Both the position numbers and the translations under genes were made by a program. A stretch of DNA of 64,000 nucleotides from Raillietiella orientalis (Eukaryota), in NCBI GenBank assembly GCA_036172245.1, contig JAYWIR010000088.1, positions 124,001 through 188,000 on the forward strand. The letters run 5' to 3'. The notes beneath the pieces are model-generated. The model was not told the origin of the DNA. It made no database searches and saw nothing but the letters and a program-made list of their open reading frames with translations. Positions 1 to 64,000 of this stretch are shown here, piece by piece (the first letter of the stretch is position 1; each line of letters starts with the position of its first letter).

Positions 1-1717
1 GGTGATCAGAGCTTGTCTGAGCAAATCTTCATCTTTTCCAGTGAAATACCAATATGAGGATATCCTCGCTCCGATGTGCTCCTCAGAAACATTGCAGTGA
101 GATTTCTGAAAGAAAAGCAGACCCTTGTTCCTTGCATGGTGACAACAGAGGGGGCCACCAACGCAATTTCTGTACGGGCAAGATGCTTCCGTGTCGACTC
201 CCCCCTTCGAAGAAGCACACTGGAATGCAGAAATGGACAACGCAGGCAGCATGCAGTTGTCGGAAACCGCGCAGCAGTCGATAATGCTTTGCTCGCTCAA
301 AGGTATCAGTCTGTCAGTGCCCATGCAAGCAGCACCTTCCAGAGCACCCACCTAACATTTCCTCATGCAGACACAACACTTTCGAGATGTTGAGCAACGT
401 TACCGCGCTGAATACCCAATCGTAGCTGCAATAGCCTTGGTCCTTCACTGGACTCACGCAATTTTTATCTCTCCAATCGAAATTCTCAGGCGCAGAAGTG
501 AGAGCATCAGGAAACGGAACTCGGAGAAGAGGTGGCAGACCTCCTTTCCATTCAGTCAGTCCTCTGTTCCTCTCCCAAGCTTCCTGGAATCGAAAAAGAA
601 GTGCAAACAAATTCGGAGGAGCTTCCGATACTCTTCCGTGAAGCTGACAGAACTGCTCACTAAAGGAATCTGCATCTTAGAAGCATGAGGACAGTTCTGA
701 GAGAGGGCACTTGGGACGGGCAATTTCCTGCAGTGACAGCTGCAAGGAAATGGTGAAGAACGGCGACTTTTTAAGGAGCCCAACACCCGAACACCCAAAC
801 ACTTCCCGTGCGTGGCGAGAGAACGGGCGGGCCAGCGTGCAGCTCGCCACACTTGCCCGGAAGGCATTCGCGAGAGGATGCACTTGTTGGCACTCACCGT
901 GTCGGCGAACCGGTTCAGAGCCATCCTGAAGCTGGTCTCGTTTCTCTCGTACTTTGCGTTGTGTTCCTCCACCATTCGCTTGTTCTTCAGGTAGACGGAA
1001 AGGCGGTGCCTCTCTTCTCCCGTGCTCGCGTACTTCTTGCCGTGCACATGCTGCAAGGAAACGGAGGCAGTGTAAGAAATGTGCAGGTCAACGGTGCGTG
1101 GTTCATGGGGAAGCAGTCGCCAAAGAGGGAGACATGAAGTCTGCGTGGGTGGTCATGGGGTTGCTTTGCAGCGGACGAGGAGGTGCCAGCTGTGACCTAG
1201 GAAGCCGCAGTACGGGAGCAGCGTGACACCGCACGAAGCGAAACTTTCGTCTCACGCTCGGACTTGTGCACCAAGTGGATGGAAGCGGAACATGCTCGGA
1301 GGCATCAGAGCCACGGTAGCTTCCAGCTGGAAGAAAGCTGCTGGTTGCATGGAAACGGACTGTGCTCGCACGCTGAAGCCATTCGGAATGGTGGAACTGC
1401 ATGCACATCGGATGGAGTGTTGCCATGGGAGAGACGTGAATGCGCATGTAACGCCTAAACTTGATGGCAAGGGAAATGTGCAAAAGTAAAAACCCTGCCA
1501 CTCCCCCCAGGGCTCGCGATCTGATTCAGCCACCGACTTTCTTTCCTTCTCGTTCTTCTCGATTTAAGCTGCAGCCGAAGGGAATCTGCGGTTCGCCGCG
1601 GGGACACGGCGATTCCGACTGGCATCCGGAACTCACCTTGAACTTTGCCCATTCCTGGTTGAGAGGAGTGGTCAATGCTAGCAGCATGTGCAACTGAAGA
1701 AGCAAAAGGACAAGCAT
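1..1717 (-). CDS. Cathepsin L-like papain-family (C1A) protein, probably catalytically inactive (Cys25->Asp); 3' end runs off the window. Exons 1717-1637, 1050-898, 583-404, 351-163, 105-<1
   Basis: Spliced translation gives a signal peptide MLVLLLLQLHMLLALT, an I29 propeptide with an ERFNIN-like EERHRLSVYLKNKRMVEEHN and ALNRFAD, and a mature domain FDWRDKNCVSPVKDQGYCSYDWVFSA|VGALEG..LSEQSIIDC..GGVDTEASCPY..DEDLLRQAL. All introns are GT-AG and sit at the same positions as in the plus-strand cathepsins; exon 2 is 153 nt in both. Confidence 0.9.
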
Positions 1718-1949
1718 GTCGATCTTGTTGAAAGGGAACTCACGTGCACACTGTGGGGCCTGCAAGGCGTGCGTGAACTGCACTATATTGAGAGAGTGGA
1801 ATCCTGGTCCCTTCCTGATTGCTTTTTATGGAAAGTGGTTGTATCTACGAGATTGGTCCTTATCTGTTTCTGTTTCGGCGTGTTTCCGATGGGAAAGTTC
1901 TCTGTGGTGCAAAACTTCAGCGAAGCATTTCACACGAGAATGACTTCCC

Positions 1950-4750
1950 GAAAAGGCATCTGTCGGTTGCGCAGATTCTGCGCCTCAGTGCGCTCCACCG
2001 AGCCTCAAGTTCGCGACGTTGGTGTTGTGGAAAACGTGCATCCCCACCTCCGTCCGCGGTATTCATCCGCCAGCCTTTTTATTCGCTCTCCCAAAGCGTC
2101 ATAGTCAGTCGCATATGCGGTTTTTGTGCCCGTGCGCAACTGCCAGCGGCGTTCCTCATTCGGTGCTTCTTATCTGCTTGGTGACGTCTTGTTTGCTGCG
2201 AATATGGCCGAGCCGGGAAGCGGGCACACGGTCTCAATTCGAAAGCATGTTAAAAGGACTGATCTGCCACCTCAGCGAAAGGGTTGCAGAGTGCCAAGCA
2301 TGTGCATATGCTGGCATTTGCAACAGGCGATGCTGAAGAGAGGCAGGATTTCTTGCTGAAGAATAGCCACACCGATGCGTTCCGTCAGCGGCGGTGGCGA
2401 AAAGTTCGAGCAGGTACTTCGCCCTTCTTCTTTTTTTTTTTTTTTTCTTGATAAGTATTCGTCCCTTCGAGAGCGTATTCTTACGCACTGCGTTTTGGGA
2501 AATGTGTCCTAGCAACCCGTTCATGTTAAGGAGTGTTTTCTTCTCTTTGAGAGTTTTGGTTCGGATAAAAGTGAAAACTCCATTGCGACTTCGAGCTTCC
2601 GGGTACGAAGAAGAGGTGGAATGTGCATCAGCTTGGTGCTGAAGGCGCGCCAGTAAGCCTGCTTCAACGCCAGCGTCCAGGACGTGGGCGCATGGACCAG
2701 ACATGAAGTGACAGCCCAGGATGAGAGTCAGAAGAACTGCGATGCGACGATCCGAGGAACTTTTCGTGATCGGGAAAACCCAGCAGTTGGATCTCTATGG
2801 TGCGGATCTCGCAGAGGCTGTCGTGTTTTTTAGTTGTAGCCAGCGGAAGATGCAGAAATGCAGTCAAGGAGGGCGCAGGTAGCTCTGGAGGCAGAGAACT
2901 TGCAGCGTGTTCGTCTTAGGGAACTCCGGTTCCCGTCACGGACGCTGCTTCTAAAGATCGTGTCATCCCACTTGGATCTTTTCAGGTCACTTTTAGAGTT
3001 ATTTCAGTTCTTGCTTTCGTCATCTGCTTCATCAAGGGACGGCACCACGCTTCCTTCTTGAGTGCAAAGCTTCCTATCTGAGCTTCCTTTGTTCGCAGAG
3101 AGTCTTAAGTTCTTACCTCACGAAACTTCTTTTTAGGATCGTGTGGACCACCGATGGCTGCAATCCTCATTTTGGCCTCTGTAGGGTGGACTCTTAGTGC
3201 TACGCTCTCGCTGCTTGCTGAGATAAGGTCGATTCTTTCTTCTTATTCGCACAGAGAGGAAATACCTTTGAAGAAATGGGTCACGAGAAAAGAGGAATAT
3301 CTTCGCTTGCGGTGCGTTGATCCTTGGTTGCGTAAGTGTCGGCCTCAGCCTCTGATAGAAGTCGGATTTCGTAGGCTGAAGGTCAGAATCCCGAGTGCAA
3401 ACTGCACCGTTGCTGGTTCCTACTGCACTTCCGCTTTTCTTCCGAGAAACCGTGGCTTTTCCGCTTGGAACCCTGGCACGGGTTTGGCGTTGGAAGTCGC
3501 TTCAGGAAACGGCGGACGTCTTGTTCTTTGCTCGCGTGCATTCGAAGAATCCGTTGACTTGGACCGACCGTGGATGTCCGCGCTGGAGGTGGTGACAGAG
3601 AAGGCGGGTGGGAGAATCCGGTGATGCGTCAATACGGCGAAATCGGATGCTGGAGCCGGAAATTTTGCTTGCCGTGAGCAACGAAACCCTCAGAGCAAGG
3701 GAATTCGTGCAAGGCAAGCCTTCTCAAGGACTGTTTCCAGACTGCGGTGATTCCCATGGGAGTGGAGCAAACGACCAGCTGCACTGAGGAGCTCATCAAG
3801 TGCTTTTTCCACTGCACTGCGCGAGATTCCCTGCCCTTTGCGAGGAAGCCGAAGGAAGAAGTCACGGTCCGTGGCGGCTTCAACTCTTTCCCTTTGCTTT
3901 CTCGGCATCTGCTCGTACAAACGGAGCCGTCCGAGTGTAAGCGTGTTGAAAACGTGAGGTTCCCCGAGCAGGATGTGCTGCTCGTTTCCTGTTCTCCACT
4001 GCGGCATGAAAGATGACCTCTTCTTGGAGTTTTCGTGCAGAAGCACGACCATTAGCACCACGGAACTTGGACTTTCTGCTTGCAGGTCCTCATTGAGATG
4101 GAGAGCCCCTGGGTCTGTCCGCTCGCTTTATTTCTGTTGTCTGGCAACCATGTGTGACGAGTTTCAGGAGAACGAGCGCAGCATTTTCGGTGCGTGCGCA
4201 AACAAATTTTCAGAGCTTCCGTCTGCAACTGATCCATAGCAAGCACTCTCTCCGCACCACGGTTCCTTCTGCAGGGTGTTCGTCGACGAGCGACGAACGC
4301 TGGCCAACACGCTGGGGATCCTGAAGACCAGCATGATCTTCCCGGGGCGTGCCCAAGGCATTCGTAGAGAACACGCGGGTCAGGTGGGCGGTCTTCTACC
4401 CTGTGGCGTGCGAGGTGGACTGCAGGGGTAGGGGGGTGCCCAAGGTGATCTACGATTTCGCGATGAACGTGCGGCTGATCCTGCGGAAGGAGGACTGTGT
4501 CTGGAAGGTGAACTCCACTTTCCAGCCTGGTGAAGTTCGTAGGCAATGGGTGACGATGCTGCTGGAAAAGGCGAAGACTCTGGTCGATCTGACCTCGTGG
4601 ACGGTGGCGTTCTCCAGGACGCGGTCGTAAACGTGGACGAAGCGGTGCCGCGACTCCCGAGCGGAGCACGCCGACCGGCACCTCCACCCTATCGAGGTCC
4701 AGAACGCAGCGCCACGGCTGCTTCATGCAAAAAATTGCATCCGACTGGTT
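1950..4750 (-). mobile_element. Degenerate L1/Tx1-type non-LTR retrotransposon remnant (ORF1-like, APE and RT fragments)
   Basis: Frameshifted fragments in the expected order: VVLLHEN (APE DVxxLQE-like, ~4040), KKHDSLCEIRTIEIQLL..DHEKFL (RT KKxD..RPIxLL..DxK-like), FIRTKTL..LLNMNGLLG..AVRK (ING..RGVRQG-like), QMPAYAHA (YADD-like). Matched by eye only. Confidence 0.5.
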
Positions 4751-5199
4751 CATGTTTTCCGGAAGGAACTCTCCATGTTCCCCTGCAACAAAGATTTTGC
4801 TTCCTTGGACCCTTTCCGCGTTCCTTTGTCGTTGCCGTAGGTCCAGATGGTAACGTTGCCAAACCAGCGGGGAAGAGATCCGCCGTGACCGCCGCCACGC
4901 GAAGCTGGGGATTTTGCACGCGGCGGCGCAGAATTCGTGATGGATTCCAGTGCTCCAGGATTCTGGGCGTTTCTCCCAAGATGTTCCCTTTGGTTCCGCA
5001 GCTTTTCGGCAACTGTTCAGTGACAGGCGCCCTTCCTTCCGCCCTAAACTTCAAAACTTCAAACTGCATACCGTATGCTGGAGCGTACGTTGGGATGGCA
5101 CGGGTCCTGCTCTAGAATGACGTCGAATTCTGACAGCCCCCGGGAGATTCGGCGCTTCCGTTCTTTTTGTACCGTGACTTCCATTTCTCGTGGGATTTT

Positions 5200-8100
5200 C
5201 GAAATTCCTCGCAAAGTGGTTTAGGGGAAAACAGGAAGAAACCGATCCCCGGAGCACTCCATCGCGTTCACGACCCAGGATCTGGTGCCTAAGAAGCGCT
5301 TGTCCTTCTGTCCGAGATCCTCTGGACAGAAAACTGCAAGCATTCCGCGTGCTTATCTTCGCCCCGGGGAGCTGGCAGCTTCCAGATGACGGTTGATTGT
5401 GACCGAACTGTTCACCTCGCTCTTTGCCTCCCATACGTTGAATCCTTCGAGGGTTGCAGCGAAAGCCAGTCTCGAAGCTGACCGGTCCTTTGCGACCGGA
5501 AAAGAGGAAGGACTGGGCGACACTGAGGAACCTTGGGAAATCGACGGTGGCAGTTCCATCGAGAAGCAACCCGTAAGGCTTAAAAGAATGGCAGAGAGAC
5601 GTCTCTCACGTCGTCACATAGAGTTACATCAAATGGAGTGGCGATACCCAGGGTTACATCGAGTTTCACGCCGATCAACTTCTGAGCCGCATAGACGTCA
5701 TATAGGAGAAGGGATGTCACTACCTGCAAATGGGGGACACGCACCATCGGCTGCCGTGCAGGATGCTTTCTTCTTGCAGTCTGGTCTCCACGCTCAACGA
5801 GGGAGTTTCAGGCACTTCCTGGCCGCGACCCTTGGGGTTGCTCCGTCTTCGTATCCCGATTCTTCTCTTGAAGGATGCTCCGCATCCGATCCTGGTGCTC
5901 ACGAACCCTCTTGGAAGCGTCAGCCGCACATTCGAAGTTGTCCGACTGTCGTCAACCGTTGCTGCACCCCATCCCATTCACAAGAGGGACGGGCAGTTCC
6001 TCTCCACCAATTGCTCAGAAATGCGCCCCCTGCAGTACCAGGTTTTCGCCTCTCGCCGGTGGCAAAGGAGCCTTGAACTTCGCATCCGAATCGTCCTTCC
6101 AGGTGCTTTCCTTCTTTGGCTGCATCGCCTCCGCCGAACTCTTCTGGACAGAGCCACCGTGCTGTTTCTGAAGTGAACAACGGTGCTGGAGAAAGGAACT
6201 AGGAAGAAAGCTTGCAAGAGGTGGTGGTGCGCATGTGAGATCTCAACGAAGGATAATCTGGTTGCCTCGGCGACGTGTTGAGAAACGAGCAGTCCTGCCA
6301 TTGCCCTGGCCGGTTGGATCCCTTCTGTTGGCTGCGTTGTCTTCCATTCCATCAGCCATGCTGGCGCTAGTTGTTTCTTTACCTACCTCAAGGCAGTAAT
6401 TCTGTATTCTGATCAATTTGCCCTAGTGTACATTCAGGACTCAGGGTACGGCAAAGCCTGGGGTTATTTCCGTTGCGGTCGTCTCCTGACCTTGCACTGC
6501 AGAGAGGCAGCATCGTTCTTCATTAAACTCGATTTGAAGCTCGTGAGTGCGCCGTATTCCCTCTTTTTTAACAAGGGATTGCCAATACGATCATCAGTTC
6601 TGTTGGCTATGTCAGGGACCTTCAGCATGGTATTTGTCATCTTTCATAGATGGAAATGGTGTTTGCTACTGCCTCGAAATGAGAGTTGAAACTTTCTTCA
6701 GCAGCTCCATCTTGTTGGAGAACGACGAGCAGATCTTCTACTGTCAGTATGCTTTCTGGGAGTACAGGATTTGGTTCCAGCGGTTGACTCTTCAGGTCAG
6801 TGGATGCGAAAGACGACCAAGTCCTACGGGGTCGCCCGCATGTCCTACGCAAACCTCTTGAGGTGCACGGCGCCGTGTTGCGACATGCTGCCTGGCAGGG
6901 ATGTACAGCAAGCATATTCTGCGGGTGTACAAAGAGCCAACCTCTAATCAGAAAAAAAAAAAAAAAAAGAGTTGCACAAAGCTGCACCAATATGGAGGAA
7001 CATCAATAAGCAGATACCTCTGTATTGGGGGATGCAAGAGCATTTCCCAAGAGCCAGTTCAGGAACTGTGAAGACAGCGGAAATAAACGGAAGCATTTGT
7101 ACGATCTTGCTCCATCTCAAGTACTGTGTCAAGAATGAACCACTTGCAGATGGTACGCGCGTCTTCGAGATGTGTCCGCATGATTTACTGCTCTCTCCTC
7201 ACTCTACGTCGCGGAGATGTTTCAATCCGATCTCGGATTTTATAAGAGTACAGTTCAAACCTGCACGGTGTTACTGACTTATCTTGGTCATGGGGATTTT
7301 ACTTTTGCATATCATCGAACGGTGCAGGCGTACCGAACCGCTGAGGTTCGTTGAGTGCACACTTGAACTACATGGAGCTGAGACCGACAACTGGGTGGCT
7401 TCCCACTTTCAGTCCTTGCGGGTGCAGCTCAGTCCCGTGCATGGCACAGTTGGTTCTGGCTTGCATCTGGAAGAGCCGGACGTGTTGACGCCCACGGAGA
7501 ACCTCCTTAGTCTTCCCACACCATTTTGAGTGCGGCACCCGCCACCTTTTATTATTACTGTTAGGCTGGTGGTTCGGCGTGCATGAATCCACTATACTGT
7601 CTATCAGCATTGACCTAGACGTAGATTTCACATTAGGTAATTGCATGTGCTGAATGGCCGATCCCATCACAGAAAAAAGGTTGCTGCATTTTCTCCGACT
7701 GCCCGTTCGCTGCGCATGCCTAGCAGCCCCGACAGCGGCTGTCGTAAGGTCTTTCTCTGACGTTTCTATGTCTCAAAGCAAAGTGCTGAATAATGATTAC
7801 GTGTCACTCTTAATGATAAGCAGTTAGGTCTATCCCACATTGCTTTTCCCATCTTTGTTTGCACTTTTCAAGTGTTGAAGCGTCTAAAGAGTGATCACCC
7901 TGCAGTTGCTGACTGCAATCCAATAGTTGTGGCTCAAATATCTCTTCTAAAAAGCTTACGGTGACTTCCAGGGTTTCTCAAAAATCTTTCCTCGTCAGTG
8001 TCTATTGCATTCTTGCTTGCAAGACACCTTAATGTATCTCGAAAGATGGGCCCGATTGCTTCGAAGCAAACAGCTAAGGCTGGCTGCCAGGCTGCGTAGC

Positions 8101-8300
8101 AAAGCTGTTGATGGGGTCTTTATTAAGACGCTTCGAGACGAAACCATCGGATGCGCCTCTCTTCGAGTTCATAAAGGTGGGTAGCCGCATCGGAAAGGAA
8201 GTGACCAAGGTGGAGTGTGCGGCCGGGGATCTTAGTAAGTTCATTCGGAAACCCGACTGGCAGTGAATCGGAGGCCAATCACAGCAGTAATGATCAAAGC
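5200..8300 (-). mobile_element. Degenerate L1/Tx1-type LINE remnant
   Basis: ILTVEDLLVVL (RT domain-0 IT.EEL..AL-like), followed by RIGNPLLKKREYGALTSFKSSLMKND (I.LL.KK.D..RPISL.N.D-like) at ~6.5-6.8 kb; many stops and frameshifts. Confidence 0.45.
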
Positions 8301-8649
8301 GGATGATGAGGAAGAGGGAATTTTTTCTTCTTCTTCTGAAAGGGTGCAGCTTATCATAGAAACAGCATAGTAACGAGTAGAAAAGTATATTTTATGCATG
8401 GTAGATGAAATAGCAAATTCGTTCTTTGCACAAGTGAGTCGAGTGCCTTGATCTGCAATCTAGAAGCAAAAAAATGACCATGGGAAGCTCACACGTGGAA
8501 AAATTCTGGAGCCCGAACTCTTGAGTGTGCATTTGCGCATTTCACTGAGGCGACACCTGAGAATTCAGGCCCTGGTTTTCATTCGCGGTTTGGCTTCCGG
8601 CTGTTTCAATTGTGGGTCATCCTTGAACTATGCTGAGGAGGAATGATGC

Positions 8650-9950
8650 GCGCTCGGTGGGGCGTGAGCTGTTTCAAATGCCCGCCACGCGGTCCAGAGG
8701 CTGCAGGCGATCTCCCCAATCGCAGGAAGTGCAAGAAGCGAGTAGGATTACCCGTCCCATTCGGCATTTTTCTGTCGGTGCCCCTTGGCTGAGAAGGGCG
8801 ATGCGGACATTGCTTGCTTCTGCGACACAGGAACCATTTTTGCGGGTGCGTGCCACGGACGGTGTTCGGTTTCCGGCAACATCCGGATGCGGCTCCTGAT
8901 TACGAGAAAAATGGGCTCAAAGGTGTGCTGCAGCACAAGGTGCCAGTAGGCCATAAGAGCGTGAGAGGAGCGCGCTCACAGCAAGGAAACTCTTCTTCAG
9001 TTCACCCACGAAGAAGAGAAAACTGCAGGAATTTCCTCTCATTTGCTTCAGGAGCTCAGGCATCAGAGGTCCCTTTCTTCAGAAAGCTCCTTGTGTCCGT
9101 ACACCGTGTGAAATGTTCCTCGGCAGAGTTTGAATATCGTATGCACACCACTGTTGGCAATGCACACCACAGCGTGCATAAAGGTCATACCTTATGTACG
9201 CTGATATATCCTTCAGGGACGTAGCCCTCGTAAGATTTTATGTGGAATGCGGAAGCGCGACTGTGGTTTCCTGGCATTCTACCACGAAAGGATCCGATCG
9301 TACTGGTTCCTTAAATTTGCGCATGCAGAGGACTTTGAGAAAGGGAAATGCAAAAGAAGGAGAGATGTTCCGCGTTCTTCTTGATTGTCTCTTTTCTTGA
9401 ACGCTCTTTGCTGAAACGCTTCACTGAGGACTTTCCGATGTTCCTCCGTCTTCCGTTCCAATACACTTCCCGAGAATTCTGCATGCTTGGGCGAACTGTT
9501 CCATTTTCCCTGCACTTATCCCGTGCCTTGGGAATTTCTGATTCTCTCAGCGCTTCGTCGTTGATCGAATCCAAAGCTCTCCGGTGATTCTGCGAGGAAC
9601 GCTCGCACTCATGATGATGCTGATTCGGGAACGAAGTGTGAAGATCTCTGTCTACTGCTGTGCTTGCTTGTTCTTGCAGCACCTTTGGTGGGCATCCGCC
9701 AGAGAACCGCCATCCAGTCTGCTTCCTATTGCTTGAGCCTGAAGCGCTAGGTGCCATTTGAACCCCGAATCCGTTTGCAGAATGGCCTGGCTGAAGACTG
9801 CCCGCTCCAAGCAATCCGGCACAACCGCCTCGATTTGGTTCACCAGCCACCCGCTGCTCACCGTTGCAATCATTTGCTCGTTGGTGCGTCTGTTCACGGT
9901 GTGACGTTGCGGTCCTCAGTACCGCCTGCACAGACAGTTGGCTCCGTTCC
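8650..9950 (-). mobile_element. Degenerate L1/Tx1-type LINE, ORF2 C-terminal part
   Basis: SGFKWHL..RLDGGSLADAHQRC (F.W..GGLGL.D-like) and downstream LWCALPT..NSAEEHFTRC (decayed zf-RVT/CCHC-like). Confidence 0.4.
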
Positions 9951-10299
9951 TATTGAGTCATGCTGGAAAGCACGTTTTCAACTTAAGAAAACCTGAAATT
10001 ATTAAACTATTAACTGACGTCAAAAATGCTGTAATACGGGAAGGAAAATTTATACTGAGGAAGAAAATGGAAATTTCCAGAAAAACGATGTGCGATGTGG
10101 ACAGTACTCAATCACCGAGACATCCTAGAAAAATTCAAAACTTCAAAAGTCCGTCCCGTTTTCCGTGAGAGGTTTTAGAAGCATCCTGTAAACATATAGA
10201 CGCATTACGTAGGTTCTGCAAGGAACTAGCGTGGTCGTGTCCACTTTGCAGACCTCTTGAACTCGAGGTGTCACTATCGGAAAGCGTTCTCTAAGGAAC

Positions 10300-12050
10300 G
10301 GGAGAAGACAGGGCAGAAGTTTGATCTACATTAAATGTCAGGAACGAACCCTAGTCTCAGGCGTGACGGCTGCTCCTGAAATACAGCACACAACATGACG
10401 TCAACGTGATGCAGTTCATGGTAGTTGATGCAGCCCGCATTATCACCTTCCGGGAGCGAAGGAGAGAGACCACTTTCTGAATGAATCTTCCAGGTTCCTC
10501 GCTCCCATACGTGAACGAGCATGCACCCAATCTTCCCTCCTGGGGGAACGACAAAACGCAGCTTCCATACGACACAATGGCACCGCGCCCAGCAGCCGTA
10601 ACACTTTGCTGAAGTTGTTGAAGCGAGTGGGGAAAGCGATCTCCAGTTCGCCTTTCAATCGGTCTCGCCGCTCACACACGCACCAGTCCTGCCCTCAGGC
10701 AGTAAAGATCGCCCGTGCACACGCCGGCACGTCGATCACGTTCTTACACGAGGCGTTGCATCACAAGCTGGGCAACGAAGAATTGAAGGATCGCAACAGT
10801 GGGGGTTCCCTCTAACTGTGGAAACCAGTGGACTCTGATCCGCGTTCGCGGCCGTGTGGCTACGAGAAAGCATTTTGGAGGCTGCCCACCAGGTTAAGAA
10901 AGTGGAGCCGCCCCCTTCCCTGGAGGAACCCTGCATCACCTACCATGCAGCTAGTTGACACACCATCTCAGGGTTGCCTCCTCAAAGTGAAAGAGGTGGG
11001 CAGCTTCCCGCTTCACAACACACGGCTCCTAGNNNNNNNNNNNNNNNNNNNNNNNNNNNNNNNNNNNNNNNNNNNNNNNNNNNNNNNNNNNNNNNNNNNN
11101 NNNNNNNNNNNNNNNNNNNNNNNNNNNNNNNNGTCCCACTGGGTGAAGCAGGCTTTCTCTTCCACCCAGGATTCAAATGCACACCTTTCCATTCTGGAGG
11201 AATTCAACGAAGAACGTACAGAGGGAACCAGCTGACAACGTTGAAGGGAATCAAGGAACGGTGAAGCAGCAATCCAGGGTTTCAGAAAAGTGCCGCCGCC
11301 TGGCAGCCCGTGGGTCAACCACTTTCCAGCAGTGGCTGAGCGGAATGGCAGAACACCCGGAATGCGGGACGTCGCTTCGGAAGGAAAGTCCGCAGATTAT
11401 AAAGCAGCGTTGTCCCTCTGGACGCGCGCACGCGCGTCTTCCTTCCAGAAAATAGAGCTGTTGAGGGTGACGATCACCAGGCAAAGATGGCAAACAACGG
11501 AGACGGCCGTTCCGCGCTCCGCAGCTTCACGACGAAGGCCCGCTGTGCCACGGAATTTTCCGGAAAGCGCCTATCGCGGTTTCTTCCGTGGAAGGGATGC
11601 GAGTCGGAGAACCGATGCTGCGTGCACATCCACGTTCGGATTCGGGGCTACCTGCAGGAAGCCCACCGTTGCCCACGTCCATCCTCGCGTGAACGGTGGA
11701 TTTCATGGACTGAGTGGTCGCGAGCAAATACACCGTCGTGCAAAGTACACGTTCGCCTGAACGTTGCCCCTCCCGGTGTGGACGAGCACATCCGCACGTC
11801 AGCAAGCTGTCGACGTTCAGTCTGCGATTGCATGGGGGCGGCTGGGGTACGGTTTTGCTTGCTTTGCTCGACATTCCACGCAAACCCAATTTTAGCACCA
11901 CATCTCTTGGTCGACGGCGCTGCAGACCGAAATAACCACGGTAAAGCACTGCGTTTCCACGATTCCTCTACCTTCTTTTTTTGCTTTTCATTTTTTCTAC
12001 AGCGCAGATAAGATTACAGGGCATCTTCGATACCCTTTTTTACGTCATGG
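10300..12050 (+). mobile_element. Degenerate LINE remnant spanning the N gap
   Basis: NGDGRSALRSFTTKARCA (GGLGL..F..KA-like) and ISWTEWSRANTP. The sequence just left of the gap is a diverged homologue of 22040-22080. Confidence 0.35.
11033..11132. other. Assembly gap (100 N)
   Basis: Run of exactly 100 N, a typical placeholder of unknown true size. Confidence 1.
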
Positions 12051-12884
12051 GCATCCTGCAAGTATCCGATTGCATTCCCCAATAGGCTCGTAGATAAAGT
12101 TCTCCTAGAGGCTGCTGGAATCATTCCATGGGAGATTTTTGAATTTTTCCTGACCGCGGCGGCTTTCGCAAGATGTGCGGCTGCCCCTCGGCGCTGCGAG
12201 CACCGTGAACACCCATGGAAAAACCGGCAAATCACTCCCTCCACTGCCAACATTGCCCTTCAACACGCTTTGAGCGCCAACCCGCAGACTGCCTCGTGGT
12301 CCGCCCGCGAGATGCAACACGCGCATTTCCATGCATGCGCTGCATGTAGGCGTCAGGAAACAAGAGGGGGGGAGGGGGGAAAGAGTTCCGGGTTAGAGAG
12401 TTACTTAGTAGAGAGTTAGAGAGGTACTCCCCTTAGAAAGTACTTCCTGACGTCCCCGGCCGGGAGGTTCCTCGTCCTGAAGCGTTCGACGTCCGCTGTG
12501 CTTGAGGGTCGCTGGAGAGCGTCTCCGTGTCACGACAAGCAGTGAGCCACTGGACGGAGACAACAGAAAAAAGGTTGCGCCGTCTCCGAGGTCCCGTGAA
12601 ACAGCTCGGTCGTTGTTTGTTCCAGGCCTGCGTGCGCGGTGCAACACCCTGAGATAAAAATCCAAACAAAGAACGGGAACCATCCCACGTAAGTGACGAA
12701 AGACTCAAGGTGGCCAAGTCCCCAGGGGAAACTATTCAGATGATCTTTGGAATTAGGCAACTGACCGTGTGACAGTGAGCGAGGGAGGCGATAAAACACT
12801 TGCAAATGTGTTAAATAGGAAGGAATCGGGGACTGATTCGGAAGAAACGTCTCTCATCTAGCCACGCACCGGTCAACTGGAGAA

Positions 12885-14926
<2,042 letters not shown>

Positions 14927-15069
14927 TCGTGCAGTGCTATGGCAACCCAAGTAGAAACAAGCCCAGCATCGTGTCTCGGGTGTTGGGGGAGGCGGGGTGA
15001 GCGGGAAACCGGGTGCGCGGAATTCGTTCTGCGGGCATAGAAGTTTTCTTCAGGACGAACAAGGAAGAA

Positions 15070-15830
15070 GGATGAGTTTATCGGATGCACACAACTCGTA
15101 CACGAATGCACCACACGCACACATTTGCTTGCTGTTTCGCAGCAGCGTCATTGGCGACACCAGGAGGCAGCTCTTTTCCAGCATTTCTTCCGTAGGGCCA
15201 CCAACCAATCCTACCGAAATGCAGCCGCAAGTCCCGGTTCCGGTATCCTGAGGCGGTTACTCAGGCCCACCTCTCTTCGGTTGAGTCCTCTCAAGATGGT
15301 CTATGGAGGGCCATGGCCCTTTCCCTTGCCTTTACTTTTCGATAGGCACATTAAGCTCGTGACGAAGAGAGCGACGGCTGCTCTCGCGGAGGCATCATCG
15401 CTGCCGGGAGGGTCGTCGCCGTTGTCCCCTTCTAACGATCCGGCCGCCATTTTCCGTCGTTGTGCCGTTGCTCCTTCAGCACTCCATGGTCGCGGCGCGT
15501 CGTGGCGCAGGGGAGCACGTGGAGCCGGGTTTGCTTGGCTCCGCGCACAGCGGGTCCGCACTTCCTCTCGTTCACTGGTGGAGCCTCGATAAACTCGGAA
15601 TTATCTGCTCGTCGGGAAGACGCGAAAAGGTCGTCCGGACGACAGGTCGCTCCAGCCAATTGCAGATTTCGGAACGACTGGAATCCGCGGCGAGGCCTTC
15701 CTTGTTTCCGGAAACGGATTCGCGGAGATCCTTCTTCGCCGTTCCCGGAGCCGCGCGAGGCTGATGCGCTTCGCCCGCAGAGGTTCGCGCGTGCTGCGTG
15801 CAAGCCTTCGCTCAACCCCTTCCGTGACCA
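15070..15830 (-). mobile_element. 3' end of an L1/Tx1-type LINE (family also at 26.0, 33.6 and 40.5 kb)
   Basis: Clear nucleotide homology to 40490-41230 (e.g. CTTCGGTTGAGTCCTCTCAAGATGGTCTATGGA) and to 33700-33960; encodes decayed AKQTRLHVLPC. Confidence 0.75.
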
Positions 15831-16559
15831 GGAACAGAATCACACCTTGGCTAAGCGCCCTCGCCCTCGAATCCCGGATCCGGTCGACCTCTGATGTGTC
15901 CACCGACACGCCCTCCGCGAAACGGTAAGGGATGCAGTTGTCGCCGCAGCCAGCTCTTCTTTGTTCGCAGACTTTCGCTGCTGCGGGACACTTGGCGGGA
16001 ATCGGGAAGGGAGCCAACGCGGGGTGCGCGTGGAGTCGGCGCTCCCCATCGCCGGCTGGCGCCTTTGGGCGGCGTGCGGGTGCGGCTGTTGGGCTGCTTT
16101 CACGTGCGGCTCTATCCGGGGAACTTGGACACGAGGAAGGACACGGGAGCGAAATATCGGCGAATCTTCTCATGGATCTTACGGTACAAAGGAAAAAGCG
16201 TACTTCTTGGAAGGGCTGTTGAAAGCAGGAGGTCGTTCTGAGGGAAGAAAGGGAGTCTCCATGCGGTGAGCGAGTCCATTGATCACGAGCAGGGAAGGGT
16301 GAGCGGAGACACGACGTGAACGCGTTGCAGGGAGGGAATGGGAGGGAGGGAGGGAATTCCAGATCTCGGGACGCACTTCGGAACGCCTGGGCTGGCAAAG
16401 CCGAGCAACGGAGCTGAGTTTGTCTTCGTGAGAGCTGCCTGGAGACCAGGCTGAAGAGGGAGCCAACAGCAAGGGATAACCCTTGCTTGCCGGAGGCTGG
16501 GGAAGGTTGCCTGCGCTTGCGAAAAGCTGAAAGCGAGGGAGGACAGGGATCCTTCCCTG

Positions 16560-17200
16560 CACGAGAACTGCTGCTCTCAAGTTTATTTCGAGTTGCCGTG
16601 ACCTCTGCGTGGGAAGTCATAACGCTCCTGAAGGTTGCCCACGCCGCCCGGGGATGCGAGTGAGTCTCCAGTCCACAGGGAATAACCTCGAAGGGACCGC
16701 CTTACGAATCCAAGAAGGGAGCCGGAAGGAAGTATTCCGTTCCCCTTACTCTCGGGAGGGAATCCTTTCCTCGCATCCTCTTCGAAGGGACCCCGCGGAG
16801 AGGTTCCGCTCCTGAATTCTTGTCCAGAGAGAATCCGCGAGGAAAGCGGTCCCGGTTCAGCCTTCTAGAGAGAACCCCGAAGGGAGGGGTGCTCCTTTCC
16901 ATGCAACGGGATTGAGGATCCCCACGAGGGAAGGGTCGGCTCTATTCTGACAACGCTGAGGGGAAACAGCTCCTCGCTTCCTGGAAGGCCTCCAAGGGGG
17001 TCCAATTCTAATTCCATGCGGTGAACGGGGGCATCCGGTGTCCACCAGTGGCGCACCCCAAGTCAACGGAAGAACCGGCGCCATCCTGCGGGGGAGTGGG
17101 GAGGAACTCGAAACCCACGACGCATCCCACGTTCACGGCATCGACCCTTCTTCGTTTGGGATTCGAACCCACAACGCTGGGTGGTGCCACGCGAGCAAAG
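16560..17200 (-). mobile_element. Repeat with tRNA-like B-boxes (SINE-like family A)
   Basis: The minus strand carries GGTTCGAATCCC (17158-17169) and a second GGTTTCGAGTTCC; the body is homologous to 37250-37720 and 38900-39430. Confidence 0.6.
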
Positions 17201-18499
17201 ATGGTAGCTGCACGGCTGCCAACGCGCCAACGGCGTGTTGATGCGAACCATCGAGTCCTCTTTGTGGAATTGATCTCTTGATCTTCGAATCGGTGTTCGG
17301 AGTCGGAAGATCAACGAAATCCTCCGATTCCTAACGTTTCCGGAGTTCCTGGAGACCCCTGGGAAAGCTTTTTCAGGCAGGAGCAGACCGATGCTGGGGA
17401 CGACGATGCGTTCTAGCGGAAGTCACTTCGGGGCCTCCTGGGTGGCGACACGGAATAATCGACGACGCATGGACGTGGTTTCCAAGTCCGCGTGCATAGT
17501 GTTCCTTAAAGAGCTCCGAAGAGTGTATCTTGGTACACTGTTGCGACTTCCGGTTGCTTGCTGCACTTAAAGGTGGCGAGAACTTGGCGCTATGCTGCTC
17601 AAATACAGCACTGACCGTCTCCATCTTGGGTCTCCAGTCAGCGTGACGGGGTGGACGGCTATTTCTAACGGTGAGGACGGGTTTCTGGCAGCAACGTTCG
17701 TCAGTCTCTGCAGGAGATCTTCGTGTCCAACACTCGCGTTGGAAAGAGCCGTTTGACTTCAGCAGACTCCTTTAGGGAAAGCCCTGCGCAGTGGAACATC
17801 GGCTACGTGGAAAGCCAGCTGCAGCATCCCAGAAAAGATGCTGCTTCGCTGAATACACTTGCAGAGGGTCTGCAGCTCGCAGAAATAATGACAGGCCCTG
17901 AAGGTGGGGGGATTTGACTGTGCTAATGCTGCTCCGGGATGTTGGATGCAACGCGCGCTGGTTCCACTATGCAAGGGGGGAAGGAAAAGGGTCTGTGGAT
18001 TGGAGCTGCGCCGGGTGCGCGTAAGAAAACCCTCCCAGCACTTGCCTGCGGAGTGTGCTGCCCATCGGCTTCTTTGGGAACGTCTTGGGAGTCGTTCCGG
18101 ATTCCTGTGGACAAGCCAGAGATGTGGGGAAACGTCTCTTCGTGAGAGATGCATTTCCACAGCCGTTGGCTCCCTTGGCAGATGCTCGCCGCTCTCCCCG
18201 AATTGTGACGGCCCAGAGCGTTGCAAGGAGAAGCCAGGGAAGCTGGGACTTTCCCATCCACTTTGAGCTTGAGGGCGAGAAGAGATGGCCGCATCTGGAG
18301 GCTATTCAGACGGAACATGCCGGCATCCCGCAGGGCACGCAGGAGACGGTTGGCAAGCATTCCCGTGCACACTCTCCACACGCAATAGTTCATTTATTTG
18401 CATGTTTATTTTTCATTTTATTCCATTTTTTTTTTTTTTTTTTTCCTCCTGTCCTGTGGGGGCGGACCTCTCCAGTGAATTTTCTGGCCTCGCGAGCGC

Positions 18500-20550
18500 T
18501 GCTCGTGAGACAACCGCTACACGCGACGAAGTCATTGCTTTACGAGCGGCGCGGAAAGGTCACCAGGCTATCCAGGGTAAAGGAAAGCTGCCCGACACGG
18601 CTGTCCGTCCCCCGGAGGCGACAACACTGTCGACGGCGACCGGGTCACGCGGTAGTGCCGGTTGCCCCTGCGGCGATGGTGCTTCCCGAGGATTGTTCGG
18701 GCATCCTTTCATTCTTCTGGAGGTGCGACTGAATTTCAATAACGAACTGAAGACTACTGTTGGGATGGCGGCTTCTGGATCAGTCAACCCCCATCTGAAG
18801 TGTGCAATCCCGTCTACGCCAGAGGAAGAATTTTCCGTCCTTTGGCAGAGAATCGAATCCGCTTCTCGAGCGAAGGCAGATGTTTCCCGGGGAGTCCTCT
18901 GTCTTTCTCGATCTAGTTGCATTTTATTTTTATTTTCCTTATTTTGTTTTATGTTTTGAGGGCTGGGGAAATCGGCATCAGTTTCTTTGGTGATTTTTCG
19001 CCAAATGAGCTTCCGGTCGCTGTTGGAAACCCTCCTGGATGGCCGTTTGATCGAAGGAGCATCCCAACTCTTGTTGGTCCGCAGTCGCTCGCATCGGTGT
19101 GCTTCTTGGATTCCTAATTTTGGAACTGAAGGATTGAAGGTGAGGGTCCGCAGTCAGCTGTTCTGCACGTATTTCGGGAAGCTTCCTCGTGGGCGCACGT
19201 TCTTCTAGCGAAAAGTCGCACACAGCTCCGAAACTTTCCCTGGTCGCCTAGGAACCGTCGAGAGAAATTGCCGCGCAGAAGTTGCGTCTCCCGCTGCACG
19301 TTTTCCCCCTTTTCTACTCTTTCCCTGACCTGCTGACTGTTCTTCCGAGCTGGAGTTGACAACTCTTTCCCACTTTTCCATCAGGTACCACAGGAATTGT
19401 CGACTCTCGTCCTTGTTCAGAGCCTCCAAATCTCATTTTGAAGATTTCATTTCTCTTTGCAGGCTTCGCCATCATTAGAAATCTGCAGACATCAATACAG
19501 GGGTGCCTCGGCACTCGTCTGTAATTCGTTCCGCAACTCTTGACGAGTGCCGAAACCGACGAGTACCGAACGAGTTCTTTTCTAGGCTAAAAATGCAGAA
19601 AATAGGGAACGACTCGGAAATGCTCGGCGCTGCTCTCCAGCTGCCAGGAGACGAGAACGTCCACTTGTTCCATCGTGGGAGTGGGGTGCTGCCAGATCCG
19701 AGCATGCATCGATGGTCGAAGCATTTTTTTCTGGCGAAAATGAGACGAGTAGCGAGTTTGAGGAGTTCCGACGCCGTCGAGGACCGAGGTACCGCCGCAC
19801 ATTGCCTCTTCCTCAACCGGAAGGGGAAGTATACTGTTGCAAACAGCGACCGAAGAAGGCGAGGGTCTTCTCGGAGAAGGCGGAAGCGGAGCGGGACGCA
19901 CTCATCTTGATCGAAAAAGCTGAAGATTTTCCATGCCCCCATTGAATGTGAAGCCCGACGGTTTCGCGAAGGTTTCCATCCTGACTCGGAAAGGATTGCA
20001 GCAAGAAGCAAATCCGGAATGTCGTATCTTGCACGTCCCTGTGAAAGGAGTCCCGTAGCGTACGTGTGAACGAGGCTTCCTCTCTTTCCTTGGTCAATGC
20101 CAACACGGGAGCGTCCACGGATGATGGTGCCGCCCGCTGCTGCTCTATGCCTGGAGCACGCCAGACGAGGAGGCGTCTGCTGATACCAAAGCCCCTCATC
20201 CCACTGCCCGGCTTGATGCACGGAAATTTCAAATGTGCACATCAGGAATGCACTCGAGAGGCAGGAACGGAGGGAGGCGCAGCAGCTTCCGGGTGTCCGG
20301 GAAGCCTTCTTGGTCGGCGCGTGGCGCCGATGACGTTGCAGCGCATTTTCCAAACGATGAGTCCCACGCATGCGCATGCGCGCCGCTCTCACTTTGTGGC
20401 GCGTGTGCTTCGTTCGCGGCTGCGGCTGGCGTCGACAGCACCGCTGTCCAACGGAGATGCTGGTGGGAAGCGAAACGCGACCGTGGTACCCCGTCCCGTG
20501 GTCCAGTGGCGCTCTTTCAACATTTCGCACGCGCACCGGACTCCAGGCAT
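18500..20550 (-). mobile_element. Degenerate L1/Tx1-type LINE (APE end plus RT fragments)
   Basis: HTYATG..ARYD (APE TY..RID-like), GAWKIFSFFDQDE (G.WK.N.SLL.DE-like), DLEALNKDESRQFLWYLMEKW (RT D.EKAFD.V..FL..L-like). Confidence 0.5.
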
Positions 20551-21329
20551 GGCTAGGCTTCGCGCCTGCGGGTCGTGGGGGCAGACAGCAGAGCCCAAAG
20601 ACCGAAGACCCAGGCGGAGGTCGCCATCAATGACGGAACAGTGGCTGGAAATGACAGCTGGAAGCAGAATCTGGTAATTCTTAAAGCACTGATGCTGCAA
20701 GAGATGGGAGAGCCCTGAAATGATCTCTGGATCCGTCTCCCGGCACATGCCTTCGGAAATCTGCGAACGTCTGCCTCGGAAATCCCCCGAAGCGTCCTGT
20801 CGGTGAGGAGGCGATGAAGCGCAGTGGGATCCCTGATTTCCCGTCAAGATGGCTGCCTGCCTCCTGGATCGCGTGCGCGGGCGCTCCTCTTTGTTTCCCG
20901 AACCACACGGAATTCCCGTTTTCGCTTCTGCCTTCCTTGTTTTGTCTGCAAGGTGAACAGCTTGGAGGGTGCTAATAAAATGAAAGGGGTGTCTCGCCCA
21001 TCTCCCACTCTTCCTTGCACGTGTTGATACGTTGAATTTTCTTTTTTGTTTTTTCTATTTTTTTTGCTTTTTAACCCCCCTGTCCCCCCCCTATTATTTT
21101 TTGACACAGCCATTTTTTTTTTGAAGGAATTCGATACTCAGATATCCATTGAATATGTACATACACTATTGAATGCAATGAACGCATATATTTATTCTTA
21201 TAATTTCAGTAATACAATGAACAACTCATTAATTATGCTACTAAATCTATGTGTCGAAATATGATTCCCATCTATAATGAATGTGAACGAATAATAGGAA
21301 CCATACAAGTGAAAATAAGAAGTGGACAG

Positions 21330-21770
21330 CCCCCTTAGGGGAGCATCCCTTCGTGTTCCTCTCCAGAAGGAGCAACAAGGAGCGGATCGTTTCTGGTGTT
21401 TGTATCCGAAGGAGAAAAGGAAAGTGGCTGCCTCTGAAAGCCTCCTCAAGAATGAACGAGGACGAAGTGGTTCCCTCGGGGATTCCTTTCGAAGACCACC
21501 AGTGAGGAGATTCCCTTCGAGTTCCCTGACAAGCTCAAGAGGAAGGCGCTCCTTCCTCCAGAGGCTTCGTAGGTCCATGCGGTGGTCCCTCCTGAGTTAC
21601 TCCCTAACTTGAAGACGCACGCTAAGGTGGTGCAGACAGCGTTTCAAGGTTTCGTGAACCCCCAACTAAGGAGACCAACGGTTCTTCATTACCCCTTAAG
21701 GACGAAAAAAAGGTGAAAAAAAACATCTGGAAGGAAAGCAGCGAAAACGGGAGAAGCTGAAAGGATTGTC
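21330..21770 (+). repeat. Partial (3') copy of SINE-like family A
   Basis: Colinear similarity to 39250-39600 (GGAGAC.AA.CGGTTCTT, ATCTGGAAGGAAA..GGAGAA). Confidence 0.5.
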
Positions 21771-21779
21771 GTTATCTCA

Positions 21780-22990
21780 CTCAGTCTGAATGACGACTGA
21801 GATCTCTGAACTGATAGGAGTTCTTTCTCAGAACCGCGGCGCATATGAAGAACCTTAGGCCCTGGGGGCGACCTTGTGGGAATCTCCGCGCATAAATTCT
21901 ACAAAGCCGTCTGCTTCAGTGGAATCCTTCCATCCCGGCAGATGCAACAGCATGACGTACGTTTTGTAGATGAGGTCGCACGGCTGAACTCAGCAAATGA
22001 CAGCTGATGAGAATTTCTCCACGTTGCCATATCTGACAGGAAGTGGGCAGCTTCCCGTTTCCCAACATATGGCTCGTCGTCCCACTGGGTGAAGCAGGCT
22101 TTCTCTTCCACCCAGGATTCAAATGCACACCTTTCCATTCTGGAGGAATTCAACGAAGAACGTACAGAGGGAACCAGCTGACAACGTTGAAGGGAATCAA
22201 GGAACGGTGAAGCAGCAATCCAGGGTTTCAGAAAAGTGCCGCCGCCTGGCAGCCCGTGGGTCAACCACTTTCCAGCAGTGGCTGAGCGGAATGGCAGAAC
22301 ACCCGGAATGCGGGACGTCGCTTCGGAAGGAAAGTCCGCAGATTATAAAGCAGCGTTGTCCCTCTGGACGCGCGCACGCGCGTCTTCCTTCCAGAAAATA
22401 GAGCTGTTGAGGGTGACGATCACCAGGCAAAGATGGCAAACAACGGAGACGGCCGTTCCGCGCTCCGCAGCTTCACGACGAAGGCCCGCTGTGCCACGGA
22501 ATTTTCCGGAAAGCGCCTATCGCGGTTTCTTCCGTGGAAGGGATGCGAGTCGGAGAACCGATGCTGCGTGCACATCCACGTTCGGATTCGGGGCTACCTG
22601 CAGGAAGCCCACCGTTGCCCACGTCCATCCTCGCGTGAACGGTGGATTTCATGGACTGAGTGGTCGCGAGCAAATACACCGTCGTGCAAAGTACACGTTC
22701 GCCTGAACGTTGCCCCTCCCGGTGTGGACTGGCGAGCACATCCGCACGTCAGCAAGCTGTCGACGTTCAGTCTGCGATTGCATGGGAGCGGCTGGGGTAC
22801 GGTTTTGCTTGCTTTGCTCGACATTCCACGCAAACCCAATTTTAGCACCACATCTCTTGGTCGACGGCGCTGCAGACCGAAATAACCACGGTAAAGCACT
22901 GCGTTTCCACGATTCCTCTACCTTCTTTTTTTGCTTTTCATTTTTTCTACAGCGCAGATAAGATTACAGGGCATCTTCGATACCCTTTTT
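21780..22990 (+). mobile_element. Degenerate LINE remnant (duplicated counterpart of 11133-12050 plus upstream part)
   Basis: MTYVFVDEV (YADD-like, ~21955), then the same fragments as at 11.5 kb. Confidence 0.35.
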
Positions 22991-23834
22991 TACGTCATGG
23001 GCATCCTGCAAGTATCCGATTGCATTCCCCAATAGGCTCGTAGATAAAGTTCTCCTAGAGGCTGCTGGAATCATTCCATGGGAGATTTTTGAATTTTTCC
23101 TGACCGCGGCGGCTTTCGCAAGATGTGCGGCTGCCCCTCGGCGCTGCGAGCACCGTGAACACCCATGGAAAAACCGGCAAATCACTCCCTCCACTGCCAA
23201 CATTGCCCTTCAACACGCTTTGAGCGCCAACCCGCAGACTGCCTCGTGGTCCGCCCGCGAGATGCAACACGCGCATTTCCATGCATGCGCTGCATGTAGG
23301 CGTCAGGAAACAAGAGGGGGGGAGGGGGGAAAGAGTTCCGGGTTAGAGAGTTACTTAGTAGAGAGTTAGAGAGGTACTCCCCTTAGAAAGTACTTCCTGA
23401 CGTCCCCGGCCGGGAGGTTCCTCGTCCTGAAGCGTTCGACGTCCGCTGTGCTTGAGGGTCGCTGGAGAGCGTCTCCGTGTCACGACAAGCAGTGAGCCAC
23501 TGGACGGAGACAACAGAAAAAAGGTTGCGCCGTCTCCGAGGTCCCGTGAAACAGCTCGGTCGTTGTTTGTTCCAGGCCTGCGTGCGCGGTGCAACACCCT
23601 GAGATAAAAATCCAAACAAAGAACGGGAACCATCCCACGTAAGTGACGAAAGTCTCAAGGTGGCCAAGTCCCCAGGGGAAACTATTCAGATGATCTTTGG
23701 AATTAGGCAACTGACCGTGTGACAGTGAGCGAGGGAGGCGATAAAACACTTGCAAATGTGTTAAATAGGAAGGAATCGGGGACTGATTCGGAAGAAACGT
23801 CTCTCATCTAGCCACGCACCGGTCAACTGGAGAA

Positions 23835-25875
<2,041 letters not shown>

Positions 25876-26018
25876 TCGTGCAGTGCTATGGCAACCCAAG
25901 TAGAAACAAGCCCAGCATCGTGTCTCGGGTGTTGGGGGAGGCGGGGTGAGCGGGAAACCGGGTGCGCGGAATTCGTTCTGCGGGCATAGAAGTTTTCTTC
26001 AGGACGAACAAGGAAGAA

Positions 26019-26780
26019 GGATGAGTTTATCGGATGCTCACAACTCGTACACGAATGCACCACACGCACACATTTGCTTGCTGTTTCGCAGCAGCGTCAT
26101 TGGCGACACCAGGAGGCAGCTCTTTTCCAGCATTTCTTCCGTAGGGCCACCAACCAATCCTACCGAAATGCAGCCGCAAGTCCCGGTTCCGGTATCCTGA
26201 GGCGGTTACTCAGGCCCACCTCTCTTCGGTTGAGTCCTCTCAAGATGGTCTATGGAGGGCCATGGCCCTTTCCCTTGCCTTTACTTTCCGATAGGCACAT
26301 TAAGCTCGTGACGAAGAGAGCGACGGCTGCTCTCGCGGAGGCATCATCGCTGCCGGGAGGGTCGTCGCCGTTGTCCCCTTCTAACGATCCGGCCGCCATT
26401 TTCCGTCGTTGTGCCGTTGCTCCTTCAGCACTCCATGGTCGCGGCGCGTCGTGGCGCAGGGGAGCACGTGGAGCCGGGTTTGCTTGGCCCCGCGCACAGC
26501 GGGTCCGCACTTCCTCTCGTTCACTGGTGGAGCCTCGATAAACTCGGAATTATCTGCTCGTCGGGAAGACGCGAAAAGGTCGTCCGGACGACAGGTCGCT
26601 CCAGCCAATTGCAGATTTCGGAACGACTGGAATCCGCGGCGAGGCCTTCCTTGTTTCCGGAAACGGATTCGCGGAGATCCTTCTTCGCCGTTCCCGGAGC
26701 CGCGCGAGGCTGATGCGCTTCGCCCGCAGAGGTTCGCGCGTGCTGCGTGCAAGCCTTCGCTCAACCCCTTCCGTGACCAG
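26019..26780 (-). mobile_element. Duplicated LINE 3' end
   Basis: Copy of 15070-15830 inside the duplication. Confidence 0.75.
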
Positions 26781-27509
26781 GAACAGAATCACACCTTGGC
26801 TAAGCGCCCTCGCCCTCGAATCCCGGATCCGGTCGACCTCTGATGTGTCCACCGACACGCCCTCCGCGAAACGGTAAGGGATGCAGTTGTCGCCGCAGCC
26901 AGCTCTTCTTTGTTCGCAGACTTTCGCTGCTGCGGGACACTTGGCGGGAATCGGGAAGGGAGCCAACGCGGGGTGCGCGTGGAGTCGGCGCTCCCCATCG
27001 CCGGCTGGCGCCTTTGGGCGGCGTGCGGGTGCGGCTGTTGGGCTGCTTTCACGTGCGGCTCTATCCGGGGAACTTGGACACGAGGAAGGACACGGGAGCG
27101 AAATATCGGCGAATCTTCTCATGGATCTTACGGTACAAAGGAAAAAGCGTACTTCTTGGAAGGGCTGTTGAAAGCAGGAGGTCGTTCTGAGGGAAGAAAG
27201 GGAGTCTCCATGCGGTGAGCGAGTCCATTGATCACGAGCAGGGAAGGGTGAGCGGAGACACGACGTGAACGCGTTGCAGGGAGGGAATGGGAGGGAGGGA
27301 GGGAATTCCAGATCTCGGGACGCACTTCGGAACGCCTGGGCTGGCAAAGCCGAGCAACGGAGCTGAGTTTGTCTTCGTGAGAGCTGCCTGGAGACCAGGC
27401 TGAAGAGGGAGCCAACAGCAAGGGATAACCCTTGCTTGCCGGAGGCTGGGGAAGGTTGCCTGCGCTTGCGAAAAGCTGAAAGCGAGGGAGGACAGGGATC
27501 CTTCCCTGC

Positions 27510-28146
27510 ACGAGAACTGCTGCTCTCAAGTTTATTTCGAGTTGCCGTGACCTCTGCGTGGGAAGTCATAACGCTCCTGAAGGTTGCCCACGCCGCCCGG
27601 GGATGCGAGTGAGTCTCCAGTCCACAGGGAATAACCTCGAAGGGACCGCCTTACGAATCCAAGAAGGGAGCCGGAAGGAAGTATTCCGTTCCCCTTACTC
27701 TCGGGAGGGAATCCTTTCCTCGCATCCTCTTCGAAGGGACCCCGCGGAGAGGGTCCGCTCCTGAATTCTTGTCCAGAGAGAATCCGCGAGGAAAGCGGTC
27801 CCGGTTCAGCCTTCTAGAGAGAACCCCGAAGGGAGGGGTGCTCCTTTCCATGCAACGGGATTGAGGATCCCCACGAGGGAAGGGTCGGCTCTATTCTGAC
27901 AACGCTGAGGGGAAACAGCTCCTCGCTTCCTGGAAGGCCTCCAAGGGGGTCCAATTCTAATCCATGCGGTGAACGGGGGCATCCGGTGTCCACCAGTGGC
28001 GCACCCCAAGTCAACGAAGAACCGGCGCATCCTGCGGGGGGTAAGGAGGGAACTCGAAACCCACGACGCATCCCACGTTCACGGCATCGACCCTTCTTCG
28101 TTTGGGATTCGAACCCACAACGCTGGGTGGTGCCACGCGAGCAAAG
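27510..28146 (-). mobile_element. Duplicated SINE-like family A copy
   Basis: Copy of 16560-17200. Confidence 0.6.
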
Positions 28147-29449
28147 ATGGTAGCTGCACGGCTGCCAACGCGCCAACGGCGTGTTGATGCGAACCATCGA
28201 GTCCTCTTTGTGGAATTGATCTCTTGATCTTCGAATCGGTGTTCGGAGTCGGAAGATCAACGAAATCCTCCGATTCCTAACGTTTCCGGAGTTCCTGGAG
28301 ACCCCTGGGAAAGCTTTTTCAGGCAGGAGCAGACCGATGCTGGGGACGACGATGCGTTCTAGCGGAAGTCACTTCGGGGCCTCCTGGGTGGCGACACGGA
28401 ATAATCGACGACGCATGGACGTGGTTTCCAAGTCCGCGTGCATAGTGTTCCTTAAAGAGCTCCGAAGAGTGTATCTTGGTACACTGTTGCGACTTCCGGT
28501 TGCTTGCTGCACTTAAAGGTGGCGAGAACTTGGCGCTATGCTGCTCAAATACAGCACTGACCGTCTCCATCTTGGGTCTCCAGTCAGCGTGACGGGGTGG
28601 ACGGCTATTTCTAACGGTGAGGACGGGTTTCTGGCAGCAACGTTCGTCAGTCTCTGCAGGAGATCTTCGTGTCCAACACTCGCGTTGGAAAGAGCCGTTT
28701 GACTTCAGCAGACTCCTTTAGGGAAAGCCCTGCGCAGTGGAACATCGGCTACGTGGAAAGCCAGCTGCAGCATCCCAGAAAAGATGCTGCTTCGCTGAAT
28801 ACACTTGCAGAGGGTCTGCAGCTCGCAGAAATAATGACAGACCCTGAAGGTGGGGGGATTTGACTGTGCTAATGCTGCTCCGGGATGTTGGATGCAACGC
28901 GCGCTGGTTCCACTATGCAAGGGGAAAAGGAAAAGGGTCTGTGGATTGGAGCTGCGCCGGGTGCGCGTAAGAAAACCCTCCCAGCACTTGCCTGCGGACT
29001 GTGCTGCCCATCGGCCCCTTTGGGAACGTCTTGGGAGTCGTTCCGGATTCCTGTGGACAAGCCAGAGATGTGGGGAAACGTCTCTTCGTGAGAGATGCAT
29101 TTCCACAGCCGTTGGCTCCCTTGGCAGATGCTCGCCGCTCTCCCCGAATTGTGACGGCCCAGAGCGTTGCAAGGAGAAGCCAGGGAAGCTGGGACTTTCC
29201 CATCCACTTTGAGCTTGAGGGCGAGAAGAGATGGCCGCATCTGGAGGCTATTCAGACGGAACATGCCGGCATCCCGCAGGGCACGCAGGAGACGGTTGGC
29301 AAGCATTCCCGTGCACACTCTCCACACGCAATAGTTCATTTATTTGCATGTTTATTTTTCATTTTATTCCATTTTTTTTTTTTTTTTTTTCCTCCTGTCC
29401 TGTGGGGGCGGACCTCTCCAGTGAATTTTCTGGCCTCGCGAGCGCTGCT

Positions 29450-31500
29450 CGTGAGACAACCGCTCCGCGCGACGAAGTCGTGCTTTACAGCGGCGCGGAA
29501 AGGTCACCAGGCTATCCAGGGTAAAGGAGAAGCTGCCCGACACGGCTGTCCGTCCCCCGGGCGACAACACTGTCGACGGCGACCGGGTCACGCGGTAATG
29601 CCGGTTGCCCCTGCGGCGATGGTGCTTCCCGAGGATTGTTCGGGCATCCTTTCATTCTTCTGGAGGTGCGACTGAATTTCAACCAACGAACTGAAGACTA
29701 CTGTTGGGATGGCGGCTTCTGGATCAGTCAACCCCCATCTGAAGTGTGCAATCCCGTCTACGCCAGAGGAAGAATTTTCCGTCCTTTGGCAGAGAATCGA
29801 ATCCGATTCTCGAGCGAAGGCAGATGTTTCCCGGGGAGTCCTCTGTCTTTCTCGATCTAGTTGCATTTTATTTTTATTTTCCTTATTTTGTTTTATGTTT
29901 TGAGGGCTGGGGAAATCGGCATCAGTTTCTTTGGTGATTTTTCGCCAAATGAGCTTCCGGTCGCTGTTGGAAACCCTCCTGGATGGCCGTTTGATCGAAG
30001 GAGCATCCCAACTCTTGTTGGTCCGCAGTCGCTCGCATCGGTGTGCTTCTTGGATTCCTAATTTTGGAACTGAAGGATTGAAGGTGAGGGTCCGCAGTCA
30101 GCTGTTCTGCACGTATTTCGGGAAGCTTCCTCGTGGGCGCACGTTCTTCTAGCGAAAAGTCGCACACAGCTCCGAAACTTTCCCGCGGTGTCCCCTGGTC
30201 GCCTAGGAACCGTCGAGAGAAATTGCCGCGCAGAAGTTGCGTCTCCCGCTGCACGTTTTCCCCCTTTTCTACTCTTTCCCTGACCTGCTGACTGTTCTTC
30301 CGAGCTGGAGTTGACAACTCTTTCCCACTTTTCCATCGGGTACCACAGAGGAATTGTCGACTCTCGTCCTTGTTCAGAGCCACTCCAAATCTCATTTTGA
30401 AGATTTCATTTCTCTTTGCAGGCTTCGCCATCATTAGAAATCTGCAGACATCAATACAGGGGTGCCTCGGCACTCGTCTGTAATTCGTTCCGCAACTCTT
30501 GACGAGTGCCGAAACCGACGAGTACCGAACGAGTTCTTTTCTAGGCTAAAAATGCAGAAAATAGGGAACGACTCGGAAATGCTCGGCGCTGCTCTCCAGC
30601 TGCCAGGAGACGAGAACGTCCACTTGTTCCATCGTGGGAGTGGGGTGCTGCCAGATCCGAGCATGCATCGATGGTCGAAGCATTTTTTTCTGGCGAAAAT
30701 GAGACGAGTAGCGAGTTTGAGGAGTTCCGACGCCGTCGAGGACCGAGGTACCGCCGCACATTGCCTCTTCCTCAACCGGAAGGGGAAGTATACTGTTGCA
30801 AACAGCGACCGAAGAAGGCGAGGGTCTTCTCGGAGAAGGCGGAAGCGGAGCGGGACGCACTCATCTTGATCGAAAAAGCTGAAGATTTTCCATGCCCCCA
30901 TTGAATGTGAAGCCCGACGGTTTCGCGAAGGTTTCCATCCTGACTCGGAAAGGATTGCAGCAAGAAGCAAATCCGGAATGTCGTATCTTGCACGTCCCTG
31001 TGAAAGGAGTCCCGTAGCGTACGTGTGAACGAGGCTTCCTCTCTTTCCTTGGTCAATGCCAACACGGGAGCGTCCACGGATGATGGTGCCGCCCGCTGCT
31101 GCTCTATGCCTGGAGCACGCCAGACGAGGAGGCGTCTGCTGATACCAAAGCCCCTCATCCCACTGCCCGGCTTGATGCACGGAAATTTCAAATGTGCACA
31201 TCAGGAATGCACTCGAGAGGCAGGAACGGAGGGAGGCGCAGCAGCTTCCGGGTGTCCGGGAAGCCTTCTTGGTCGGCGCGTGGCGCCGATGACGTTGCAG
31301 CGCATTTTCCAAACGATGAGTCCCACGCATGCGCATGCGCGCCGCTCTCACTTTGTGGCGCGTGTGCTTCGTTCGCGGCTGCGGCTGGCGTCGACAGCAC
31401 CGCTGTCCAACGGAGATGCTGGTGGGAAGCGAAACGCGACCGTGGTACCCCGTCCCGTGGTCCAGTGGCGCTCTTTCAACATTTCGCACGCGCACCGGAC
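29450..31500 (-). mobile_element. Duplicated degenerate L1/Tx1-type LINE
   Basis: Copy of 18500-20550. Confidence 0.5.
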
Positions 31501-32079
31501 TCCAGGCATGGCTAGGCTTCGCGCCTGCGGGTCGTGGGGGCAGACAGCAGAGCCCAAAGACCGAAGACCCAGGCGGAGGTCGCCATCAATGACGGAACAG
31601 TGGCTGGAAATGACAGCTGGAAGCAGAATCTGGTAATTCTGCAGCACTGATGCTGCAAGAGATGGGAGAGCCCTGAAATGATCTCTGGATCCGTCTCGGC
31701 ACATGCCTTCGGAAATCTGCGAACGTCTGCCTCGAAATCCCCCGAAGCGTCCTGTCGGTGAGGAGGCGATGAAGCGCAGTGGGATCCCTGATTCCCGTCA
31801 AGATGGCTGCCTGCCTCCTGGATCGCGTGCGCGGGCGCTCCTCTTTGTTTCCCGAACCACACGGAATTCCCGTTTTCGCTTCTGCCTTCCTTGTTTTGTC
31901 TGCAAGGTGAACAGCTTGGAGGGTGCTAATAAAATGAAAGGGGTGTCTCGCCCATCTCCCACTCTTCCTTGCACGTGTTGATACGTTGAATTTTCTTTTT
32001 TGTTTTTTCTATTTTTTTTGCTTTTTAACCCCCCTGTCCCCCCCCTATTATTTTTTGACACAGCCATTTTTTTTTTGAA

Positions 32080-32500
32080 GGAATTCGATACTCAGATATC
32101 CATTGAATATGTACATACACTATTGAATGCAATGAACGCATATATTTATTCTTATAATTTCAGTAATACAATGAACAACTCATTAATTATGCTACTAAAT
32201 CTGTGTGTCGGTATATTATTACCATCTATAATGTATGTTAACAGCTAATAATAAGCATATATGTAAAAAAAAATTTGTATATCAATCTACTTACGAATGT
32301 ATTTTATTATATTTGATAAGCACGTAGTTTTTATAATCTTTCATACCATGAATTAATGAAATGCATGTTAATACGTATACACGTTTAAATAAGATTACTG
32401 TGAAACATATGTATGTTAATAAATATGAATAACTATGTATATAAAAATAAATTTGTACATTCATTTGTGTAGTAGAAGCATGAATATTTATTTCATGATC
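32080..32500. repeat. Very AT-rich low-complexity tract containing the duplication end point
   Basis: Abrupt A/T-rich stretch; its first part is shared with 21120-21310. Confidence 0.6.
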
Positions 32501-32529
32501 GTTCGGGCTTTCGATCCCGATCTCACTAC

Positions 32530-33970
32530 GACAACGAAAGGATGAGAAGTGATGTTACGGGAGATGAACATCCTGGACCACTCCCGCTCGAAGTTCTTGG
32601 ATCTGTGCGAGAGGCGATGCATCTTAGCAACTGTAAAGAGATGAGGATCAGGAGAAGGGCATCTCCACGGATGTCTTCCGCATCGCGTACGGCGGCCGAG
32701 TCATCCACACGTCCAGAAGAATGGTGGATCCTTCCGGAAGGCATCGCACTTCCCGCTTGCGGCGGCGACGAGGTCTGCGTCTGGAGGAGGAGGTCATCCC
32801 GCGTTACCTTCACAGGAGGCTGGACCAACGGCAGCAAGGTCGACTCAACGGGGCCATCTCCGCAGAGGGGGTCAAGGCTGCTGCCACGCCGGAGGAGACA
32901 TGACTAAGGTCGTCCCGTGGCAACCAAGCTCGATCCTCGACTCGGACGCCAAGCGGATGGCGAAGGTCCGGGCTCGCTTGAGCACGGCCATGCCAGTGGT
33001 CGTCTCTCCAGCACAGACACGCGTGGCCCTCGGATGCCGCACTTCTGGCAATGCAAAGTACTGCCAGGGGCCAGCATCCGTTATAGCCGGCATGTTGGTG
33101 AAAACCCGGTTCCGTGGATACGGAGGACACGTTCGATGGACCAAGGGATGCAGCTGAGGAACCTCGACTTCCCAAGGCGCTTCAGCCATGACATGGACTT
33201 CGAGGGCAGCACTTCAACATCCACATCGAAGAAGAGAGCACAGACGCAACTCGGATGGAGAGGTGCGTACGCCAAGGCAACATCCGCGGTCTGATGCTGC
33301 TTTCCCTCTACATGGAGGCTGCGTCAGCACTGCCTGACCGTAGAGAACTCCTCCGCATCGGGTGATCAACCGACTCACCTGGCGCATGCGGAACATCTTC
33401 TGTTTTTCCTGAATCACGAGAGGGATCAGCACGCGTTCCTGCAAGCAGTCCGGTCTACGAAAAGAAGAAAAAGGACTGAGGTCAGAGACAAACGCTCAAA
33501 AGTCGCAGACTTTGCCCATTGGAATCTTAGACCACTTTGCATCATGGGAGAAGGATTCCCTTTCTCCGATGTTGCAAAGAAGCATCGACGGCAACGGCCT
33601 GTGGCAGCTGTCACAAAAAAATGCCACTCATCCGTTGGTGTGGAAAAAGAGCACCGGACGACTCACCCACCCTCGAGACACGAGAAGCTGCGTGGACTTA
33701 TCAGGGCAACCTCGTGCGCCTCCGGGAATGGCGAAGAAGGATCTCCGGGAATTCGTTTCCGGGAACAAGAAAGTCCTCTCCAAGAATTCCAGCCGTTTAA
33801 GAATCCGCGAGTGGTTGGACCGACAGTCCGAAGGAGCGACCTGCCCATCGGAATTCCTCCTCGCGTCTTCCCGCCGAGGAAGGATCCCGAGAGGATCCAC
33901 CAGTGGACGGGAGGCAGTCCGGATGGGCTGTGCAAGGCGCGCAAGGCCAAGGAAACCCGCGTTAACGCAT
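32530..33970 (+). mobile_element. Internally deleted L1/Tx1-type LINE ORF2 (RT to zinc-finger region)
   Basis: LNGAISAEGVKAAA (RT domain 0), WQPSSILDSDAKRMAKVRARLSTAMPVVVSPAQT (WRPISLLN.DYK..AK..RL..I.PDQ motif), RMERCVRQGNIRGLMLLSLYME (RGVRQG..LF.LYME), then RIHQWTGGSPDGLCKARKAKETR shared with the 15/40-kb family. Confidence 0.8.
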
Positions 33971-35608
33971 AAACGTTATCAGTGATTAATCACCGATGTT
34001 AAACAGGAGGTCAAATTTCGATAGACCAGTGAAGCAAAGGACTTTCGCCCTGATTAGAAGGTGAAAGAGCAGGTTTGACCTGCGAAATCCTAATGCATGG
34101 TTGCTGAAAGACGGGAACACCGAAGAAATGCCTTCCTGAGTCACACGGAAAAAGCTGAAGCTGCTATGGAGACAAGAGCGACGTGCACCAAAGAACTGAG
34201 ATGGCAATTCCATGCCGCGCTGCCTCGGCCAAATATTCTGGCAGCACTGCTGTGTCGGAAAACTGAAGAACTTGGGGTATTGGGAATGTGAACGACATCG
34301 ACCCCACTGGTTTCCATCCAAACTAATTTTGAAGGGGGCTGTCAAAATACAGGAGGAAACTCTGCTTGACGTTACCCTCCTGTGACAGACGTCTTAACAT
34401 CCTGTGTTTCGGACCCCGAAGACATGAAGCACAGCTGATTCACCTGCTGGGATGCTACGATAAACATGTCCGCTCGAATCTTTTCCCTTCTTTCGGTTAC
34501 CTGGATGCATTCAGCGTTGCCCTTCGCGAGAATCTCGGCGTCTTCTTCGAGCCCTGGGTGCGTTACCCACCTCACAGTCGTTTTGGGGGACTCACGGTGA
34601 GGAATGCCCCATCCACCCCTGACTGGCGGCTACTGTCTCTTTGCCACGCAACTGCCCTAGTTCCAAGGAGTTTCATCTCACTCCGCCGCTACCGGGGTGA
34701 GGATTTTTTCGCATTCCCAAGAAGCCTCTGGACTTCTTCCCAATCGCGTGCCACACGTGGCTGACCAGTTCAAACCCTTTCTGTGATTTTTCGTTCGGTG
34801 GAAGCGGTTTCGTAGTTGCCATTCGCAAGGGTGTTTCAGGTTCCCACGACGACAGCCTTTCCAGGCGCTGACCTTCAGACGCGACACGCGACTTGCCACG
34901 CAATTTGGGTTTGCGGCCATTCCCAACCACTATTCTGGGTCGTGGGGGTAGCGGAAGGTCGACGGCTGCGTTGACGCGGCTTTCCTTTCACAGTCCATAA
35001 AAAAGGCGGTTGCGGCGAGCAGCGCTGTGGCCGGTACCACCTCTCCAGGAAGTTTCACAAGAGATCGGTGAGTGCTCTTGGGAGGGCAAATGCTGGTGCC
35101 CCTTTCGGTCTGCCTGTTGCCTCAGAAGTAGCTCCTACTCCCAGCGTGCCGTCCCCCCGCTGGGAAGAGAGAGAGTCCGCGCGCGCTGCCTCGCTGCGAT
35201 GAATCGCTTCCGTTTGCCGCCATCCACGTCCGGTCGCGAGGCGCTGGGTTCTTCCGGGACGCGTTCTTCCTTGCGTCGTCGTCGGAATGCCGCTTTCCCT
35301 GTCGCGGCAGCGAGTAGCCTGCTCGAGGACTTGATCTGTCCCGAGGGAAGTTCCAGGAGTGTCTCCCGCGTCCACTGTCGCGGATCGCCTCCGAAACCTT
35401 CCGAGAGCTGCGCGGAGGGATGACCAGGAGAAGTTTCACGGTTCGGGGTTACGCGTGATCCTGAGGTGATCAGACTGCCCCTATTGCAGACGATCTCCTG
35501 AGGGGCCTTTGCTGGGGGTGTCGGCAGCACCAGTGGAGCACTGCCCGTTTCTTTTTTTTTTACAAGGTCCACACCTGCAGAGGGTGTTCTCAACATCCGC
35601 TCTTCCCG

Positions 35609-38600
35609 ATGAAAAAATGCAGCGTGTGCAGCGAGGAGTCCAAATTTTGCTGTAGCTCCTGCAAGAATGTTTGGTACTGCTGCAAAGAGCACCAGCGTTC
35701 CGACTGGAAGAAGCACAAGAAAGACTGCATCACGTTCCGAGTAGAGCTGAACGAGGCAGAAGGCCGCTATCTGGTCGCCTCCCGCAACCTGAAGGCGGGC
35801 AGCCTGGTGCTGATAGACGAGCCGCTCATTATATGGCGGCCTTCCGGGTCAGCTTACTGCCTGGGGTGCATGCTAGCAATCCCAGTCGTGAGCCACCGCT
35901 GCAGAAGCTGTGGCTGGCCGCTTTGCAGTCCCGGCTGCGAGTCCAGTGCCCTCCATCAGCCCGAGTGCCAGCTGTTCGTCAGCCACGGCGTGCGGAATTT
36001 GGACTCGTTCACTCTGGAGGACTACTGGATGATCTCTCTGCTGCGCGCCCTGGCGCTGAAGCAGCAGGATCCTGACAAGTGGGAACTGTTCCTGGCCACA
36101 AGGAAGTCCCTGCAAGTGACGGAGGAGTTTTTCGATTCCTGGAAGCGCAAACTCCGAAGGTTCTATTCGTTCTTCCCCGAGCACGAGTTTCCCGAAGAGG
36201 TCGTCTTCACGATCTGGCTCATCCAGCACTTCAGCAGCATCGAGTGCGCCCCCGTCCTGGATCGCGGCGCGTTGATGAAGTGCGTTTTCTCGTACGGGTC
36301 CCTCTTCGAGCACAGCTGCTTCCCGAACTGCGAGTTCTACATCCAGGACTACAACAGGACCCACTTCCTCTGTGTGACCGACGTGAAGCGCAATGAACAC
36401 CTGCACATCAGCTACGTCAACATTCTGCTGCCGACCAGGCACCGCCGGAAGCATCTTCTGGTCTTCAAGGGCCTCATTTGCCAATGCAGGCGCTGCCAGG
36501 ATCCGACGGAGTTGGGCTCCCACATGGGGTCCATCAGGTGCATCAAGTGCACGTCGGGGTACCTGATGCCTACGAACTGTTCGTCGATGGACACCGATTA
36601 CAAGTGCGGGAAGTGCAGGGCGTTCTCCAAGGAGTCCTACGTGGAAGAGGTTGACGAGTCTTTGGGCAAATCGCTCAAGAAACTCAACCAGGTAATCTTC
36701 CTGGGCGGGCGGGGAGCTTCTGCCGACATCATCATCTGGCGATCGCTGCAGCCCAGCGGTCCCCAAGAAGTCCGCCAAATGTTCCTGGAAAACAAGATCG
36801 GCAATCTGAGGGAATTTATCCGGATCGCCTCCGCCTACGTCCACCCTCATCACTACCTGATCCTGCAGTCGCTGCTCTACATGGAGTCCTTGTGCTTCTC
36901 GCTGATAGACTTCCGCCTGCTGAGAACCGACGAACTGGCCGAGGTGTCCAAGGCCTGCGCGACACTGATAGAGATTGGGCGGATGATCCAGCCAGGTACA
37001 CAGGGAGCTCTTCGCGCCCCAATTGACACACGTCCGTACGCACCCACACGCCGCCGCCGCCTGACGGCAGGAAAGGTGTTGGCGGCCGCTCTTCCCGGCA
37101 GCGTGGCGGAAAGGTGGTCAGCCGGGATGGGCTGCTTCGACTCCTCGCTGCTCGCCGAACGGGCGCTTGAAGACGCGCTCAGGGTGGGAGCTGGACCGTG
37201 AACGGCGCCTTCGCAAAACGCGATCCTCCACGGAAACCTTCCGCGCCCGCGTGGCACCGAGAGCTGCGGGTTCGAATCCCTTCCCCACAACATGACGCTA
37301 GTTGACCTGGAGACTTCCGGTGCTGCACCGATGGAAGTCGGAAACCCCCGCATGCCCCCGTTGACTGGCTCTACGGAGTCCTTCCAGAAACCACGGATTG
37401 CCCTCCAGAAGTGCATCGCGCACTGTGGAGCTGGCTGGATATCCCCCTTGGGGGGGGGGGGGGGGTCACCCCTTCAAAGTGTTAAGAAGCGCGCTGCTCC
37501 GTAAGGGGTTCTCTCCAAAGGGTAAACTATGGGTGGTTTCCTTACAGGTTCTCTCCGGAGAAGGAATTCGGGAGCATAACCCTCCCAGGTGGTCCCTCAG
37601 GAGAGGATGCGGAGAAGAGGTTTCCTTCACGGTTCCCCCCCGAGAGTAAGAGGAAGGAACTCCTTCCTCCGGCACCTTCCTGGATTCGTTAGACACCACC
37701 CCTAACCTTAGGGTGGGTGGCTCGGACAGTGTTAAAGGGTTTTGTCTTCCCCTCCCCCCCTTCCCGAGGAGACTAGCGGTTCTTCAGCACTCCTTGAAAA
37801 CTCTTTGAAAACCAAAACTCCTTGAAACAAGGACCATCTCCTCTAAAGCCACCCTCCGCATTACCCCGAGCTGCCGCCTTTCTGCCTTAAAGCGATTCTT
37901 CGGATCCGCTGACTTTCGCGCGTCCGAGCGTGCCCCATAGGTTCCCACGAAAATTTTTGCTTTCTCCTGCCCTGCCGACATCTTCCCTGACCCTGCCCGC
38001 AGCCGTCCGTACTCGCGGATACCACCTTGACTTTCCCACAGATTTTTGTTTCGTTTTCCTCTTTTCTCTCCGACAGGAGTCGATCGGTACGGCCTCATTT
38101 TGGAACTGAAGCAGAGCCTCTACGAAAGCATGCGGCTGATCCTGCTGCAGAGGGAAGAAACGCAGTCCGTCAGCTCTCTCGGCACTCAGGTGATGAGATC
38201 AAAAGCCCAGGGGGGCGAGCGGTGGGTTGGATGGGGGGGAGGAACCATCGACACCCTAAAGGGGAAGACCCCCCTCAGAGTGGTCAAGCTTGGAGCGCTC
38301 CTCCCCGGGAGCGGTCCCGCATCTGCCCGAATCCCCTTGAAACGCGTTCCGCTTCCGGGAGCGCGTCCCGGAGCTCCTGGAGTGGACGCTAGCCCTGACG
38401 CATAAAGAGGCGAGACCGTCTGCCACCTCCGAAGGCGTGGCGGACGCGTTCGAGGCATCCCTTCCTCCTTCTGCGGCGGAACGCACCCCAGCGCTAGAGG
38501 TCAGCGCGACTCTTCCGCCGAGGTCGCCATGGGTGGCCGTCTTGCAGCCTCGCGCGAGAGCATGGGAGTTCCACGCGGTGGGGCGCCTGTTTCTCTAAAT

Positions 38601-39941
38601 GGGCGCCCCACCACGTGCCATCTTCGGAGCGGTCTCCCACGGAGGAAGAGAGGGGGAACCCTGGAACGCCTGCCGGTTCAGCATCCGCAGCCTCGAAAGC
38701 TCACTGCTGAATCGTACTGCAGATGGCAGCAGAGAGTGGCGGAAAGGTGGTCTGCCGGGAGGAGCTCGTTCGATGCCTCGAGAACTGAAAACTTGAAAAA
38801 GATGCGCGGAGAGCGCTGGACCACGAACTTTGCAAAACGCGATAATCTGTGGGCGCCTTCCGCGGACGCGTTGGCCGGTCGCGCAGCTGCGGCCTCTGCG
38901 TGAGGCATCGGATGTCGCGGGTTCGAGTCCCGCCCGGGGAAGGAATAACGCCGAGAAATAAGGGTGGGTGCATCGTGGGTTTCGAGTCCCTTTCCACCCC
39001 TTCGCAGGGTGAAGCTGGCCGGCCCGTTTGGGTGCGATACTGATGGAAGCCGGATGTTCCAGTTGACTGACCGGGACTGGAAGTTGACCCTCCGGGGTTC
39101 CTTCCAGGAATCAAGGAGCCCTTCGGGGTTCCCCTTCGGTTGGGGGAATGAGGTCCTTCCAGTCCCTCTCGGAGGATGACCCTCCATCACATTCTCCACC
39201 ACGGAGCTGGTGGATGGATGCCACTTCTCCAGCGTGCAAGAAGCGTGCAGTTCCCTTTGGGGAGCACCCTTCAGAGAAATGGTAAGCGTCCCTTCGGAAA
39301 CAACCAGAGCGAGGATTACCTCCCAAGCGCGAGAGGAACGCACTCTCTCTCCAGACTTCTCCTTTAAGTCTTTCTCCAGAGACTTCCTGGATTCATGAGG
39401 CGGTCCCTCCGGGGTTGCCCCCCCTAATCCAGGGGTGCATGTGACTCTTCAAGAGTCACACGCACCCCTGGGTGGAGCGAACCGTGGAGAGGCTTCGTGA
39501 CCTACCTCTGAGGAGACAAGCGGTTCTTGAGCACTCCTCGAAAACCCAAAAACAAGGACCTCCCCCTAAAAAAAAAATCTGGAAGGAAAACGGGGAGAAC
39601 AGACGCGCTCCTTCCTCCTCTGCAGCTGCCCCCCGCATTACCCCAAGCTGCTACCTTTCTTCCCCTAAGCGAGTCTTGCCTCTGGGTCAAGGGACCCGGA
39701 GACAAAACTCCGGTAAAGAATCTCCGGAGATTCCGACGAAGGTTTGCGTTTTATCCGAAAGATGGAGCTGCTGTCGTTCCAGATGGCAATGCGTCAAGCA
39801 CAGCTGCAGTGGCTCAAAAACCTAATCACTCTGCAAACGAAGAACAACATCTTCAGCACCCGGGAGGTGGAGCAGATAGAAAGGAATATCCAGCTGTTGA
39901 CCGAACAAGAGGACCTCAACCCAGATGACTCTGCACAGTGA
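35609..39941 (+). CDS. SET and MYND domain protein, arthropod SmydA/msta type (~540 aa). Exons 35609-36691, 36752-36995, 38077-38189, 39762-39941
   Basis: N-terminal zf-MYND (CSVC..CSSC..YCCKEHQRSDWKKHKKDC), GRYLVASRNLKAG..EP, a second Cys-rich finger, EHSCFPN, EHLHISY and post-SET CQCRRCQDPTELGS. Exon phases 0/1/0 join cleanly; AATAAA at 39978. Confidence 0.9.
37095..37960 (+). mobile_element. SINE-like family A copy in SmydA intron 2
   Basis: A-box-like TGGCGGAAAGG, B-boxes CTTCGACTCC and GGTTCGAATCCC (37269-37280); colinear with 38725-39745. Confidence 0.6.
38725..39745 (+). mobile_element. SINE-like family A copy in SmydA intron 3, with a pseudo-tRNA cloverleaf
   Basis: Three B-box-like motifs; perfect T-arm GCGGG-TTCGAGT-CCCGC (38917-38933); acceptor-like stem 38857-38865/38934-38942. 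Confidence 0.6.
39429..39471. repeat. 43-bp near-perfect palindrome
   Basis: CCAGGGGTGCATGTGACTCTT-C-AAGAGTCACACGCACCCCTGG: 21-bp arms with one mismatch. Confidence 0.9.
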
Positions 39942-40489
39942 CCTTCATCCCGTCTAGCAACTGCCTCATCCTTCCGCAATAAAACACGCACGTTACCAAG
40001 GCAAAAGGGCTCACCCCTTCCGAGTGCCTGTCGCCTTGCAGCTCACCTGCCCGGAGTTCCTCGATAGCGTCTGGGGCGGAGACATCCTGTAGGCCTCTAC
40101 GAGCGCATGCGCCGCAGCGTCGAAAACCGCCTCCAGAACCGCCAGATTCTCGACGCACAGCCAGCAGCTTCGAGCGTCTTGTTCCCCAAGGCGAGTGGCG
40201 GAAACCCACATGCCTTGCACCCGCGCTCGAGGTCCTGCCGGCGCCCCACCAGTCGCCACCGTTCGCACAGATCGGGCGAACGAGTGCGGCGCATCCAATG
40301 CCGCGGGCGTGCCTGCTCTATGGACAGGTTGTCATTGGCAAGAAGGATCGCGTCAGGATCTCATAACCCGGAAGTGGCGGGACATTTCCCGTTCGTAAAA
40401 AGAAATAGCAGGATTCCACGTCCTGCCACTTTCGGTCACCAGGGAATACGCCGAAGAGACAATAGTTTTCTCCAGGTCCAGTCAGCGGA

Positions 40490-43400
40490 GGAGTGAGTTT
40501 ATTCGGTACACATAACTTGTACACGAATGTACAACACGCACACACTTGGCCAACTATTCCGAAGCAGCATCGATGGCAATACCACGCGGCGGCACTTTTT
40601 CGGGATTTCGTCCCTAGGGCCAAGGAACAATCTTTTTCTGAGATGCAGCCGCACGTCCTAATACCGGGATCGGCCGGATTCCTGAGGTCCATCTCCCTTC
40701 GGTTGAGTCCTCTCAAGATGGTCTATGGAAGGACATGGCCCTTTTCCTTGCCTTTACCTTCCGATAGCCACATTAAGCTTGTGACGAAGAGGGCGACGGC
40801 TACTCTCGCAGCGGCATCATAGAAGCCAGGAGGGTCGTCGGCGTTGTCCCCTTCGAACGATCCCACCGGCATTTCCCATCCTTGTGCCTCTGCTTCTTCA
40901 GCTCTCCCAGGCCGTAGAGCATCATGGGGCAGGGGAGCACGTGGAGCCGGATTTCCTTGGCCCTGTGCACCGTGTACAGCTCGTTCGGACTGTCTCCCGT
41001 CCACTGATGGATCCTCGATCTACTCGGGATTCTTCCTCGGCGGGAAGACGCGAGGAGGAATTCCGATGGGCAGGTCGCTCCTCCGGACTGTCAGTCCAAC
41101 CGCTCGCGGATTCGTAAACGGCCGGAATCCGTGGTGAGAACTTCCTTATTCCTGGAAACGGATTCCCGGAGATCCTTCCCCGCCATTCCCGGAGCCGCAC
41201 GAGGTTTCCCTGATTCGTCCACGCAGCTTCTCGTGTCTCGTGGGTGGGTGAGACGTCCGGTGCTCTTTTCCCACACGATCGGGTGAGTCGCATTTTCCTT
41301 GGCACCCACAGTCGCCAACGCTCACATTCCCGGATGATCTACCGGAACCTTTGGTATATTCGTAGTTGCCCAGGAGGGAAGGAAGCCAGGACTCACCAAG
41401 GCTGGTCCTTCGCTCCAGATTTCTCCGCTGCTAGGCGCTCGATTTCAAACTGGCGGGTCCTTACCGGTGCCTGCTGCCTCCTCCGGCTGCGGTCGACGCG
41501 TACGCATGAACCGCCTGGGGCTAACATCAGGCCATTAGACTTCCAGCTTCGAGTAAGCTCTGCACCCCGCGAATGGCCACCTCTGCCGGCCCTCGGTGGG
41601 TTCCAGGAGTTGCCCGCTGCGCGTCCATGCAGTTCGCACGGAATGTCCCAATGGCTCCGTCCCGGTTCCTCCGCCTTCTCGCGGAAGGCTTAAAAGTTGG
41701 AGCTTCGCCCTGGACTTAAATTCTCTTCAGAAAATCTCCCTCCGTTCCACTTCTAGAGCGGTCGGTCCCGTCCATTGGGCGGAAAGCCGTTCCGCGGGAC
41801 ACCCAGGGAAGGAGTTCCCCGCTGCACAAGAAGTTCCTCCTCCTCCTTCCAAGTCTCCGCAGGTGTATTCTCTGATCTTCCTCGGAACAATTTCCTCCCA
41901 AAAGATCTGCGAAGCCGGGGCTTTGCTACGTGGGTTTTCAGGTCCCTACGTGGTCGAGAGCTCGACATCGTTCCTTCTTCGATAATGCAAAGAGGTCCAG
42001 AGTTCTGACGCATCCAAGTCGTTCCACGGTGATCTTAAGAGCTTTTGGTTGTCTTCTTCCTCCAGCTTCCATGCGCTTTCACGTACTAAAATTTGCAGTG
42101 TGAATACTGAGCCAAACTCCAGGCAAAGGGAAGCCAGCAGTAGCTGAGCATCCTCTGACTGTCAGCGTGGCCAAGTGGCGCGTGTGGAAGATACCTGAGG
42201 AACCGCATGGCGTTGTTCTCCAAGACCGGCGTTGCGGTTGCCGTCTTAACAAGATGCCTTGCCAAGGCGGTGTCCATCTTGCAAATTTTGAAGGAGCGCG
42301 TGCGAGGCTTCTCTTGGATCGAAATCCTCCCGTGTGCGAGACAAGATCGCATGGACTGCTTCTCGAGACGGGCCACTGTCTCTGTCGACGTGCAAGAATG
42401 CAAGATCGGCTGCAGACTCCATGGTTCAGCGAAAATTGAAGAATCGAGTGGCAAGGAACTTCGGTTGGCATTTCCGAATCCGAACCTGCGTTGAACCAAC
42501 TCCACCTAACGGTTTATTCCTGTCATCTCTGCGTCTTCCCGGTGACGGGAATGACGTGGCTGACCTGGAAAGAGATTCAAAGAGCTTGATCCGGCAAGTA
42601 ACCGCGTCTCTTGTGTCCTACCGGAAAGCGTGCAGCGACCTCTTCGCATGGATCTCTTCGGCGGATGGATCCACGAGGCATTCATTTTCACCTCTTTCTC
42701 GAAGAGTGAAACTGCAAACAGGCAACTCAGATTCCTCGTGTTTCAAGGATTCGAGGATAGCGAGCTTCAGGTGCCTTGGAAACCGCAAAGTCCGCTCTAC
42801 CGGAATTCAAATCGGTCATTCCAAGAAAAAAAGAAAAAAATTTGAGCGAAACTCTTGCAAAGACCTTCAGAAGGGCAGGAGACGCCTTTGCTCGCATCGT
42901 GTCGCCTACCTCCAACAGAGCCGTTCGGTGCGCCCTGAAGCCCATTGAACGGCTCTGTCAGTGGCTTCATGGTTCAGCCGATGCACAGAAACTCACTTGG
43001 GGAATCAGCCAACAGCTTTTCCAATGCATAGTCAGAGTCCTCTTCCACATTCGCATTCCTCCTTCCCAGATTCTCTCTCTTTTGTCCGCACAACGTGCAG
43101 CTTTCCGTGTGATCAACCCGTCAGCGCTAACGCAAAAAAAAGGGGAAGGGGTGGGAGAGGAGAGGGAAGGGAGGCTCTGGAAGAGTTCGAAACTGACGGG
43201 TGCAGGGCTTTGCAGGAGACACAACGTAAGGCCCTGGACGAGGATCGTACGAATAACCCTTCGACCGGTTCCCCGACGGCCTGCGGTTTCATGTAGAACA
43301 GGGAAACAAGCACGTTTTTGGCGCCAATCGGAGTTCCTAGTCCAAGGGAGTTGCCCTTCCTGGAAATGCTCGTGTCCTCTTTTCGTGCGTCCTCTTGTGG

Positions 43401-44250
43401 TGCCTCAGCAGATCTCTCGACGGATCTTCCACATCCGCGCTGGCAACGGTTACGGTGACGACGTCGGCAGAAAGTTCCAAGGAAGTGCAGAAACAGAGAA
43501 GAACAGGAGCCAGGAGTGCTAGTGACTTCTCGTTCTCCTTCACGTTTCATCCGGATCCCGCAGAATGCCGAGGTTTCATCCAAAATTCCAATTCCTCTAG
43601 AGGACTCCATTCGGTACCGAGGCCATCTATCCACCTCTCAGTACCGTTTGACTACGCGTGCACACCACAAACACTGGAGGTCCAGGAGGCGGACGTCCAT
43701 TCAAAAGACTCTTTCCACCTGCACGAATCCTTACGCTTCGCTTCCTTCCATGGATTTCCAGGGAATTGGTGGGCACCTGGATCCTCATCATGAGTGATGA
43801 CGCAGCCCTGGCAAGTCCCAATCACAACCTGAGAGCAACCCTTCCTCTGGGGAGCGGAAAGGGGATGGAATAAGTGGTCTTAAACCAGTGCCACCCTCCT
43901 GACCGCAGCATCATGCCCCCTACACGAGAGAAACGACAGTTGTCGACAGGTAGGGTGGGTGACCTCGTAGCAGGAGCGACGAAACAGGAGGGCTAGTTGG
44001 CCGACCTGGCGACTCGCAGTGCCCGCGTTCAAGGACCGCTCCGTTGGGCAGAATGCACCCGGACATTCCGTGATCGCTCCAACTCTCAATCTGGACAGCT
44101 CCGTGTTTCCCCTCGGGTGGCAGCACCAAGACGTTTTCCTGTCAGTGCACTGGGACTTCCCCTGTGACCAGCGTGAGGCATCCCTGGACGAGGGGCAGCG
44201 CCTCCCTTGACTGCGAGAAACTGAACACTTCCATGCACCTGTTGCTTCAA
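40490..44250 (-). mobile_element. Near full-length but decayed L1/Tx1-type LINE (ORF1, APE, RT, zinc finger, poly(A) signal)
   Basis: In order: ORF1-like GEVPVH..KHGAV..SGCILPNG..LRGH..CCGQEG; APE-like MDVRLLDLQ and SSRGIGIL; RT C-terminal RRNFLCSGELLPWVSRGTAFRP; RIPSRSRIHQWTGDSPNELYTVHRAKEIRLHVLPCP (zf-RVT-like); AATAAA on the minus strand at ~40500. Confidence 0.7.
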
Positions 44251-44569
44251 AGCGTGCGTTAGTGCAAGGTGTAGGGAAGGGGACGATAAATAGATACATA
44301 AACGAGGATAGAGGAACAGGAATCACCGGCCACATCAGTTGCACTTTTGATTTCACCCGGTCACGCCGGGATGTCTATTGTAAAAAAGGCAACTGGTAAT
44401 TGTGTATTTCCAAAAAAGCAGTCATATAAAATATAAAAATGCCTTCCTTCGTAGTGGCTTCACATCACCACTGCAAGGGAAAATGTCGCGGGGGTCCTAC
44501 TTCTCATGAACAGCCTTCCCGATGAGGTCCTCACGGAAAGAGTGGGAGAAGGGGTAAACAAAAATAAAA

Positions 44570-46600
44570 ACACACACACACAAGTGCAAGTTAGAAATAT
44601 GTTAAGGGAGAAGGGAAAGGATCACACATTTCTTTCTGGCGTCCTCAGCATCCTCTGGAGGATCTCAACAACTTCTTTCTTTTGTTGGCATCTCGCCGCC
44701 ACGATCCCACGAAGGAAGCGCAAAGCAGCAACGGAAGCTACATCGAGTCGCGCGTGGAGAGGTCACCGGAAGAGCTCTCTGCGGCTGCCCATAGGGAGTG
44801 AGAGAACCGCAGCGAAGCATGGCCAGGCACTCAGGAGGGCAATCCAACAACAGGTGTGGGAAGGTTTCCCGTTCCCCGCACCCGGCACAACCTGAGGCCG
44901 CACTCCCCCTCGTCCGGCGGTGGACTCTTGCCTTGCACGAGACCGCCCCATTGCAGCAACTGCAATGCCGAGTCCCTTCACTTCAGGAGAAGCCTGCATC
45001 TGCGCACAAGCACTGCGGAAATTTCTATCCCTCCAGGAGCAATGTCCTGGACATTCCTCCAGGAGCCCCGTCTGGCGAAGAATCCCTCTGGGAAGGACGG
45101 AGGTGGCGCATGCGTCAGCCAGTTGATGCGCGCTGTCCAGCTTCCCAGCTGCTTCTTTACCGCGATCTCGCAGGATACTTCTCATCTTGCGGGCACATCG
45201 CTATTTCCACTTTGTCTCATGGTGCCCAGCGTGGAGGCAAGTGGAGTGTTCTGTGCCCAGGTGGTGTCCGTGGGCAGCCCATGATTTCCTGCAACGAGCA
45301 GTGGGCGCAGTTCGAGAATTGCAGGCATCGCAAGTGCTCCGGGCTCCTGCAGTTTCTTTCCACCCACGCCTGACCCGTTTGCTGTTTCCAGGCGGGCAGC
45401 AGGAAATCCATTTGTTCTCCTGAATCAAGGCTACCGTTTTCCAGAGTTGGTACCCCCATCGGGGCAACTCTCTGGACCCATGCACGAGGGATGCACTGAA
45501 TCTCTCGGCGCCAGCTGCTCGCTTGGCCAGGAGTCAGGCTGGGACGCAATCATGTGTGGTACATAACTTCGACTCTAGGGCTGATCTACACTGAAGCTGG
45601 CTCTCCATCATCTCCAACATCCCAGCGCGGCGCGCACAAGTCCTTCAAGCGTATCCGGGACCGCTGCGTTCCCTAGCAGACGGTCCACGGTCCACTTTTT
45701 TACATCTCTGGGCGGGGCCAAACAAAAAGCAGGGGTCGGAGGAGGGGATCCACGAACGAACATGCTCCAGAGGACAGCCCGTTTCGGCGAGAGGGACTTA
45801 CCGTTCGGGAACGGGTCGAGCGCCGGCTCTGCCTTTTGGAGGCAACCGGACCAGGCAACTGCTGCAGAAGATTCCCGGCCCTTCTTTCCTGCTAAGCGCT
45901 TCCTCAATGTTCCGGCACGTCGCGGTTTTCCTGATGCAACGGCGATCAGAGAAGCAGGCGAAATCCCGTCTTGCGTGAAGCAGCGCCACAGTAGTTCTTC
46001 CGGGTCGACATAGGGCGGCCGTGAGGCGTTTGCACGCCCCTCGAAGGTCACCGCATTCTGGCACAAGTGCATGGAAGTGTCAAGTCGTGAGAACCTGGCA
46101 CAGCCGGGAGAGAGACTTTCTCTCGTCCAGCGATGCAGCCTCTGGCTGCACGAGGAGTTCCCGGTGCGCGAAAAGCAAAGCCCGCCAGACCTCCGCCGAC
46201 CATTGGTTAAGATGAGAGCGGACGAGACCTGTGCCAGGTGCGGAAAAGTTGAGTTCCCCTGTCACCTGCTTGTGCTCTGCCGTGCCCTCCGACCCATGTG
46301 GGATCTCTTTGCAATAATCCCTCGGATTGCGGTCAGTCGTCCTAGAGACGTTAGGAGGCGAATCATCTTGCAGGATACACGACTGCTGCCCACATCGGCC
46401 AGCAGCTGTTTGCTTCCTTCGCGAGATGGTGGCTGTTCTGGATCGCTTCCGAAAGAGGCCAGTCCGATAGGGACGCCATCCACTTCGGGAACCCTCTTCA
46501 TAAAGATCACGACGAGAAGGGCCCATCTGGGAAGCAGCCAGAAGAAACTTGCCGGCATCATTCAGAAGACGCACAGATCACTCCGGAATGGAGTGCGATC
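44570..46600 (-). mobile_element. Decayed L1/Tx1-type LINE ORF2
   Basis: Recognisable CCHC knuckle GAVSCKARVHRRTRGSAASGCAGCGERETFPHLLLDCP (~44840-44950); upstream RT-like fragments (WRP; LSPKRAVLWSMFV..CLAPP). Confidence 0.7.
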
Positions 46601-46649
46601 GCTTCCCCAACACCTCCAACGGACAAATATCCATCTATTTACTTGTTTG

Positions 46650-47610
46650 TTTGCTCTTTCCACTTTTTCCAAAGCTGGCCTTGTTGGTCAACGTACCGGC
46701 ATCTCGGCGTGTTTCCTTGATCGTTCAGACTTGCTAGTCCTACCACCGATGTTTGTGAGTTTATTGTCTTCAATAAACTGCCCAGTGCAACCAGATGACA
46801 AAAGGAATCCTCGCTTTTTCCCTCCGATAAAACCTGACGGTGGAAGATGAGGAGCATAACATTTACAGGAGAAACGTTGGGAATCTTTAAAACGATCCCA
46901 GACTCTTACTGTGCTGATGGAGCAGCTTGCCAGCAGCATTCCGCGTTCTTCTCGGGCTTCCGAATGACGGACTCAGCCTTCTGCCGTTCTCCAGGTTTTC
47001 GTTTAAGGGTCCTTTCCTGCAGGAACCAGCTCAAACTCCATTCGGGAGTGATCCAACGAAGCAGGAGGTCTTCTTCCATGCCGTCCCTCCCGCTCGCAAA
47101 GGTGGTTGTCGAAAAACAAGTAATGGCCATCGGAATCCCCTGCGGCAACCCCAGGGACGTTCTGAAAGCCCTCTTCGTTGCCGACGCCCTTCGGCCAGCG
47201 GCCTCGTTAGCAGCCCTGTGCTGCCTTCGCGGGTTCGTCGTCGCCTGGAGCAAGGCTACGGGAGGACTACACGACCAGGGTGCCATCCAGCCAGTCTCCC
47301 AGTTCCTGAGGAGGGCGTCGCGATGGCCCCACCTGGATGTATACAACAAACAAGTGCTTGCCAGGATCCTGAGAGGGATGATGCGGCCCCAGCAGCAACA
47401 GTGATCCCTTCCCTTACCCTCCCAACTTTCCTTTTCTTTTTTGTTTTGCTTTTTTTGTTTTTCCCCCTTTCCATTGCTGCCGTGGTGGACCGTACCGGTC
47501 TGCGAACCGGTGACCCGGCAGGCTCTGTGTTTCTTCGTGCGTGGCTGCAGAAATGGTCCAGCCACTGCACGTCTTTCTTAAAGTTTATTGTTTCAATAAA
47601 CGCCCCGGCG
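46650..47610 (+). mobile_element. LINE ORF2 C-terminus and 3' UTR, inverted relative to its neighbour
   Basis: The end of ORF 46847-47404 (GNPRDVLKAL..ASLAALCCLRGFV..ILRGMMRP) aligns with the C-terminus of the 44.6-kb element (GSRRELFR..ASVAALRFLRGIV..ILQRMLRTP); AATAAA at 47595. Confidence 0.55.
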
Positions 47611-48042
47611 AAATCCGGGTGAAAATCGAAAAACAAGTGGTCAACCCCAGGTTCTTCTGCCAACAGACACCTTATGTGCAAAAATCGTGAACGCAGGAGA
47701 TTTTCACTGCAATTTGATTTATGTGTTTTAATTTATAAAAAAAGTTTGTGAACTTTAGTGGAAGCAGTTGTTACAGTACATGATGAAAATATTTCATCAA
47801 TGAATTCTGATTTCATGGAACATATTCCTTTGCTTCCTGATATTTAATGTACAAATTATAACCCCGTGAAACTTGGGAAAGTACTCCTGATTAAGGTAAT
47901 GCACTGAATGTTTAGGTCATCAATACAGACTTAACATCCTGTAATATAACAAGGGTGTTGGAATAAAATCATAAGAATCACAGTATTCATAAAATACAGC
48001 AAACGTTGATGCGTGGCTTTCACGTTTTACGTTACAGTTAAT

Positions 48043-48693
48043 GTCGCTGCGCGCATCCCGAGTTGGGGAGCGTACACTAAGGAGATGTACGGGAAAGACA
48101 TAAACTCCTGTGCTATTTGGGAGCTCTCCCCGAAGTGTGCCAAGTGCAGCCCGTGACGCAAGAGCGACTCCGCCTGCTTTCTCTAGGATGAGCAAATCCA
48201 GGGCACGTGAACGTTCATTAAGGAGAGGTGGATCGAGTCAGACCACTTGAGTACAAGCTGATCTACCCGACCGCCGAAATGTCTCATTCCCTGCCCTGAG
48301 TGCGGCTCGAGGGGGAATCCCACTCCTCAGGTGTCCATGTCACCTGAAGGGTTCTTCCTGAGAAATGGTCGACCTTGCCTGTCATCTGCGTAAAGGGCAG
48401 ACCCTTTACGCAGATGGCTTCACGCGGGGGCTGTATACCCCCCGCGTGAAGCACGAGGTCGAAACTTTCCAATTCCACGAGATCGTGCGCCTCTATGCGT
48501 AGTTCCACTGGGAGGGGGGCGTCGATGTTCTGTGCAACCATGAAGTAAATAAAAGATGCCAATCCTCCCATTATGCCTGGGAAGTTGCCAGATTTTACGC
48601 TTTTTCACATGACGGAGGAGGTCGTCCAGCCGCGTGCGGAGCTGGCGCCGCTCTGGGATCCTTGGGCTTGTCACTGCTGACGAGCTGGATGAC
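48043..48693 (+). ncRNA. Candidate structured RNA of unknown family
   Basis: More than ten nested or adjacent helices, including perfect 15-bp and 14-bp hairpins in a three-way junction; non-Watson-Crick pairs are G-U on the plus strand; no credible ORF. Confidence 0.5.
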
Positions 48694-51329
48694 GACTGCT
48701 AGTCTACTGTGTTGATCTGCAAACATTATTCACATTGGGAACAGATTTTAGACTGGGGATTATTGATAAGCCTCAACTTCAGAGAAGAGAATAACGAAGT
48801 GGAACAGTTGGCTCAAGATTTGCGAAAGCTGAAAGTCTTAAATTTTAAACCGCTGTTGGAGTAAACGATACATTTGCAATCTCAGCAGGAACATGAGGTG
48901 AAACAACGCAAAAGGAAGAGGAGTGAAAAAGGAAAGAAAAAAAAAAAACCTCCTTATCTGCATTTACTCTTATATGTTTGGTTTAGAAATGCAAATATAA
49001 AACGTTTTGAAGGAGAGCTGATAAGGACAGATTCGCATGAATTCGCGAGATTTCATAATTGAGACGAGCATGTTTACATATAGGTAATGCGGATGTGTTG
49101 AAATCTTTAAAAAACAGGACGAGGAAAAGCTTCAGGGAAAATGAGAACTCTTCCTTGAAACCTTTAGAGTTCGGCGTTCTCCTTTGACATCTGATGACCT
49201 TATAAAGCCCCTAGCGATAGACGTCCCGAAATCAAACAAGATGACAGAGGAAAACAGAATAAGCATTAGAGCATTCGATATATTCGTTGTTTATTTGTGG
49301 CCTTCAGATTGCTGCCACCGTCGAGTACATTCATAGAGTTTTCAGGCGAATAATTTTGGCTGCCGTTTCCAACTGCTCATCATGGCTCACTGAATGGTCA
49401 GAACCGTGGCATTCGTTTCCTGGGTACATTCTGAAGGCAGAGACCATGGAATCCAACCTCGACATTTCAATGTGCAAAACGGCCAAATGAATTGTCCGTC
49501 CGAGGTGGACTTCCCAGATCAAACAAAAAGTGGAGTTCCATTTTTACAAAGTAATATGTAAGGCGGTGTTTGTTGCCCTGTCTGCGGTTTGGGAGTCTCC
49601 TGGGGGAAAAAAAAATTCCGGGAGTGGAAGGTGAGTCCAGAAGTTCCGACGCTGGAAATGCCACCGTGTTGTACTTGCCTGTTTCCCCCCTTTTGGGTGT
49701 ACATGTAATCAGATTGGTGTAGTTCCTGTGTTGCTCTGTACGTTCCTTCGAGGGAAACCGATTAAGCCTTGGCTTTTTACGTGCACACGGCTGCTCTCTG
49801 TGCTCGGTTTTTTGGCACTTGTTTTTGTTTGTTTGCTTGGAGTCGGTACAAATGAGGTATGTGAGCTTGCTCGTTTTCCTAACTGTTGGGTGATTCGTGT
49901 ACAATGAGTCATGGGAATCGGCATTTTTTTCTTTTTCTTTTGAAAGCACGATGGTTCAAGGCAGACAACTTCATGAATTTCGAATGTGAGTTTTTGTGTG
50001 ACATTCTCTTAAAGAGAGCAGAGATGTATAACGACACAGGAGCATATATCGCAGAAGTAGGAAAATTTTCGTTCGATAATTCAGCCATTGGCTTGCTTGT
50101 TTATATTGAATTTTCAAAAAGATAATGTAAGAAGAAAAAAAAAATGCAGAGTTGTAAAGAACTGAGTAATGCTAGGGTGAATGTCATCCCCTAAAAGGGC
50201 TTTACACGAATGATTCGCTCAGTTCAGATCTAGAAAGAGCTCATTTATGAGAAGTGGTTTTCTGATTGCAAAACCAGCGCTGTCCATTTCCAAGAGTCTC
50301 ACAACAGTTTTTCATAAATCTTTTTGGTAATTGGATCATTTTGATTCCCCAACTGATTTTCCAGTTCTCCAGTGCAAAGACCTCAAGTTTAACCAAATGA
50401 CGAGATTCACATGTTTTATTGAGTGCGCCGTTGTTGAAAGGTCCAATATTTTTTTTTAACATTGATAGCGTTCAGATTCCATCCTGTTTGAATAAAAGGA
50501 GTTCTGCATATTTCGCCTAAGGAGCAGTTCCTGTTTTCTTTTTTTTTCCATGTTGCATGAGTAGTTTATTCTTGATTTGGGGGTTTGGAATATTTTAGAA
50601 TCAATAACACTAGATCAGATGTTGGAAAGACTTGTCAAGGATTCTATTATATGAGCTTACTAATTACTAATTTTTAAGAGAAAGCACGTGTTTGATTTTG
50701 ATAGTATTCCTGCTAGCAAATGAGCATGAGTCCTTGAATCATATGTAGTGACCAAAATTTCTGTCACATGTAGCTTATGTGTGCATTTTGCTCGGATGTT
50801 TCTATACCCATCCTGTTTCCTGTTTACTTGGCATTTCTCCTTAGTTAAGAAAAAAATGGTCAAGAAAAAATGCAATTCCATTTTTTCTGAATTGAATTGA
50901 CAATAAGCTTTCTTGAATAGTTATGAATGACAGTCAAATTCTTGATTGCAAGTTTCGTGATGTCTTAGGCATGTTTTAAATCAAAGTCTCTTAGGCATGT
51001 TCTAAATCAAAAAGTGGCATGAGTTTTTCCAATGTAAAGTATCTGGACAAAGATTTTTGATGAAATGCCTCCACTATAATTGCAATAGCAGCAGTCATGT
51101 ATTTCTTGAAGGTAGAATATGTGAATGTAAACTAACATCTAGGAAATAAATGGTTTTGAAAAGGCAGGTGTGCCACTGTCACTTTGTTTATTTAGCATTA
51201 TGATTTGTTGTAATTGGATTTCAGTAAAGCATGTTACAGAACAAACAGCTCATAAAAAGCTTGGAATCTATTGAAACAAGTAAAATATATTGAAAGCTCA
51301 TTCATTAATGTATTTTTAGTATAGAAAGC

Positions 51330-54300
51330 ATGGATATTAAAAAAGAAGAATTGACATGGAATGCTCTTGAAAACACCAAAGAATCAGATAGTTTTGATGC
51401 ACTTCACTCAAGTAATGAATCTTTAAGCTCTGATTCAAAAAATTCTTATTCCCTGGAATCCAAGCATGAGGAAGATTCTATTAGTAATGGAAAAGTACTT
51501 CAATCCCTAGCAAAGACTCAGCACAGTTCTGGTTCCCTTTGTCAACGAAGTGGACTCCCTACTGTAGACAATAAGTTTTTAGGCAAGTTGCTTCATGTAA
51601 GTATGTTTCATGTATTTAATTCTGTCCTCTTTCCAACTGTTCCATTTCTATGCCCATTTAAAGGGTGCATCTCTTTATATTGATCTAATATTCTTCAAAT
51701 GTACTCCATCATTGCATCATCCCTGGTGGCTTGAAAAGAAAGCATGTTTTGTAATTATGTTTTTGGTGAATTTTGTAAAAGTAGTATATGCTTTCTGTTG
51801 TCTTTTTGACAAGTAAAATACATCAAGGATGATTTCATGTAATCATAAATGGAAGTTGATTGTTACTCATTATTTTAATTTATTCCATAATAAACTTGCA
51901 TTACTCTGAGCTTTGAGTGAATATTTGTTTATTCTGTATAGTTTAAGTGATATTGATAAGTGATAAAGATTTTCGTAATCTCCAAATCATCTATTAAGTA
52001 GTTTTGTATTCTTATTTCAAAATTGTGTTCACATGATCATAATAACTGTTTTAGTGTTTAAGTTCCATATGCCCATTTTATTTTGAGAGGGCACTTCTGT
52101 TAGCTATTTTGAAGCACATGGCTTTGGAATATCAAATAAGTTAACAATAAGGCATTTGGGACAGAAATAAGTAAAATTTTACTTTCAAGTGATTCTTTGG
52201 TTTTCAGTCAGCTTTAGGTTTAAAAGCAGATTATCAGTTATCGTGAGAAGATTGATTTGTCCCCTAGCACATTTGTAAATAAACTAATTTAATTTCTGTA
52301 ATCTCGATGCTGTACTTTTTAATTCTGGGTAGACTTTATTACAGTCCAAAATGTTTTGAAATATTGGTATGGTTTTCTATGTATACTTTTGGCAATCCTC
52401 AATATGAATTAGGAATCATACAAAAAAAATTGCCACATCCCAGGACTTGTATGTCTGTTTATGTGTGTCTAAAAGTGTTCCTTAATTATAAATCATAATG
52501 CATTCTAGTATTAATCCTGAAATCCCTCAAGATATTTGCATGCCAAGCTGCAATGGATACTCTATTTTATTTACATATTAGTCATTGGTCACTTTGATTT
52601 TTATTGAGTCATGAAATTAAGTGTCTCGTGCTGTGTGTCACTGCAGTAGATGCTCTCCAGCAGTTATCTGTTTCATCACTTGACCACAAATGATAAAAGG
52701 CGTACCGGAAGTTGAAAATTGTGCACAAATTCAGCACATCGGATGTTTCCATGATTGTTGTTTGCATTTATAGTAAGCTTCTATCGATAGATTTGTGATA
52801 GACACACTGCATCACCACGAAAAGTATTTGCTGTTGATTCACTGATCATTAGTTCTGACTGACCATGAGTTTGAATATGTTTGTGTTGGAATTAGGTTTT
52901 TGATATTTTTCAATGCTCGTTCGTGTTCAATGTGGAAGATACAAATTGAGTAACACACAGATAATTGGAGATGTAAAGAAGAAAGAATTCTTTAATGCAC
53001 ACCTATTTAGTACTTGTGTGTGTCGGTGTCAGAGTCCTGGTTAAAGATTCTTTATTTCTGTTCAAGAAACATGAAGTATGGTGATTTGTGGATGCTATTT
53101 ATAAAATTTGTTTCTTTTTCCCGATTTTTCAACGATAAATGAATTAGATTTATTGAGGGTTTCCAATTTTCCGAAGTGCTGAAAAATTTTTCAGCTGAAT
53201 GTGATTCCATACTTAATAAATCAAATTTGTGTATTTGTATTTGTGCTTGTTTGTTCATTTCATTTCATTGATGCCATGGTAAAACATTGGGATTATTATT
53301 AATGTGTTGGTGTTTTCTATTTTGGTGTGCTGAATCAGTGGTCGTATAGTGGTTTGAGTGTATATTTTTCATAGCTTTTATTCCATAATCATGATTTTAT
53401 TCCATAACTCCATGTTTTATTATATACATAATTGTTCATTTGGACTTTCATGAATATGTACAACATAGAAGTAGCTTGTTTTATGTTTTTGCATATTTTT
53501 TTTTATTGAAAACTAATGTATTTCAAGGATCCAAGTGATGGGATATCCCGGATGGAAGAGATGCATTTTTTGAAAGGAGAAAAAGGCCAAGGATCAGCTT
53601 GTGATGTAAATTACCTTTGTCCATATCTGGGCCCAATTCGAGGGACTTTGACTGTTACTAACTACAGATTACATTTTTGGAGCCTTGATAGAGATCCATG
53701 TTTTGTATTAGAGGTTCCTCTTGGAATGGTAACTTTATTTATTTTGACTTGTGATGAACCTCTTATACAGATCAGCCGTATAGAAAAAGTAGGTGGTGTT
53801 AATAGCCGAGGTGAAAATGCTTATGGTATTAAATTATTCTGCAAGGACATCCGTAATCTGAAGTTTGCCCATGGACAGGTTTGACTGTTGCAAATAGGAT
53901 AAAGAATGATAATTCTGTAAAGGAAAATCATAGTAGGCGATCAGTCTTTGAAAAGCTACAACAGTTTGCATTTCCCTTGAGTCATAGTTTACCATTATTT
54001 GCATTTCAATTGCAAGAAGAATTTTCTGAGAATGGATGGTCAGTATATGAACCAATAATGGAGTTTCGGCGCCAAGGATTACCAACTGAAAGCTGGCGGA
54101 TAACTAGGATCAATGACTCTTTTGATGTATGCGATAGTTATCCTGCTGTGTGGGCTGTACCATCAGGGGCTACTGATGATGACTTAAGAACAGTTGCTGG
54201 ATTTCGTAGACGGGGGCGCTTGCCAGTTTTATCATGGATGCATCCTGAGAGTCATGCAGCAGTTGTACGTTCTGCACAACCTCTTGTAGGTGTTGCTGGG

Positions 54301-55345
54301 AAACGCTGCAAAGAAGATGAACGTTATTTGCAACTTATTTTGGATGCTAATGCTCAGAGTCATAAAATTTACATTATGGATGCACGTCCCAGGTAAGAAA
54401 ATTGGAATAAAAGTCTTGACTTTTCGTAGTGTATATGCTGTGGCCAATAAGGCAAAGGGTGGTGGTTATGAAGGTGAAGAAGCGTATCCTAATGCAGAGC
54501 TGATCTTCCTTGATATTTACAATATTCATGTTATGCGGGAAAGCTTGCGGAAGCTGAAAGAAATTTGCTTCCCTGGAGCCACCAGTGAACCCCGCTGGTT
54601 AACACGAGTAGCATCAACCCACTGGCTGGATCATATTAGATGCATTCTTGCTGGAGCAGTGAAGCTTGTAGAGCGTGTGGAAAACGGGAAGGCTTCTGTG
54701 TTGGTTCATTGTTCTGATGGTTGGGATCGCACTACACAGTTAACTGCGCTTGCATTGCTCTTACTGGATCCATATTACCGTACTCTGCGTGGCTTTGAAG
54801 TTCTTCTGGAAAAAGAATGGCTAAGTTTTGGTCACAGATTTGCACAGCGTATTGGACATGGGGAGGATAAACATTCAGATGCAGAGCGATCACCAGTTTT
54901 TCTGCAATTTATGGACTGTGTGTGGCAGGTGTACAAGCAGTTTCCTTGTGCCCTGGAATTTAATGAGCAACTGCTTATCACCATATTAGACCACACCTGT
55001 TCTTGTTTATTTGGAACATTCCTGAATAATAGCGAACGTGAACGTGTGCGCGATAATGTGCGACAGCGTACTGTATCTCTTTGGTCAATGATTAATGCTT
55101 CCCCACGAGAATTTCTTAATCCCTTATACTGGTCTCATCGTCGTGTGTTATTCCCTGTACCCAGTATGCGTTATATTCGACTCTGGACTAGTTATTATTG
55201 TCGGTGGAATCCGTATTTGCAACCACAAGAACCGTTGACAGTACGAGCTCAGGAATTGTTAACTTTGCGCTCTCAGTTGACGCTAAAGTTAGAGGAATTA
55301 AGATTAGCACAAGCAAATTGTGGGAGGACAGGCATAACTCCTTGA
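51330..55345 (+). CDS. MTMR2: Myotubularin-family phosphoinositide 3-phosphatase (MTM1/MTMR1/MTMR2 group). Exons 51330-51596, 53528-53728, 53771-53878, 53923-54392, 54430-55345
   Basis: PH-GRAM ([26 protein letters not shown]), [12 protein letters not shown], intact catalytic [21 protein letters not shown] and a C-terminal coiled coil; introns of 42, 44 and 37 nt. Exon 1 assignment is less certain. Confidence 0.95.
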
Positions 55346-55384
55346 TCTTGAATGTAATAAATACGTGTTATAGGAAGTTTAATT
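55346..55384 (+). promoter_or_regulatory. 39-nt intergenic spacer containing a poly(A) signal (55356-55361) and a 3' splice acceptor-like TTATAG (AG at 55372-55373)
   Basis: TGA-tcttgaatgt-AATAAA-tacgtgttatAG-gaagtttaatt-ATG. Confidence 0.7.
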
Positions 55385-56606
<1,222 letters not shown>

Positions 56607-57721
56607 TTAATGCAAATAAATAATAAATGTTTTTATTTTACAACATATAGCGCTAGAACACCTTGTTAGGTAGTAAGGTCACAAAACTGAATATGTGAAT
56701 GACATAAAACAATTGCTCTTCCATTTTTCAATTCTCCTTAAATGCTGGTGTTGTGCATGAGAGAAATCAGAAGAGAATGGAAATCAGAAAAATTATCTAC
56801 GCTACAGATAGGTGGTTTTCCTTGGCCATCCCTAAAATTGTAGCATTAATGTGAAAAACATTTACTTGCATGGAGCATGAAGCACACACCTTTGATATCC
56901 TGAACCAAGTGCCACTGCTTTGAACTTCTTTTTGAGACAGGATTGTCTACATTATTTGCTAGTACAGAATTCATGCAGAATTTATCACTTGTGCAATCTA
57001 TGACGAGAATTTCTCTGCTTTCTCCATGTGAGGGTGCAGAAGCCCTCTGCAGATAAACCTTCTAAAGGTTGCTTTCAGTTGGCATTTATAGTACCCATTT
57101 ATGGTTTTTCTTGTACAAACTTTGAAACGAAATTCTGTATTACAAGTACACCTGTAAATTTCAGTTGAATACATATGTGAAGGTATACGACATCTTTGAA
57201 ACTGTTTCTCACCAGAGCCATTCTTATTAGAAAGATTTTCACATACCCAAGCACCTATTTTTCAGTTCACTCCTTCCAAATACATGTAGTAATACAAACT
57301 TTGTAAATACATATCCAGATTTCTTATCCAGTAAAAATCGTAACCTTATTTTAATTTACATAATGTCAGAAGATTTTACTTTATAAATTTTTAAAAGGAA
57401 AAGTGTTTGAACTATAATTGCTTTATTGAATTTTTCTTGAAAATGCATTGTTTAGAGTTAACATGAAAGATATTTTTATAAACATCCATAATCGCATTAG
57501 TAAAGCAATTTTATTGATAACAATGCAATTGTTCTGCATTTTTTTCTCATAGTGCATGCTCAAATGAACTAGAAACTAGAGCATTCAATGGCCTGGATGG
57601 TCTTGCAATGAAAATTCAAATTTGTATCACCCCTTTACGCATATTTGTAAGGAAGAAACACAAGCTACAGAAACAGCATCTCCACTTCTATTTGAAGAAC
57701 AATTCTCAGAGAACCACCATT

Positions 57722-60700
57722 TCATAGTTTGGCAGGGGGCCAACTTATTGCACATTCTGCATGTAAACACTGTGGGAGCCACTCACAAAATTCCTTCAAA
57801 AGATCTAGAATGAGAAAAAAAAATTGTACATAATTTCACACTATTGTTTTATTTTATATACAATATTCAAATATGATGCTTACATTGTGAATCAGTCCTC
57901 CACTTATTATGAAGTGATGCTCTATCTCGAATGTCTTCTTCGACTAAACATTTCAACAATTTCTGAGTTCGTGGTAGCAGTTTGGCCCAACTTTTTCTCA
58001 TAGTTACTGGAGAACTCAGCAAAACTGACACATATTTTCCCAGAATTGGGAATACTTTGCCTTCTAATAGGAACTGGGCAAACCAACGATATGCATGCAG
58101 ATTATTTGGGTACTCTATTTCTTTTATTGGTAGCTTCCACCCCATTTTGTCTAAGGATATGGCTTAAGTCTAGCAAATAATATGAACTCTTGCATACCGA
58201 ATGTCACATTCACATGACAAACAACCTTTCCTGTTTTGTCATCAAAACGTGGAGCAGGATTTTCTAGTGGTTCTGATACTTGACACATTGTGGGTGCAAA
58301 CTGATGAATCCAACAAGCTTCTATAGCTACAATGCCTAAGCAACCAATTAAGAACCATTTATTTACGACAAACCTTTCATGTATAGTCTATCTGATTCTA
58401 TTATTTCAGAAAAGATTATGTATGGAGGTTGATACCTTCTCAACACAGAAGATGGATGAATGAAGACAAGTTTATCTACAAGGGTGCACTGATAAGCACC
58501 CTTCCATTTGCTGGGATCTTCCATTTTATTTATTTCACTTTCATCCAAAAGATGAGCAACATGATCAACATGACCAGATAAGAGCAGCTGCCTCAGTAGT
58601 TTGCAATGCATATCATCTGGAGGCTGCGAATTTAAGGTTTCAGACAAAAGCTGAGAATCTTTCAAGATTAAATTAATTTCTCTAACGAGCTGTAAACGCA
58701 ATTTTCGTATTTCTAATAAAGCCTTCAATCTTAATCCATGTTGATCTGCAAATTCCTGGCAATTAGATGAACATTCTGCTTCTAATACAGCTCTCAGAAC
58801 AACTGCTGAATCTCCAAGCTGTAAACTATGCCCCCTTCCAGCCCAGGACATGTATTTTTGTCTCAGATTTTGCCTTTCTTGCTCCTTTTCCTTTGAATCA
58901 CTTGGCAGCTGTAAGAACAGTTCTCTCACACTGAGAGCGGCCACCAAACAAATGCTGTATGGTAGCAAGTCATGCTGATTACTAAGCACAAGTAATTTTG
59001 CATAACGTGGTGCAACTGGAAAAGCAGCCATGGCTTTACCTAAAGTGGTTAATCGCCCACTCAACTCTTCTGGAGCAAAGTTGATTGAAAAATATTCCAA
59101 TAAACTTTTTGGTACCTTGACAAACAGGTTCAGCTGAATTGGAACAAACTTCCAAGGCACCAAGATGCAATAGTCTCCTCTCTCCTTCTTGTAACTGATT
59201 GACATCAGGAGGAGTAGGAAATGGAAAATGAATGACTTTGTCAATGTTCATAGCTTTCATTTGTAAAATAAGGTCATCAATAGGTCGACAACAGATCTCT
59301 GGCATGTGGAAATCAACAAAACCAGTAAATACTGCTGAAGAATACAATCTAGATCAGTAAAGCATATGCAGATCACTCAAAAAAACCTCTCCTACCTGTA
59401 ACAATGTCCAGGGCTTAGTCTTCCTGCTCTTCCAGCCCTCTGATCAGCTGATGCTTTGCTAGTGAATTTAATCTGGAAAGTAGAGATTCCAGTTACATTA
59501 TCAAATACACGGGCTTTGTATCTGCCAGTGTCCACCACGTATTTTACATTGGGAATGGTTAATGACGTTTCAGCTACATTAGTAGCCACCACACATAGGC
59601 GACATCCATCTGGTGGAGCAATAAATACCTAAAAAACCTTAAACTTTATGTTGCATTGTTTTTCCCCTTACTTTTTGTTGCATATGAGCTGGAAGCAATG
59701 AATACAAAGGCAGGACATACAGCGGCTCAAGAGTCATCTCTCCATGATTTACATTTTCAATTTCTTCATTCAAATCAACATCAGATCCAAAATCCTTCTC
59801 GTCACCTTCTTCTTCTTGCAGTGGTAAAGTAGCATAACTGATTAGTGTTGAAGCAATCAGCTCAGTCACTCTTACTCATCGAGACTGATGGAAGGAAGAA
59901 TTTCTTTTGACAGCTTGGTTTTTTTGTGATGGTCAGCTCGTTTTTTCTTCATCAACAAAGTTTGCGATTTAGTGTCCTCATTTCTTTCTACTGATTTATG
60001 CAAAGGGAATGTAGCTTGAAGTTTTTTACAAAGTGCATTCACTTCCTGTTGAGCTAAACGGCTGTTCAATCAAAGTAACTAAATCATATTCACCGGTGAC
60101 AAAAACAAGGATGCCACCTGCTGGCAACTGAGCATGAATTTTGCACACCTTGTGATAAGCAGCTAAAACATAATTATCTGCAGTCCTCCTACTGAAATGG
60201 ATGGTCACTGGAAACTGGCGACTCTCTACCTGTAACTAAATTTGATTCTGTCGTATCATTTCATGACTCACCTTAATCACTTGTGGAGATACATGGAAAA
60301 GACGCTGATTGTTTGTAAAATCGGCAAGGCGCAATGTAGCTGACATAATTATCAGTTTCAAAGGATCTTGTTTTTTGCGTCGTAGTGGCACAATCCGAGA
60401 CAGTAGTCCAATTAAGATATCAGTATACATGCTTCGTTCATGTGCCTCATCCAGTATTACAGCAGAATAGCTGGTCAACAGGAAATCCTACACAACATAA
60501 GTATCTGAATGAAAAAACTAATTTACTTTTTCAATTTCCCTCAACAAGATTCCATCAGTCATAAATTTAATTTTTGTTTTTGGAGTAGTGTTTCCTTCAA
60601 AACGAATCTGGTAAGATACTTCATCAGAGGTGAGGTTCATCTCATGTACTACCCTCTGAGACATGGTGATGGCTGCAACCCTTCGTGGTTCTGTGATAGC

Positions 60701-61929
60701 TATCTGCCGATTGCTACAAACAATATGGGACTAAAAAACGTATCCGCTCACTTACATACAATATCCAGCTTCATAAAGAAATTGAGGAACTTGTGTGGTT
60801 TTGCCACTACCAGTTTCTCCAGCAATTATGATTATATCATTTTCAGCAAGAGCTTCCATGATAGTTTGTTCTTCGGCTAAAACAGGAAGTTTCAAACGTG
60901 CTTCTTGCACTTCTGCTTTTCTAGAGACAGGCACGAATGTGGCTGGTTTTGTTTTTTCAGCAGGTATCTTCACACATGAAACCTTGGCATCTGCAGTTGC
61001 TACCAAATTGCTTTTACATGATTCATTCAACAAAACTTCTGAAGAATCCATCTTTTGATTCTGAACTGGAGAGGTGCGAGAGACATTATGATCCAAAGTC
61101 AGATCTTGACTGAATGAGTTAAACTGTGATGAAAGGTCATCATTTGTGAATTCAGTACCATCAAAATCATCTGACTGATTTAAATCCTGAAGTGTTTGTT
61201 AGTGAGAGCATGGGACAAAAATATGTTTACTTTCACTTTCATTTCAGCTTTATTTGATTGCAGAGTTTTGGATTTTTTCATCCTCCTGTGAGCTTTGCAA
61301 GTGCTGCTTGAAGGTTTTTGTTGCTTCATAAAAACAGGACCATTATCTTTACCATATAAGCTTTTGAATTTTCTTTTCCCAATGGTTTGAACACATATTG
61401 TGGGTGTGTATTTGCATGTCTCCTCTGTTTTCACCTCAACTTCCGATAGAAGTTTCAGAAGATGTGATCTCTAAATGTAAAATGTGAATGTTTAATGAAA
61501 AATACTTCAGAAAAAAACAATATCAGTATAAGCTGAGCAAATACTTTGAAAAATATTTACATTTTCCTTTTTCAATTTCTGATCCCTCTTCTTTTCCAGA
61601 AGTTTTCTCTGTTTCTTTGTGAGCATTCTAACCTTTTTTGGGGGGGGGCTCGCATTCCTCTGAACAGACTTAGAGGCTGGTAACATGAATAAGTTACTTG
61701 AATCATACTGTTCCTCCCTTATTGGAAGTTCATGCTGCACAATATCCTGATAAATCATTTTAACATGACAACACAGTCCATAACATCACATGCAATAAAA
61801 ATATAATTACATAATTAAAAATACTAATAACAGATATTCTAAAAAGCGTACTTTCGGCTTTGAAAGTGATGTGCATGTTAAATCAGAGTCCATAAGAAAT
61901 CTTTTACTCCTTTTCCTTTTTCTGGGCAT
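57722..61929 (-). CDS. DHX37: DEAH-box RNA helicase DHX37 (kurz/Dhr1), multi-exon
   Basis: [73 protein letters not shown]2/OB regions and the C-terminal [14 protein letters not shown]; first exon 61929-61852 (MPRKRKRSK); many short introns. Confidence 0.95.
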
Positions 61930-64000
61930 TTTTACAGTCTTTGTCTTTTAGCTAAGATTCCTCAAAATAGGTTACAGTACACCATTCAAGGATTAGATAT
62001 ACTTATGACTGATGTCCACAGTGCATTTTCCCTGAAAAATACCACAAATTCACTGACAAACACTGATCAATCATTGACGATCAAATATCTCTCGTCTTGA
62101 TTTTATTCTTTTGGAGACTCCCAATTCCCAATCAACCTCATTGCAATAATCAACGGGTCAGCTGCATGATTTCCTGACAAAAAGTTTTATGCATAAGAAT
62201 ATTTTCTGAAGCAGTAACGCAACCGTCCTTGTCATAAAGGTGTATTCAATTCGACAATTGATATGAATATGTATCCGAATTCGACCAAAATAAATTAGAA
62301 ACGGGTTTTACGTACGAAGCTTGATCGGGTTATCTTCCTCGCAGAAAACCCAAAGGGGAAAAACCCGTCTGAACCCGAGCTTCCGTGGCTACAATTTAAA
62401 TTCAGGCAAGAGCAACTCGCTACAAGAACAATCTACTTGGACATTGACAATGCCATCAACTTGTTAAGAACACGTGCACCGCTCTTTCGCAGGGTTCCCC
62501 ATTCCTTGCGAACCGCACGCCAGTTTCCGTCAGTCTAATGGTCTTTTTCCGAGATTTCACCAGTTCCATCAACATTGTCCATTCGGAATCGAATCATTGC
62601 TTGCTCCAGGTTATTTGGAAGCTATCGGTGATCTCAATGTTTTGAAATGAGATTTCGAAGTTTTAATTTTTTAATCTCGAAAAACCGACTTCGACCTCGA
62701 TTAATTGTAAATTTCTAATCCAGGAATTCAAGCTTGTTCATTTATTCATCGAAAGGATGAAAAATTACTCAAGCGTCTATCAAACTTTTAATGGCCACTG
62801 CTCCCTTTCTTCGATGATGGCAATCAATATTCACATCATAAAAAACACAGCAGTCGCTTTTTCTTTATCACGTGTTTAGTTGATATATAGAAGCACAACA
62901 TGAACCATTTTGCTAACGGTCTTTTCCTCTCTTCCTGTTTTTTGTTGGTAAAATGCCTGTTAGTAATATATGAATTCTGAAGGCACCACTAAAGTACACA
63001 ACTGTCCAGTTTGGTTACTTCAAATAGAACGAAATTGTTCCAACATATATGAAAAATATAGTGCTGTTGGATATAAGGTCAGTAATTCCAGCCATATATT
63101 TTTTAATATTTGCATCTGTTGCTAATTTGTTCAGGTCCATTCATCTGAATTTGTGGAGATTTTCGCTATTGCAGAACGCTATTGCTATGACGTATTTTAT
63201 TTTATTTTACCCCTTTTATTTCTGTTGATCACTGCACTAAATTGAGTCTGATTTGATGCAATGTCATGCGTCATTCCAACACATATTGAAGATACAGCTA
63301 CTTCTTTAATTATTTTGAACTTCTCTAGTTCCTCTTATTTATTTTTCCGATTTTTCCGTCACCTGAATTAGTTCATATAATTGCATTCTACTGTGTTTGT
63401 AAGGAAGGAATAATTATGATCCAAGGTACAATAACAATCATATGCAAGCAGACTTCATTGCTGTTCTCGCATAGACAAGAATACTGTTTTTACAATTTCA
63501 ATTAGATCCTTTTTCTGATAAACGAACTAATTTTATGATAACTTCCGAACGGTAGGGTAATGAGTACGCCCTGTATTTGCAACTGCTTCAGAAATTGATC
63601 TCCAATGCAACTACTCTTTCTTCTTTAGTGAGAAAATGAGCATCTTAGAAGGTTTTTTTCATTCCATTCGAAATTATGAATAATCAATTAATTGATCCAG
63701 TGAATCAGTGTCTACATCACACAAAACCTTTGATAAATTTGAAATAATTAATGCTTTCGAAGAAGAATTGTATGTTGGTAACACGGAAAAAAGAACACTG
63801 CTGGTATCCGGCTGTTGGATTGCGGGCGGCTTGTTGTGCACGTGCCTCGAAAATGTGCGTTTGTCGGAAAGAACGTTCATAGATCCTAGAAAGAAAACTC
63901 ACAAGTAAGTGTTCCCAACATTGGTATCCGGCATTTGGAGATTAAGTGTATTTGCAGGAATTCAGTTTTTTTAAAAGTTTTTTGTTACTTAATGTATGAA

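What the first reader, a model, noticed from the sequence alone, without database searches (positions are those of the whole stretch)
55340..55390. Operon-like junction: HEN1 begins 39 nt after the myotubularin stop, with poly(A) signal and splice acceptor superimposed
Seen: co-directional genes separated by 39 nt that hold AATAAA (55356-61) and an acceptor-like TTATAG 11 nt before the HEN1 ATG, leaving no room for a promoter. The upstream cleavage site expected 10-25 nt after AATAAA would fall on that AG. Established: this geometry resembles nematode operons in which 3'-end formation and spliced-leader (SL) trans-splicing sites coincide, and SL trans-splicing is known in some crustaceans. The myotubularin donors (phases 0,0,0,2) cannot join this acceptor in frame, so a simple fusion protein is excluded. 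Inference: polycistronic transcription resolved by trans-splicing, or a shared distant 5' UTR exon, would couple a small-RNA methyltransferase to a lipid phosphatase locus.
Basis: partly seen in the sequence, partly recalled or inferred. Interest (0 to 1): 0.8.

Follow-up and report, generated by a model that had tools for sequence, protein, structure and literature searches.

The report
Two genes 39 bases apart
A lipid-phosphatase gene ends only 39 bases before a small-RNA methyltransferase gene begins, with a poly(A) signal and a good splice-acceptor site between them, which looks like an animal operon but could not be proven without RNA data.

Summary
A 653-aa MTMR2-like myotubularin ends with TGA at 55343-45. 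AATAAA lies at 55356-61 and TTATAG at 55368-73. A 334-aa HEN1 methyltransferase starts at ATG 55385.

The AG at 55373 is more than a chance YAG. On an acceptor matrix built from 22 introns modelled in this window it scores in the 94th-99.6th percentile of about 1700 other AGs. It beats 16-21 of 22 real acceptors. The AATAAA is the only + strand copy between the myotubularin stop and the HEN1 stop.

The mechanism stays open. No genome is held, no RNA run was listed and no close relative was found. My odds:
- Shared transcript resolved by spliced-leader trans-splicing: about 0.35. This matches the operons without intercistronic DNA of Ciona and the C. elegans SL1 type.
- HEN1 start site inside the last myotubularin exon: about 0.35. 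That splits as 0.22 with a short 5'UTR intron and 0.13 unspliced. It is supported by a 186-nt ATG-free run and a good donor at 55288.
- Distant cis exon: about 0.15.
- Unresolved dicistronic mRNA or a fusion isoform: about 0.08.

Two first-reader statements are too strong. A promoter can lie in the upstream exon. Cryptic phase-1 donors (54474, 54720, 55164) would give in-frame fusions.

The organism is a fast-evolving animal, probably a pancrustacean, with 37-48-nt introns.

The parts
51330..55345 (+). MTMR2-like myotubularin CDS of 653 aa in 5 exons: 51330-51596, 53528-53728, 53771-53878, 53923-54392 and 54430-55345.
   Evidence: Pfam GRAM and Myotub-related match. tblastn of three orthologues reaches the C-terminus. 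The joined model has no internal stop.
55343..55345 (+). Myotubularin stop codon TGA.
   Evidence: The Strigamia orthologue aligns to within 10 residues of its own end.
55356..55361 (+). AATAAA, the presumed poly(A) signal of the myotubularin mRNA.
   Evidence: It is the only + strand AATAAA between the myotubularin stop and the HEN1 stop. It lies 10 nt after the stop. HEN1's own AATAAA lies 8 nt after its stop.
55350..55373 (+). Acceptor region: TAAT branch-like motif, TTATAG, AG at 55372-73.
   Evidence: Matrix score 9.57 bits, 94.4th-99.6th percentile of non-annotated AGs, above 16-21 of 22 real acceptors.
55374..55384 (+). 11-nt leader between the acceptor and the HEN1 ATG. It contains no ATG.
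55385..56606 (+). HEN1 small-RNA 2'-O-methyltransferase CDS of 334 aa in 6 exons: 55385-55474, 55519-55772, 55821-56003, 56044-56211, 56256-56456 and 56498-56606.
   Evidence: Model built. Exon 3 matches PDB Hen1. blastp against 49 HEN1 hits.
55385..55400 (+). G/U-rich stretch (ATGGTTGAGTTTGATC) placed where a downstream element of the myotubularin poly(A) site would lie. This is an inference.
   Evidence: Read from the sequence. Not tested.
55169..55351 (+). ATG-free run at the end of the myotubularin CDS, a possible HEN1 5'UTR if HEN1 starts inside this exon.
   Evidence: The gap between ATGs is 186 nt, the longest of 16 gaps. P is about 0.02 at the exon's own ATG density.
55288..55373 (+). 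Candidate 86-nt cis intron (donor AAA|GTTAGAGG). It would remove the stop, the AATAAA and the ATG-TAA mini-ORF from a HEN1 transcript.
   Evidence: The donor is at the 97.2th percentile. Such a donor within 36-110 nt is found by chance for about 12% of strong AGs.
55164..55164 (+). Cryptic phase-1 donor (CCA|GTATGCGT). Joined to 55374 it gives an in-frame myotubularin-HEN1 fusion (...[18 protein letters not shown]).
   Evidence: Donor percentile 98.3.
51280..51319 (+). Candidate 40-nt intron in the myotubularin 5'UTR. Its acceptor AG at 51319 lies 10 nt before ATG 51330.
   Evidence: Acceptor at the 97.6th percentile and donor at the 96.9th. The length matches the local intron mode.
56615..56627 (+). 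HEN1 poly(A) signals: two AATAAA copies.

Best explanation
The two genes form one transcription unit driven from the myotubularin promoter. RNA polymerase reads through the 39-nt spacer. On some precursor molecules, cleavage and polyadenylation directed by AATAAA (55356-61) make the myotubularin mRNA end at about 55372-55386. On others, a spliced leader is trans-spliced onto the AG at 55373. This gives a capped HEN1 mRNA with an 11-nt leader before its ATG.

Because the poly(A) site and the acceptor coincide, each precursor can yield one mRNA or the other. This is the arrangement proposed for Ciona operons and C. elegans SL1-type operons.

Shown here: the geometry, the quality of the acceptor, and the uniqueness of the poly(A) signal. 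Inferred: read-through transcription, the existence of a spliced leader in this organism, and its use at this site.
For: - Stop-to-ATG distance is 39 nt on one strand.
- The AG at 55373 is in the 94.4th-99.6th percentile of about 1700 non-annotated AGs and better than 16-21 of 22 local acceptors.
- AATAAA at 55356 is the only + strand copy between the two stops. It sits 10 nt after the stop, as HEN1's own sits 8 nt after its stop. The upstream mRNA should therefore end within a few bases of the acceptor.
- The gap is an outlier locally. The first myotubularin intron is 1931 nt. About 0.85 kb separates the presumed HEN1 and DHX37 3' ends: stops at 56606 and 57722, last AATAAA copies at 56622-27 and 57510-15.
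- In Ciona, same-strand gaps under 100 nt were 9.2% when the downstream gene is trans-spliced and under 1.1% otherwise. The upstream 3' end abuts the acceptor (PMC1488885, passages read).
- C. elegans henn-1 lies in operon CEOP3488 (PMC3330095, methods passage).
- Copepod SL mRNAs have 17-24-nt 5'UTRs after the leader (PMC4664967, passage). That is compatible with 11 nt here.
Against: - No RNA evidence of any kind was available.
- No SL RNA gene was found: there were 0 Rfam matches in the window, and an Sm-like motif at 19097/30041 did not fold better than shuffles (z +0.55).
- The organism is unidentified. If it is a pancrustacean (weak support), trans-splicing is known there only in copepods and amphipods, and operons are not reported in them (PMC7986045, background passage).
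- 16 of 18 Ciona operons, and Oikopleura operons, lack AATAAA upstream of the junction (PMC1488885). Here a canonical signal is present, which would compete with trans-splicing.
- The 186-nt ATG-free run before the spacer (P about 0.02-0.06) has no explanation under this model.
- A good cis donor exists 86 nt upstream.
- The myotubularin gene's own pre-ATG acceptor has a well-placed cis donor forming a 40-nt intron. Acceptors just before ATGs therefore need not mean trans-splicing in this genome.
- The acceptor matrix rests on introns I modelled by homology, not on transcripts.
Confidence: 0.35

Rival explanations
1. HEN1 has its own transcription start inside the last myotubularin coding exon, roughly 55170-55285. 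A short non-coding first exon is cis-spliced from the donor at 55288 to the acceptor at 55373. This 86-nt intron removes the myotubularin stop, the AATAAA and the ATG-TAA mini-ORF. The two transcription units overlap.
For: - The strong acceptor is explained.
- The donor AAA|GTTAGAGG is at the 97.2th percentile and better than 12 of 22 real donors.
- Introns of 84-105 nt exist locally.
- The ATG-free run 55169-55351 covers the whole putative first exon, and the only upstream ATG (55352) falls in the putative intron.
- The myotubularin gene appears to have the same design: a 40-nt 5'UTR intron ending 10 nt before its ATG.
Against: - It needs a promoter inside a conserved coding exon. No convincing core-promoter motif was seen by eye, only TCAGTT at 55273 and TATATT at 55172. 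That was not a formal test.
- A donor this good within 36-110 nt occurs by chance for about 12% of strong AGs (5 of 42).
- The ATG-free run is a post hoc observation.
Confidence: 0.22
2. HEN1 starts inside the end of the myotubularin exon or in the spacer and is not spliced upstream of its ATG. The TTATAG is a chance look-alike.
For: - The ATG-free run.
- The single upstream ATG at 55352 is followed at once by TAA, a harmless start-stop.
- With a matrix limited to -9..0 the AG falls to the 94.4th percentile. With two AGs in the spacer, chance is then about 0.1.
Against: Five of six matrix spans put the AG at or above the 98.5th percentile. The transcript would carry a canonical AATAAA 24 nt before its ATG.
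Confidence: 0.13
3. The acceptor at 55373 is cis-spliced to a distant upstream exon. Candidates are the non-coding myotubularin leader exon (donor 51280 or 51168), which would mean a shared promoter with alternative splicing, or an unrecognised HEN1 exon in the 1931-nt first intron. If coding, that exon must end in phase 1.
For: - The strong acceptor.
- Good donors at 51280 (96.9th percentile) and 51168 (99.3th).
- The first myotubularin intron is 1931 nt in a locus where 19 of 22 introns are 37-48 nt.
- In the 39 of 49 HEN1 hits where a PP[LVIAMT][YFHW] motif was found in the first 200 residues, it starts at residue 18 or later (16 or more residues before the conserved F). In the window the PP starts at residue 6. 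Most Hymenoptera and Coleoptera rows begin with a hydrophobic MIIVLFH-like segment.
- No stop lies between the acceptor and the ATG.
Against: - No upstream exon resembling orthologue N-termini was found. The one MILFH candidate at 53391 gives TGA at the junction.
- It would need a 2-4-kb intron spanning strong internal acceptors.
- The four constitutive coding donors give immediate stops.
Confidence: 0.15
4. The genes are expressed as an unresolved dicistronic mRNA, or as a myotubularin-HEN1 fusion isoform through a cryptic phase-1 donor (54474, 54720 or 55164).
For: The three cryptic donors give open fusions. 55164 is at the 98.3th percentile. Read-through past 55356 would end at the HEN1 signals at 56615/56622.
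Against: - A canonical AATAAA lies between the ORFs.
- Reinitiation after a 653-codon ORF is inefficient (established knowledge).
- A fusion would delete conserved myotubularin C-terminal sequence.
- No fusion protein was found among 120 myotubularin hits or 49 HEN1 hits, or in 80 metagenome loci.
- About one donor in three is in phase 1 by chance.
Confidence: 0.08

Closest known systems
Ciona intestinalis SL-resolved operons without intercistronic DNA (Satou et al. 2006, PMC1488885; passages read)
   Same: Two same-strand genes. The upstream mRNA 3' end would fall on the acceptor AG of the downstream gene. There is no room for an intergenic promoter. The locus is dicistronic.
   Different: 16 of 18 Ciona operons lack AATAAA within 40 nt of the junction, whereas a canonical AATAAA sits 11 nt before the AG here. 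In Ciona the leader and the dicistronic cDNAs were seen. Here nothing at RNA level was available.
C. elegans SL1-type operons, as described in PMC1488885 and PMC7986045 passages. The primary paper was not read.
   Same: The poly(A) site of the upstream gene is adjacent to the trans-splice site of the downstream gene.
   Different: This is a minor class in a phylum with proven SL RNAs. The local acceptors here are mostly TAG (13 of 22) and not the nematode TTTCAG type. The nematode consensus is recalled, not taken from a call.
C. elegans henn-1 in operon CEOP3488 (Billi et al. 2012, PMC3330095; methods passage read)
   Same: A HEN1 orthologue expressed as a non-first gene of an operon from an upstream gene's promoter.
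   Different: The upstream gene there is C30A5.3. No link to a myotubularin is stated, and the lineage is unrelated.
Oikopleura dioica operons (figures quoted in PMC1488885 and PMC7986045; primary paper not held)
   Same: Very short introns and intercistronic regions of 23-30 nt. A 60-nt cut-off is used to call operons.
   Different: The upstream cistrons lack AATAAA. It is a tunicate, not an arthropod-like lineage.
Overlapping or nested same-strand genes with a shared leader exon, such as the cholinergic locus (recalled, no call)
   Same: A downstream ORF reached by alternative splicing from an upstream non-coding exon.
   Different: Here the skipped region would be a whole gene with four introns and its own poly(A) signal.

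Membership tests
SL-resolved operon without intercistronic DNA (Ciona / C. elegans SL1 type) | Adjacent genes on one strand with a gap far below the usual intergenic distance | tested here: met
   39 nt from stop to ATG. Other local gaps are about 0.85 kb or more. No genome-wide distribution was available.
SL-resolved operon without intercistronic DNA (Ciona / C. elegans SL1 type) | A competent, unpaired 3' splice site just upstream of the downstream ORF | tested here: inconclusive
   Competence is supported: 94.4th-99.6th percentile. 'Unpaired' is not settled, because candidate cis donors exist at 55288 and 55164.
SL-resolved operon without intercistronic DNA (Ciona / C. elegans SL1 type) | Downstream mRNA carries a non-genomic spliced leader at that site | not testable with these tools
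   No RNA data could be examined for this locus.
SL-resolved operon without intercistronic DNA (Ciona / C. elegans SL1 type) | The organism has SL RNA genes (donor plus Sm site) | tested here: inconclusive
   0 Rfam matches in 64 kb. One Sm-like motif was rejected by folding. The rest of the genome is not held.
SL-resolved operon without intercistronic DNA (Ciona / C. elegans SL1 type) | Upstream mRNA 3' end abuts the acceptor | not testable with these tools
   Only inferred, from AATAAA lying 11 nt before the AG.
SL-resolved operon without intercistronic DNA (Ciona / C. elegans SL1 type) | Dicistronic precursor RNA exists | not testable with these tools
   No RNA data.
HEN1 / HENMT1 small-RNA 2'-O-methyltransferase | Homology across the methyltransferase domain, including the FxPPLYxQRY N-terminal motif, SAM motif I and the TPN...RHxDHxFEW segment | tested here: met
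   Exon 3 matches Hen1/HENMT1 chains at E 2e-12 to 4e-11. Exon 2 matches weakly (E 0.07-0.17). blastp of the model against 49 hits gives best E 4e-56 at 30-42% identity over 210 or more residues. The motifs are visible. Pfam on single exons gave 0 families. The spliced protein was not scanned.
Myotubularin (MTMR1/2-type active phosphatase) | GRAM domain, myotubularin phosphatase domain and the CX5R active-site loop | tested here: met
   PF02893 at E 5.6e-10. PF06602 at E 1.2e-42 and 1.1e-93. [10 protein letters not shown] is present. Identity to MTMR2 of many animals is 61-71%.
Unresolved dicistronic gene (Drosophila type; definition recalled) | Both ORFs on one mature mRNA with no poly(A) signal between them | tested here: not met
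   A canonical AATAAA lies between the ORFs. RNA was not examined.

The most novel reading that the evidence does not exclude
This is a true operon in a pancrustacean arthropod. A myotubularin and the piRNA/siRNA methyltransferase HEN1 are transcribed together and separated by spliced-leader trans-splicing at a site that doubles as the upstream poly(A) site. The passage I read (PMC7986045) says operons have not been reported in copepods or amphipods. My search for 'operons' + 'spliced leader' + 'crustacean' listed no paper, by title or abstract start, reporting one. It would also be a second, independent case of HEN1 placed in an operon, after C. elegans henn-1.
Probability: 0.3. Interest if true: 0.65.

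Novelty: new member of a known kind. Interest (0 to 1): 0.45.

Why it matters
If the junction is an SL-resolved operon, it extends operons to an arthropod-like lineage where none are described in the literature I could search. It would also tie expression of a germline small-RNA protecting enzyme to a housekeeping lipid phosphatase.

If HEN1 instead starts inside the upstream coding exon, the locus is an example of extreme gene packing. It would combine 37-48-nt introns, 3' UTRs of about 30 nt, and a promoter embedded in coding sequence.

Either way the locus gives a precise, cheap test site for whether this organism trans-splices: one RACE or long-read experiment at 55374.

Tried and rejected
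- RNA evidence: no RNA holder was listed for window 53400-57000, so read laying could not be used.
- Whole genome: none is held. No histogram of intergenic distances and no genome-wide SL RNA search were possible.
- Rfam: 0 matches in the window at gathering thresholds.
- Earlier scan notes: nothing on this genome or on look-alike stretches. One unrelated rotifer note was returned.
- Relatives:
  - The best myotubularin identity in 5.8 billion proteins was 61-71%.
  - In the metagenome contig scan, 80 loci were kept. The best was 72% identical, and 0 of 80 hold HEN1.
  - GTDB genome contigs: 20 pattern matches, 0 confirmed.
  - No comparative test of the junction was therefore possible.
- Fusion proteins: 0 of 120 myotubularin hits contain HEN1, and 0 of 49 HEN1 hits contain myotubularin.
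- Upstream HEN1 coding exon:
  - tblastn of orthologue N-termini found only the known exon 1.
  - The regex hit MILFH at 53391 gives TGA at the only phase-1 donor.
  - An alternate-frame ORF at 54317-54392, which uses the real donor at 54393 in phase 1, would add a hydrophobic 25-aa N-terminus. I regard it as a chance open frame and did not test it.
- SL RNA-like motif (GT...TAATTTTGG at 19097 and its duplicate at 30041): folding energy was no better than shuffles (z +0.55, 134 of 200 shuffles as good).
- Protein Atlas on HEN1 exon 2: only generic bacterial methyltransferase fragments, with no taxon hint.
- The Oikopleura primary paper is not held.
- The spliced HEN1 protein could not be given to the family, structure or homology tools, so only single exons were scanned there.
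Full report
OBSERVATION.
- The upstream ORF ends ...CGRTGITP with TGA at 55343-45.
- The spacer 55346-55384 is 39 nt.
- AATAAA is at 55356-61.
- TTATAG is at 55368-73, with its AG at 55372-73.
- 11 nt follow the AG before ATG 55385.
- In the HEN1 frame a TAA at 55358-60 closes the reading frame upstream. ATG 55385 is therefore the first usable start unless an exon is spliced on at 55374.
- The split codon at the acceptor is G|GA, so a coding upstream exon would have to end in phase 1.

GENE IDENTITIES AND MODELS.

Myotubularin:
- Pfam finds GRAM (E 5.6e-10) and the myotubularin phosphatase domain (E 1.2e-42 and 1.1e-93) in the three larger exons.
- The active-site loop [10 protein letters not shown] is present.
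- The last exon is 61-71% identical to MTMR2 of many animals.
- Guided by tblastn of three orthologues, I modelled five exons giving 653 aa with no internal stop.
- The Strigamia orthologue aligns to within 10 residues of its own end, so the stop is genuine.

HEN1:
- I modelled six exons giving 334 aa.
- Exon 3 matches solved bacterial Hen1 and human HENMT1 chains at E 2e-12 to 4e-11.
- The model matches all 49 HEN1 hits in a local blastp, with best E 4e-56.
- The spliced protein itself could not be passed to the family or homology tools, so those searches used single exons. Single HEN1 exons gave no Pfam family.

Third gene:
- A minus-strand gene runs from ATG 61929 to a stop at 57722. It is DHX37, with E 8e-52 to human DHX37.

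INTRONS AND SPLICE-SITE STATISTICS.
- All 22 introns I modelled in the three genes are GT-AG.
- 19 of 22 are 37-48 nt. The others are 90, 105 and 1931 nt.
- A 23rd intron of 84 nt was seen later and is not in the matrix.
- Acceptors are TAG in 13, CAG in 7 and AAG in 2.

From these 22 sites I built donor and acceptor matrices. I scored every other AG or GT on both strands of 49-64 kb.
- The AG at 55373 scores 9.57 bits. This is the 99.6th percentile of 1700 non-annotated AGs and above 21 of 22 real acceptors scored leave-one-out.
- Over six matrix spans and pseudocounts it stays between the 94.4th and 99.6th percentile, and above 16-21 of 22 real sites.
- The spacer contains only one other AG (55377), which scores at the 3rd-30th percentile.
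- The chance of such a site in the spacer is about 0.01 with the wider matrices and about 0.1 with the narrowest.
- Caveat: the matrix rests on my homology-based models, not on transcripts.

3'-END SIGNALS.
- On the + strand of 49-64 kb, AATAAA occurs 14 times.
- Between the myotubularin stop and the HEN1 stop it occurs only at 55356.
- It starts 10 nt after the stop. HEN1's own first AATAAA starts 8 nt after its stop. DHX37's first lies about 206 nt after its stop.
- Cleavage 10-25 nt after the hexamer would fall at about 55372-55386, on the AG and the HEN1 ATG.
- The G/U-rich run ATGGTTGAGTTTGATC (55385-55400) sits where a downstream element would be. This is an inference.

WHAT SPEAKS FOR OTHER MECHANISMS.

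(a) Candidate cis donors lie upstream of 55373 within the last exon.
- 55288 would give an 86-nt intron. It is at the 97.2th percentile.
- 55164 would give a 210-nt intron. It is at the 98.3th percentile.
- Among 50 non-annotated strong AGs, 13 have a strong donor within 36-110 nt. After removing 5 that use real donors and the 3 sites at issue, the background is 5 of 42, about 12%. The 55288 donor is therefore not significant by itself.

(b) An ATG-free run of 186 nt lies between the ATGs at 55166 and 55352.
- It is the longest of 16 gaps in the last exon plus spacer.
- P is about 0.02 at the exon's ATG density, or about 0.06 as 'the last of 16 gaps is the longest'.
- The single ATG at 55352 is followed directly by TAA and lies inside the putative 86-nt intron.
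- This fits a HEN1 5'UTR that begins inside the myotubularin exon.
- It has no explanation under trans-splicing. It is a post hoc observation in a coiled-coil coding region.

(c) The myotubularin gene has its own strong AG at 51319, 10 nt before its ATG.
- The AG is at the 97.6th percentile.
- A donor 40 nt upstream (51280) is at the 96.9th percentile.
- The spacing equals the local intron mode, and I estimate the chance at about 0.02.
- Short 5'UTR introns ending just before the ATG may therefore be a habit of this genome. That weakens the acceptor as evidence for a spliced leader.
- DHX37 has only weaker candidates: AG 61952 at the 77.6th percentile and donor 62002 at the 89.7th.

(d) Fusions.
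- The four constitutive donors have phases 0,0,0,2.
- The cryptic phase-1 donors at 54474, 54720 and 55164 give open fusions such as ...[18 protein letters not shown].
- 55320 and 54918 give TGA at the junction.

(e) HEN1 N-terminus.
- A PP[LVIAMT][YFHW] motif was found in the first 200 residues of 39 of the 49 HEN1 hits. In all 39 it starts at residue 18 or later, which leaves 16 or more residues before the conserved F.
- Most Hymenoptera and Coleoptera rows begin with a hydrophobic MIIVLFH-like segment about 60 residues upstream.
- In the window the PP starts at residue 6.
- I found no such exon in the window, but short hydrophobic exons are hard to detect.

THE ORGANISM.
- No close relative exists in the protein collections.
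- In a tree of the myotubularin exon the window sits on a very long branch (0.97 against a median of 0.12). It is weakly joined to Daphnia and Artemia (SH-aLRT 85).
- A GC-rich single-exon SMYD ORF has SmydA-8-like of a wasp as its best hit, at 26% identity.
- For a 231-aa DHX37 exon, 6 of the 10 best representatives carry names: an amphipod, a cricket, a copepod, an abalone, an ostracod and a mosquito.
- The DHX37 tree places the window inside a weakly supported group (SH-aLRT 83) that holds all pancrustacean rows. That group excludes mites, a spider, molluscs, an annelid and nematodes.
- I read this as 'fast-evolving animal, probably a pancrustacean'. The class is unresolved.

COMPARISON WITH WHAT IS KNOWN.

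Ciona (PMC1488885, passages):
- Operons lack intercistronic DNA. The upstream 3' end abuts the downstream acceptor.
- Same-strand gaps under 100 nt were 9.2% when the downstream gene is trans-spliced and under 1.1% in the other classes.
- The authors argue that each precursor yields one mRNA or the other.
- 16 of 18 Ciona operons, and Oikopleura operons, lack AATAAA near the junction. Here a canonical one is present.

Other lineages:
- A minor C. elegans class, the SL1-type operons, has the same juxtaposition (same paper and PMC7986045).
- PMC7986045 (background passage) states that SL trans-splicing occurs in rotifers, copepods and amphipods, but operons have not been reported there.
- My searches listed no paper, by title or abstract start, reporting crustacean operons. 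The one Parhyale genome passage on 'polycistronic' concerns a microRNA cluster.
- Calanoid copepod SL mRNAs have 17-24-nt 5'UTRs after the leader (PMC4664967).
- C. elegans henn-1 lies in operon CEOP3488 (PMC3330095 methods).
- A compact animal genome can lack operons altogether. Dimorphilus, with a median intron of 66 nt, is an example (PMC7854359 passages).
- In chaetognaths 18% of genes are in operons defined by gaps under 250 bp plus SL reads (PMC12460157 passages).

VERDICT. The geometry is that of an operon whose poly(A) site and trans-splice site coincide. The same sequence is about equally well explained by a HEN1 start site inside the upstream exon. Nothing at RNA level, and no sister genome, could be brought to bear.

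My odds:
- SL-resolved operon: 0.35.
- Internal start with a short 5'UTR intron: 0.22.
- Internal start, unspliced: 0.13.
- Distant cis exon: 0.15.
- Dicistronic mRNA or fusion: 0.08.
- Something else: the remainder.

One RACE or long-read experiment at 55374 would decide.

Noticed in passing
window 1-48700 versus 50000-64000: There is a sharp change of composition. GC is about 0.49-0.60 over the first 48 kb and 0.33-0.42 over the last 14 kb, with a ragged transition at 47.5-50 kb. The GC-rich part is gene-poor and lacks the AT-rich style of splice and poly(A) signals. Whether this is an isochore-like boundary or an assembly join was not tested.
   Followed up: partly
window 11133-21137 and 22079-32091: An 11-kb tandem segmental duplication at 98-100% identity, with spacing of about 10,950 nt. 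A third, 85% identical piece lies at 40679-40970. It is not rDNA, since there are 0 Rfam matches.
   Followed up: partly
window 1-1152 (-), 13080-14751 (+), 24059-25700 (+): Three cathepsin-L-like gene copies (I29 propeptide and Peptidase_C1 pieces). Two of them lie inside the duplicated 11-kb units.
   Followed up: no
window 35609-37201 (+): A single-exon 530-aa MYND+SET (SMYD) ORF. Its best hit is SmydA-8-like of a parasitoid wasp at only 26% identity. A long pyrimidine tract plus AG lies 27-40 nt before its ATG.
   Followed up: partly
window 51300-61900, three genes: The introns are extremely short: 19 of 22 modelled introns are 37-48 nt. Acceptors are mostly TAG (13), with two AAG acceptors in the myotubularin gene. 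This is shorter than the medians of 57-67 nt quoted for Capitella, Dimorphilus and Strigamia (PMC7854359).
   Followed up: yes
window 51195 (+): This is the highest-scoring non-annotated acceptor of the AT-rich part (10.8 bits). It lies 135 nt upstream of the myotubularin ATG and 84 nt before the donor at 51280. The 84-nt stretch holds two ATGs, so its use as a 5'UTR exon is doubtful.
   Followed up: no
window 54290-54392 (+), alternate frame of myotubularin exon 4: The frame of the last exon stays open back through the 37-nt intron into exon 4. It encodes a hydrophobic [25 protein letters not shown]. In this frame the real donor at 54393 is in phase 1 and would join HEN1 in frame. Probably a chance open frame.
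   Followed up: no
window 57722-61929 (-): A DHX37/kurz-type DEAH helicase gene with at least 14 introns lies convergent with HEN1. The presumed 3' ends of the two genes are about 0.85 kb apart.
   Followed up: yes
proteins P0122-P0165: Most HEN1 proteins of Hymenoptera and Coleoptera share a hydrophobic N-terminal segment (MIIVLFH.../MLIIFHY...) about 60 residues before the FxPPxYxQRY motif. It looks like a membrane anchor. It is absent from the window's model.
   Followed up: partly
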